The notes below the pieces were generated by a model that was given only the letters and a program-made list of their open reading frames with translations, was not told where the DNA came from and searched no databases. Below are positions 1 through 64,000 of a stretch of 64,000 nucleotides of DNA, piece after piece. The stretch's first letter is position 1. Every line of letters starts with the position of its first letter. Origin of the DNA: Azolla caroliniana (taxonomy: Eukaryota; Plantae; Polypodiophyta); the NCBI GenBank assembly GCA_043228905.1, contig JBHGNT010000018.1, forward strand, positions 13,888,001 through 13,952,000, in the 5' to 3' direction. The position numbers and the translations under genes were made by a program.

Positions 1-354
1 ACACAGAACGACGAAGAAGAAGCAGAGGAGAACAAAAAGAAACCCTAAAACCAGATAAAAGAAAGAGGAAGAGAGAACGTTTCTTCCTCTAACGGTATAC
101 CCTACTACCAAAAATGGGCAACCCCTTCACCAAGGGCGCTCCCTTCCTTTTATAGAACAAGGAGAGGGATCTGTAGCATCGTGGGATAAATCCCTTATTA
201 CATGGGATTCTTGTCCCGACTTGATTACTCTTCGGCGCCATAAAGGCGCCCTCGTTATTCACACTAAATGTACAAGGGTGAGCGCACATGTTGCACCCCG
301 TCGATGTAGCCAATATTTGCCGGTTTCCGCCTTTGGCCGAAATTCTTCACAACA
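1..354 (-). mobile_element. Terminal part of an LTR inserted into the integrase of gypsy A
   Basis: The integrase reading frame (…YNPEVNKKIKRGHG) stops abruptly at a CACAACA end at 354. The flanking sequence is non-coding and has a minus-strand TATAAAA near 150. The other end lies outside the window. Confidence 0.65.
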
Positions 355-2740
355 CCGTGCCCTCTCTTGATCTTCTTGTTCACTTCCGGATTGTATGTCA
401 TTGTGAGGGAGAGCTTGGCCCCTAACTGGTCGAACAACTCCTTTTCTTCCCGCACATCTAGCTCTCCATGGTCAGCCACGATCTTGCCTACGCATCCGTA
501 CCGGCATATCACATCCTCGATCAAGAACCTGTAAACCACAACAGTCATCTTGTTCGTTAAGGCCAATCCCTCCACCTAGTTTGTCCGGTCTTCTCGTGCA
601 AGCACTAGGTACCGCATTTGGCCTACCCCGATCGACATTGTTACTAAATCGACCATCAACTTGAAGTGAATGGTTGGTGGGTAGGTCGAGTGCATCTCGT
701 CGTGGTGCCGGATTCTGGAATGCATCTTACAACTCTCGCATGTCGTCACGAAATGGTGCACGTCACGATACATCCCCGGCCACCAGTACTTCTCCTTCAG
801 CTTCTCGAACATGGCCCATGTGCCCCGGTGTCTGGACCAGGGGCTTTTGTGAAATTCCGACATGAGCACGAACTGATCCTCTTCCTTCGTCACCACCCAG
901 AGCGGCATGTTGGACCACTTCTTTGGATGTTGCCAGATCTTCCTGTCTCGTAGGAAGAACCGGTAAGCCTTCTTTCGGATTTGACCCACTTCCTCTTTCG
1001 TCCATGTCCAGATATGGTGTTGTCTTTTTTGGATATGTGCCATATCTCCGGATTCAGGAACTTGATGTACGTGATCCACATGAGCATCGCCAGGTCCGGA
1101 GTCACGCATCTGGAAACCATACCGAGAATCAATAGGTAGTTCATCTCTATGATTACCTCTATCCCGATCAAATAATCTTTGTCGGCCTTGACCATTGAAA
1201 CGATACCCCACAATTCTCATTTTACTTGGGCGTATCCTCGCTGTTGCTCACTTAACACCTTCAAACCGAACTGGATGGGGTACCGCGCGCTAGCTTCGTC
1301 CTCTTGGTTGACCACCCACCCGATTCCGGTTGGACTTGTATCCACCGTCACGTAAACTGGGGTGTCCGCCTTGTACGTTGCTTTACGGAGAGCTGGGGCC
1401 GCCGTCAGCATCTCCTTTAGTCTCCGGACCGCCTCCGTGTGCTCTTCACCCCATTCAAATTTCTGCCCTTTCAACACGTAGAGTGGCTCGTCAATATGCG
1501 CGTAGTGTGGGATCTATATGTGGTAGATGGCGCATGCTCCCAGGAATCATCGGACTTCCACGACTGACCCACACTCCTCCTTCATCATTGAGATGGCCTC
1601 TACCTTTGCTAGAGATAGTTTTCGGTCGTACGACCCGCATAGGTGACTGACCACCAGGATTTCCGATCCTCCGAAAGTTGACTTCTCCCTAGAGAAGGTA
1701 AGCCAAGCATCCTCAAGCCTCTGTGGTATCTTCTCACAGTAGGAGATGTGGTCCGTGACAAACCTCCGACACCCGTCCGCTCCGATCGACTTGTCCTTTG
1801 AGTTCTCTGGACATCCCTTGATCGGGGTGTCATCCAAAACCGACATGGTGAGGTCTGGGATGCAGTCCTTGAATACTTTGTTCATCGTGTTCACCATGTG
1901 TGCTACCAAATTGGTCCCTCCTTGTGGTAGAGTACACATCCGAACCAGGTTGAGTGGTGTTTGCATCGTCGTGATATCGTTGCTCTCCACGGCTAGTTGG
2001 AACTGGTCGTACCCGGAGTATAGGTTCCCGACTGAGTAGATTGACCTTCCAGCAAAGGCCTCCATGAACTCATCAATGGTTGGTCCAACTCCTACATTCC
2101 GAATTGTCACCAAGCGCAATGTGTTGTTCTTCTTCGGCACCATAAACCACCGATTCAAATAAGGAGCACTCGACGGTGCGAAAATCCCCATCTCCACCTT
2201 CTACTTGAGTAACTCCATCAACTTCGGAATGTGAGCCCTCGGTATAGGAATCGGTTTGAGACTCCACGGCACGTGTAGTACCATGAAGATCACCATTGGT
2301 TCTACGATTGTCAGGTTGACGCACCCGATCTCCCCCGGCGAGAATGTGAAGGCTTTCCCGTGTCGTCCGAGCATCCTCTGAAACTGGTCCTCCTCTGCCG
2401 GTGGTAGGAAGCCAACCCCACCTATCTTGAGCTTCCGCAACGTCTCCTCGGCGAACCGGTGTCCTATGCCGGTCGGATCTCGCAAACTCGGGTTGGTCGC
2501 GACCCTCTCATCCTCTACCAACTGTCCTTCGGCAAGGGAGCCGCAATTGGCCCCACCTTCCGGTCCACAATCTTGTACTTAGTGTCCACTTGGGCGGTCC
2601 GATCTGACCCGACCATCCTCCCAAAGTCTGTTATGACCTCGTACATATTGACCAACCGACCAGAATAATCTGGTTTTCACGTAGATCCTCTTCGACTACC
2701 CTCTTGATCTCCCCGAGGGTGTCATTGAATGAGACCGCCT
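355..2740 (-). pseudogene. Gypsy A pol fragments: RT, RNase H, integrase
   Basis: The ORFs 1547-2197 (LYSGYDQF, LPQG, LDD), 1217-1477 (VDTSPTGIG), 576-1220 (H..H..C..C integrase zinc finger) and 264-575 (ADHGE, YNPE) carry these motifs, with many stops and frameshifts. Confidence 0.9.
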
Positions 2741-3179
2741 TGTTGCCTCTTAGGAACACGGTCCGTGGTCAGTCCTTCGACCTAGACCCCAAGGTGAATG
2801 TGGAACAACGAACAGAGCTTAGGCGTACTGCATAAGGAGAGAACCTCTGTGATTCCTCCGTGTGTTCGGGGAGACGGCTACAACCGACTCCTTATCACAG
2901 GTTGCACTTACGTACTATTACGCTTACGTATCTGAGACACATACACTGAATTAGTCGCAGCTATACACAGAAACTCAGAGAAGATAGTATTTTATTATCA
3001 GGCGTTCTTTTACATTTCCCAAAAATTACACGCACCTCCTTAAGAGGTTTTCTGCCCTTTATATATGCAGGGTCTAATTAGCTGTTCACGCTTCCCGCGT
3101 GAACTGTTACATACGCTACGCTTATATAGTTTCTTATTCCTACGCTTTTGGCCGTCGATTACTATTCCGGCGGACAACA
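2741..3179 (-). repeat. 3' LTR of element B
   Basis: Direct repeat of 16930-17368 with about 17 substitutions by eye. The minus strand has TATATAAA followed by AATAAA. Confidence 0.95.
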
Positions 3180-3181
3180 CC

Positions 3182-3198
3182 TGGCACGCCTGTGGGAC
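3182..3198 (+). promoter_or_regulatory. Inverted tRNA-Arg-type PBS-like motif at the position where the PPT is expected
   Basis: TGGCACGCCTGTGGGAC lies 2 nt from the LTR and resembles the Arg-type PBS TGGCACGCCCAGTGGGAC. No purine tract is present on the element sense strand. Confidence 0.7.
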
Positions 3199-3442
3199 AG
3201 TGCCTTTGCACGTCGGACCCATCCCGTTAATCTTCTTCCAAAATGGCCCGGATGTTCGGCTCTATTGTAGTGTCCTCGTCCGGAGTTGATATAGGGCCCG
3301 TAGGTGCATTGTGGTGTGGCTCCTTTGCTTGGTCGGCTTGGTTTCTCCCGGAGTCGCCTTTGCCGTGTGCGGGTGGTCCGGGTACGGTGGGCTCTTCTTG
3401 AGTTAGTGGGCTGGGCTCCGCCGGTAGCGTGCTTGCAGTCGG

Positions 3443-5297
3443 CTACAGCTCAGCTTCTATTGTTACGTCCTCCGCGGTGTTGGCCGTTTTTGTGTGTCCC
3501 TGGGCGTGGGGCGAGGATTCCGCCTGGTCCGCACTATTTTCCGCGTTTTTTGAAGATGGTGTGGGCTGGACCTCTTGTTGGTTAATGGTTTCACTGTCTA
3601 GTCCTGTGGGGAACTCCGCTCGTTCGTCCCCGTTATTCTCCCCCGTTGTCCTCCCTGGTGATCGGGCCTGAGGTTCCTCTTCTTCAGTTGTGACCGGAAT
3701 TGGTGTCCCGTTGGGTTCCTCGTTCGTGTGTGTGTTGCCGGTTTGTGTGATCTGGTGAAATAGCTCCTCCTGACTTTCACCAAAATCATCTAGGAGTTGT
3801 GCGAGTTCTTCGGAGTGTTGGTCCGCTAACGCGCGATAGTCTTGCGTTAGGTCCTCCCGTACGGTCGCAATGCTCTCCTCGTTTAGCTTATAAAACCCTC
3901 GACCGTCTTTCCGCCGGTTCTCCCAGTCCGCACGATACGCGTGCAATTCCGCTGCTTGGGTTGCCCACGCCATCCATCCTTTGTCCAATGCCGTTTTCAA
4001 TGGCGCTGTGAACCTTTTTCGGTTGGTCTGGAGAAGGATGCGCACGTTATCCGTGATAGCCTGGCAGCGGTTGCGTGCGTCTTCCATTGACTTCTGGAGA
4101 TTCGCGATTTCCTGCTGTTTAACGGCTGCCGCTTCCTCGTACGTGGCTTTCAGGCCCGCCCACAATTGGGATTCCTTTTCATGATGTTCTTCTAATTTCC
4201 CCATTTCATTGTTTAGGCGGATTTCGAGTTGATGCCTTCTTTCTTGTTCGACTACCAACTGCTCATCGAACCATACCTTCTTTTTTTCTAATAAGGCCCG
4301 AAGTCCCACTATTGCCGCCTCTAATTTCTTCGCGTCCTCTCGTAATTGGGCGTTGTCGTCTTTTGTCTGGATGTGCTGGGCTACCTCCGTAGCTAGTTTC
4401 TCTTCAAGCGTTTTTACGGCCTTTCGTCTGTTAGCCCGTATCTCCTTTTCTCTGTCGGAGGATTGGCGTAGTTCTGCTCGAAGACGGTCAATTTCGGATT
4501 CCGCTAGCTGCACGACCCTTTTTGCTTTTGAGGCAATGGCGGTCTGAGCCTCGATTTCTTCTTTGAGAGCGTTGATAACATGGTTCGGTGGCAGGGTTTC
4601 GTGTTGCGCAGTAGTCGTGTGAGCTTCCAACTCCGCGATGCGTGCGTTGGCCTTTTGTAGTTCGGCTTCCGTCAGTTTCACCTTCTTCCAGACATTCTTA
4701 TTTTTTATGGCCATCTCCTTGGCGCCCGTGCTGACCTTTGCTAGTTCCCGATGGACTTCGACTAGGGCCGTGTTTAAGGGTGGTATCTCCATCCCTACTC
4801 GTCGTACCCCGACGTTCCTCTGTCTACTGACCTTGGCTAGCTGGTCCTCATCATCGCTCTCCGTTGTTTGCGTTAGGGCGCGCTCTATCATCTGACGTTC
4901 TTCATGCTCCTCAGCCATTCGTTGGGCGGCTTTGACCTGTTGTGTTGCTAGGAACTCCATGAGCTTGAAAGAGGTACCGAACTGTAAGAGGGCGCTGAAT
5001 TCGTGGGCCATATCCGGAATATCCGGATATGCCAAAACCTCGCTTTCCGCCGTCAATACAGCTTTCCCTCGTTGGGGCTGAGTCGTAATAATCGGCCGCA
5101 GCTCCCGGATTATTTCGAAGGTGGTATTCGACTCTGCTGTTGCGGGGCCTTCGCTTGCGGTCGGTGCCTCCGGATCTGTGGGGGCGTTTTTTACCAACCC
5201 CCGCCCATCTCTTCTGTCCAATTTGCGCCGTTTTGGTCTAGGGCTTTCCCGCCGTGCTTCGGTGTCTAGTTCTGGGGTTGCTTCCATGGGGTGTCTC
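3443..5297 (-). CDS. C-terminal part (614+ aa, long coiled coil, acidic tail) of the extra ORF of element B
   Basis: This is an uninterrupted ORF with E/K/A/Q/L-rich heptad-like composition. After removing copia C it joins in frame to 10484-10729 (…QEEQP|RHPMEAT…). Confidence 0.75.
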
Positions 5298-5302
5298 GGC
5301 TG

Positions 5303-5589
5303 TGTTACACTTGCGTGTTCCTCTAGTAGCTTTGATGTGAACCATTTTCCCTATACATGGGCACTTTTTACTCTAGTGCTGGCTAGAGGTTTTTTCCCCA
5401 TGTTACCACATACATGAGTCACTCATATGTGGTGGTACTTAGCACTTAGGGATATATATTTCAGCTCCTATATTTTTTTTTAAGAAACATTCATCAATAG
5501 AGAGCTATTCCAGCCATTGCCTTCCTTGTGAGAGTGCTTCTTTCTTTGAGCTTCTTGTGTGTTTCCCACTCTTCCTTACATACCCAACA
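5303..5589 (+). repeat. 5' LTR of copia C
   Basis: TGTTACAC…CCCAACA, repeated at 10192-10478. Confidence 0.97.
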
Positions 5590-5590
5590 G

Positions 5591-5603
5591 TGGTATCAGA
5601 GCC
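5591..5603 (+). promoter_or_regulatory. PBS, initiator tRNA-Met
   Basis: TGGTATCAGAGCC directly after the 5' LTR. Confidence 0.95.
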
Positions 5604-5875
5604 AAGTTCTTCATCCTCTCCATCTTCGGTTGTCCGCATCGCGGTGTCGCGGCGCGCGCGCACTTTTCATTGTGCAAATCAACTTCCGAATATAGAGAAG
5701 TGTATTTCAGCACTTGGAGCGCATTTTCAGCAGGTGCCCTGCTGTTTTACCCCCATTTCGAAGCCGTTCGTGTAGTCGAAATCGTCATCCGAGTGATAGT
5801 TTGTGAGCTGCATTTTCAGCACTCATTTCCGATTTGTTGAGGTAATATTTTACCACTTTCTTGTTCTTTGGTAAA

Positions 5876-8800
5876 ATGGCAAACAATGGTGATTTGTTTG
5901 GCATGCTTCAAGCTGAAGATAAGCTTGATGGGACAAACTATCCAATGTGGTCCTACATGATGAAACACGTTCTTGTTGCCAAACAACTATGGAACATAGT
6001 GGTAGATGTAGATCGACGCCCCGCCGGTCCTACTACTTCACAGTCTACTATCACAGATACAGGTTCATCTTCGAGCACAGTGACTTCATCTACTCCACCA
6101 ACACAAGAGCAACTTAGATGGGATGGAAAAGATGCTCAAGCTCATGCATTGATTGCACTTTCTGTGAAGCGTCATATAGTTCCACATATTCGGTCATGCT
6201 CTACGTCCAAACAAGCATGGGACACTCTTGCTTCGTTGTATGCCGCGTAACGAAGCACGTGTTGCATATTTGAGAAAGCAACTTGAGGATGTATATATGG
6301 CTGAAAATGAGTCGGTAGATGTGTATGTGACACGCATTAAAGATTTGAAAGAGCAATTGGCAAACATTGATGAGATCATTTCGAATACATCACTTGTCTC
6401 TACGTTGTTGAAAGGATTACCCGAATCTTTTCAAAGCTTTGCTACTACTATTCGTTTGGTTGCAAAAGGGAATACGGATATGTACGCATTTGATGAGGTT
6501 GTGTCTCTTCTTTTGCAAGAAGAACAATCTAGAGTGAATAGAAGTGGTTTGATAGAGGGAACACAAGCACTTGCTATCTCACAAAAAGGAAAAGGCAAGC
6601 ATGGTTCAGCTTTTGGTTCTTCAAAACCAAAGCCTCAACCTCCCTCTTTCACTTATTCCTCTAATGATGGTGGTTTGCAAAAGAAGAAAAGATGCAAATA
6701 TTGTCGAAAGGTTGGCCATACGATTGAAGAATGTAGAAAGCGTGTTAAGCGCAATGAGAAGAAGAAGGAATCCGGCATGACCATTTCTGAAAATGTTTCA
6801 AGTGCAAAGAGTGATGAGGCCAACATGGCTCAAGATTGTTGGGCATGTGTTGTTACATATCATTATGATGCATCATTGCACTCTAAATGTATGGTTGTAA
6901 GTGAGATTGATTCGGATTGGTTCTTTGATAGTGGTGCTTCAAAGCACATTACTTCATGCAAAAGTTTTTTTGCATCCTTGAAAGATGCACCCAAAGGTGG
7001 ACATGTGGTGTGTGCAAACAATGCCTCTTATCCTATCATTGGAGTAGGAGAAATTGAGCTTTCGGCTGCAAATGGAGGTGTTGTCATCTTAAAGAATGTA
7101 TTGTATGTGCCCGGTATCAAGAAGAACTTAATTTCGGTTCCTTTGATTGCCAAAGCCGGACTTCATGTACATTTTGTTGATGATAAGTGCATGGTTCACG
7201 ATTATAGCAATGGTGATGTTATCGTGATGTCCGGTACATTATGCAATGGCTTGTACCGTTTAGATACATACAAGAGGGCTTCTCTAAATGCCTTGGCTGT
7301 ACATACTTCTTCCATGGCTGAAATGGAGCTTTGGCATGCTCGTTTTGGTCACTTGAACTTCAATAGTTTGCTTCACTTGCAAAAGAAGGATATGGTTATT
7401 GGGTTGCCTACACTTGAGTCCATTGAAAAACATGCATGTGAAGGTTGCATTCTTGGAAAAATGCATCGTGCTTCTTTTCCAAAAGATAGTCATACACACA
7501 CTACAAGAAAATTACAACTTGTTCATAGTGATGTGTGTGGTCCTGTAAAGACTCCATCTTTTGGAAAGCATGTATATTTTGTTACCTTCATTGATGATGC
7601 TACTCGTCATACATGGGTGTATCCTATGAAAGCAAAGAATGAAGTCTTTTCTTGCTTCAAATCATTTTTAGCTATGGCTGAAATTTTTTCCGCAAATAAG
7701 CTCTTGACTCTACGCACGGATCGTGGTGGCGAATATATGTCACATGAGTTTAATGCTTTTCTTTGTGAAAGAGGTATTTTACATCAATGTACGGTGCCAT
7801 ATACACCTCAACAAAATGGTGTTGCAGAACGCAAAAATAGAACACTCTTAGAGATGGCACGATGTATGGTTAAAGGAAAGCATCTTCCTAACAAGTTTTG
7901 GATGGAAGCGGTTATGTGTGCAAATTATGTGTTGAATCGTTGCCCTACAAAAGCGTTGAGAGTCATTACGCCATATGAGGCTTGGAATGGACATAAACCT
8001 ATGGTTAGTCATATGCGTGTGTTCGGTTGTTTGGCATATGCTCTTGTGCCATCACAACAGCGTCACAAACTTGATGACAAGGCAAAGAAATGCATATTTG
8101 TTGGTTATAGTGCGGAAAGTAAGGGATATCGTTTGTATCATCCATTGACGGACACAATTATTGTGAGTCGAGATGTGGTATTTGCTGAAAATTCAGCTTT
8201 CCCTTTTCTTGAATGCAAAAAACAACCAACAGTTAGCTCACAAGATGTGTTTAATACACTCATGCCTTTGTTCCAAAGTGCTGCGCTTGACCATGGACAT
8301 GTAGACCAGCCAAGTGAGTCTCAAAGGGATAAAAATTTCCAGCAAATAAGTGTTGAAAATGCACGAAATGTCCAACCAAATGTGGCTGAAAATGAGCATG
8401 AAATTCAGCCCACGCATGATGTACATATTGAAGATGTATTACATAATGAACGTATGGCTATCGAGAGGTCACAAACTATGCCGAGGTGGCTGAAACAAAC
8501 TTTGCAAGATAGCAAATTGAGTGCACCTTTACTTGGTAAAACAAGATCAAGCTCTCGCCATGCATCAGGTAATTTTGTGGATTATTCTATTGTTGCAATA
8601 GCATGTAATGAGGAGCCACTTACTTTTGAAGATGCATGTGATGATCCACATTGGATGAGTGCTATGCAATCAGAAATGGATTCCATTCATAAAAATGGTA
8701 CTTGGGAGTTATGTGAATTGCCAAAAGGAAAGAATGTAATTGGTACTAGGTGGGTTTACAAGATTAAACGAAAGCCCGATGGTAGTATTGATCGCTACAA

Positions 8801-10145
8801 AGCTAGATTGGTTGCCAAAGGATATGCCCAACAATATGGCATTGATTATGAGGAAACTTTTGCACCTACTTCACGCATGACTACCATTCGTACCGTGGTT
8901 GCATTGGCTGCCCAAAGAGGTTGGAAAATGCATCAATTGGACATAAAAACAGCCTTTTTAAATGGTGATTTGCAAGAAGAGGTTTATGTGAAGCAACCTC
9001 CTGGATTTGCTACGAAAGAGAAAGAGCATATGGTTTGTCGCTTGCATAAGGCCTTGTATGGTCTCAAGCAAGCTCCGCGTGCATGGTATGAAAAAATCCA
9101 TAAGCACTTGATTTCTCTTGGCTTCACATGTAGTCCGATTGAAAGCACACTTTATGTACGCAAAGATGGGGCTGATCTTCTAGTGCTCGTTCTTTATGTT
9201 GATGACATACTCTTGACTGGGTCATGTGATGCAAAACTCGATTTTCTTATGGCTGATTTGCAGCATACTTTTGAAGTCACTTATCTTGGTCTTTTGAGCT
9301 ACTATCTTGGCATCCAGTTTGTATCCGTTGAGGGGGGAATGTTTATGCATCAAGGAAAGTATGTTGAAAAACTACTTCAGCGTTTTGACTTTGAGGATTG
9401 CAAGCCGGTTTATACACCTGTGGAGACAGGATTTAGGTTCTCTGTTGAGGATTCTAGTGATGCGTTTGATACTTCTCTTTATCAACAAGCTGTGGGATGT
9501 CTTATATATGCATGCAATACAAGGCCGGATATACAGTATGCAGTCTCCCAATTGAGTCGATTCATGCATAGCCCTGGCACTAAGCATTGGCAAGCAGTGA
9601 AACGTGTGTTCAGATATCTTAGAGGCACTTTGAGCTTGGGTCTCTTTTATGGCAGAGATACTCAGCCATGCTTGCATGCTTTTACAGATAGTGATTGGGC
9701 TGGTTGTTATGATACTCGCGTGTCCACTAGTGGTAATTGCTTTTTCTTTGGAAACTCATGTATATCTTGGTTGAGTAAAAAGCAACCTACAGTGGCGACA
9801 TCAAGTTGTGAAGCTGAGTACAGGGCAGTTTTCACAGCTACAGTGGAGTGTATATGGCTAAGACGCCTTTTGATGGATCTTTGCATGGAGATTGAAGTTG
9901 CTACACGTATTCTCACAGATAGTCAGAGTGCATTGGCTGTTGCACGAAATCCTGTATTTCATGCACGGACCAAACACATTGAGGTGCATTATCACTATGT
10001 GAGAGAGCGCTTTCATGCAGGAGATATTGATTTGGTATATGTGCCTACACAAGATAACGTGGCAGACATATTCACCAAAGCTCTTCCACGAGAAAAGTTT
10101 GAAGCTTTTCGCAAAGCTTTAGGCTTATTGCCTTGTGGGGGCTGA
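5876..10145 (+). CDS. Copia gag-pol polyprotein (gag, CCHC, PR, INT, RT, RNase H) with one frameshift near 6245
   Basis: ORFs 5861-6250 and 6228-10145 carry KLDGTNYPMW, CKYCRKVGHTIEEC, WFFDSGASKH, HSDVCGP, RTDRGGEY, YVDD and TDSDWAG. Confidence 0.95.
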
Positions 10146-10191
10146 TCTGTCACTCCTTGTACATGTTCACATCATTCGCTCCAGGGGGGTT

Positions 10192-10478
10192 TGTTACACT
10201 TGCGTGTTCCTCTAGTAGCTTTGATGTGAACCATTTTCCCTATACATGGGCACTTTTTACTCTAGTGCTGGCTAGAGGTTTTTTCCCCATGTTACCACAT
10301 ACATGAGTCACTCATATGTGGTGGTACTTAGTACTTAGGGATATATATTTCAGCTCCTATTTTTTTTTTTAAGAAACATTCATCAATAGAGAGCTATTCC
10401 AGCCATTGCCTTCCTTGTGTGAGTGCTTCTTTCTTTGAGCTTCTTGTGTGTTTCCCACTCTTCCTTACATACCCAACA
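10192..10478 (+). repeat. 3' LTR of copia C
   Basis: Copy of 5303-5589, preceded by the PPT. Confidence 0.97.
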
Positions 10479-10483
10479 GGCTG

Positions 10484-11351
10484 TTCCTCCTGCGTCGCCC
10501 GTGTGTCCGGTTGGTCGGTAGGAGGTGTTGTCCTTGGGCCTGGTTGGGTCGGTTGGGGTTCCTCCTCCCACTCTGGGGCTGCTAACTCCGCTAACCTGCG
10601 TTTCGCGGAGCGGGGCGGGGCCGTGGGTTCGCTGGGCTGTGGTGCTGGCAGGCCTCGGGGTGGAAACAGTACCGTAAGGTATTGTTGGATGATTGGCCTG
10701 AGCTTTTTGCCTGCTTGGTACGCATGCAAGCCTTCCCTTAACGTCGGCCCTGTGATGAGCCCCAGTCGACTGTACGCCCTTCAAAGGTGTCGATAATGAT
10801 GCCCGCCTTCTGTTTAGGCATCCGTAAGCGTTGACATGAACGCAACTGACTTCCAATAGGAACTTGGCAACTTCACGGAAGAAGGGATCCGGAATCTGTT
10901 TTGTTCTATAGGCCTTGGCGGAGGATGAATATGGGCCAAAATACCGCTGCAACGCCTCTGTAGGAGGTATTTCGAAATGTCTTTCGCCTAGTAAGGATAG
11001 GTCTAACTTCTTTCGAATGGAAGAGTTGGTGACCGTGTCGATGTTAAGCCGCCTGGCGATGTCCATGGCGTCCGGGTGCGGAGGTGCTTCTGCGACCTGA
11101 ATGTAACCATCCAGGCGCTTCTCCACGAGCCATCGGCGTAGGGCAGTAGAGATGAAGATCGACATTGCCAGAGTAGGTTCGTGGAGAGGAGATGGGTAGT
11201 AGTGGTGAGTTGGAGCTCTGAGATATGATGGGGAAGAAGGTGAGGAGGAGCGATGGGAGCGCTGATAGCTAGACAATGTGTTTTTGCTTTGTGCAGAAAA
11301 TCTTCTGTTTCCTTCTTTTTGTGGCTTAGGGGTCATTGGGCGGTGAGCCAT
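10484..11351 (-). pseudogene. N-terminal part of the extra ORF of element B (about two frameshifts near 10760-10825)
   Basis: It is built from ORFs 10383-11351 and 10394-10729 plus a bridging frame MPKQKAGIIIDTFEGRTVDWG. It lies between the integrase and the 3' LTR in sense orientation. Confidence 0.6.
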
Positions 11352-11781
11352 CGTGGTGCCGCGTGTTCTTGAACTCGGAGTTTGTGCATGCCTTTAGTTG
11401 TTTTAATAGTCGTTATCTTCTCTCTCTTTTTTTTTTTTTTTTTTTTTTTTCTCGTAACGGTTAGTTACACCCTATTTTTACATTATAGTACAAATGGGAC
11501 TGTCCCTTTTACGCTACTGGTTCTCCGACTTTGTCCTGTTCGGCGGTGAATGGGTTAGGTGGCGTAGGGCCCAGGTAAGGTTTGAGCCGAAACCCATTCA
11601 CTTTTTGCCGTACTATTTCTCCAGCCAGCGTTCCTAGTTGGAACGTGCCCTATTCCGCTCCAATTATCCAGTATGGGCCGGTCCAGCGGAAACGTAACTT
11701 CCCCGGCATATGGCCAATGCGCGTTTGAAACACTAGCACCGCTCGGCCCACGGTGAACTCCTTTTCCCTTGCGCTGCGATG

Positions 11782-14700
11782 TCAATCGACAAACGCTTTA
11801 CGCCGTCGTTGTTCCTCTTCCAACACAGCCATGCTGTGGACGCGTTTTTCCCCTAGTTCGAGGAGTTGGTAGAGCCGTTCCTCCTCTAACTTGGCTTCTG
11901 ATAATCGGTTCCGTACCTGAATGCGCAAACTAGGTACCCGAAATTCAACCGACATCACCGCTTCTAGTCCAAACGCTAGCCGGAACGGTGTTAACTGTAT
12001 GCTTGTTTTGTAACTAGTTCTGTACGCCCATAACGCACTCTGGAGTTTGGTATCCCAGTCCGTTCTATTTTCATTGACGGTTTTCTTCAAAATGGTCTGT
12101 AAAGTTTTGTTCATGGATTCCGCTAATCCATTCGCCTACGAGTAGTATGGCGTGCTCTTCTTGTGGACTACTGCGTAATGCTGTGTTAGTTCCCGAACCA
12201 CCGTATTGAGAAAGAGGCTCCCCTGGTCATTGATGAGCTCAATCGGGCAGCCGAACCGGCACCAGATATGCTCGTATAGAAATTTAGCTGTGACGGCCGC
12301 CGTATTTTCCCGTAGTGCCTTTGCTTCTACCCATTTGGTACAGTAATCCGTGGCTACCAATATGTATTTGTTGCTCGTACGGGCTGCTGCTGGTGTGAAG
12401 GGCCCCACAAAATCCAATCCCCACTTTTGGAAGGGGTCCAACGGTAATACGGGCTGGTGTGGCATCCTTGCGTCCTCCGCGGGCTGACCCATCCGCTGGC
12501 ACAAATCACACTTTCTACAATACTCGGATGCATCCTTCTGCGTTGTTGGCCACCATAAGACCGCCTGCCATATTTTGCGGGCTGTCACGTTGCCCGCGTA
12601 ATGGCCGCCGGCCGTGCCGCAATGTGCCTCCCGTAAAACTGCTTCTTTTTCATCCTGACGGACTCCACGTCGCCAAATGCCATCACTCCCTTTGTGATAT
12701 AAATTCCCTTCGACCAGGCAGAAGTGACGGCTTCAGACGGCTAGTCGTTTCTTCTTGTCTGTGCGTAATTGTGGTGGAGGTAGTCCTGTAGTTAAAAAGT
12801 ACGTCATTTCCATAAGCCATCGATCCGGAAAGGTGGATTCAGTTTTTTCTGCAAATGTTGCTACTTGCCAGATGTCGACGTCCGGAAAATCGTCGTCGTC
12901 TTTCTGTATTGTTTCTCCATTCTCAAGTCTGCTCAAAAAATCCGCCATTGCGTGTTGCGTCCTTAGCCGATGCTGAATTACAAACTCGAATTCTTGGAGC
13001 AGCAGCATCCACCGTGCCAATTTCCCTGTCAGGGCTTGTTTCTCCACCAAATACAATAATGCCGAATGATCCACGTGGAACGTGAATTTCCGTCCTAGTA
13101 AATAATGTCGGAATTTATTGATGCTATAGATCATCCCTAGCGCCTCCCGCTCTGTTGTGGAATAGTTATGCTCTGCTGCTGTCAATTTGCGACTTGCGTA
13201 GTATACTCGCCTGTACCAGTTTGGTTCGGTGAGTTGCATTAGCGCGCTTCCTATTGCTATGTCCGAGGCGTCGACGAACACGTGGAATGGCTTCGCCCAA
13301 ACTTGAGGTTGTACGACGAGGGCCTGTGTGAGCATTATCTTAAGTGCCTCATAGGCCTTATCCTCTGTTGCAGTCCATTAGAAAGGAGTCCGATGTACGG
13401 CAATGTGTAGTGGCATGGCGAAGTCCACCAAATACCGTATCATCCGACTATGCCACCGTATTTGGCCTAGAAACCGGCTAAGTGATTTGGCATTTGTTGG
13501 AGTTTTAGCTTGCGTAATAGCGGAGATCTTGTTTGGGTCGACCGCTATTCCTTCCTTGCTGACAATGTGGCCTAGGAGAGTCCCGCTGGTCATGCCGAAG
13601 GCACATTTTGCGGGGTTTAGGCTTAAGCGTGCGGTGCGGCAACGTTCCAGGCACAGACGTAAGTGCGAGAAGTGGTCTTTTGTTCGCCCATATACTGCAA
13701 AATCGTCTAAAAAGACTTGCATGAACGCCGGAATGTATTCCCCAAAGATCTCCGTAATCGTTCATTGGAATGTTGCCGGCACTGTCTTTAGCCCCAACAT
13801 CATGACGACCGCCACATATACTCCCCAGTCCGTGACAAATGTTGTCTTCTCTTGGTCCTCAGGGTGCATGCGTACTTGGTTATAGCCACTAAAGCCATCT
13901 AAGAAATTGTACATCTCATGGCCTGCGACGACGTCCAACACGCTATCGGTGAAGGGTAAGGGAAATGCGTCCGTAATGGTTACGGCGTTTAATTTCCGGT
14001 AATCCACGCATACCCGTATTTTGCCGTTTTTCTTTGGGACAACCACTATCGGGCTAAGCCATGTCGCTTGTTTCACTGGCCGTATGAACCCCGCCCTCAG
14101 TAGCTTGTCAATTTCTTCTTTCAAGCGGGTCACGTAATTGGGGTTCATGCGGTAGCGACGTTGTTGGACAGGTTTCGCGTCCGTTGCTAAATTGATCTTA
14201 TGGTGATAGAACTTGGGATCTAACCCCTTCATGTCCTCGTGAGCCCACGCGAACACATCTTTATATTCCGTGAGTAGTGCGATCATTGTGGTTCTCTGGT
14301 CCGGCCTCAATTCCTTTGCTATGGAGAGGAACCGGGGTTCCGATCCCATACCCACATTCACTTCGTCGAGAGCGGAAGCGGTGACTCGTCGTGAAATCTC
14401 CATTTCCCTTTCGAAGGCCGCCCGTGCTCTACTGAGTTCCAATATGGACTCTGGGTTTGGTTCATACGGCTCTTCGCTCGGAACAATGGCTATAGTATAT
14501 TCTGCCGCAGTTGCGATGACATCTATCTCGAACAACAGAATAATCCGAGGATGTTCGTCAAGGTACGCTTCCAATTCGGCATCCTCCACCCCAGCCAGCA
14601 TATTGATGTCTTCCGCATACAACAATGTTATCCCCTTAGGTTGTGGCGTGTTGCCTTCTGTAGGTACACGAACCTTGATGCGTCCATGCCGGAAACTGAT

Positions 14701-16926
14701 ACACTCGTGTTGCCAGCTCTGCTTGATATTTGTTGTTCGAAGCCATGGTCTGCCCAGAAGCACTAGGTACACTCCTGGGGCATCCAAAGCGAGGACGACC
14801 GCCGATATGTCTAAGCGGTGTCCACCCACGATGATGCCTATTTTGCGAATTAGCCCCAACGGTCGCACTGATCGGGTATCTGCCATGCGAAGCCAGAATG
14901 GACACGCCTCCCATTTGGAAATGCCCAACTGTTCGCAAGTTTTCGCGCTAATCACATTGACGCCTGAGCCGCCGTCGATTACACATCCAGGAACTTCCTG
15001 TCCGTGCAATATTACTGTAATGGCCGGGTTGTGCTGATCCACCACTGGTGGTCCCTCGTTGACGTCAGTCAGGTTTGTGGCAATGCTTGCCCCGGTCATG
15101 CCCGCCACCTGTGCTTCCATGGTCTGGTGGAAACGTGGAACTAGCTGTAGCAGTTTTTCCATAGTTAGCGTGATTTCACAGCCCGCTAACACCTGCCAAA
15201 TGGGGTCCGACCCTGGTTTTTCGTTCTCTGTTCGCTTCATTGGTCGCGTTCCGTATTGGTCGCGTTTGCCTCATACGTTCCGTATTGGTCGCGTTTGCTT
15301 TTTCCACCCAGGCTTGGGCTTGTCGTCGTACCTCGTCCTGCGCAGCCCAATCCGTTGTTTTCGTTTGCTAGCGTGTTGTGACTTGTTGCACCTCTGCCGT
15401 AATCGTGTTGACGGCGGGCCCCTTTCCCTTGCGTGCTGGGCATTGCGTGGCATAGTGTTCGGGTTGCTGACAAATAAAACAATGGATGCTTGATTCTCCC
15501 TTCTCAGCCCCAGGTGGAGTGTGCCGTTCTCCAGGCGCTACTTGCTCGTCGCGGTCCGGCCTCGTTTGTCGGGACGTACGCGGTGGCTGTTGTTGGTCCC
15601 GTCGTTGTTCCTGGTGCCGCTCATCCCCTGAGCTTTCGTCGTAACGCCGATGATCCCTATATTGTTGAGGCTTACCCCGATAGCCATTGAAGCCGCCCCG
15701 TTTGTTTGTCGGGCGTTGATGTTCGTATCGCCGACCCCCTTTGGCGTAACTCGGATGTCCACGATAATCCTCGTCCTCCGGGTCCTCCTTCTCGGACTTG
15801 TTGTGATTCCGGCGATTCCGGTTGTACCTGTCCTCCCGCGGGTTGCGATCCTTATACCGGGGTTGGTCTTCTTGCCTCCTTTGTTCCGCCCGGTGCGGGT
15901 GCCGCTGTGTGTCCATGCTGCGGACTGCGGGCGTGGCTCTGTTTAACATATTGTATTGGCATTGGTCGACTGTGTGAACCTTCGAGTGGCAGATTGGGCA
16001 GTGGATTCGCATATTGCACTCCACCGCGGAATGCCCCGAGTTCAAGCAAATCGTGCACTGGATTGCTTACGAAATTGGCGTTCCTCATCCTGAGGTAACG
16101 CTTGTCGTAAGGATGACATCGAAAACCTCTCCTCCTCGTCATCCAACTAGAGCTGTAACGCTCGTTCAATCACCATATCCGTTGTTTCCCCTTTCACGCT
16201 ATTGCTGTTGAGCGTTGCCCGGATGGGCCGGCGTAACGCTGCCAGAAATGTCTCCCGAGCCTCCTCCTCCGCGGGGCTTCGATCTAGTTTCCGTCGTAAA
16301 TTTTGGAACCGTAAGCTGAAGTCTGCTATTGTCTCGGTCAGTAGTTGCTTAACTGTATAAAACTGCCCGAGAATCTCGCGTTGTGGAACCCTCCGGTGGA
16401 AGAAACGCAAGAAGGCGGACTGCAGCTGATTGAAGGTTGTTATGGCTGGTAAATCCATCTGTGAATGTCAGAACGCCGCACACCCATCTAATGTTAATCC
16501 GAACTCCGTCATTTTCGACTGGTGTGCCACCGTCTCGGAAAGGTTTTGCGCCATGTGGTTCACATTCCAAACGTTCAAGAACATGCGAATATGAGTTGCG
16601 GCGTCGGTTTCGCCGTTAAAGCGGGGGTAGGCAAAGGCCATCGTGGGAGCTATGGCGGATCGGAAAAGGTCACCGGGTGGCTGTAGTAAGCGTGGTCCCC
16701 TCGCCTCGTTGAGGTATTTGGGGAGCAAGGAATCCCCTTTGCACTCCTGGTAGGTATTACTGAGGTCGCCAATGCGCGGCTTTTGCCGAGCGCGTTCTTC
16801 TGCCTGGCGTGTGACGGACATTGTTATTGGCCGGTCTTGTCTTGTTGGCTCTCTGGGTCGTCTGCGACTAAACATCCATTCGTTGTTGCTCGTCTGTGAG
16901 GAAACACAGATCACCAAGCGTGCCAA
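11782..16926 (-). pseudogene. Gypsy B gag-pol (gag, three CCHC knuckles, PR, RT, RNase H, INT), broken by stops
   Basis: Motifs include YPRFNGET, VIDGGSG, LDGFSGYNQV, FLDD, VDASDIAIG, YSTTEREAL, KWGLDFVGP and ALWAYRT. Confidence 0.93.
16912..16925 (-). promoter_or_regulatory. Canonical-position PBS of element B (tRNA-Arg type)
   Basis: Minus-strand TGGCACGCTTGGTG lies 4 nt inside the 5' LTR. It can pair over 14 nt (2 G:U) with a tRNA end CACCGGGCGUGCCA. Confidence 0.75.
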
Positions 16927-16929
16927 AAG

Positions 16930-17368
16930 TGTTGCCTCTTAGGAACACGGTCTGTGGTCAGTCCTTCGACCTAGACCCCAAGGTGAATATGGAACAACAA
17001 ACAGAGCTTAAGCGTACTGCGTAAGGAGAGAACCTCTGTGATTCCTCCGTGTGTACGGGGAGACGGCTACAGCCGACTCCTTATCACAGGTTGCACTTAC
17101 GTACTACAACGCTTACGTATTTGAGACACAGACACTGAATTAGTCACAGCTATACACAGAAACTCAGAGAATATAGTATTTTATTATCAGGCGTTCTTTT
17201 ACATTTCCCAAAAATTACACGCACCTCCTTAAGAGGTTTTCTGCCCTTTATATATGCAGGGTCTAATTAGCCGTTCACGCTTCCCGCGTGAACCGTTACA
17301 TACGCTACGCTTATATAGTTTCTTATTCCTACGCTTTTGGCCGTCGGTTACTATTGCGGCGGACAACA
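16930..17368 (-). repeat. 5' LTR of element B
   Basis: Copy of 2741-3179, flanked by the TSD CGCCT. Confidence 0.95.
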
Positions 17369-17373
17369 CGCCT

Positions 17374-19666
17374 CCACGCGCCACTGATCTCTTCGTCTGG
17401 GCCCAAGGCTCCACATGCCTTCAAGCGCCCTTCGACCCGCTTCCTTTCCCGGTCACTGATGCCGGTTATGGTATAACCTCCCCTCTGTTAACTGAGGGCC
17501 AAAATTTTCTACTCATGGTACAGGTGTGGGGTTTCTTCCGGTTGTCTGGACTATCGCGGCCCCACGCCTTGATAGTCCTCTCTAAAGATCCTCTCGGCCT
17601 TCGCTGTAGAGAGAGTCCCAATTCCACTCGTGGTTCAGCCGGACTGTCAAGAACTAGACGGAGTGCCGACCGTCTTGGATTTTCACCCGTGCATAAGCCG
17701 AACCGTTATCCAACACCTTTCTTTCCATCCGGACCGCCGTGATGTAGGGCTCCCCGAGAATCACAAGATGGGAGGATTTATCTTGTACGAAAAAGTGTTG
17801 GTCGATCTCCACATCACTGACCTTCACTCGGACATTCAGGCACGCACCGTGAAGCTCCTCAGTCGCGCGGGTCGCTGCGCATATCTTCTAGCCATGCTTC
17901 GTGTTGATCGGCCATTTTTCCTTCTTGTAGAAGTCCATTGACATCAGATTGATCTCCGACCCATGGTCGATTAGCGCTACTACCGGCTCCTTCACTTCCC
18001 CGATTCAGTTCGAGGTCTCCGTTGTCACTCTTGCCCAGTGCGGCTTCATGAAGTGGTTATCTAGAAACTCTTCATCCATCGCCACCTCTTCAATGTGTGG
18101 CGCCTTCACTTCGACCGGCTTTTCAGTCTCCAACTCCATTGACAACCTTTTCCTTTTTACCAAATCGATGATGCTGTCGTGGAACTCCTTCTCTATCCCC
18201 AACACTTCCTGCAACATGAGTTCCGCGCGACTGTCGAGGATCTGCTCCTCGAAGACCTTCCGAAGGTATGTCTTCTTCTCGATCTCCGAGCTTAACCGGA
18301 AGCTCGGGAACTTAGCCCTTTCCTATGGGCCGGTTGGGCCACCGTCATTTTTCTTCGGACCACTCCGAGTCTCATACCGGTTCGAAGGTTCGGCCCCTCC
18401 AGCCACTTGTCTTCCACCAGAACCTTGTAGTTTTGGCACACGGTTTCCACGAAGCCGATTTTCTCTTCAACCGGATCATTCCATCTGGTGCCCTCCTGGA
18501 CCCGCCTTTCCGCATGGTCCAACCCTTCCTTCCTTAGCCTCACCCCCGACAAGCCTTCTAGCACAAGCGGTTAGAATCCAGTATTGCTTCCGGATTCGAT
18601 GCCTTTCTCTCCACCTACTCGGATCCCCGCTGACACCGAGTAGTGAATGGCCTCAACGTTCCAAGCCGCGGCTTCCTCCATCATCCTCTTCATGCCGCCT
18701 TGTCTGGTGTTCACCTCGAGGGGCCTTCGCGTGTCACACTTGTGTACCCATCCATTCCAGAGTTACACAACATTGTTCTTGAGTGCTTGGGCGAAATCGG
18801 TGCACTCTCTCCGGATATGGTCAACGACATCGCACCACATGCATTGTTGGTCAATCGGAGGCCCCCGGTCATGTGACTGTCCCCCGCCATCTCTCTGGGC
18901 TCCTCTAGAGCTACGCCCCTGGATGGGCCCTTGGCCACGTCGGTCGAACCCGTGCTCGACTCGAGCCACCTTCATGTTTCCTCCGACTGTGATGGAATCG
19001 GTTTCTCTGGCTTCTTCCTGGCAGCTAGGTCTATCACCGACGGCCCCGCGTCATTCCATTCATGTCGTTTGTCGAAACGGCTACATACCCTTTTTACCAT
19101 GGCCCAATCGGTTGTGAGCCCTTCATTTGTCTCCAATAGGAGACCTACCTTTTCCCAGTCAAGTGGATCGACTGACTTGATAAATAACAGGACCTTGCTC
19201 GTATAAGCACGGTCCAGTCCAATTCCAAAAGACGCGCAAAGCGCTTCTCAAACTCCAGGAGAAGCATTGATGTGTTCCGGCCTTTGCCGAGGAGCTCGAC
19301 CCACTCCGTAAATGCCCTTTTTGATAACCGGAGTGAGTCATCGAAGCCCTACGTCTCGAGAAGTTGCCCCTTGAGCTCCGACCAGTTCCGACAATCGGCC
19401 GGAATCTCGAGCACCTCTGTGTGGATGCTCAACGTCACTACTCGCGGAAACTTGGACAACCGTCTATCCTCCGGTATATCCCGCATTATCATTTCGACCC
19501 GGTAGGCCTCGAGGTAGCTGGCCACGTCCTTTCTATTTAATTGGTCTGTCATGCTGACTATCGTCTCTGTGGCCCTGTTAAGGCCACCTACGCCCTCCCG
19601 CACATTTACTATCTGGTCGACATCCGCCGCCATCGCCTCTACTAGTTCGCTTCCTCGCATCTTCAA
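17374..19666 (-). pseudogene. Gypsy A gag and protease remnants
   Basis: Motifs include DVASYLEAYRVEM, CMWCDVVDHIRREC and PVVALIDHGSEI. Confidence 0.85.
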
Positions 19667-19684
19667 ACTCCTCTACCTCCCCTT

Positions 19685-19702
19685 TTCACACCGGGTTCAC
19701 CA
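19685..19702 (-). promoter_or_regulatory. PBS, tRNA-Trp
   Basis: The plus strand reads TTCACACCGGGTTCACCA, against the plant tRNA-Trp 3' end TTCACGTCGGGTTCACCA. Confidence 0.8.
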
Positions 19703-19706
19703 AAGA

Positions 19707-20574
19707 TATCGCGGATATCCGCGGGTTTGTGTTCAAACGGGACGGGACCATCGGGGTCTCGGACCAAGGAGTCGGTAAGAGGGAATTAGAAAGGGGAGAA
19801 GGAAGAATGTCCGGCTCGGGTTCCGGAAAACCCCGTCGGATTGTCTCCGGACATGTTTCCGATCTGGATCAGTTCCCGGATGCAGGACGACGAGCGCATA
19901 GGCTCAAAGATGTATACTGCTCCGGATAAGCACGGAGCTCGACGGACGAGCACCCGGGCTCATGCACAACGAACCCAAGACAAACAGACACAATGAGGGA
20001 ACGCTCGAACACAAGGATAAAATCAGCAAAATAATGATAATCAGAGGAAAAGCAGGATAGATTACAACCCGACATGGCCAGCGACAGAGCCTGAGCTCTA
20101 CTCACACACAAGCAAAATGACGGCCTCTAGTCGGGAGCACACAGGCTTCCTACGCGAGCAGAGGACCACACCTTCTCCCTGAAATCAGAACAAAATAGAA
20201 AGCGGAGGTAACGACAAAGCTCGGCACTCAAATTGACAGCACTTCATCCTCCAATCGATGGATCCCCAAAATAGTTCAAAACCTCCCCTTTTATAGCACA
20301 AAATGGGGGGGGGGGGGGGGTTTACATCGCTCATAAGGACAACCGATTTCTATTAGAGATTTTCTCCTCGATTTCCTCCTATCCACTACTCTCTGCTTCC
20401 CTATATGTGTGGGACATTAAAGTACCCAACAAAATCCTACTCCCTAGTACTTACTAGTTCTATGTTATTTACACATGTTTTGTACTTAAAGACAACTCTT
20501 AGTGCATTCGTGCAAGCCGTCGTTCCCACGCTCTCTGGATCCGTTTCCCCTGGTAGCCAGAATTCCCCACGACA
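19707..20574 (-). repeat. 5' LTR of gypsy A
   Basis: It follows the PBS, ends in CCACGACA against LINE sequence, and is similar at both ends to 26175-26963. Confidence 0.8.
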
Positions 20575-21440
20575 ACGTGTGAAGGTGAGTAGCGACTCTT
20601 GATGTTCAAGAACTTTACCAATGAATGTGGCAATCGAGAGTGCACATTGTGGTTGTGAGAGAAATTTGTGCAAGGATTGGGCTTGGTCGAAGATATGTGG
20701 GCATCAAACACACCTGGACATTTGTTCATATAGTTTGTAGATGGCCCAAACCATGTCATTTGGTATCCTCAAGCTTTTAAGCCTATAAAACAACTACTCT
20801 TTGGGGACCGTGTCAAAGGCTTTGCGGAATTCCACAAAACAACAATATAATTTCTTCTTGCAAGCCTTACTCTGGTCAATTAAGCATCTAAGTGTGATGA
20901 TATGATCAATAGTGGTGAAGGCTCATCTAAAGCCAACCTGTCCAGGTGTACGAAGATTTAAGGTCTCCATATAGTTGTTAAGCTCTGCCTCCATTACTGC
21001 ACCATATAATTTAGCAAGGGTATGACCTATCATAATGGTCCTATATGACCTTCGTGACCCTAGAGGTCGTGAAGAGTGTCCCCACGGAAGGTTGGGGTGT
21101 AGAAGGCATTGGAATGGGTGGTTGGTTTGGGATTTGGTAAAGTCTCTCTGTATATGTGTGCCAGGTTTCAGGATCTTTGATGGGTGTTTGTGGTCTTGGT
21201 TCCCGTAATCTCTTCCATGTAGTGGCGCAATCGCTACTCATGAACATATGGTAGAGTTCCCAATATTGGGATGCCTCCCATGCTGGTCTCTTATGACGTG
21301 TCATCTTGCGCATTTCTTTTCGAGCTTGTATTGAGGTAATACTACCACTGAGCTGCGATATTGTAAGTTTTCTATGTAAGTACCTACAATCCTCATCATA
21401 GCATCTATTTTGTGGTTTAGATCCTAATCTACCTTGGTTG
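20575..21440 (-). mobile_element. Internally deleted LINE remnant (RT and 3' end)
   Basis: CCFVDFRKAFDTVP is encoded at about 20800-20850. The segment 20575-20720 matches the LINE 3' region at about 45317-45460. Confidence 0.8.
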
Positions 21441-21499
21441 GAGTGTTTCCCTAAACCCTAAACCCTTCGTATTGGAGAGAGAGAGAGAGAGAGGGCCTA

Positions 21500-21570
21500 G
21501 ATGCATGTAGCTCAGTTGGTAAGGTTGTCCAATGGAGACCAGGAAGTCATGGGTTCAACTCCTACATTTC
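21500..21570 (+). other. tRNA-derived (SINE-head-like) sequence
   Basis: It has an A box TAGCTCAGTTGG (21508-21519) and a B box GGGTTCAACTCC (21551-21562) at tRNA spacing, but poor stems. Confidence 0.55.
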
Positions 21571-21759
21571 ATAGTGGCATCTAGTAAATTAAGAGATATA
21601 TATATGAAGTAATAGAGAGGTGAGAGATTAGGTTTCGAACCCAATTAGACATAACACTAATAGTGTAACAACTTGCCACTAATTATGATAGAGAGATAGA
21701 AGTTGTGGATTTCTTTTTGAACATCGAAGGCAAACGGATTGCAAATGTGTGTGGAGGGG

Positions 21760-22510
21760 GCAACAACCAAAGTTGCAAATCCACCTTGGGCTCTCTTAGT
21801 TTTATGACTTTGATGCTATCACTACTCCATTGAGTCTCTTGGATGGCTATCATCTAAGGCTAAAGAAGAATGGAAAATACACAAATCTAATCATGGGTGG
21901 TGGCAGATCTTAAAACGTAGTTGGCATTCTAAATTGCCACTTGTAGCAAAGGCCTTCATTTGGAGAGTTTTGATTGGAGGATTGCCTCTAGGATGAGCTC
22001 TAAAGCGTCGTGGACTAATAACAGGTAATTGCTTCTTTTGCATTGTTCAAATGAAAGATAGTACTCATCATTTTATACAATGTACGATTGCTTGTTAGAT
22101 TTGGAGTTACATTTCTCAAATTTGGCAAGTTTTATCACGGTGTTATTTGACGCCTAGACAGTGGGTGATTGCACAATTTATGTAGGTTGACCCAAAATCA
22201 AAGATAGAGATCATTTTCTTATTTCTCAAATATTAGGGATTGTGGCATAATTGGGATATGCACAATGCTTTTGTATTTGATAGTAGGCATGGACTGAAAG
22301 CATATCTGTGAAAGTTGAAGGGAGTACTAATGTGGCAAATTTCTTTATTGGAGCAAGTGGAAATTTTTTCCTCAATGGAGTGTTCATCTTGCCCATTGGC
22401 AATTCAACATGTTCCACTACCCATGTAGTGTAGTTAGTGGGCGACCATACTCCATTGTGACACCCATTGTAAGTAGTGTTTTTCACACACTTTTATTAAT
22501 ATAATTGTGT
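21760..22510 (+). mobile_element. L1-like LINE 3' remnant (zf-RVT-like domain)
   Basis: Manual translation from about 21950 gives AFIWRVLIGGLPLG*ALKRRGLITGNCFFCIVQMKDSTHHFIQC. Confidence 0.65.
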
Positions 22511-23117
22511 GTTTTCACCAAAGAGAGAGAGAGGTTGTAGGCAAAAAATACATTGCGCAAAACTCCCAAAGTTGCCCCTCGTGTTTATGACCCTAAGAGT
22601 CTAATTGTAGAGAAGATCATGTAGATTGAAGGAGAGAGGTGATATTTAATGTATGAATATTGAGAAAATGATTGAAATACCCTCATATTTTCTTGAATTC
22701 TCAAAATGCCCCCTCTATTTTCATGTTAGAGTACATGACTCTCATTCAATTCTCTTTAGTGTGATTAATACAAGGAGAAAGTTGTGCATATTGATCCGCA
22801 AATTGTTCTTGCTTTGAGGGAGATGTATGAAAATTGAAGGATGATGTCTAAACAACGAGAATTTTACGAAAACATTGTTAGTTTCTAAACAATAATACAA
22901 CTATGTGATGAACCTAAAACATGGGGGTCATTAAACAAACCAAAAACGCAGTGGGGAGAAGAGAGAATAAGAAAAAGAGAGATTCCATTAATATAACTTA
23001 AGCATGACTAAAAAGAACATTAGTTACAAGCTCCTTAGAGCTACTATAATTAAGGAGAGAGGGAGGAGATAGCTTCTAAATTCGAGAATGATAAAAAATG
23101 AGGAGAGACTCCTTATA

Positions 23118-23400
23118 TAGGCCAAGGGTGGTTGTTGGGATCCCTTGGCGTTAGGCCAAGAGGTGGCTTTTGGGCTCCCTTGGGTGTTAGGCCAAGAGGT
23201 GGCTTTTGGTCTCCCATGTGGCTAGTGGTTGGCATTGGGATGTTGTTGTTTTTGTAGCAGGTTTTGGGATTGGGTATTTCCCAAGTTCCAACTTAGATTG
23301 GGACTCATAGTCTCAACCCAAGGGTGGAACCCCTTCTTTGGGATTGGGATTGGGATTGGGACTAGGATTGGAACCACGATTGGGACTGATTCCCTTCTTG
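23118..23400. repeat. Three tandem units of about 35 bp plus GGGATT repeats, probably within an LTR remnant
   Basis: TAGGCCAAG(A)GGTGG recurs at about 23118, 23152 and 23188, and (GGGATT)n lies at about 23340-23360. Confidence 0.65.
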
Positions 23401-23483
23401 AGTCCCAACTACTCACGTATGTGCTCAACATGAGTCGGATCAGCCGATAGTCGAGTCAATTGAGGAGGATTAGCTGGAGACGA

Positions 23484-26174
23484 TGTTGAGAGACAAGCTC
23501 AACATGAGCCGGATCGGCCGAAGAAGCCAATAGTCCAGTCAATTGAGGAGGATTAGCTGCAGAAGCCGAATACCAGATCGTTTGGGACCCGATAGGCCAT
23601 TAGAGGCCTACATTCCTATTTTAGTAAATAGGAATACTATAGACATTAGTGTTAGAGTTCACGTGTGAGCATTCAAGTACTTGTCAATACTTGAGTTAGC
23701 CCATGTTAGAGGCTTGTATAAAGAGTGCTCACTGAGCACATTTTGATGTACAAAGTGTTGTTATTTTGAATAGAATTTGTGTTGCCTATTCCCAATGTCT
23801 CCCCCGCTCTCTGTGTACCTTCCATACTCTATGTATTCCTAATCTTCTTTTGATGTCCATCTGAGCTGGATGTGTCTTGCGTACGAGCTTCCACAACTAA
23901 TTCTTTTCATGTTATAAGAGTGCAAGGGTTGAGAAGAGTCCTCTGTAGCCGACAAGCATTTCAGCACAGACAAGCTTTTGAATCTCTAGACAAGACTGAG
24001 AAGAAAATGGACAGAGGAATGGGCAACTCACTTTGACAGAAAAGCTCGGCAAGAGAAACTATACATCTTGGGCATATAAGATGCACCAGTACCTGCTCAG
24101 ACACAAGTACTAGAGTTATGTGGAAGGAGTGAATGATGCAGCACCGAAGCCGTCACACAGAGACTTTCCAACTTGGGAGCAAGCAACAAATAGAGTCTTG
24201 TATGAGTGATCATATGTTCAACTACATCCGGGATGCAAAGTCGTTGAAGGATGCTTGGGGAACCTAAAAAAGGTCTTCGTCGCCAACACCACGGCCCGAA
24301 TGTTGCAGCTATGCCAATAGCTCAACAATGTTTAACAAGGAGGTATGTTAGTCATGGACTACACCACCAAGATCAAACAAATCTGTGATTCATTTGGGTC
24401 CATCAACATTTCGGTAGACAAAGAGGAGAAGGTGTAGATCTGCCTTGGTGGGTTAGCTCAGAAATACGGGCAAATTTGGATGGCTATATGCACGAGGGAG
24501 AAACCTCTGTTGTTTTTCGACTTATAGTCGATGCTCCTCGTAGAGAAGAACCACATGGGTGCGTCGATGAACAAGCACGCTGATAGCAAGATGTACACGG
24601 AGGTGGATCGACACACAATGGAGGTGGCCGACAAATGCAGAATCAGAGGCACAGGGGTGCCAACTGTAGTAATGGACCCTCCATGAGTAGGGGGAGCCAA
24701 GGTGGAGCCAGAGCCGGCAAAACAAAGCCACCAACTGTTGGTATTGTGGCCGGAAGGGCCACAAGGAGAGCGAGTGTTGGAAAAAGAAATCAGATTCAGA
24801 CAAAGCCGAATCGAGCCATGTCGATGGAGAAAGGCAGCAAAGATAGCACTACGCCAAAGGCTCGAGGTAAGCCAAAATAGGACCCGCCTTTGTGATGAAG
24901 CACAAGGCCAATTTGATGGTGGTGTGCAGCTCGAAACCGAAGGAGGTGCGGTATGTGGATTTCGGCACATTGAACCACATGATGAACCATAAGGAATGGT
25001 TCTCAACATTGGAGAAGCCGGAACAACCGGGGGTCGTCGAAACTGGCGATGGCACCTCTCACCCCATCGAGCACACTGGAGACATCCCTCTGAGCCATGT
25101 CACCTAGAGAGGAATAATGAGGAATGTCTTGCACGTCCTGACGATCACCGAGAACCTGGTGTTAGCCAGACAAATTTTTGATCTGGGGATGTAGGTCAGG
25201 TTCAGGCATCTCGGGTGCTTCATCGAGGAGGAAGGCTGAATTATAGCAAAAGGGTGTAGAGAAGGGAGGATGTTCATCCTCGAAACAAACGACATCGACA
25301 CCGCAATGTTTGCAAAAGGTCAGAAGATTGAATTGGATATCGACCTGTAGAACAAGCGTGTCAGCCACCTCAACTTCCCCAAGCTTCAGGAGATGTAGGA
25401 GAAACAGGTGGTGTTCAGCTTGCCGAAATTCAATGGCTGAAAGGGCCAAGTCTGTGAAGCTTGTCAATTCGGGAAGCAACACTGGCTTCCTTTCCCTATT
25501 GAGTGTAATCAGAGTCGTAACAAGCTTGATTTGATCCATATAGATGTTTGAGAACCAGCACAAAATGTAAGCATCGAAGGGAGTCAATATTTCATCACCT
25601 TCATTGATGACTTTACTTGGCATACCTAGGCATGTCTAATCGAAAAGAAGAGCAAAGTCTTCTCCTGATTCTTGAAAGTTAAAAGCCTTGCCATACATGA
25701 AACAGGTTAAAAAATCAAATGTCTAAGGTCCAATGGCGAGAAAGAGTACTTTTGCGACCAATTCTTTAGTTATTTGCAGAAGGAGGGAATTCAACGTGAT
25801 TCTCCTGCAGATACACACCGAGGAAAATAATATGGCCAAAAGGAAGAACCGGACAATCGAAGAAGCGGCGAAGGTGATGCTGGAAGAGAAGAGTATGCCC
25901 AAGTTTTACTAAGTTGAAGCGGTCAGAATGACTGTTAACCTTCAGAATCAGATTTCTGCAACTAGAGGCAAAGTGTTGCCACATGCGTTGTACTTCGAGA
26001 AGAAGACAAACTTGGTGTTGTTGAGGGTGTTCGATAGCATATGTGCATCTGCCGAAGGAGAAACCGAGGAAGTTGGATGCCAAAGCTGAGAAGTGTATCT
26101 TGGTCGCCTACTCAAACGAGCCGAAGGATTATAAATGTTCTAACCCCTGAACCAAACAGGTAAGAGTTAGTCAT
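23484..26174 (+). mobile_element. Degenerate 3'-truncated copia (family D): LTR, gag, PR, INT
   Basis: The LTR start TGTTGAGAGACAAGCTCAAC is shared with 58909 and with 38589 on the minus strand. Also present are a decayed PBS near 23910, gag NYTSWAYKMHQYL, PR YVDFGTLNHM and INT KLDAKAEKCILV. Confidence 0.8.
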
Positions 26175-26963
26175 TGTCGCGATATTCTGCCGGTATGTGT
26201 TGGATTGGGGTAGGATCACTGGGGTCTTGAACCAAAGAAGTAGAGAGAGAGAGATTATCCGAATGTAACACAAGCACACGGGCCTTCTATGTGATCTAAT
26301 CTGGACTTGTTGCCAGATTCCAGAGGACAAGCACACGAGCTCAAGATGCAAATGAACACGAGAGGGTAAACAAAAGACAAAGGCAAGGATGCTCCGATCA
26401 CAAAGAGAGACAAAAAATTTAATGATTAAACGGAAAACAAGGAGGTTACAATCAGACTCGGCCGGTGACAGAGCTTTGAGCTCTACACACGCACACACAT
26501 GGATATAGGTGAGCCTTTTGTCAACAGCACACGAGTTTCCTTTGTGAACAGAGGGCTCACCAACTCGTGAAGGATAAACAACATAGGGAATCGATAGAGT
26601 TCCGAATCGCAAACTGGTACCACTTCGACCTCTAAAACGATGTATCTTGTCCTCAGTCTTCTCTCCCTCCTTTTATAGCTCAAGGAGAGAGAGAGGAGTC
26701 GTTAAATTAGGCCGTTAAGACAACCACTTTCTTTCCTTGATTCTCTCCTCGATCTCCTCCTATTGATCACCTTTACTCTTCTCTATTCGTGTGATCATAA
26801 AGTACCTATTAAATCACTCCTACTTACTATTCATCAACACTCAAACTAATACTATGTTATTTACAACCTATAGTACATTAGACTCTTTTGTGTGCATCCG
26901 TGCACACCCCTGTTCCTACGCATTCGGTGAGTTTTCTCCTAGTAGCCCTAATTCACCATGACA
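26175..26963 (-). repeat. Family A LTR
   Basis: TGTCGCG…CCATGACA, similar to 19707-20574 and 40615-40880. No matching TSD. Confidence 0.75.
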
Positions 26964-27980
26964 TCCACCCCCACCAAACCGCACATTCTCCGGTATGTGC
27001 CAATCTAGTGAAGTATAGGGATTCTTCTTTGGCACTGTGAAAATTGATTCGAATATGGTGCACTCAACGGCTCAGGAATTCCCATGTCGACCTTTTCCTT
27101 GAGCAATTCCATCAACTTTGGGATGTGAGCTCTCAACAACGAAATCGGTTTGAGATTCCACGGTACATGCGGTACCTTGAAAATCACCATCGGTTCCACG
27201 ATTGTCAGGTTGATGCACCCGATCTCCCCTGGTGAGAATGCAAAGGCTTTTCCATGCCTTTCGAGCATTCTCCGAAATTGGTCCTCTGCTGGTAGTAGAA
27301 AGCCATCCCCACCGATCTTTAACTTCCGTAGTGTCTCGTCGGTGAACTGGTGCCCTATGCCAGCCGGATCTTGTAGGCTTGGGTCCAGCTGTCCTCTGGT
27401 AAGGGTGCCATGACTGGCCTTTCCTTTCGGTCCACAGTCTTGTACTTGGTGTTGACTCGGGCAATCGGATCCGATCCGGCCATCCTTTCAAAGTTCACGA
27501 TGACTTCATACATTTCGACTGAACTTACCGGAATCACCCGGTCTTTGTTGAGATCCTCTTCGATTATCATCTTGATTTCCCCAAGGGTGTCATTAAATGA
27601 GACCGCCTCCACGATGCCACTGATCTCATTGTCGGGGCCCAAGGCTCCGCATGCTTCAAGCGCTCCTCGACTTGTCTTTTCTCCTGGCAACCTATGCCGG
27701 TTATGGTACATCCTCCATTAACAGAGGGCCAAAATTTCCTACCTATTGTACAAGTGTGGGGTTTCTGGAGACTATCTGGACTATCGTGACTGCACACCTT
27801 GATAACCCCTTCTAAAAATCTCTTAGCACTCAGTGCAGAGGGAGTTTCATTTCCTCTCGTGGTTCGACCGAATTGTCAAAGTCAGGATGGAGTGCCGACC
27901 ATCCCGACTCTTCCCCCTTGCGTATGCCGAATAGTTGTCCAACACCTTGGTCTCCATTTGAGCCGCCGTGATGTAGGGTT

Positions 27981-30900
27981 TGTTGGGAAATTGGTCTCTC
28001 CGGATGGGACCCGGTGATGAATATAGAGGACATGGTGAGAACCAGAAGAGAGAGCTGGTGAGAACCGAAAGAGAAGACATATCTGGAAATATGTTTTGAG
28101 TAAGCCTATTGAGGCTATATTTGTTAATAGCCCTAAGTTCATATAAGTATAAATATGACTTAGGGCAATCACTTTGTATTATGATCATTGTTGTGGTGGT
28201 AACTGTGGTACAAAGAACGATAGAGAGAGAGTGTGTGAGATACAGAGAAATACTCTGTTGTAACCGCCGGTTGGCGAAGATACAGAGCTCGAGGTTGTTA
28301 CCTCCAAGGCTCTGATTGTACATTTCTCCCATAGTGATAGTTGGATTCTGTGGGCTCCCGTGGTTTTTCCCTATTTGGGTTTTCCACGTAAACATCCTGT
28401 GTACTTCTTTATGTGTGTACTTCTATTCCATTCCTGTGTTGCACTCTTATCGTAGTGATTCAAGACTCGGTTGTGACCGAGCAATATTACGCGCTATTCC
28501 TCGCAATCTAGTATCAGAGCGAACAACACAGAAAATGGAAAAATCGTTTGGCGGCTTGTTCAAGCTCACCGGCTCCAACTACTCAGTGTGGAAGTCGATG
28601 ATGAGGGATATGCTGGTGGTCAAAGATCTTTGGTTTCCGGTTCAGTTTAGGGACAAGAGGCTGGATAAGATCAACGCCACAGTGTGGGAGGTGATGCACA
28701 GAAGACGATGGCATACATCTGGTGCTTCATCGGCATGAGCCTATACAACAACTTCAATGTAGAAAGTAAGGCCCATGAACTCTGGGAGAAGATCGGCATC
28801 ATGTTCCAAAACAAGAATGTTGTTAATCGGGTTTTGTTATTCCGGAAGCTAGTGAGGCTCCGGTACCAAGATGGCTCCAGTATGGCAGAGCACATGAATG
28901 CCTTCCAGGGGCTAATACATCAAACAACCTCGTTGGAAGTACCTCGAGCCTGGAAGATCAACACACTGTACTTGATGAATGCCCGGATTTGCCGAGAAGA
29001 AGTGAACATAGCATCTGACACTGTCAGTGAGCTGTGGCACAAAAGACTATGTCACATGAGTGAGAAGGGGATGAAAAGACTTGTTGATGACAATCTCATT
29101 CCGGTGAAGGATGTGCATCTTGAGAAGTGCACTAATTGCTTAGCCGACAAGCAAAACCGAACCTCCTTCCGGTCAAGACCACCGATGAGACGGAATGCAC
29201 CATTGGAGCTGGTGCATATCGATGTGTCTCAAGTCGACACGAAGTCAGATGCCGGATCACAGTACTTCTTGACGTTCATAGATGACCACGGCTGGAAGCT
29301 GTGGGTCTCACCGTTGAGAACGAAGGACCAAGTGCTATCCGTCTTCAAGGAGCTCCACGTGAGAGTGGAAAGAGAAACCTACCGGAAGCTGACGGCTGTT
29401 TGAGCAAATAACAGAGGAGAATACCGGGGGCAGTTCGAGGAGTATTGCTAGTCAAAGGGAATCCGGCTCGAGTTTACTGTGCCGAACACGCTGGAACTAA
29501 ACGGGTTGGCCGAAAGGATGAACTAGACCATAATGGAGAGAGTCCGGAGCATGCTCGCACATGCCAAGTTACCCAAGACGTTTTGGGCTGAGGCACTGAC
29601 AACGACGAACTATGTGATAAATAGATCACCCTCAGTACCCTTGGGAGGAGACTCACCTCAGAAGGTATGGACCGGCAAAGATGTATCTTACCGGCATCCG
29701 AAGGTGTTTGGGTGTCTCGCATACGTGCATGTGGCAAAGGACAAGAGAGCAAAGCTGGACCCGAAGTCCCGGCCATGCATATTCCTTGGATACGGTGACG
29801 ATGAGTTCAATTACCGAGTGTGGGATTTGGTCGACAAGAAGGTATTCCGGAGTCGGGACATAGTCTTCATGGAAGACAAGACCATTGCTGACTAGGAGTC
29901 GTAGGAGAAGATGACCAACTCTGGATCATCTAATGAAAACTAGCCTGAGGACACAAGGACCTCCTCGGTTGAAATCCGGATGTTAGCCGGTAATCGGATG
30001 ACACTCGACGAACCGGTCGGATTCGGACAAGAAACTGAACTGACCGAAGAAGAAGAAGAAGAAGACACCAGAACCGGACAAGATCCCGAATCAGATTCGG
30101 ATTCGGAACAGACGGAGGAACCGATAGTCAGAAACCAAGGACATAATATCCTCTCTGGGAGAGAAGAGCCCCCGGAGATTTCCGGATGCAGAGCATGTGT
30201 TGCTAACCGATGAGGGGGAGCTGGAAAGCTTTGAAGAAGCAAGGGGAGACACTCACAGCCGCAAGTGGTTAAGTACCATGCAGGATGAGATGGATTCCTT
30301 GCATGAGAACCACACATACAAATTGGTAGAGTTGCCGAAAGGAAAGAGGGCACTCCGGAACAAGTGGGTGTACAAGCAGAAACCAGGAGATGTCAGAAAT
30401 CCACCAAGGTATAAGGACCGAATCGTGGTGAAGGGCTTCCAGCAGAAGAAAGGAGTGTACTTCAATGAGATCTTTGCCCCGGTAGTAAAGATGACATCCA
30501 TCCGGACGGTATTGGGCATAGTGGCAAGCATGGACCTCGAGGTAGAGCAGCTAGACGTGAACACATCATTCCTCCATGGTGACCTCGAAGAGGAGATCCA
30601 CATGCATCAACCGGAAGGATTTGAGAAGAAAGGGAAGGAGCACCTGGTGTGCCGGCTGAAGAAGAGCCTATACGAACTGAAGCAAGCCCCCCGGCAATGG
30701 TACCGGAAGTTCGACTCCTTCATGACCGACCAAGGGTACCACAAGATGCAAGCCGATCATTGCGTGTTTGTGATGAAATTTGACGGAGGAGACTTCTTGA
30801 TACTCCTCCTATATGTGGATGATATGCTGATCGTCGGACGAGAGCAAGTCGAAATACGAATGTTGAAGAGAGCACTGGAACGCAGTCAAGTGGATACTCT

Positions 30901-31961
30901 AGTATTTGAAAGGCACCTCGAGCATGTGCCTCTAATTCGGTTTCGGTAAAACCCAACTTGACGGATTCATGGATTCGGATATGTCGGCTGATGCGGATAC
31001 CAGCCGGTCTACATCCGGATATGCCATGACGTATGTAGGGGGAGCTGTAGAAGATGGTTGTAGAAGACGGTTGCATTGTCAACCACGGAGGCAGAGTACA
31101 TGGTAGTTGTAGAAGCTGGCAAGGAGATAATTTGGATGAAGGACTTCATCGGAGAGCAAGGGATCCAATAGGAGGAATACCGGCTCTCTTCCGACAGTCA
31201 AAGTGTCATCCACCTTGCAAAGAACACGACCTACCATTCCTGGACAAAGCATATCCAGCGGAGGTACCACTGGATCCAGGAAAGAATAGAAGATCAAGAG
31301 TTCATGCTGACAAAAATCCACACGGAGGAGAACGGGTCGGACATGCTGACCAAGGTCCTGACAACCGACAAGCTCGACGTGTGCCGAAAGTGGATCAGCC
31401 TGACAAGATATCCCATGCCGTAGTGAAGGGGGAGATTGTTGGGAAATCGGTCTCTCTGGATGGGATCCGGTGATGAATATAGAGGACCCGGTGAGAACCG
31501 AAAGAGAGAGCCGGTGAGAACCGAAAGAGAAGACATATCTGGAAATATGTTTTGAGTAAGCCTATTGAGGCTATATTTGTAAATAGCCCTAAGTTCATAG
31601 AAGTATAAATATGACTTAGGGCAATCACTTTGTATTATGATCATTGTTGTGGTGGTAATTGTGGTACAAAGAACGATAGAGAGAGAGTGTGTGAGATACA
31701 GAGAGATACTCTATTGTAACCGCCGGTTGGTGAAGATACAGAGCTCGAGGTCGTTGCCTCTGAGGCTCTGATTGTACATTTCTCCCATAGTGATAGTTGG
31801 ATTCTGTGGGCTCCCATGGTTTTTCCCTATTTGGGTTTTCCACGTAAACATCCTGTGTACTTCTTTATGTGTGTACATCTATTCCATTCATGTGTCGCAC
31901 TCTTATCATAACAATTCAAGACTCGGTTGTGACCAAGCAATATTCCGCGCTATTCCTCACA
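27981..31961 (+). mobile_element. Internally deleted Ty1/copia E (Tnt1/Tork-like)
   Basis: It has 525-bp LTRs (27981-28505 and 31437-31961), a PBS TAGTATCAGAGC, a PPT GAAGGGGGAG and a TSD GGGTT/GGTTT with one mismatch. Gag is fused to INT by a deletion near 28945, and the RT has YVDD. Confidence 0.92.
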
Positions 31962-33248
31962 GGTTTTGCAGAGTATAACTAGATGCGACGATGTCGCATG
32001 TACGAAGAAGTGTTGGTCTATCTCGATGTCACCGACCTTCACTTTGATGTTCGGGCATGCCCCATGTAGTTCCTTCGTAGCGCAAGTCGCCACACGTATC
32101 TTCCAGTCGTGCTTTGTGTTGATTGGCCACTTTCCCTTTCTATAGAAGTCCATTGACATCATGTTTATCTCCGATCCATGGTCGATCAGAGCCACCACTG
32201 GTTCTTTCACGTCCTCGATCCGAACCAGGGTCTCCGTTGGTTCTCTTGCCCAATACGGCTGCATGTAGTGGCTTTCGGCATATTCTTCTTCCACCACCAC
32301 CTCATCGATGAGCGCCACCTTGACCTCGACCGACTTCTCGTTTTTAGGCTCCGTCGAGAGCCGCTTTCTCTTCACGAGTTCAATGATGGAGACGTGGAAC
32401 TCTTTCTTTGCTATTCCCAGTACTTCACATAGTGAGAGCTCCACCCGACTATCGAGGACCCGCTCCTCCAAGACCTTTTGTAGGTTTGTTGTCTTCTCAA
32501 TTTCCTAGCTCAGTCGGAAGCTTGGAAATTTCTCTTTTGCTTTCTCCTACGACCTGGCCTGACCACCATCACTTCTCTTCGGTCCGCTCTAGGTGTCCTA
32601 TCTCCTCAAAGGGCCTACACCTCCGGCCTTTCCGACCCACCTGTCTTTAACCAGAACCTCACAGTTCTGGCACGCTGCTTCCAGGAAGCCAATCTTCTCC
32701 TCCACCAAATCATCCCATCCGGTGACCCCTCGAACATGTATCTTTGCACGACCCGCCTCTTCCTTCCTCAACTACTTCCCGGAGAAGCCTTTGAGCATAA
32801 CTAGCCAAAACCCGATGTCCTTTCCCGCCTTGGCGTTCTCCCCTTTGACCCGAATATCGGCCGTCATAGAGTAGTGGATGGTGTCACGAACACACCAACT
32901 GCGGACTTGGACAAAGCACAGAAGATGGGGCTACGAGTGTGGAACTTAAGAAGCTAGAAATGACAAAAGAGCTTGAAGATAGAGATGAAGAAGGAGGCAA
33001 GTTGGAATGAAACAAGAATACTAGATTGATGTGTCAATGACTGGCATTGAATTCCTTGAAAGGAACCATGAAGGTTACAAGTATTTATACAAGTTCTGGG
33101 ATTGAATATCTCTAGAATATACTCAAGAAATATCTCTAGAATATACCCGTATGGTATATACGGTACAATATTTCTAGAATATACTAACGACTAGAATATT
33201 TTGATTCTAAAATGTACTATATGCAAGACTATAGAATACTAAACTATT

Positions 33249-36200
33249 TGTAAAAGTTAATATGCGGAAGCTTTGACAAATCGGTTTATTCGGATAGCAA
33301 CAGAAAACAGAGACAAGTTTAATGGAAACCTTACAAAACACAAATAGAGAGTGAGAGAGACTGAGAGAGAAGAATAGTTTACTAAACTATTTGTAAAAGT
33401 TAATATGCGGAAGCTTTGACAAACCGGTTTATTTGGATAACAACAGAAAACAGAGACAAGTTTAATGGAAACCTTACAAAACACAGATAGAGATTGAGAG
33501 AGACTGAGAGAGAAGAATAACACTCTGTACATGCAATGTGCTCTGTGAGCACTTTTATACAAGTCCTTAAAAGGACTGACAGAAGTACTGACAAGTACTT
33601 CAATGCTCATACGAGTCACAAACACTAACTCCTAAAAGTATGCCTACGTACTAGGTTAGATTCGTAGGCCCCTAATGGCCTACTGGTTACTATCTGATAC
33701 GGCTCTCCGATCCAGATCCTAGTTCCAAATATTGATCCGGTTCTTCGTTCCGGACTCTGATCTGGCTCTGGCTCTGGCTTGTTTGCTCAACACTCCCCCT
33801 CAAGCTCAACTTGAGGTCGGATCACAGTGTCAATGTAAGTGGTAGCTGGTCCTCTCCTCTAGCTCCACCTAGCGTGCTCCTCGTCCGGTTCGGTTCTACT
33901 TTCCTCGACCCGTCCGGTTCCGCGCTCCTTGACCTTCTCGGTTAGCTTGTTTGCTCCTTGACCTAGCGTGCTCCTCGTTCGTTTGGCCTCCTATTGGTTC
34001 GGCTCCTCTGAATCGAACTCCTTTTCAGAATTGGTTGCCCCCGATTCGTTTCAACTCTTGTTTGAATTGGTGGTCTCCAATTAGTCATCAGTCTTTAGGC
34101 CCTTCACCAATTCGGACCACGTCCGGGTCTTGGCCTTCTCGTTCCGATCGGCTCTGCCCTTCTTGACTCTACCGCCGCCGTTGCTTGTTCCGACTTCATC
34201 GGATGTGCCGACTTCTTCAGTCGACTCGGCTTCCTTTTCCCTCTTGTCTCCCTCTGTTTTCCCGGTTTCCATTCCAGTTCTCCCCATATTAGTCCCGGTT
34301 CTCACCCTCAAGTGCGGCATGTAGAGATGTTGAAGAACAAGCATCTCCGAAAAATGTTGCAACTTGTCGATTCTAAGGGCCTTCGTGAAGATGTCGGCAA
34401 CCTGCCGATCCGTCCAAACATACCGGAGTTCTACTTCACCACTTAGGACCCGCTTGCGCACAAAGTGATAATGCACTTCTATGTGCTTCGTCCGAGCATG
34501 AAACACAAGGTTCTTGGCTAATTGCATGTTGCTCATGTTCTCGCAGTAGATCGGGATCGGAGTCAGTACTTTGATCCGTAGGTCTTGCAGCAGCAGTCGA
34601 AGCCAAATGGCGTCATAGGTTGCAACGGTAGGGCCTGATACTCATCCTTCGTGCTCGACAGAGCCACAGTTGGCTGCTTCTTGTTGCTCCACGCAACAAC
34701 CACACTACCCAGAGAAAACATGAATCCGGAAGTGGGCCGTCGATCCGACACATCTCTAGCCCAGTTGGCATATGTATAACTGACCAACTTTTCGGTTATA
34801 CCATGTCGGTATAACACTCGGTCCTTAGTGCCGCTGACATACCTCAGTATTTGGTGCACACACTAAAGGTGCTCCACGCTTGGCTTTTGCATAAACTAAC
34901 TGATCGCACCGACCGGATAGCTAATGTTGGGCCAAGTGATCGTTAAATAAATGAGGTTTTTGACAATTTTTCGGAACCTTTTCTCATCGCAGGCCGGTCT
35001 GGAGTCAGGACGAAGCTTTAGGTTCCGGTCTAGGGGTGTGGAAACTAGTCGGCAATTCGTCATGCTGAACTTGTACAACATATTCAATATATAATGTCGT
35101 TGTGTGAGCAATATGTCGTCGGGGATGTGGATCACTTTGATCCCGACGAAGTAATGATGGTCCCCGCAGCAACCGCTACCACCACACGAACCATTGTCAT
35201 CTTCACTACCGGAGGTGAAGGTCTCGTCGTAGTCGATTCCGTGGGTATGTGCGTATCCTTTTGCCACTAACTAGGCCTTGTACTGGTTGACTGAACCGTC
35301 AGCAATGTACTTTATCTTGTACCCCAACTTGCAACCAATCGGTTTGCAATGTCAGGGAGGGTCAATCAGGTCCCATGTACTCATTATATCCGTACCTTTT
35401 TATGAGGTTCTTCTAGCGGGTCGATCGACATAACTTCGCTTTCGCCGATTGCATGGCCCTCTTGGCCGGCTCGGAATTCGTTCCCGAAGATCCGTCTTCG
35501 TTCTTTTTGGAGTCAGATTCACTCCAATCCGACTCTTCTCTACAGGTGGCATATTCCAACATCTTCTTCGTCCCCTTGGTTCCTTGCACGGGGAGAGCAC
35601 AACTGAGTCTCCACTACTCGTTGGTTCATCATCGGACTAGTCATTCCAAGTGAGTCACTCATGCGGCCCACTTAGCCGGAATGAAATCAGACTCTCATCT
35701 AGAGTACCGAATCCTTCTTCATCTTCTACCCGGATCGTTTCGGGCTCACTGGCCTCATCCTTCATAATCGAACGAAATCGAACATTGGAGTCGCAAGAGA
35801 TTACCATGATGCTGACTCATCAAATTCGACATCTCGGCTCACTTGAACTTGTATCACTTATAACCCTTTTGGTCATGTGAGTGGATGACAAGGATGCACT
35901 TCTTTGACTTCGGGTCTAGCTTTCTCCGCTTCTCATCCGGCACATGCACATATGCAATGGTACTGAATATCTTAAGGTGCCTTAAATTCGCCTTCCGCCC
36001 GAAATACAACTCGTGTGCTAACACCTTATCCCCGATCTGGTTTTGGATGTAGATGGTCTTCCGGATCGCTTCGGCCCAATAGAACTTGGACATGCTCTTC
36101 TCTTCCAGCATTGCCCATGTCACCTCCACAATTGACCAGTTCTTCCTTTCAACCACAGCGTTTTGTTATGGTGTGTATCGGCAAGTGAATTCCCTCTGAA

Positions 36201-38589
36201 TTCTTGTCTGTTGTAGATAACTGTTGAATTGGCCGGAAAATTATTATTTTCTGCCATCCGACTGCAAGCACTTGATCTTCCTCTCCATTTCCCATTCTAC
36301 AAGACTTTACAGGTTCCGGAAACAGTCGAAAACTTTGCTTTTCCTTTCGATTAGTTAGATCCATGTATGTTGGTTGTAGTCGTCGATGAAGGAGACGAAA
36401 TATCGGCTCCCGCCAAGACTAACGTTCAATGTCGGTCCCCATACATCCGAATGTATTAGATCAAGCTTGTTACGGCTTCGGTTTCTTTCGGTGGGGAATG
36501 GAAGCCGGTGTTGCTTCCTGAGCTGGCAGGTTTCACAAATTTGGGCCTTCCGGACACTAAATTTTGGCAATCTGAAAACAACATGTTTCGATTGTAGGTC
36601 TTGAAGCCTATGATAGTTGACGTGGCCGATCCACTTGTGCCACAGGTCGATATCCGATTCGACCTTCTAACCTTTTGCAAACATAACGATGCCGACGTCG
36701 TTGGTGTCGAGGATGAACATCCTCCCATTCCAGCGCCCTTGCATGATGATCCGGCCCTCTTTCTCAATGAAGCACCCGATGTGTATAAACTGCACCCGCA
36801 TCCCCTAGTCGACGATCTAACCGACCAACACCAGATTCTTTGTGATTGTCAGGATGTGAAGCACGTTCATAAGATTCCCGTTTTGTCCGACATGACTCAA
36901 GGGAACTTCTTCGACATGCACGATCGGCTGAGGAGTTTCATCTCCGGTTTTGACAACTCCTGGTTTCTCCGACTTTTCCAAAAAACGAGAACCCCTCTTG
37001 ATGGCTTGTCATGTGGTTTGATGATCCGGAGTCAACGTACCACACTTCCTCCCATCTGGAAGTGGTCTTCTTCATCGAGTTCGCCTTGTGCTTCATCACA
37101 AAGGCTGGCCCTTTTTCGGTCTTACCGGTTCTGGATCCTTCTGATCCTTCTGCATAGTACGAGCTTTGTCGGTTCCCTTGTCCGGCCTTGCCGGATCCGG
37201 ATTTATCTGAATCAGTGCGCTTCTTCCAACACCCACTTTCCCAGTGACCCTTCTTGCCACAATACCAACATTCCGTGTTGGCTTTCGATTGCCGGTTTTC
37301 AATGCCGCCTTGACTCCCCCTACTATTGGAGGGTCCGGAACTGCTATCGGCACTATCTCTGTGCCTTCGGTTCAGCTCTTGCCAGTTTCCATTATTACGT
37401 GCTAACCCATGTCATCCTCCACACCCACGGGGTCAATCCGCCTCCATGTACAACATCCAGCTATCCGATTGAGTGGTCCTCGACCCACTAGCGTGGTTTT
37501 CGTTGACCATCAACATAGATTGCAGGTATAAGGACAATGGTTTCTCCCGGTTGCAAATCAATGTCCAGATTGGCCCGTACCATTGTGCTAGATCACTGAT
37601 ACAAATCTGGACCATCTCATCCTCGTCCACCATCACATTGATGGAACCGAGCGTGTCGTAGATCTCCTTGATCTTGGTGGTGTAGTCGATGACCAACATG
37701 TCCCGTTGCTAGATACTATTGAGCTCTTGCCAGAGCTACAACTTCCGAGCCATGGTACTTGCGGTGAAAATCTTCCGAAGCTTTTCCCAAGTCTCTTTCG
37801 GTGATTTTGCATCTCTAATGTAGCCAAGCATTTGGTCGTGCACACAGGATGCGAGGCAGTACAACACTCTGCTCGCTCCTTGTTCCCATACTGGGAAGTC
37901 CTTGTGTGCCAAATCCAGCGTTGCTTCATTCACTCCTTGCATGTAGCTCCAGTATCCATGCCCCATCAGGTACTGGTGCATTTTATACAACCAAGACGCA
38001 TAGTTGCTCCAATCAAGCTTTTCTGTTGGAAGCGAGCTCGCCTTGCTTCTGTCCATACCTTCTCTTTTCGGTCTGTTATTTTACTGGTGATTAGGGTTTG
38101 CCTTCAAAAGAAGAAACACTTGTCAGCAGCAGAGGTTCTCAACTCTCCCGCTTTGATACCATGTAAAAGCTAATATGCGGAAGCTTTGACAAACTGGTTT
38201 ATCCGGATAGCAACAAAAAACAGAGACAAGTTTAATGGAAACCTTACAAAACATAGATAGAGAGAGCAGAACAGTTTACTAAATCCAAAATAATAACACG
38301 TTGTACACACAATGTGCTCTGTGAGCACTTTTATACAAGTCCTTAAAAGGACTAACAGAAGTACAGACAAATACTTCAATGCTCATATGAGTGACTGACG
38401 CAGACTCCTAAAAGTATGCCTACGTACTAGGCTAGATTCGTAGGCCCCTAACGGGCTACTGGTTACAATCCGATCCGGCTCCTGGTTCCGGATACCATCC
38501 AGACACTGTTCCAATTCTTCGTTCCGTAATCTGATCCGGCTCTGACTTGTTCAGCCGAACCAGATCCAGTTGAGCTTGTCCACTCAACA
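33249..38589 (-). mobile_element. Full-length degenerate Ty1/copia D
   Basis: It has a TSD CTATT (33244-33248 and 38590-38594), LTRs at 33249-33792 and 38162-38589, a PBS TGGTATCAAAGC (38150-38161) and a PPT GAGGGGGAG. Gag, INT (HSDVWGP) and RT/RH (HARTKHIEVHYH) fragments are present. Confidence 0.93.
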
Positions 38590-38695
38590 CTATTATATAT
38601 AAATGCCTGCTCATATAAAAATGGTCAAGTATGACATCTTGCCGATGTGAGGTTGTAGGTTCAATCCTCACCAACTATGAATTTTATGTCACTTT

Positions 38696-39265
38696 TGTTG
38701 GCAAATAGGTCCCTTCGGATGAGCCGGATCAGACGAGCTGAAGGAAGGAACCGAACCGGATGGGTCTAGAAGGTACCTGGATACCGGATCGGATGGATCC
38801 GGAGGGAGTCCGACCGTATCCGGTATGAACCAACAAATAGGAACATATTAGTAAATATGTCCAGACGTGACCGTTGATGTCATATTTATAAATAGCCCTA
38901 AAGTTATATAAGTATAAATATAACTAGGGCAACAATGTTCCTGTAATGTTGTTATCATTGTACAGAGAGAGATACAGGGAGACACAGAGAGAGAGCGAGA
39001 GAGAAACAGAAAGTATTTCTCTATTGTAACTGCCGATTGGCGAAGACATAGAGCTCGAGGTCATTGCCTCTAAGTCTCACATTGTACCCTTCCTCTCATA
39101 ATGATAGTTGGACTTTGTGGGCTTTTGTGGGTTTTCACGATTAGGGTTTTCCACGTTAACATCTGGTGTCGTCTCATTCTGTGTAAGTGCATCAATCTTC
39201 ATTTCTGGTTTGTTTCTTCCATTGAGTGTTTAAGACTCGGTTATGGCCGAGCACTATTCCTCTCA
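38696..39265 (+). mobile_element. Solo LTR G related to the copia E LTRs
   Basis: Ends are TGTTGG…CTCTCA with a TSD ACTTT (38691-38695 and 39266-39270). It shares blocks with 27981-28505, such as GGGTTTTCCACGT and AAGACTCGGTT. Confidence 0.88.
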
Positions 39266-40880
39266 ACTTTCAAGGGACCAAGGAGGTTACAAGTATTTAT
39301 ACAAGTTCTAAGATTGAATATCTCTAGAATATACCGTACAATATTTCTAGAATATACTCACGACTAGAATATTTAAATTGATTCTAAAATGTACTCTATG
39401 CAAGACTATAGAATACTAAACTGTTATATAAAATGCATGCTTATATCAAAATGTTCAAGCACGACATCTTGTTCATGTGAGGTTGCAGGTTCAATCCTCA
39501 TGAACTATGTATTTGATGTCACTATGTCGTGACAGATGGTCTCTACGTGCCGCGACGCAACCTCCTCCATCAGTCTTTTCATGCCACCCATGCCACCCAT
39601 GCCACCCTGACTGTTATTCATTTCTAGGGGCCTTCCCGTGTCGCTCGCGTGTACCGGACCGTTCCAAAGGTACATCACATTGTTCTTTAGTGCATCGGCG
39701 AAGTCGACGTAGTATCTTCGGATGTGGCTAACCCCGTCGCACCACATGCACCTTGGGTCATTCCGAGGGCGCCAGTCATGTGATTGACCCCCTCCTTCCC
39801 TTCGAGCTTGAGCAACCTAGAGATCGCGCACCATCTTCGTCAGCCACCACCAGATGGCCCCTCAACCACGTTGGTCGAAATCGGGCCCAACTTCAAGCCA
39901 CCTTCTTGTTCCTTCTGACCAAGCCAGAACCTCCTTTGACCTCTGTTCAGTAGTCGGGCCGACCGACGACGACCCTACATCGTTCCATTCGAGCCGTTTG
40001 TCGAAAAGGTTGCATACTCTTTTAACCACGACCGAGTCGTCTCCAGGAGGAAACCACCCTTCTCACGGTAGCGAATCGACTGACTTGATGAATAATAGGA
40101 CCTTGCTTGTGTTGAGCACAGTCTGATCTAGTGCTGATAATCGCGTGAATCTCTTCTCGAATTCTTGGAGAAGCGCCAAACAGTTTCTTCCTTTGTCAAG
40201 CGACTTGACCCACTCCATAAGATCCCGTTTCGACATTCAAAGCGGTTCATCAATGTCATACCTCTCGAGGAGTCGCTCTTTGAGCTCCGACCAGTTCTGA
40301 CAATCTGCTTGTACCTCGAGCACTTCCGTGTGGATGCTCGACGTTATGACCCGTGGGAACCCGGACAACCGTTTGTCCTCCGGAATGTCCCTCATTATCA
40401 TTTCAGCCTGGTAGGCCTCCAAGTAGCTTGTCATGTCCTTCCCATTAAATCGGCCTATCGTGCCGACAATCATTTCTATAGCCCTATCGAGGCCTCCTCT
40501 ACCCTCCCACACATTCACTATACGGTCGAGGACCATGACCATCGTCATTGCATGTTCACTTCCTCTCATCCCGAGCTCCTTCGACACCTCCCTTCACATT
40601 GGGTTCACCAAAGATGTTGTAGTATTCCGCGAGTACGTGTCGGATTAGGGCGGGACAGAACCGGAGAGAGAGAGATTATTTGAACATAACATAGGCGCAC
40701 AAACCTTCTATACGATCCGATCCCGACTTGCTACCAAATTCCAAAGGACAAGCACACGAGCTCGAGACACAAAAAAACACGAGAGGGTAAACAGAAGACA
40801 GAGGCAAGGATGCTCCGATCACACAGAGAGACAACAAATTTAATGATTAAATGGAAAATAGAAGGAGGTTACAACCAGAC

Positions 40881-43290
40881 ACATCTAATCCACCATACTC
40901 TTTGTCGAGTGAGTGCGCCGATTTGTTTCCATCTGTGTCTTCGTACTCAGGCATTTTGGCCTTCCCTTTGTCCAATTTCGGACTTGGCCGCAACATGCTT
41001 TGATTGCTTGGAGGCTCCTGTGGTCCACTCAACCTGGTTGTGATTGAACTTTCTTTTTGTGTGAGCCTCATTTGATCATCCTCCTGCGATTCTATTATAT
41101 CGAAATCGGTTTCGATTGGATCGGATGGAGTTGAGTCAACTATGTACCAAGATGCCGATTTGTCAAATACAACATCCCTACTCACTCCTACCTTCCTGGT
41201 GGAGGGGTTGAAATACTTATACCCCTTTTGCTTGAGTGAGTACCTTACTAGGATACATTTCTCCGACTTGGGATCAAGCTTTTGCCTCTTTTCGTTGGGA
41301 ATATGTACGAATGCGATAAAGCCGAATATCCTGATGTGGGATAGGTCCAACTTCTTTCCATAGAACTTCTCGTGGGGGGTTATATCGTGCACTCCGGATG
41401 TTGTGCACTAATTCATTAGATAGATGGCCGTGTTCACCGCTTCAACCCAGTACGAATTTGACAGATGTTTCTCATTCATCATCGCCCTTGCCACCTCGAG
41501 TATGTGCCGGTTCTTTTGTTTGACTACTCCCTTCTGTTGAGTTGTGTGTCAGCAACTCCCGCCAGATTCCTTCTTGTCAAAGGTATGTTGTGAAGGCATC
41601 GGAGAAATGCTCTTTGCCACCGTTCGATTGAAGGCATCAGACTTGCCAACTGGTTGCCTTTTCGACTTCGTTTTAAAATTTCGGGAAGTTTGAAAACACT
41701 TCATTCTTCTGCCACGTAGGGAATATGTAGGTGTGCCTGGAGAAGTCGTCGATGAACGTCACATAATACAGGCAACCACCGAATGTTGCCGTCTAGGTTG
41801 GTCCCCACACATATGAATGTATCACATACAGGGTCCCTATACTCACGTTCCTCTCCATTGGGAACGGTTGTCAGTGTTCTTTGCCAATTCTTGTCAGTGT
41901 TCTTTGCCGAATTGGCAGGCTTTGTACATGCCTGTAATCTCCTTTTCGGTAAAGGTTGGGAGTCCAAGGACGACTCCTTTTGATTGCATTCCTTTGAGCT
42001 TTTGGAGATTGATGTGGCCAATCCTTTTGTGCCACAGCTCTATGTTAGCATTGGCTCTATGGCCCTTGGAAAACATTGCCCGATTTCATTTCATGAGAGT
42101 CGACGATGAACATCCAACATTCCCTTCGACCGCAAGCAATAATTCGACTTATTTTTCTATGAAGCACCCACCGTTGTTGAAGCGAACTTGCATGCCTTGT
42201 TCAACAATCTAGCCGACGAAGGCCAGGTTCTTCGTTATCGTTGGGACATGCAAGACGTTCTTGATGTAGGTTTGGTTTCCCTCTTCCCTGAATGGGACAT
42301 TGCCAACATGTTGAATGGGGTGAATTGTGTCATCCCCTGTTTCCACATAGCCGAGTCGTTCGGGCTTCCGCAGTTCTCGAAAGCAATCTTCATGAGACGT
42401 CCTATGATTGGATGCACCCGAATCGACAAACCATAACTTTTTTGAACTGGAGGTGTTGGTCGAGCACGATGCTATCATCGAATTCGCTCTATGCCGCATC
42501 ATGAACATTCCACCACGATCATAGTAGTTGGAATTTGAGGCGTAGTTAGTAAATGCTCGGCTTGTGAAGGCCAACTCACTCTTCTTCATCCGACACTCTG
42601 CCTCGTAATAGCCGAATTTGCCACAATATCCGCATTGGGCGGAGTTGTTTTGTTGGCTAGGTCCAACATGATTGCTCCCCCTTCTTCTAGATGTTCCACC
42701 TCGCATCCTTGCAATGTGTTGCTAGTAGTAGAAATTATGTTCGTGGGGTTGTTCTTGGTTGTGACTCTCTTGGCCGAATCGGCCTCTTCTTTTGCGACTT
42801 GTCCCCTTCCTCCATCAGAGTTCGAATAGAGCATGTGTCCTTCTTGCACATTGTTCCTTGTTCGGACGTGATTTTCTTCAACCAGTAGCATCGACTAGAG
42901 ATCGAAGGAAGGAGGATTCTCCCTCGTGAGGATGGCTGACCTTATTGCGCTGAACCAAGTTGCTAGGCTGCCAAGGCATAACTGCACCATTTCTTCATCG
43001 TCAATGTTGACATTGATTGACCCAAGGGAGTTGCACATCTCCTTGATCTTCAAGGTGTAGTTGCCGATTGACATATCCCTGTGTTGTATGTTGTTTAACT
43101 CTTGTCGGAGGTTAAGCTTTCGTGCGGTTGTGTTGGTCACGAATATCTTTCTGAGGTTCCCCCATGCTTCTTTTGGTGTTTTGGCCTCTCTGATGTAGTT
43201 CAGCATGTCATCATGGATGCATGATGCAAAGCAATACAGCACGTGGCTTGCCGCTTGCTCCCAAGCTGGGTGGTCAACATGTGCTAGGTC
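40881..43290 (-). mobile_element. Copia family D internal fragment (gag, PR, INT)
   Basis: ORFs 42895-43320, 42209-42706 (CGYCGKFGYYEAEC, WFVDSGASNH) and 40847-41392 (KLDPKSEKCILV). Confidence 0.88.
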
Positions 43291-45285
43291 GTCGGGTCTC
43301 CGAGGAGTGGATTCTCCCATTTTGATAGAAGATAATGTTTCTTTCTAATGCTTCCTTATGGCTCTGACAATCCCTTTTTTGGTGCTTCGTGCTATCGCAC
43401 CATATGCATCGGCGGATGAATTCACCCTTTTCTCCTTCATTGGGCTTTTGTCGAACACTTGAGCTTTCCCCCTTCTCAAGCTTTGTGAACTTGAGTTGTA
43501 GATCCCGCATTCCCTTTATCAGATCATCAATCGTGGACTCTGGCTCCTTTCCTTTGCCAACATCCGTTCGGGTTCCTAATTCTTGTTTTGGATGTTCTCT
43601 AGCTGTTGTCTTTATTCTATTGTTGTAGCCATCCTCCATCCTTAGTGCCCTCCTTCTTAGTACTCGACAAGCCTCGAGTACTTCCGCCCAATCGGACACC
43701 AAACCGGTTGTGCTTGTCCGGTCTTCAAGAAGGATGATCATATCTTTTCTAAAAGATTTATCTGTCGCTCGGACGAATAAATCCACCTTCTTTGATTGTA
43801 GTAGTTATCGGTCTCTTACCCATAGCTCATTATATCTTTTCTCAAACTCTCTCAGCAATTCTGAAACTGAGAGTCCTTTACCCCCTTTCTCGGTCCATTC
43901 AAGAAAGCTCTTCTTTGACATTCGGGTCTGGTCGTCTAGCATGTATTCATCAAGCAATGCTTGACGGAACCCAGCACAATCTTCAAGAAATCTCTCCGAT
44001 AATTCCGTTACCCTTGCTCAGACATCAAGTGTGCATACCCGATTGATGCGCGAGACCATTTGTTCTCCGGTTGCCCCTCTACTGGCCATCTCGTATTCGT
44101 AGACCTCAAGGAATCGAGTGACGTCCTTGCCATTAAATTTGCTTATCCTCTCGATGACCGTTTGTAAGACGAGCGTTAACTCACTTTCCATCTGGTTCAT
44201 TGCACTTTGCTCTTGAAGCATCCGATTCATCATCGTCATCATGAAACTTGCCATCTCTTCATTGAAGCCCTTATTTGCCATCTCTGTGTTGGCACCTTTA
44301 TCCGCCATTTTCTTTGATTTTCCGACCTTCTCTTTGTAAAACTTTAACTCTAAAACTCCCCTTGTCAACAACACTTCACGTCGGGTTCACCAAATTTGTG
44401 TCGCGAAGATTGTGGTTGTGTGTCGCAACCGCCGAGGTTCTATGACTCGGGGATGATCGGGGTGAAAACGTGTAATCGCAAACGGTGCGATGACAAGAAG
44501 CCAATAAGGCAAGATAAATGCGACGTTGTCGCAAAAAGAATTTTACTTGTAAAACAACCACTTACAATATTTATTTTCCAAAAGTTACTTGGCAAGACTT
44601 GAACTCACAAACTCTATTTGAGAAGAAGTATTTGAGATAGACCACTTCAATCCCTTTGGTTTCTTTTTATTTGTCTTTCTCTTTCACTTTATATATACTA
44701 AATTTATATTACAAAATTTGATTACCAAAAGAAGTTATTTGAAGAGGATTTGAACTCATGACCTTTTGTTTACAAAGAGGCGTTTGAGATACACCACTTT
44801 AACTTCTTCCTTTTCTTATATCCACTTTTTCTTTAACTCTTCTCTTGATTTATGTAGGCCACCATCTTCTTTGGCGAGCTCTGCATCCCATACCCACGCG
44901 AGCTTCTTCACTCGCTTTTCCTTCTCTTCCTTCTCCTTCTCCTTTAGCCACCATAGGCGTGGCTTATATAGGGTGGTCAACCGCCCTACCGCCCTCTTGA
45001 GGCGGTTGTATTTTTATTTTTATTTTATTTTATTTTATTTTCTTTATTTATTGATGCTACAATTCAATTTTATAATTCTATATTTAAGAAATTATAGAAA
45101 TAGCCCTTATTTAATTTTGACTCCCCCTTTTGACATAATTTTTGTCCCAAGTAACATTAATCCTTCCGAAGCTTGTATCTTGGGCTTCTGAACTCCGATT
45201 CACGAACCGAAAATTCCTTCATGCTCCTTGTCATAAGCTCCAGATGCGAAATGTACTTCTATAGATTTTTGACATTGTTTTCACA
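43290..45285 (-). mobile_element. 5' part of a gypsy related to family A (LTR about 44397-45285, Trp PBS, gag)
   Basis: TTCACGTCGGGTTCACCA at 44375-44392 is an exact match to the tRNA-Trp 3' end. Gag has FNGKDVTRFLEVYE and CIWCDSTKHQKRDC. The outer LTR boundary is approximate. Confidence 0.8.
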
Positions 45286-47437
45286 TCGTGAAGTGTCAAC
45301 TTCACGACAACGTGATACGTGTGAAGGTGAGTAGCGACTCTCGATGTTCAAGAACTTTACCAATGAATGTTGCAATCGAGAGTGTACATCGTGGTTGTGA
45401 GAGAAATTCGTGCAAGGATTGGGCTCGATCGAAGAGATGTGGAAAGCATGGTCAAATATGATCAAAGGCAAAGCATTGTATCAAAGTGTGATACTCAAAC
45501 TCTCGAACTTGTTTAGGGCAACGTGTGCATAGCCGACCACTCTCATCACTTGTGCCGCAACGCCCCATCTCACATCTCAATGCGTGCGAGCTAAGTCGCA
45601 TGGAAGCAATGGTTCGAATGGCAGATATTGGGATGGGCTCTAACATGTATCGATGTGTACGGCTTCCCAGTTCCACGAAGAATATGGTTTTGTAGTTAGG
45701 TGCAACATTTGTAGTATAATGTGTGAAGCGTGAGCCACCACGTTTGTCTCATGTCATGATACATTGGCATTGCAAAAAGGCCTCATTTACAATAGAATCT
45801 AGTGACACATCATGAAGCAAGTGTCTTGCATCCCATCTACCAAACCATTTTTCTAAATCTTGCATCCAACCGGAACACAAAATTTTGCTTTTATGCGTCT
45901 TTTGGATCTTTTTGCTTGCTTCCCATGCAATTCTAGGAAGTCGATGTGAGGGGCTTTTTTGAACCTTAAGCATGTATTTAACAACCCTTTCCATGGCTAT
46001 GATCTCAATGGGAAGCCATCCCGTCTCAAGGAGGAGGGTGTAGGGCATTTGTTTCTTAACTTGTAGAAACTTTGTAAGAAAATGTTTTTGGACATTTTCA
46101 AACTCTTTCCACGTAGATTTAGGGATGCTACTGCCCCATACTTCCACCCCATAGAGAAGAACCGGGGTCACCAAATTGTCAAAAGATATTTCTTGAGGAC
46201 CCAACACTTAATATCTCCAAGATTGCATGTGTTCTCAAATGCATAATATGCTCGCTTACCTGCCTGTAAGCGGCGTGTAGCACATTCATTCCATTTATGA
46301 TTTGAAGGAACTTCAAGGCCAAGATATTTGAAGCTTCCCACACATTCAAGTGGCTCATTGTTGTACATAATGCATGGTTTATCTCTTTTTTGACTCTTCA
46401 CAAGCACAATATTTGTTTTAGAGCTATTGACACTTAATCTAGTATGCATGCAAAATTTTTCCAATGCCTTCATAAGCTTTTGTGCATCTCCTGAAGTATT
46501 TGCAAAAAGCACTACATCATCCGCATATAACAAAAGCATAATCACAACATTCCCAATGACAGCTTCTTCAACACATTCTTCCTTTATAAACTTGGTAACT
46601 GTGAAAGTGTTTTTAGAATCTAAGCCATTGAACATTAGGAGAATATAAAGTATAGATAATTCACCTTTTGAGGATAAGAACACGAACTAAGACCTTAGGG
46701 AAGAAGTCAAAAGTAAAAGTACGAGACCAAGAGAAAAGTAAAAAGAGAAAACGCAGACTATAAAAAAACAGTAAAAATAGAATGGTCATAACTCCCTTTT
46801 TGTTTATCCAAATATCACGTTTAAATATGGATTAGAAAGCTTGTAAAAAGAGCTTTCTATAGCTTTTTAAATCGCTTAATTTGGATATCGGATGAGGGAG
46901 ATATGACGATTAGAAGGTTGATGTGTCATAGCTAAAAATAGGGAGATAAAAAGCTTCTAAAAATAGCATGAACGTGGATAAGAAGAGGAAGGTTATAAAA
47001 GAAGAAGTAATATTAGTGAGGAGGGGGGCTAAGAGTGAAGGCCAAAGAGTGGATGAGGAGTGTTAGGAAGAAGTGTCTTTGTAGAAGAGGAAGTGTCTTA
47101 GAAGAGGAAGGTCTTTGGTTTTAGTTCAATGTGGAGTTTGTCTCCTTTGTATTCTCTTGATGTTGGAATATCAGAATATTCTTATTTCTTGCTCGCTTTC
47201 TCTATCTTTTTTCTTAGTTTCTTGAGTTATACTCTCTAATCATAATTACCTAGAGCTATATAATATATTATGATTTTCAACTCCATCTAATCGGTTTGAT
47301 CAAGCCCTCATATAGTGTATAACTATCTATTATCTTATACACTCTATCATTTTGGCGCTCCAGGGAGGGTGGATCCTTTCCGTATAGGAGGGAGAACTTA
47401 TCATTTAATTGTGTTACTATATTACATTAACTTAGCT

Positions 47438-50400
47438 ATGCAATTTGCATTTTCAGGTGAAAGAACACAAGATGCGGGTGCCTTTTTGGCATCTTTTGAG
47501 CATCATGCTGTCTCTATTGGACGCATCACCGACAATGAGAAGTTACCTTTATTGGTAGCTACATTCTATGGTCGAGCTCGAGATTGGTATGACTCTCTTC
47601 CTCCAAACCAACAGGGAGCATATCAATTGTTGGTGCACCAGTTTCGTGCCAAATATATTCAACGACGAAGTGCAACCGAAGTAAGGGAAGAGCTATTTCG
47701 ACTAAAGATGGAATCACCAATTGGTTTCACTGAGTATGAAAGAAATTTCAAGGATTTGTGGACTACATGGATTCGTCTTCGTGGCGGCACTGAAGACGAG
47801 TGGTTTAAAATGGAACGATTCAAGATGGGTCTTGATATGTATTTCCGTTTGGAAGCAAACTTGAAGGATCCCACATCGTTTCAAGCTCTTATCCAAGTTT
47901 GTCAAGCTTATGATCGACAAGTGAAGATGATGAGCTCCTTGGGGGATCCCCAAATGACGGCTTTGGGTGCAAATTTGATGTCTCGTGCCAACTTTCAAGC
48001 CTCATCTTCAATTGTGCATGGGGGACAAGTGTTTCCAAATGTGTATACCACCACAACAATAAACCCAACAAGTATATCCCAAGAAGTTGAACAAGTGAGG
48101 AGTGAACAAGATACCATGGCATTGGTAAATCGGCGCTTTGATGAAGTGATGACCCACTTGCGACAATCCCAAGCAATTCACAACACTATTCCCGATGGTG
48201 GTGGCTCTAGAGGGCATCACGGTGTAATTTGTTATTCTTGTCAAGAGGAGGGACACATCTCAACAAGATGTCCTCATCGACAACAAAGAGGCATGGGAAG
48301 AGGCATTTATCAAGTGCAAAGGAATGGACAACGACCTAACAACAATGAAGTCGAAGGAAACGTAACACTCCCTATGGCTCAGGTTCCTACAATCCCTCAT
48401 AATGTGAATCTTCTTAATTTTATTGATGATAGTGATAATTCTTTTGAAGTAGCTCCTGTGAAAAGGACAAGGTCCTCGCAAAAGGAGAAAGAAGTTGAAG
48501 GAGAATCTAGTGCCTCAAGACAAAAGAAGAAGTCTAAGGAGAATGAGAAAGAGGAAAAATTGAGAAGGAGACACTCTAGAAGAAAGATCAAGATGGAGGA
48601 CATTCCTATGGGTGAAGGTGTAGAAGCTTTCAATTTGAAGCATGAGTTGATTTCAAGTGGACCAAGGATAACATGGCCGCAACTTCTCCAATTATCTCCC
48701 ACATTACGAAAGGAGTGGGGGCGACTTGCAAGTATTCGCCAAAGTCGGAAGACTGTGCATTATGTGGGAATCGTGCGAGTAGAAGATCGAAAGGACATAC
48801 GACCCACCATCCCCGTCTCCATCAAAGGGTTTCACATCAAAGATGCGTTGGTTGATAGTGGTGCTAGAGTAAGCTTGATTTCTGAATTTGTGGTAAACAA
48901 AGTGGGAATTCCTATAAGTAGGTCATCTTCGGCAAGAGTGGCTGTAGCCGATGGTGGAGTGGTCCATTGCATTGGCATAGTGGAGGATGTTGTCATCAAG
49001 TGTTTTGGGGTAAGCATTTCCATGGATTTTCATGTAATACCACTAAAAGGACCGTCATATTCTTTGGTACTAGGACGACCATGGATGCAAGAACTCAATG
49101 TTGTCCAAGATTGGAGCAAAGGTTTGATGACCATAACGCCATCAAAAGGAGTGAGCATACATTATGATATGCGGCAACAAAGACTTATTGAGAAAGAAGA
49201 AGATGGAATAACTGAATATGATAGTGGGTCCGCATATGAAAGTGATGAAAGTGAAGATTCCTCGTCAGAATGGGAAATGACCACATCATATGCCGTTTTG
49301 AAGGAAGAAGATGATGAAGGAGGTTTAATTACTATGGAGCAAAAAGAGAAGATGATTTCTAAAGATCTTAAAGGGCAAGAGAGGCAACAATTTATTAATT
49401 TGATTTCTGAATTTCCTAACCTTTTCATTAGTGATTATGCTCATATTAGGGGTGTAGATGTCATCCAACATCACATAAATCTAAAGGAGGGTACAACTCC
49501 CGTTGCGCAAAAGTTGCGAAGGCTAGGTCACGTGCAAAAGGAGGCCTTATTAAAGGAAGTCAAAGCTTTGTTGCGTGCACAATTCATTTACCCAGTGGAA
49601 GATTCTGAATGGGTTTCGCCCATTGTGGTGGTACCTAAAAAGAATGGAAAATGGAGGGTTTGTGTTGATTACAAACCTCTAAATGCGGCTACCAAGAGGG
49701 ATCACTTTCCTCTCCCTTTCCAAGATGAAATATTAGATGAAATTGCGGGTCATGAAATGTACTCTGTTTGTGATGGCTATTCAGGTTATTTTCAAATTCG
49801 TATTGCGGAAGAGGATCAAAAGAAGACGACATTCATCACTCCATGGGGATGCTTTGCATATCGATGCATGCCCTTTGGACTCACAAATGCTGTTTTTACA
49901 TTTAATCGTCTTGCTATTCATGTATTCCAACCATTCTTTGGAAAGTTTGTTAGAGTCTTTATGGATGACTTTGCAATTTATAGTAGCAGGAAAGACCATT
50001 TGGAAAAGGTTCGCTTGGCATTCAAAAGATTGGAGGAATGCAAAATGCAACTCAACCCAGAGAAGTGTCACATAGGTGAAAAGGAGGTGGTGATGCTTGG
50101 TCATGTGGTGTCTCAAGAAGGAATCAAAGTTGATAGCTCAAAGATTGAAGCAATTCAAAAGATGACAACACCCACGAGTATCAAAGATTTGGAGGTATTT
50201 GTTCAAAAAGTTCGTTACTTTGAACGATTCATTCATATGTTGGCCCAAATTCTCTATCCTTTTCGCATTATTCTTCGCACCAACAACTTCTTGTGGACAT
50301 CTACAACTGAAGAGCAATATGTAAGAATAAAAGAACTATTATGTAATGCTCCTATTCTAAAGCCACCTGATAGAACATCTACCTTCTTTCTTTCTCTTAG

Positions 50401-50923
50401 TGTTGGATCTCATGCTATAGGAGCCATTCTTATGCAACAAGATTCTGAAAATAGACTTATGCATCCTATATATTTTATTAGTAAAGCCATGTCTGATGTA
50501 GAGAAAGAATTCTTAGAAGTAGAAAAGTGGATGTTAGCTCTTATATATGCTTGTAAAAAGTTTAGAAGCTTTCTACTACCTCATCATTTTGTAATAATCA
50601 CTAGCATGTCATTACTCCCATATGTACTCCAACATGTGAGCATTTCAGCACGAATTGCTAAATGGGCTCTACTACTGGCGGAGTTTGATTTTGAAGTCAA
50701 ATTGGAATCAACTATGCGTGCCGAATTGGCGGATCTTCTCACCTTTAGAGAAACCTTTCATGAAGAAGACTTGGTAAAGCTACGAAAGGCACTTCCCGAG
50801 CCGGATATGGAGGATGCATTCACCTTATTCTTTGATGGGGCATTTCGCAAAGCCACAAACATAGCCGTGGGTGGGATTATTCTCAAGGATCCTCAAGGAG
50901 ACAGAGTAAAAAGTGAAGGTTAA
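47438..50923 (+). CDS. gag-PR-RT-RH plus the N-terminal stub of an additional (aRH-type) RNase H
   Basis: Motifs include CYSCQEEGHISTRC, ALVDSGA, DGYSGYFQI, FMDD and TLFFDGAF. The first ATG after the PBS is at 47438. Confidence 0.92.
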   Translation: MQFAFSGERTQDAGAFLASFEHHAVSIGRITDNEKLPLLVATFYGRARDWYDSLPPNQQGAYQLLVHQFRAKYIQRRSATEVREELFRLKMESPIGFTEYERNFKDLWTTWIRLRGGTEDEWFKMERFKMGLDMYFRLEANLKDPTSFQALIQVCQAYDRQVKMMSSLGDPQMTALGANLMSRANFQASSSIVHGGQVFPNVYTTTTINPTSISQEVEQVRSEQDTMALVNRRFDEVMTHLRQSQAIHNTIPDGGGSRGHHGVICYSCQEEGHISTRCPHRQQRGMGRGIYQVQRNGQRPNNNEVEGNVTLPMAQVPTIPHNVNLLNFIDDSDNSFEVAPVKRTRSSQKEKEVEGESSASRQKKKSKENEKEEKLRRRHSRRKIKMEDIPMGEGVEAFNLKHELISSGPRITWPQLLQLSPTLRKEWGRLASIRQSRKTVHYVGIVRVEDRKDIRPTIPVSIKGFHIKDALVDSGARVSLISEFVVNKVGIPISRSSSARVAVADGGVVHCIGIVEDVVIKCFGVSISMDFHVIPLKGPSYSLVLGRPWMQELNVVQDWSKGLMTITPSKGVSIHYDMRQQRLIEKEEDGITEYDSGSAYESDESEDSSSEWEMTTSYAVLKEEDDEGGLITMEQKEKMISKDLKGQERQQFINLISEFPNLFISDYAHIRGVDVIQHHINLKEGTTPVAQKLRRLGHVQKEALLKEVKALLRAQFIYPVEDSEWVSPIVVVPKKNGKWRVCVDYKPLNAATKRDHFPLPFQDEILDEIAGHEMYSVCDGYSGYFQIRIAEEDQKKTTFITPWGCFAYRCMPFGLTNAVFTFNRLAIHVFQPFFGKFVRVFMDDFAIYSSRKDHLEKVRLAFKRLEECKMQLNPEKCHIGEKEVVMLGHVVSQEGIKVDSSKIEAIQKMTTPTSIKDLEVFVQKVRYFERFIHMLAQILYPFRIILRTNNFLWTSTTEEQYVRIKELLCNAPILKPPDRTSTFFLSLSVGSHAIGAILMQQDSENRLMHPIYFISKAMSDVEKEFLEVEKWMLALIYACKKFRSFLLPHHFVIITSMSLLPYVLQHVSISARIAKWALLLAEFDFEVKLESTMRAELADLLTFRETFHEEDLVKLRKALPEPDMEDAFTLFFDGAFRKATNIAVGGIILKDPQGDRVKSEG

Positions 50924-52373
50924 GCATGTGGGGAGATTATACAATAAAGAAGCGGATGCATTAGCTCAAGCCCAATTAGATAAGATCAAGGAAGGTTTCG
51001 TTGGTGTTTTGGAGACGTGCAAAGATGTAGACTCCCTAGAGGAAGTACATAATTTTCTTAATAAAGGAGAGTTTCCAAATAACCTCAATGCTTTGCAAAG
51101 AAAGCGTTTGGTGGCAAAGGCTTCACAATATCATTTGGTGGGTGAAGATTTGTACAACAAAGGGAAAGATGGAGTTTTACGAAGAGTTCCTAACAAAAGC
51201 GAGATTATAAAGATACTCTTTAAGTTGCATGAAGAAGTTTGTGGTGGGCATTTAGCCCATGATATAATGATAAGAAAGATTTTACTAATTGGTTTTACAT
51301 GGCCTACTATCCATAGGGATGTGCATGATTGGTGTAGATCTTGTGATGCATGTCAAAAAGCGGGAATAAGACATCTACAAAGTGGACCTTTACAACCCAT
51401 TGTGGTGTTTGCTCCATTCGAGAAATGGGGAATTGATGCAGTAGGACCTCTTCCGAAAACTCAACATGGTAAAGAGTTTATTTTGGTGGCCATTGACTAC
51501 ATGACAAAGTGGGTGGAAGCTATAGCAACTTCCTCGATTAAAGCCAAAGATGTAGCCCAATTTGTGTATAAGAATATTTGTACTAGATTTGGAGTTCCCA
51601 TGGAGATTGTATCCGATCATGGACCCGGTTTTAGGAGTGAAATGTTAGCTTGTCTATTAAGCAAGTTGAAGATTAAGCATCGATATTCAACGCCTTATTA
51701 TCCTCAAGCAAATGGTGCAGTTGAGAAAGTGAATGGGCTTATAGTGAAGAATTTGACAAAGTTAGTGCAAGACAAAGTAAGAACATGGGATAGGTATTTG
51801 GATGATACTCTTTGGGCTTATAGAGTTTCTTATAAATCCTCCACAGGTTTTACTCCTTTTTATTTGGTTTATGGAAAAGAAGCGTTACTTCCGATCGAAC
51901 TTGAGATCAAAAGTAATAGACTAATGGAGGCATCGCATCGCTCAAAAGGAAATGATGTGATGAGTCGTTTAGCGAGCAACCATCTACTACAATATTCAAG
52001 AGAAGAAGCTGTGGAGCATTACTTAAATCAAGCAATGAAGAGAAAGGAGGCATATGACAAAAAACACAAGGGCAACCACATTGAAGAAGGATCATTGGTT
52101 CTTAGGTATGATAATAGATATGATTATATTCAAGGACAAAAGCTTGATAATAAGTGGGAAGGACCCTTTGTGGTTCACAAAAAGTATGACAACGGAAGTT
52201 ACCAATTGAAAGATGTGGATGGAGCACTTCATTCTTATCGAGTGAACGGATGGCGCCTTAAAAAGTATGTAACTCGGGGACCTACTTATATTCCCCAAGT
52301 TACTAATGATATTGTTGATACGGATGGATGGGAGCAAGAAGTGGACTTGTTTCCCCATACATTATTTTCTTAA
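50913..52373 (+). CDS. C-terminal stub of aRH plus integrase (out of frame with the upstream ORF)
   Basis: Motifs include HVGRLYNKEADALA, H…H…CDAC, WGIDAVGP, VSDHG, QANGAVE and KWEGPF. Confidence 0.9.
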   Translation: MKVKHVGRLYNKEADALAQAQLDKIKEGFVGVLETCKDVDSLEEVHNFLNKGEFPNNLNALQRKRLVAKASQYHLVGEDLYNKGKDGVLRRVPNKSEIIKILFKLHEEVCGGHLAHDIMIRKILLIGFTWPTIHRDVHDWCRSCDACQKAGIRHLQSGPLQPIVVFAPFEKWGIDAVGPLPKTQHGKEFILVAIDYMTKWVEAIATSSIKAKDVAQFVYKNICTRFGVPMEIVSDHGPGFRSEMLACLLSKLKIKHRYSTPYYPQANGAVEKVNGLIVKNLTKLVQDKVRTWDRYLDDTLWAYRVSYKSSTGFTPFYLVYGKEALLPIELEIKSNRLMEASHRSKGNDVMSRLASNHLLQYSREEAVEHYLNQAMKRKEAYDKKHKGNHIEEGSLVLRYDNRYDYIQGQKLDNKWEGPFVVHKKYDNGSYQLKDVDGALHSYRVNGWRLKKYVTRGPTYIPQVTNDIVDTDGWEQEVDLFPHTLFS

Positions 52374-55300
52374 TAGTCCATATTGTAGACCCATCTTTCT
52401 CTCTATTAACAAAAAGGAAGATGGTAATAGTGATTATTTTTTTTATTTATAGAGAATGTGAGGTTTTTCCTACCGATTAGCGGGGGTTTTACTCACATCT
52501 TTTTATTTTCTTTTTATCTCTCTCATTGTCTATAGCCAAGAGATTGGCGAGAGAGCTTTTGTTTGTTAAGTACTGCCAATAAGTGCTTCGCCATAAATGG
52601 CTTAGCCTCTAACAAGGGGGAGGGCTAAATGTGAAAGTGTTTTTAGAATCTAAGCCATTGAACATTAGGAGAATATAAAGTATAGATAATTCACCTTTTG
52701 AGGATAAGAACACGAACTAAGACCTTAGGGAAGAAGTCAAAAGTAAAAGTACGAGACCAAGAGAAAAGTAAAAAGAGAAAACGCAGACTATAAAAAAACA
52801 GTAAAAATAGAATGGTCATAACTCCCTTTTTGTTTATCCAAATATCACATTTAAATATGGATTAGAAAGCTTGTAAAAAGAGCTTTCTATAGCTTTTTAA
52901 ATCGCTTAATTTGGATATCGGATGAGGGAGATATGACGATTAGAAGGTTGATGTGTCATAGCTAAAAATAGGGAGATAAAAAGCTTCTAAAAATAGCATG
53001 AACGTGGATAAGAAGAGGAAGGTTATAAAAGAAGAAGTAATATTAGTGAGGAGGGGGGCTAAGAGTGAAGGCCAAAGAGTGGATGAGGAGTGTTAGGAAG
53101 AAGTGTCTTTGTAGAAGAGGAAGTGTCTTAGAAGAGGAAGGTCTTTGGTTTTAGTTCAATGTGGAGTTTGTCTCCTTTGTATTCTCTTGATGTTGGAATA
53201 TCAGAATATTCTTATTTCTTGCTCGCTTTCTCTATCTTTTTTCTTAGTTTCTTGAGTTATACTCTCTAATCATAATTACCTAGAGCTATATAATATATTA
53301 TGATTTTCAACTCCATCTAATCGGTTTGATCAAGCCCTCATATAGTGTATAACTATCTATTATCTTATACACTCTATCAGTAACCATTTCTTCCAATTCA
53401 TCAATGCATAGACCAAATAATGTTGGTGAGAGTGGGCATCCTTGCTTAACACCAATAGTGCTATTGAAAAAATCGGAAAGTCTATCTCTCATACGCACAC
53501 AACATATAACCTTCTCATAGATTCGGGAAATTGCAAGAATACATTCACTTGGCACCTCAAGTTCTTCCATCCGCCTCCAAAGATGCTCATGAGGTACCAT
53601 ATCAAAAGCTTTCTTGAAGTCTACAAAGCAATAATATAAACCTTTACCAACTTTCCTCTATTAATACTCGAAGAGTGACAAGATGATCAATGGTGTTATG
53701 GTGTTTTCAAAAACCAGCTTGTCCATAAGCTCTCTTACCATTTTTTTCTGCCCATAGACTTATCTTTGATTCCATTATACATCCAATTAGTTTTGCCATT
53801 AATGAGCCAACCATGATGGTTCGATAATTGTTTACATTATTTACATCTCCGCCTTTATGTAAAGGTTTGATCCAATTTGTAGTCCAATCATATGGCATAC
53901 CATGTTGCAATGCATCATTAAACATATCGCATATCCATATATGTGCTTCCATTCCCGTCCATTTGAGCATTTCAGTTTTTATACATTGAAGATCACTTGC
54001 CTTTCGAGAGGCCAATTTCTTAAATCCTATGCATATATCTTCAATTGTAAAGAAGGGAGACATATGTGAAATAGAACCATAACACATCATCTTTCCGGCA
54101 AGAGATAACTCATATAAATTCTTACAATGCATAGACAAGTCATGAAGAGTTAAGTCACCATAATTCTCAACACTTTTCCCCTTGAGATTTCCCCAAAATT
54201 TAGCACATGCATGTGCTTTCTCTTGCGTTTGGAGAAGTTGTTGAGTAACTTCCCATATTCGTCTCTTTCTTTGAATAAGCCTTTTATAGTCATGCAAATG
54301 ATTTTGGTAATTTTCTTTATCCTTAACTACATCCAAAACCATAAGGCACTTTTGAGCTTCATGATATTCTTTATCAAACCATTTTTTCTTCAATTTCTTG
54401 GTGCATTTCCATGATGTGCGGTTGGTCGAAAAACATTTGTTTGTACAAGAGAGAATGACATTCTTAAAAGCTTCCCATTTGCATTCTAGTGTGGCACCAT
54501 GTTGTGTCTTTGTCATTTGTAACATATCCTCAACCATCTTGGAATACATGGGCGCTCGCTTAAGATTCATGCTCAAGTGCGTTTGTTTACTATCTTCAAT
54601 GACCTTCTCGCAATCAAACCTATGCATACATTTGAGATCAATACATAAATTCCTATGATCGGATTCCGGTGTCCATTCCCCTAGTGAGAATTTATGTATA
54701 TGATCCAAAATACCTTCGGAAAATTAGCACATAGTCAATCACACTATTTCCATTGTGTTTTCTACATGTAAAGCCGCTAGTATTGGGCCATAAGGAAATA
54801 CCATTTGCAATAAGCAATCCGGTACTATTGCACATTTGTAGGAGTAACTTCCCAAATTGGTCCAGATCTTTTTCATCGCTAGAAGAGCGGTTATACATTT
54901 GCATATCCTCTTGCATCCTTGATATATGTGGCATGAAATATTCTTGTGAATCAAGTTGGAAACTTCTTGTACGAGCATTCATGTCACCAAAGACAATAAC
55001 TTCCCCTTTGGATTTGAAATAAGCAATATCATCTTCTAGATTGGCAAACGGTTGATCTTTATCCAAACAAGCATAAAAGTTAGAATCTTGATGAGGAATG
55101 TAACATCCAACAACAAAAGTGGGCAAATCATTAGGTGTTTCTATTTTGAGCCATATGTAGCATTTATTTTCATCATTTTTTATGATTGACACATATTTCT
55201 CTATTTCCTTCTTAATCAAACATGCCACCCCTCCTTGTCCTCTTCTTTGTCTTGGATTTTTCTTCCATATCAAAGAGTGTACATTATAGTTTCCTAAACC

Positions 55301-55674
55301 TTGAATCCTTTGAGTATCATGCTCCCATGTTTCAACAAGAAGTGTGATATCCGAGTCATTGGTGAACTCCTCTATGCCAAATCCCGCATTCCATGGGTAT
55401 GCATTGCAATTCCAAAAGCATAGTCGTAAAAGGCGTGGGTTAGTCTCATAGAGAGAGAGGGAGAGAGGGAGAGAGAAAATGTACCTTTCACTTGGTTTAG
55501 GGCTTCAAAATCTAGCTTGCGTTTGAGGAGCCGTGGGGCAAAGATGGATGCGGACGAAAATGCTCATAAGTTCTCGCCACGGTAACGGAATTTAGTAAAT
55601 GAACATTCCTTAGAAAGCTCTCTGAAAGAGCTTTCCAATGAGCTATAGAATGTAAAAAATGATGGCTGGAGTGA

Positions 55675-55677
<3 letters not shown>

Positions 55678-55738
<61 letters not shown>
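55678..55738. repeat. (GA)n microsatellite
   Basis: About 30 GA units. Confidence 0.97.
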
Positions 55739-55739
<1 letters not shown>

Positions 55740-56940
55740 ACAATGTATATAGAAAACAAGAAAACTATATTAACAAGGAGCAAGAATGAACCAACAGTTA
55801 ACATGTTCACGTTCACAAGTGGAAGGATCGTGCATTCCACGTTTAGATTCCTTCTATAATGATGTAAATTTAGGCGGTGTACAAAAACTAGATACATTAG
55901 TATCACGTGTTTTTCAATCTAGTTAAAGTTTTTTATATTAACTTGCACTAACCGCCAAGAGAGATGTTTGCTAGTTGTAGAATGAATATTTATAAACTTA
56001 GAGTTACTCAAAACAAAATGAACTTAAATTGAACATTAACACAAATGAGAATGTATTTGGAGAAGTTGGTTGAGATTTACACAAAAGATGTTATCAGAAC
56101 ATTTTCTGAGTGGAAAATATGGATAATCAAATGTGATTAATAGTTCCACCTGGTAAAGGTTTCTGCATTTGAGACATCTTAATTTTCTGCCATTGTCTAT
56201 TAATTTGGCATACATTTTTGAAAAATGATATTTCTCAATGATACCTAAATATAAAATGTAGTTATATTTTGACATATGGTTCAACTTGGTATAAGCATTT
56301 GATATCTAGACTACAAAATCCTAATGAGTTTTAGGTGTGGGCATGTAACTTGATATCTATAGTAATTGATATTGAATTGGAAGATCTAATCCATGGTGGT
56401 TATATGATAAAGTTCAAGATCCCTAAATAACACTTGTGGTTCTTAAACATCCCAAGCTCAACTTTACTTTCTGGTCTGTGTGTGTAATTTATGTTAGGCT
56501 AAATTTTATTGGGTAAATTTAGTAGAGTCCAACAGTCTAATAGTCTAACATTCTAAAATTGTAACAATCTAAATCTCTTTGGTGATCAAAATCTAAATAC
56601 GAAAGCAATATACAATGGGGATAAGAAGAACCATCATGTGCATTAAACATGAATTCACGACCTTAAGCAACATTAGTGTACTACATTACAATGTGTAATT
56701 GACAACTATCCAATGTTATCAAAACATTCAAAATGTGTAAATGTGTATCTATATTCGAACACCAAAACTGTGGTAATGCATGGTCTAGAAGAAAACTTAT
56801 TATAACGAGGAACAACAATATATACCATTTCACCATTGTAACATATAAAACATAGTCCACCAAGAAGGAATTACTCAAACAATAGAATAAAATCGTTAGA
56901 TTAAAGAGAGTTTGGTACATTATAATGTGTCCAAATGCTT

Positions 56941-57690
56941 TTACAAAAAAGGGGGTGGCATTACATAATCCATGGCAATCAACGTATCTTGATCATTCTC
57001 ATCGTCATTGTTTTCAGGACACTCATCCAAATCCCGTGCATTGGAATTCCCTCGAGATAGACTAGCAATGGTGGGGTTCCCTGAAAGTTCATCATCGAGC
57101 TCAATAAGCTCCCCATTTTCACCAACTAATGGAGGAATTGGCTCACGAGAAGCTGTTTGAAAATGTTTAGTATCCATGATGTGCTTTGCCCCGACCTCCT
57201 CATCTTGATCCGACCATTCCCACCATGCTTTGATCCTCATGTTTATAAAACCTACTTGCTCCTCTTCCTTCTCCAATGCAACAGAATTGCGAAAGAGTTT
57301 CAACGCACATGCTGATGTTGTGCTTGTTACATATAAAGAATTTACTTAGCTTGATAAGAAGTTTCGAGTATCCTATGCCATAATGATCGATTAAAAGGAG
57401 GTGAACATACCCATGCCAGAGAATACGCCCAATATCCAATCCCCTTTGCTTGAGAACATCTCGATAAGGTGCATTATCAAATTTTGGGGCTTTTGGAAAG
57501 GATTGACACGACCACATTCCGTTGTGGTGACATGTCTCAACTTACGAGTCACTGCTGGATAAACAAGCTGATTAGAACCCCCAACCTCATTCGAATGCTC
57601 CTTTCTCTATAGTTTTCGCATTTCAACCAAATAGTCAATTGTGATGTATTCAATTTGCATTGATGAACCAAAATGACGATCCTCTATTCA
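56941..57690 (-). pseudogene. Possible hAT-like transposase remnant or unknown coding relic
   Basis: LVYPAVTR at about 57545-57568 resembles the hAT L.RP..TR motif, and ORF 56941-57303 has an acidic C-terminus. The support is weak. Confidence 0.25.
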
Positions 57691-57699
57691 CTTTGGTCT

Positions 57700-59220
57700 T
57701 AATCCTGGAGTGCTCTCCCACTTCCAAAAGGTCAAGGAGCAAGTTGAAAAAGAAACCGGTCGGCACATTCGATGCCTACTATCGAATGGAGGCAAGGAGT
57801 ACTTCTCCGATGAATTCACCTCCTACCTCAAAGTGAAGGCATTCGGAGAGAATTCTCGTGCCGACACACACCCCAATAAAATGGAGTAGCCGAAAGGAAG
57901 AATCGGCAAATACTCGAGGTAGCACACGCCATGATGCATGAGAAGCACATGCCGAACTTCTATTGGGCCGACGCGGCATCCACGACCGTCTATCTCATGA
58001 ACCGGTGCACCACTAATGGAGTGCATGAGCTAACTCCATACGAGCTCCTCGTCGGAAGGAAGCCGATCCTATCGCACGTCAAGGTGTTCGGAAGCATTGT
58101 GAATGTATGCATTCCAAACGAACAACGACAGAAGCCCGACGCGAAGTCGGAGGAATGTATCCTTATAGGATACTCGTCCAAGAAGAAGGCATACAAGTGC
58201 TACAACCCTTCTACTCGAGCGGTTCGGGTAAGTCGAGATGTAGTCTTCGACGAGTCCGCATCCTGGTATGCACCAGAGACAACTTCGACTCTGACTCCGC
58301 TCGACCCGGAATCCGCCGAACAAGAGGTAGAAGATGGAAATCACTTCAAACACATGTTTGAAGAAAGTTCGATTACGGCAAGGCCTAGTGGGCCACAAGA
58401 GCCCCCACACGACCCCAACACGTCGCGGCCAAGTACTAACTTGGACAAAGGCAAAGGTAAGATGCCCGAATACAAAGTCGACCACCCCGACGACAATGAT
58501 TCGGATGGATCAGTTCCCTCACTAGACAGTGAGTTTGGTGTACCCATCATGCGGACACCTGGAGGAAAGAAGGCGCTCACATTGGCAAGAGAAAAACTTC
58601 GACGCTCTTCTAGAGAGAAGAATCACGTCACTCGGCACAGCTATAACGAGTACATGGCCCATCATTACGCCTTCGTGATGAAGGTAGCAGTTGAACAAGA
58701 GCCCAAGAGCTCCACCGAAGTGGCTCGTAACCCACGATGGGTGGAAGTAGTCGACCTTCGCCCACACACTACAAGCCTTCGTCGCCGGCTTGAGGGGGAG
58801 GAACCGAGATTGCCACGACGAAGAAAGCCGAAGGCCTGACGAAAGCGCATGAAGCCGACAAAAGCCAAAGCGGATGTCGGACGCCTAACACTTGAGCTTG
58901 AGGGGGCATGTTGAGAGATCAAGCTCAAGTTAGTTTAGTTAGTTAGTCAACCATGTAACTTTATAGTTACCTATATAGAATTTAGTTAGAAGTGTTGACT
59001 ATAATGACTTAAATAGAACCTTGTACTTGAGTGGGATATTCTAGATCCTCCCCTCCCAAGTAAATTTAATATAGGACTTACACTTTTGTATCTATATTCT
59101 ACTCACACATGTGCACCTTTGCACATGAGATGTATATATACCTCATTGTGGGTATTTTTTATTTTGATGATGATAATGCTAATTTAATATAGTTACTCAT
59201 CCCCCATCTTGTGTTGTTCA
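57700..59220 (+). mobile_element. Copia family D 3' fragment (INT, RT deleted, PPT, LTR start at 58909)
   Basis: ORF 57931-58839 has FYWADAAST and CILIGYS. GAGGGGG is followed by TGTTGAGAGATCAAGCTCAA. Confidence 0.82.
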
Positions 59221-59226
59221 TAAGTG

Positions 59227-59228
<2 letters not shown>

Positions 59229-59299
<71 letters not shown>
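59229..59299. repeat. (CT)n microsatellite
   Basis: About 35 TC units. Confidence 0.97.
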
Positions 59300-59302
<3 letters not shown>

Positions 59303-60039
59303 TCTCACACACATAAACACACATCACTTAATCTTCCGCTTATTAGCTTCATCACATAATTAGGTACTAATTAACCCTTGCTTAATTACTTACCTAATTC
59401 TTAACATATATGATTAATAACATACCCCTCCTATAAATAGGAATAGCTAGGGCAAACTAATTGTAATGAGGTGTATAGAGCTTTTGTAGTAGAGAGTAGA
59501 AGAGAGGGTAGCAGAGAGTAGGAAACGACGCGACAGTGCGCGCGAGAGAGGCATAATTTAGTGGAACTAGCCAAAACTCTAAGTGGCTATTCTCTGTTTT
59601 TCAGAGATTTGTAATTTGTTTTTCCTTCTATACCTCTATTCATAGTGAAGATCTATTGCTTGCTGTTTTTCCCTGGTTTAGGGTTTCCAAGTAAATCTTG
59701 TGTATCTTGTTTCTTGTTTTCTATTTTGTACATTTTCAGTCTATCTTTCTTGTCTATCTATGGTCCAAAACATATCAGTTTTCCCATATGGATTATGGGA
59801 ACTTTAGTTGGCATGATAGGTTGCTTTTTTGAAACAATCGTATTTATATTCCCGATGGACCTTCTTGACTTGAAGTCTTGCGACATTGCCATGATTCACC
59901 ATTGGTAAGACATTTTCAGAGTTGTGAAAACATTGGACCTAGTTACCCAAAACTTTTGGTGGCCTTAGGTTTTGTCAATTTGTCATGGACTATGTTTCCA
60001 CTTGTGATGTATGTTGTTGATAAAAGATTCCTCAACATT

Positions 60040-61300
60040 GACCATATGGTTTATTGCAACCATTGCCCATTCCAGATGATCCTTAGGAATCCATTTATGT
60101 GGATTTCATCATAGATCTCCCATCTCCCAAAGGTTACGATGCTATTCTTACAGTGGAGGATCGTTTTACAAAAGTGATGCATTTTCTTCCATGTAGAAAG
60201 ACTTTTATTAGTCAAGAAGTGATAAATATTGTCATGGGAGAAGTTTTCAAGCATCATGGCCTTCCAAATGAAATCATTAGTGAAAGTGGGCCACAATCTA
60301 TTGCGAAGTTTTGGACACACTTACTTGAGATCCTTAGAGTTTCTCGTAAACTATCTTCAAGTTATCATCGTTAGACTGATGGTCAAACCAAACACACAAA
60401 TCAAACATTAGAGCAGAGTATCTCCATTGCTTTATCAACTATCAACAAGATGATTTGATGGATTTCTTACATATGGCAAAGTTTGCTTACAATAATTCAA
60501 TCCATTCTTCTACGAGATTCACTCCATTCTTTGCAAACATTGGACGTCATCCTCGTTGGATGATGCTCAAATATCCAAAAGTCTCAAACAATCTTGCTGT
60601 CAAGGATCTTCTAGAATAACTTAAAGAAATTCAAGCCATGCTTTTTGATCATTTGCTTATGCTCAAGCCAAATACAAGAACGTTGCATATAGACATTGCT
60701 TAGATTCTGCACCCGAAAAACCTAAGTTTCAAGTTAGCAATCATGCTATTATCTTATAATGTGAAGACTATTAGACCATGTGACAAATTGGATTTCCAAT
60801 GTCTAAGTTCATTAATTTTGTAATCTCTCATCAAGTCAACGATATTTCATTTTGTTTGTACCTGCCTTCACATATGTGTCTTCATCCAATATTTCACGTT
60901 TCATTGTTAGAGCCATGGACATCAAGTTCTATCACAAATTGGGTTGTTCCACCACCACTTCCGATTCAAAGTCTTGCTGAAGGACCTGAATATGAGGTAG
61001 AAGCTATTTTGGACTCCAAGTTCATTCGCAACAAGTAATATTACCGGGTAGATTGGCTTGGATACATGATTGACGATTGAACGTGAGAACCCACAAAGAA
61101 CGTCGCTAATGCCCCTGAACTTATACAAGAGTTTCATCTTTGCTACTCCAATAAACCAAAGCCTAGTTCATGCATTGTGACTCGTGGAACTCGTCAATGG
61201 AAGGGATGACGTCACAAAATGTCAATACCAAGATTTGAACCTGTAACCTTTAAACAAGATTCTTACACTCTAAATAAATGTTTTTATATTGTTATTATTG
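60040..61300 (+). mobile_element. Chromovirus remnant: integrase, chromodomain, PPT, LTR start
   Basis: Motifs include DFIIDLPSPKGYDAILTVEDRFTK, HPIFHVSLLEP and the chromodomain EYEVEAILDSK…YRVDWLGY. GGAAGGGA lies near 61200. Confidence 0.88.
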
Positions 61301-61404
61301 AAGATTATGTGGCACTAAACACAATGGAAGACCGCCAAATGACATACATGCATGCATGCCAAAGTGGCACACATCATGAATGCCAAGTGGCGATCATACG
61401 TGAT

Positions 61405-61502
61405 AAGGTTCAAAAAAGTCCCTCACATCGACTTTTTGAATCACATAGGAAGCAAACAAAACTATCCAAAAGACACATGAAAGCAAAGTTTGGTGTTCTA
61501 GT
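61405..61502 (+). mobile_element. Short LINE fragment of the same family as 45286-55440
   Basis: KVQKSPSHRL matches ORF 45749-46207. Confidence 0.75.
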
Positions 61503-64000
61503 TGTCATGATATGACAAGACTCGAACTCATGACCTTATATTATATGGGTCGAACTCTTGACCATTATACCATCCATTGTAATACATAGGATATTATTTT
61601 CATTTAAGTTTTATTAATGTATATTCCAGATTTCTCTGGAACATTCTAGAAGCTTCAGGATTACTCCTGAGAACACTATAAAAGAAGGCACTAGGCATTA
61701 TCTTGAACCAAATTGGTTCAACGCCAGTCTTAAGCCTCATAGCTATCTTGTACTTACTCTTCCTATAATATATCATATGTTATCATCATCTCTCTCTCTC
61801 TCTCTCCTCTTCTCTTTCCTCTCTCTCGGTGCAGTCCCGTCCTCTTAGTACTAATAGTACTTCCCTTCTCTAGTACTAATTCTCTCTCTGTTTTAGTACT
61901 ATTCCTAATAGTTTGAACTAATTTTTCCTCTCTAGTCTTTCTTTTGGTTTCCCTCATCCTCTTATCTCTTTTTTCTATACAATGGCATCTGTTAGCGCCT
62001 AAGAATACCAATCCGTTTTCTCCAAGCTACAGTGTCTAAAAGAAAAATTTGTTGCCTTGGAATAAGAAAACCAATAGTTGTTAGGGGATCTTCAACAAAT
62101 CGCCCTAGAAAAACAGCAAACACAACAACAACATGGGGAGTTAGCGTTACGTGTGCAACAACTCGAAGCAGCGTTGCAACAACAAGGATCAAGTCCCCAA
62201 GGATTTCATAAAGAGCCCAAGATTGGACTTCCTGTGAAATTTGATTGAACACGGTCGCAATTTAGGGGATTCCTCAATCAAGTACGCTTAGTCATTCAGA
62301 TGCATCCTTCTCGATACCTCATTGATGCATCCTGAGTCGGCCTAATAGGCACGTTGCTTAGCGGCTCAACCTTGGCATGGTTTGCTCAGCTTCTAGAAAA
62401 ACAATCGCCCTTACTTAATAACTTTGAAGACTTTATTAGTGAGTTTAAAGCTTGCTTTGGAGATACAGACAACATCCGGACGACGATCAACAAAATCCGA
62501 TGATGGCGTTAAGGCGATCGTCCAACCTCTGCCTACGTGGCAGATTTTCGTCTACTCGCTTCAGATATCCCCTGGGATGATCAGGCACTAATGGAGCAAT
62601 TTTGCTACAGCCTGCGAAACAATGTCAAAGACCTACTTCTAACCTTCCCCGAAGAACCAAATTCTCTTACGGAGGCAATCAGTCGAGCGGTCCGATGCGA
62701 CAACCGCCTTTTCGAACGACGTTCAAAACGTCAATTACAAATACCACGCTCTAGGCCGGAACCCACTTACGCCTCAGTCGTGGCTAAACCGTTTGCACGA
62801 GACATACCTCAACCAAATACTCCAACACCAATGGAGATCGACACCATGCGTCGATGTGGCTCGTTATTGGAAGAAGAAAAGCAACGATGACGTGCAAATC
62901 GATTATGTCTTTATTGCGGTGGACCAGGGCATATCACAATCAATTGTCCCCATAGGCCAAGAAGACAGGTAAATCAAATCGTAGCTTGTACTAAACCCGA
63001 GTCAATTCTTCCCTTAGGAGTGTCTGATAGTATTAATAGTACTAATAGAGTGTCTGATAGTATTAATAGTACTAATAGCCCAAATATCTCAAACAAATTT
63101 GAAATCCTTAGTCAATTAGATGAAGAGTTAAATGATTGAGTCCAGCCAAAATAGGAGCCATTTGGTTGGACAGCCCTAGATCTGTACAGCCCATTAGTGG
63201 TTCCATTCCCGCCAAGCAAGTTAGCAATGTGTTCCTAGCCCAAGTCATGGTTAGTACTAAAAGTACTCCCCAAGTACACATCCTAGCACTTCTAGATTCC
63301 GGAGCTAATTCTTGTTTCATGGATCGAAATTTTGCCCAAGCTTCTCAGATATCCTTAAGAAAACTTCCTTGCCCCACATCTATAGTAGTCATTGATGGTC
63401 ATCCCATTGCTTCCGGGAATATTGTAGAAGAGTCAGAACCCATTCAAGTTGTCCTAGGTAGTTTTGTGTGTGTAGTATCATTTAATATAATTAGTAGTCC
63501 AGAGCATCCCATTGTCTTGGGATTACCTTGGTTTGAATTACATAATCCAGACATCGACTGGAGAACAAGAGAAGTCCGACATCGACAACCCCAAGAATCT
63601 ACTCATCGAGTTTCAACTATTTCACTACGTCAATTACGCGAAGAAGGACACAAGGAGGCAATGTTCCTATTTGCAATATCAGTACATCCTCCAGCACTAT
63701 TAAGGAGGAATCCTTAGTGCAACTTCCGGCGAAATATCATCCTTATGCCGATGTATTTAAAAAGGTAAAAGCCAGTACTCTTCCTAATCATCGTCCCTAT
63801 GATTGTCCCATCGATTTACAACCAAGTGCAGAGCCACCATGGAGACCAATTTACAACTTGTCACCCACCGAGTTAGAAGTCCTTCGAGCCTACATAGAGG
63901 AGAACTTGGCAAGCAGGTTTATTCGTCATTTGAAATCTCCGGCCGGTGCACCCATCTTCTTTGTCAAGAAGAAAGATGGCTCACTTCATCTCGTCGTTGA
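61503..64000 (+). mobile_element. Chromovirus-type (Tcn1-like) gypsy, 5' part: LTR, gag, PR, RT start; runs off the window
   Basis: Gag has EPKIGLP…FRGFLNQV and LCLYCGGPGH, PR has ALLDSGANSCF and IVLGLPWF, and RT has SPAGAPIFFVKKKDG. There are several stops and a 30-bp tandem duplication at 63018-63077. Confidence 0.88.
63127..63171 (+). promoter_or_regulatory. Putative -1 ribosomal frameshift signal at the gag/pol junction
   Basis: The heptamer G TTA AAT is followed by a 6-nt spacer and the hairpin GTCCAGCCAAA/TTTGGTTGGAC. The pol ORF is in the -1 frame relative to gag. Confidence 0.65.

What the first reader, a model, noticed from the sequence alone, without database searches (positions are those of the whole stretch)
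3180..16929. LTR retrotransposon with two inverted tRNA-Arg sites and no polypurine tract
Seen: element B is minus-oriented by its ORFs and by the LTR TATA and poly(A) signals, and it has a normal PBS (TGGCACGCTTGGTG) inside the 5' LTR. Where the PPT should be, the sense strand instead reads GTCCCACAGGCGTGCCA-GG-LTR, which is not purine-rich. Established: LTR elements prime the plus strand from a PPT abutting the 3' LTR, and TGGCACGCCCAGTGGGAC is an Arg-type PBS of plant gypsy elements; this motif matches it at about 16 of 18 positions, including the CCA. Inference: the motif is identical in sense to the tRNA 3' end, so the same tRNA could anneal to the minus-strand cDNA and prime the plus strand, giving dual tRNA priming. 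Alternatively, the motif could pair with the element's own PBS to circularise or self-prime the RNA. The intact TG…CA ends and perfect TSD indicate normal integration. I cannot establish novelty without a literature search.
Basis: partly seen in the sequence, partly recalled or inferred. Interest (0 to 1): 0.82.

Follow-up and report, generated by a model that had tools for sequence, protein, structure and literature searches.

The report
Retrotransposons priming both strands with tRNA
A group of plant jumping genes lacks the purine-rich tract that normally starts the second DNA strand and carries a copy of an arginine tRNA's end there instead; the genome also holds copies of the mature tRNA joined to exactly that end of the element, so a second host tRNA likely primes that strand.

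Summary
Confirmed. Element B is a dead Ty3/gypsy copy (LTRs 96% identical, 5-bp TSD). It has no polypurine tract. In its place, 2 nt before the 3' LTR, sit 17 of the last 18 nt of host tRNA-Arg(UCU), CCA included, behind a small covarying hairpin. The site is kept in sister copies, in families only about 60% identical in RT, in non-autonomous partners and in other organisms' contigs. Key evidence: 7 independent junctions where a copy of mature tRNA-Arg(UCU) (18 to about 63 nt, with CCA) is joined to an LTR's U3 start through the family's own spacer; 5 precede a 5' LTR plus PBS. The control search found no such junction with the element's own motif version. Family C uses tRNA-Arg(UCG) at its PBS but UCU at the 3' site, so self-pairing is not the general cause. 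Best reading (0.8): a second tRNA primes plus-strand synthesis on minus-strand DNA; not tested biochemically. Ten literature searches found no description. The scan noted the site before in other pieces of this genome (8 notes seen); none of the lines shown mentions the U3 junctions.

The parts
2736..2740 (.). Target-site duplication CGCCT, left copy
2741..3179 (-). 3' LTR (439 nt, TG...CA); U3 starts at 3179; TATA-like word near 3058-3065 and AATAAA at 2991-2996 on the minus strand
3180..3181 (-). 2-nt spacer (GG) between the CCA of the tRNA-like site and the LTR; predicted first two DNA letters of the plus strand
   Evidence: same spacer type in the tRNA-U3 junction L153
3182..3198 (-). tRNA-Arg(UCU) 3'-end copy (17 of the last 18 nt, with CCA, one C missing) at the PPT position; its complement on minus-strand DNA is the predicted plus-strand primer-binding site
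3199..3222 (-). Conserved upstream context: 4-bp hairpin (3200-3211) with compensatory changes between families, and a segment resembling the tRNA T-arm 5' strand
3443..5302 (-). 3' part of the extra ORF (coiled-coil-like, no Pfam hit), cut by the nested copia
   Evidence: one 964-aa ORF in a family C copy
5303..10479 (+). Nested Ty1/copia element with ordinary tRNA-iMet-type PBS, purine tract and TSD GGCTG; not part of B
   Evidence: the iMet label is recalled
10480..11393 (-). 5' part of the extra ORF; weak resemblance to ATHILA/Transposase_32 clusters (score 0.83, lead only)
11782..16938 (-). gag-pol in several stop-interrupted pieces: gag, zinc knuckle, protease, RT, RNase H, integrase; no archaeal-type RNase H, no chromodomain found
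16912..16925 (-). Minus-strand PBS, 14 nt pairing with tRNA-Arg(UCU), one G:U
   Evidence: whole or long tRNA copies joined to B-type U5 ends at L065/L074, L077, L078, L087
16926..16929 (-). 4-nt spacer between 5' LTR and PBS
16930..17368 (-). 5' LTR
17369..17373 (.). Target-site duplication CGCCT, right copy

Best explanation
This is a clade of Ty3/gypsy retrotransposons that has no polypurine tract and likely uses a second host tRNA-Arg(UCU) to prime the plus strand. Shown: a tRNA primes the minus strand at the 5' PBS (tRNA copies joined to U5 ends); the PPT position holds a tRNA 3'-end copy ending in CCA, 2-5 nt before U3; mature tRNA copies are found joined to U3 through that same spacer. 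Inferred: after the first strand transfer, RT copies the site into minus-strand DNA and RNase H clears the RNA; tRNA-Arg(UCU) then anneals to the DNA (up to 17 bp with one bulged C, or about 11 bp stacked on the DNA hairpin); RT extends from the CCA through the spacer into U3; RNase H removes the tRNA, leaving the spacer as the overhang that integrase trims to TG. When removal fails, the finishing minus strand copies the tRNA, stopping at position 59 or reading on, which leaves the junctions seen. The role of the hairpin (pause site, stacking platform, or masking the site in RNA) is a guess.
For: (1) No purine run longer than 5 next to the LTR in 20 of 20 cluster representatives (19 have 3). 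(2) Site present in 30 of 30 top hits (18 exact, 10 one mismatch, 2 two; query held the site, so biased) and in 7 of 7 intact junctions among 20 copies picked by the 5' end. (3) Kept in families with RT regions 55-75% identical to B, in 10 of 15 metagenome contigs with the extra ORF, with 2 more ending inside the site, and in runs of two other organisms where only about 35 nt around the junction match. (4) Seven independent tRNA-to-U3 junctions among 93 distinct sites examined: L086, L132-134 (one event), L138/139 (one event), L142, L153, L157, L303. All carry CCA and the C that the element's site lacks; four extend to tRNA gene positions 14-21, two start exactly at position 59, and L086 is an exact 18-mer; five are followed by an LTR and a PBS; L142 has a substitution at A58, the position that is methylated in primer tRNAs (PMC13191261, passages). 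(5) L313: tRNA 18-mer with CCA joined in sense to a site inside pol, as from mis-priming of a plus strand. (6) Family C pairs tRNA-Arg(UCG) at its PBS (-25.0 versus -9.5 for UCU) and UCU at its 3' site (-36.7 versus -18.5 for UCG), and each tRNA is found joined to the matching LTR end. (7) In HIV-1, primer remnants at LTR junctions are read as failures of primer removal (PMC5618025, passages).
Against: No biochemical or cDNA-end data. The junctions could also arise if the nascent minus strand switched template onto a tRNA through the shared 9-11 nt. One control hit (L347) is the element's own site plus a truncated LTR in foreign sequence, and L348 is a partial duplication that starts just before the site. 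The control would miss a primer that included the whole hairpin. Two copies lack the hairpin but keep the site (L350, L353). Only L153 has the GG spacer of B's group, and it belongs to a related family, not to B; no junction for B itself and no clean U5-U3 circle junction of B was found. Three of the seven junctions were classed by eye, 38 of 93 sites were not classed automatically, and the U5 class (49) may include self-matches. Short-read contigs did not bridge the L133 junction, so it rests on this assembly. One metagenome contig (L256) runs 1.2 kb past the extra-ORF hit with no site. Energies used RNA parameters for an RNA-DNA hybrid.
Confidence: 0.8

Rival explanations
1. The element's own RNA is the primer: the tRNA-like stretch with its hairpin survives RNase H as a non-purine PPT equivalent ending in CCA, and the tRNA copies at U3 come from occasional template switches onto the look-alike tRNA.
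For: The site folds into a conserved structure in RNA with covarying pairs. L347 begins at the element's own site in foreign sequence. Template switches onto this site do occur: strong-stop DNA of family X is joined to B-type and other 3' sites in L073, L081, L082/83, L340 and others.
Against: Control for the element's version with a foreign upstream gave 10 hits: 6 ordinary junctions, 2 deletions, 1 duplication, 1 candidate, none before a full LTR plus PBS; the same filter would pass 6 of the 7 tRNA-type junctions. L086 differs from its own 3' site at two positions and matches a tRNA gene exactly. No acceptor-stem partner was apparent upstream in the alignment. The sequence tracks the tRNA letter by letter, which a mere RNase H-resistant primer would not need.
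Confidence: 0.12
2. tRNA does prime at this site, but on an antisense RNA read from the 3' LTR, where the site is an ordinary PBS; the product then transfers to minus-strand DNA.
For: Read antisense, the layout is a textbook LTR end + 2 nt + PBS, and it would give the same tRNA-U3 junctions.
Against: Promoter and polyadenylation words and all ORFs face the other way. It needs an extra transcript and an extra transfer, for which nothing was seen.
Confidence: 0.04
3. The site pairs with the element's own PBS to circularise or regulate the RNA, and plus-strand priming happens by some other route.
For: In family B the two regions can pair at -27.7 kcal/mol (-29.3 with longer ends).
Against: In family C the PBS fits tRNA-Arg(UCG) and pairs with the site at only -12.0, yet the site is unchanged. 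The site matches the tRNA better than it matches the PBS. It leaves the missing PPT unexplained.
Confidence: 0.03
4. The site is a relic of an old inversion or capture, carried along without function.
For: Chimeras that join a PBS to inverted internal sequence exist in this genome.
Against: It is an island of conservation between families and organisms whose LTRs and UTRs no longer align, its hairpin covaries, and copies integrate with normal ends and TSDs with no PPT.
Confidence: 0.01

Closest known systems
Canonical LTR retroelement replication (Ty3, HIV-1): tRNA at the PBS, element-encoded PPT for the plus strand (PMC5371799 and PMC13191261, passages read)
   Same: gag-pol with RT, RNase H and integrase; tRNA-primed minus strand; LTRs with TG...CA; TSD; primer abutting U3 through a short spacer; 18-nt stop at the modified A58.
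   Different: No purine tract. The plus-strand start site is a tRNA 3'-end copy, and host tRNA, not element RNA, is found joined to U3.
Bipartite PBS of Ty3 and Ty1 (PMC5371799, passages read)
   Same: tRNA-related sequence near the 3' end of the element as well as at the 5' PBS.
   Different: In Ty3 both segments hybridise to the one minus-strand primer on the RNA and a PPT is kept. Here the 3' segment is identical in sense to the tRNA, so it can pair only as minus-strand DNA or antisense RNA.
Plant non-chromovirus gypsy clades Athila, Tat/Ogre/Retand, Phygy, Selgy (PMC6317226, passages and supplementary file 3 read)
   Same: No chromodomain; 5-bp TSD, about 9.5 kb and a 3' extra ORF as in Athila; Arg PBS as in Ogre, TatIII and some Retand.
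   Different: No archaeal-type RNase H (not Tat); Arg instead of Asp/Asn/Ala PBS (unlike typical Athila); 5-bp TSD and extra ORF (not Phygy or Selgy). The paper's main text mentions the polypurine tract only as a general feature.
Primer remnants at HIV-1 2-LTR junctions and over-extended strong-stop DNA (PMC5618025, PMC13191261, passages read)
   Same: Failure to remove or stop on a primer leaves its sequence at the cDNA end; this is the logic used to read the junctions here.
   Different: In HIV-1 the U3-side remnant is PPT; here it is tRNA.

Membership tests
Ty3/gypsy LTR retrotransposon | Domain order gag-protease-RT-RNase H-integrase | tested here: met
Ty3/gypsy LTR retrotransposon | Direct LTRs with TG...CA and a TSD | tested here: met
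Ty3/gypsy LTR retrotransposon | tRNA PBS after the 5' LTR | tested here: met
Canonical LTR replication scheme | Polypurine tract next to the 3' LTR | tested here: not met
   longest purine run 3 in B and 3-5 in 20 cluster representatives
Chromovirus | Chromodomain at the integrase C terminus | tested here: not met
   no chromodomain hit in an uninterrupted 1954-aa family C polyprotein
Tat/Ogre/Retand | Additional archaeal-type RNase H | tested here: not met
   no such Pfam hit; feature from PMC6317226 supplement
Athila | No extra pol domain, 5-bp TSD, 3' extra ORF | tested here: met
   extra ORF only weakly like ATHILA clusters (0.83)
Athila | PBS mostly tRNA-Asp, -Asn or -Ala | tested here: not met
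   tRNA-Arg(UCU) or Arg(UCG)
Athila | RT-RH phylogeny inside the Athila clade | tested here: inconclusive
   Elements with a verified 3' site form a 100/99 clade inside a weakly supported group of seed-free-plant and unnamed sequences, apart from seed-plant hits; no labelled reference set was available and B's own RT was not in the tree
Phygy / Selgy | 4-bp TSD, Trp or Ala PBS, no extra ORF | tested here: not met
Self-priming elements (Tf1/Tcn1, TAR) | No tRNA PBS; primer comes from the element's 5' end | tested here: not met
   tRNA copies with CCA joined to U5 ends
Dual tRNA priming (proposed) | tRNA extended on minus-strand DNA at the 3' site | not testable with these tools
   indirect support only:

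The most novel reading that the evidence does not exclude
An entire clade of gypsy elements, with its non-autonomous partners, has replaced the PPT by a second primer-binding site, so host tRNAs prime both DNA strands; in some families two different tRNAs are used (Arg-UCG for minus, Arg-UCU for plus), and a DNA hairpin beside the site stands in for the tRNA's T-arm. This would be the first LTR retroelement known to me to start its plus strand from a host tRNA on a DNA template.
Probability: 0.75. Interest if true: 0.92.

Novelty: new variant of a known kind. Interest (0 to 1): 0.86.

Why it matters
PPT priming is taught as common to retroviruses and LTR retrotransposons (PMC5371799). A successful clade, with over 4500 tRNA-type LTR junctions in this genome, that does without it shows that the RT/RNase H machinery can be rewired to use a host tRNA twice. 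It makes several questions testable with short substrates: how RNase H recognises and removes a tRNA from the plus strand, how integrase handles overhangs of 2 to 11 nt, and whether 3' tRNA fragments can block both priming steps. Annotation tools that score a PPT would be expected to mis-orient or miss such elements (inference).

Tried and rejected
One search used a mis-registered structure string and was discarded; searches are the corrected counts. The first control gave 3 ordinary junctions, but by my count its filter would pass only 1 of the 5 exact tRNA-type junctions, so it was replaced. The first automatic classing mis-parsed spacers that begin with TG and was redone. L143 and L291, classed U3 by the script, are ordinary 3' sites with one extra base and were dropped; L145 and L147 stay unresolved. 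A search for a clean U5-spacer-spacer-U3 circle junction of family B found none. Viral contigs held no relative. No RNA holder was listed, so expression, strand and the U3/R/U5 borders were not tested. Laying contigs on the L133 junction showed no listed piece bridging it by 31 nt on both sides; contigs break at repeats, so this is inconclusive. Pfam found no family for the extra ORF. A purine run about 55 nt upstream of the LTR (GGAAGAAGA) was considered as a hidden PPT and rejected, because it is not next to U3. Troyka (PMC12440569; term search, no hits for tRNA, PPT, primer) and PMC10275265 (passages) gave no precedent. Literature searches found no description; subscription journals, Repbase and GyDB entries and bioRxiv supplements were not visible and could hold one. 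An earlier count said 11 metagenome contigs; the checked count is 10 whole plus 2 partial of 15.
Full report
Observation. The element spans 2741-17368 on the minus strand, with 439-nt LTRs 96.1% identical and a perfect 5-bp TSD. Pfam gives gag, zinc knuckle, protease, RT, RNase H and integrase in gypsy order, broken by stops. A copia element is nested at 5303-10479 and splits one extra ORF, which is a single 964-aa ORF in a family C copy. The 5' PBS lies 4 nt from the LTR. At the PPT position the sense strand reads GTCCCACAGGCGTGCCA-GG-LTR, with a longest purine run of 3, while three other LTR elements of the window have runs of 7-11. The host is a 523-Mb genome; the nearest named protein relatives are from a fern and liverworts, so a seed-free plant, likely a fern, is inferred.

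Host tRNAs. Pattern searches and ARAGORN found tRNA-Arg(UCU) genes of two kinds, ending in ...CCCACCAGGCGTG or ...CCCACCGGGCGTG, without encoded CCA. The 3' site equals the last 18 nt of the mature tRNA less one C at the join of T-stem and acceptor stem. Families carry A or G at the position where the two gene kinds differ.

Conservation. The site follows the LTR in 30 of 30 best hits, the window included (biased, since the query held it). Of 20 copies picked by their 5' end, 8 reached the 3' LTR within 10 kb; 7 had an intact junction and all 7 had the site, and 1 had the junction deleted. Full or near-full elements of other families (RT regions 55-75% identical to B) and short non-autonomous elements (family X) have it too, with spacers of 2-5 nt. 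Of 80 metagenome loci, 15 hit the extra ORF: 10 show the whole site, 2 end inside it, 2 end earlier, 1 lacks it. In runs of two other organisms that share next to no sampled words with B, contigs match only about 35 nt around the junction, at high summed depth. In 20 cluster representatives the hairpin before the site has 9 cells with changes on both sides (shuffles 3.1 +/- 1.4, 0 of 500 as high; pair types UA/GC/CG and GC/AU); the outer stem does not covary. Relatedness can inflate these counts.

Which tRNA primes which end. A primer that is not removed gets copied, so I searched for the tRNA's own version (extra C, plus CCA). Searches listed the places; all 89 were fetched, and one search examined 93 distinct sites: 49 classed U5, 6 U3, 38 unclassed. 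U5-side junctions (whole or long tRNA + spacer + U5 end, such as L065/L074, L077, L078, L087) confirm tRNA-Arg(UCU) as B's minus-strand primer. On the U3 side, after dropping 2 ordinary sites and adding 3 by eye, 7 independent events remain: L086 (exact 18-mer, then TG, 5' LTR, PBS, gag-pol; its own 3' site differs at two positions), L132-134 (gene positions 20-73, before the 5' LTR of a young family C copy with LTRs over 99% identical and a large flank duplication in place of a TSD), L138/139 (U5-spacer-18-mer-AG-U3, a circle-like junction repeated in tandem), L153 (positions 14-73, GG spacer, after a U5 end), and L142, L157, L303 (family X). In each the tRNA is in sense with U3, which the minus-strand primer cannot be, and where the family's own 3' site was seen the spacer is the same. 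L174 shows the other outcome: a U3 end with just its 2-nt spacer joined to a U5-side tRNA copy. L313 has the 18-mer joined in sense inside pol. Family C has a PBS for tRNA-Arg(UCG), and UCG copies are joined to its U5 end (L204, L207), while UCU copies are joined to its U3 end.

Control. If the element's own RNA were the primer, its 17-nt version should appear before 5' LTRs. A search for that version with a foreign upstream gave 10 hits: 6 ordinary junctions, 2 deletions, 1 partial duplication at a 3' LTR and 1 candidate with a truncated LTR; none preceded a full LTR and PBS. The filter would pass 6 of the 7 tRNA-type events. It cannot see a primer that includes the whole hairpin, and template switching onto tRNA remains possible; such switches do hit this site, as chimeras of family X strong-stop DNA with the 3' site show.

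Mechanism. Shown: layout, conservation, tRNA identity, junction structure. Inferred: annealing of tRNA-Arg(UCU) to minus-strand DNA (predicted -35.2 for B and -36.7 kcal/mol for C, RNA parameters as proxy), extension into U3, removal by RNase H at the CCA-spacer join, trimming by integrase. Confidence 0.8.

Comparison. It works like a canonical gypsy element except for the plus-strand primer (PMC5371799, PMC13191261, passages). It is a non-chromovirus without archaeal-type RNase H; it fails defining features of Tat, Phygy and Selgy and the PBS type of Athila (PMC6317226, passages and supplement 3), so I file it only as Ty3/gypsy, non-chromovirus-like. In an RT-RH tree of 40 rows the elements with a verified site form a 100/99 clade (two family B rows were left out as too broken, and no labelled references were available). 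DNA context for the fern and liverwort protein relatives was not available, so the range of the trait beyond the host and related organisms is open.

Novelty. Ten full-text searches found no tRNA-primed plus strand or PPT-less layout of this kind; closed journals, Repbase and bioRxiv supplements were not seen. The scan's own notes describe the same site in other pieces of this genome (8 of 9 shown); these are not independent support, and one prefers the element-RNA primer, which the junction census argues against. Verdict: real, lineage-wide, a new variant of LTR replication; interest 0.86.

Noticed in passing
L073, L081, L082/L083, L301, L302, L308, L335, L340 (G000): Chimeras in which an LTR and a perfect 18-nt tRNA copy of one family are joined to the inverted 3' region of another family at its tRNA-like site: strong-stop DNA apparently jumped to the wrong target. 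Some have two LTRs (L107, L108), so the site may be a recombination hot spot.
   Followed up: partly
L111, L115-116, L126, L127, L129, L142, L157, L303: Abundant non-autonomous family X (LTRs about 340-570 nt) with both tRNA sites, PBS for Arg-UCU or Arg-UCG by subfamily, and 3' spacers of 2-5 nt.
   Followed up: partly
Spacers between LTR and PBS run from 2 to 11 nt by family, which implies unusually long overhangs for integrase to trim.
   Followed up: no
L065/L074, L161, L177, L315, L338: Whole mature tRNA-Arg copies (75-76 nt with CCA) fixed at U5 ends; ARAGORN calls those tested tRNA genes. Several other copies have substitutions at or near A58.
   Followed up: partly
G000:C4:19.55-19.59 Mb, C11:0.69 Mb, C22:1.43 Mb (L061-L064, L067, L069, L070): Clusters of tandem, partly degenerate tRNA-Arg(UCU) genes, the same tRNA these elements use.
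   Followed up: no
window 3443-5302 and 10480-11393; L120:1125-4019: Extra sense ORF of about 960 aa after pol, with a conserved N-terminal domain and a long coiled-coil-like part; no Pfam family; function not studied.
   Followed up: partly
window 46596-53379 and 27980-31958: Two other LTR elements with ordinary purine tracts; the first (LTRs 99.7% identical) is a gypsy with a long branch in the RT tree and a different PBS.
   Followed up: partly
window 2127-2740 with 17369-17749, and 27022-27978: Element B sits inside an older repeat that has a second, uninterrupted copy in the window.
   Followed up: no
L145 and L147: tRNA-like 18-mers with CCA and TG followed by unrecognised sequence; in L145 preceded by the inverted family C PBS.
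   Followed up: no
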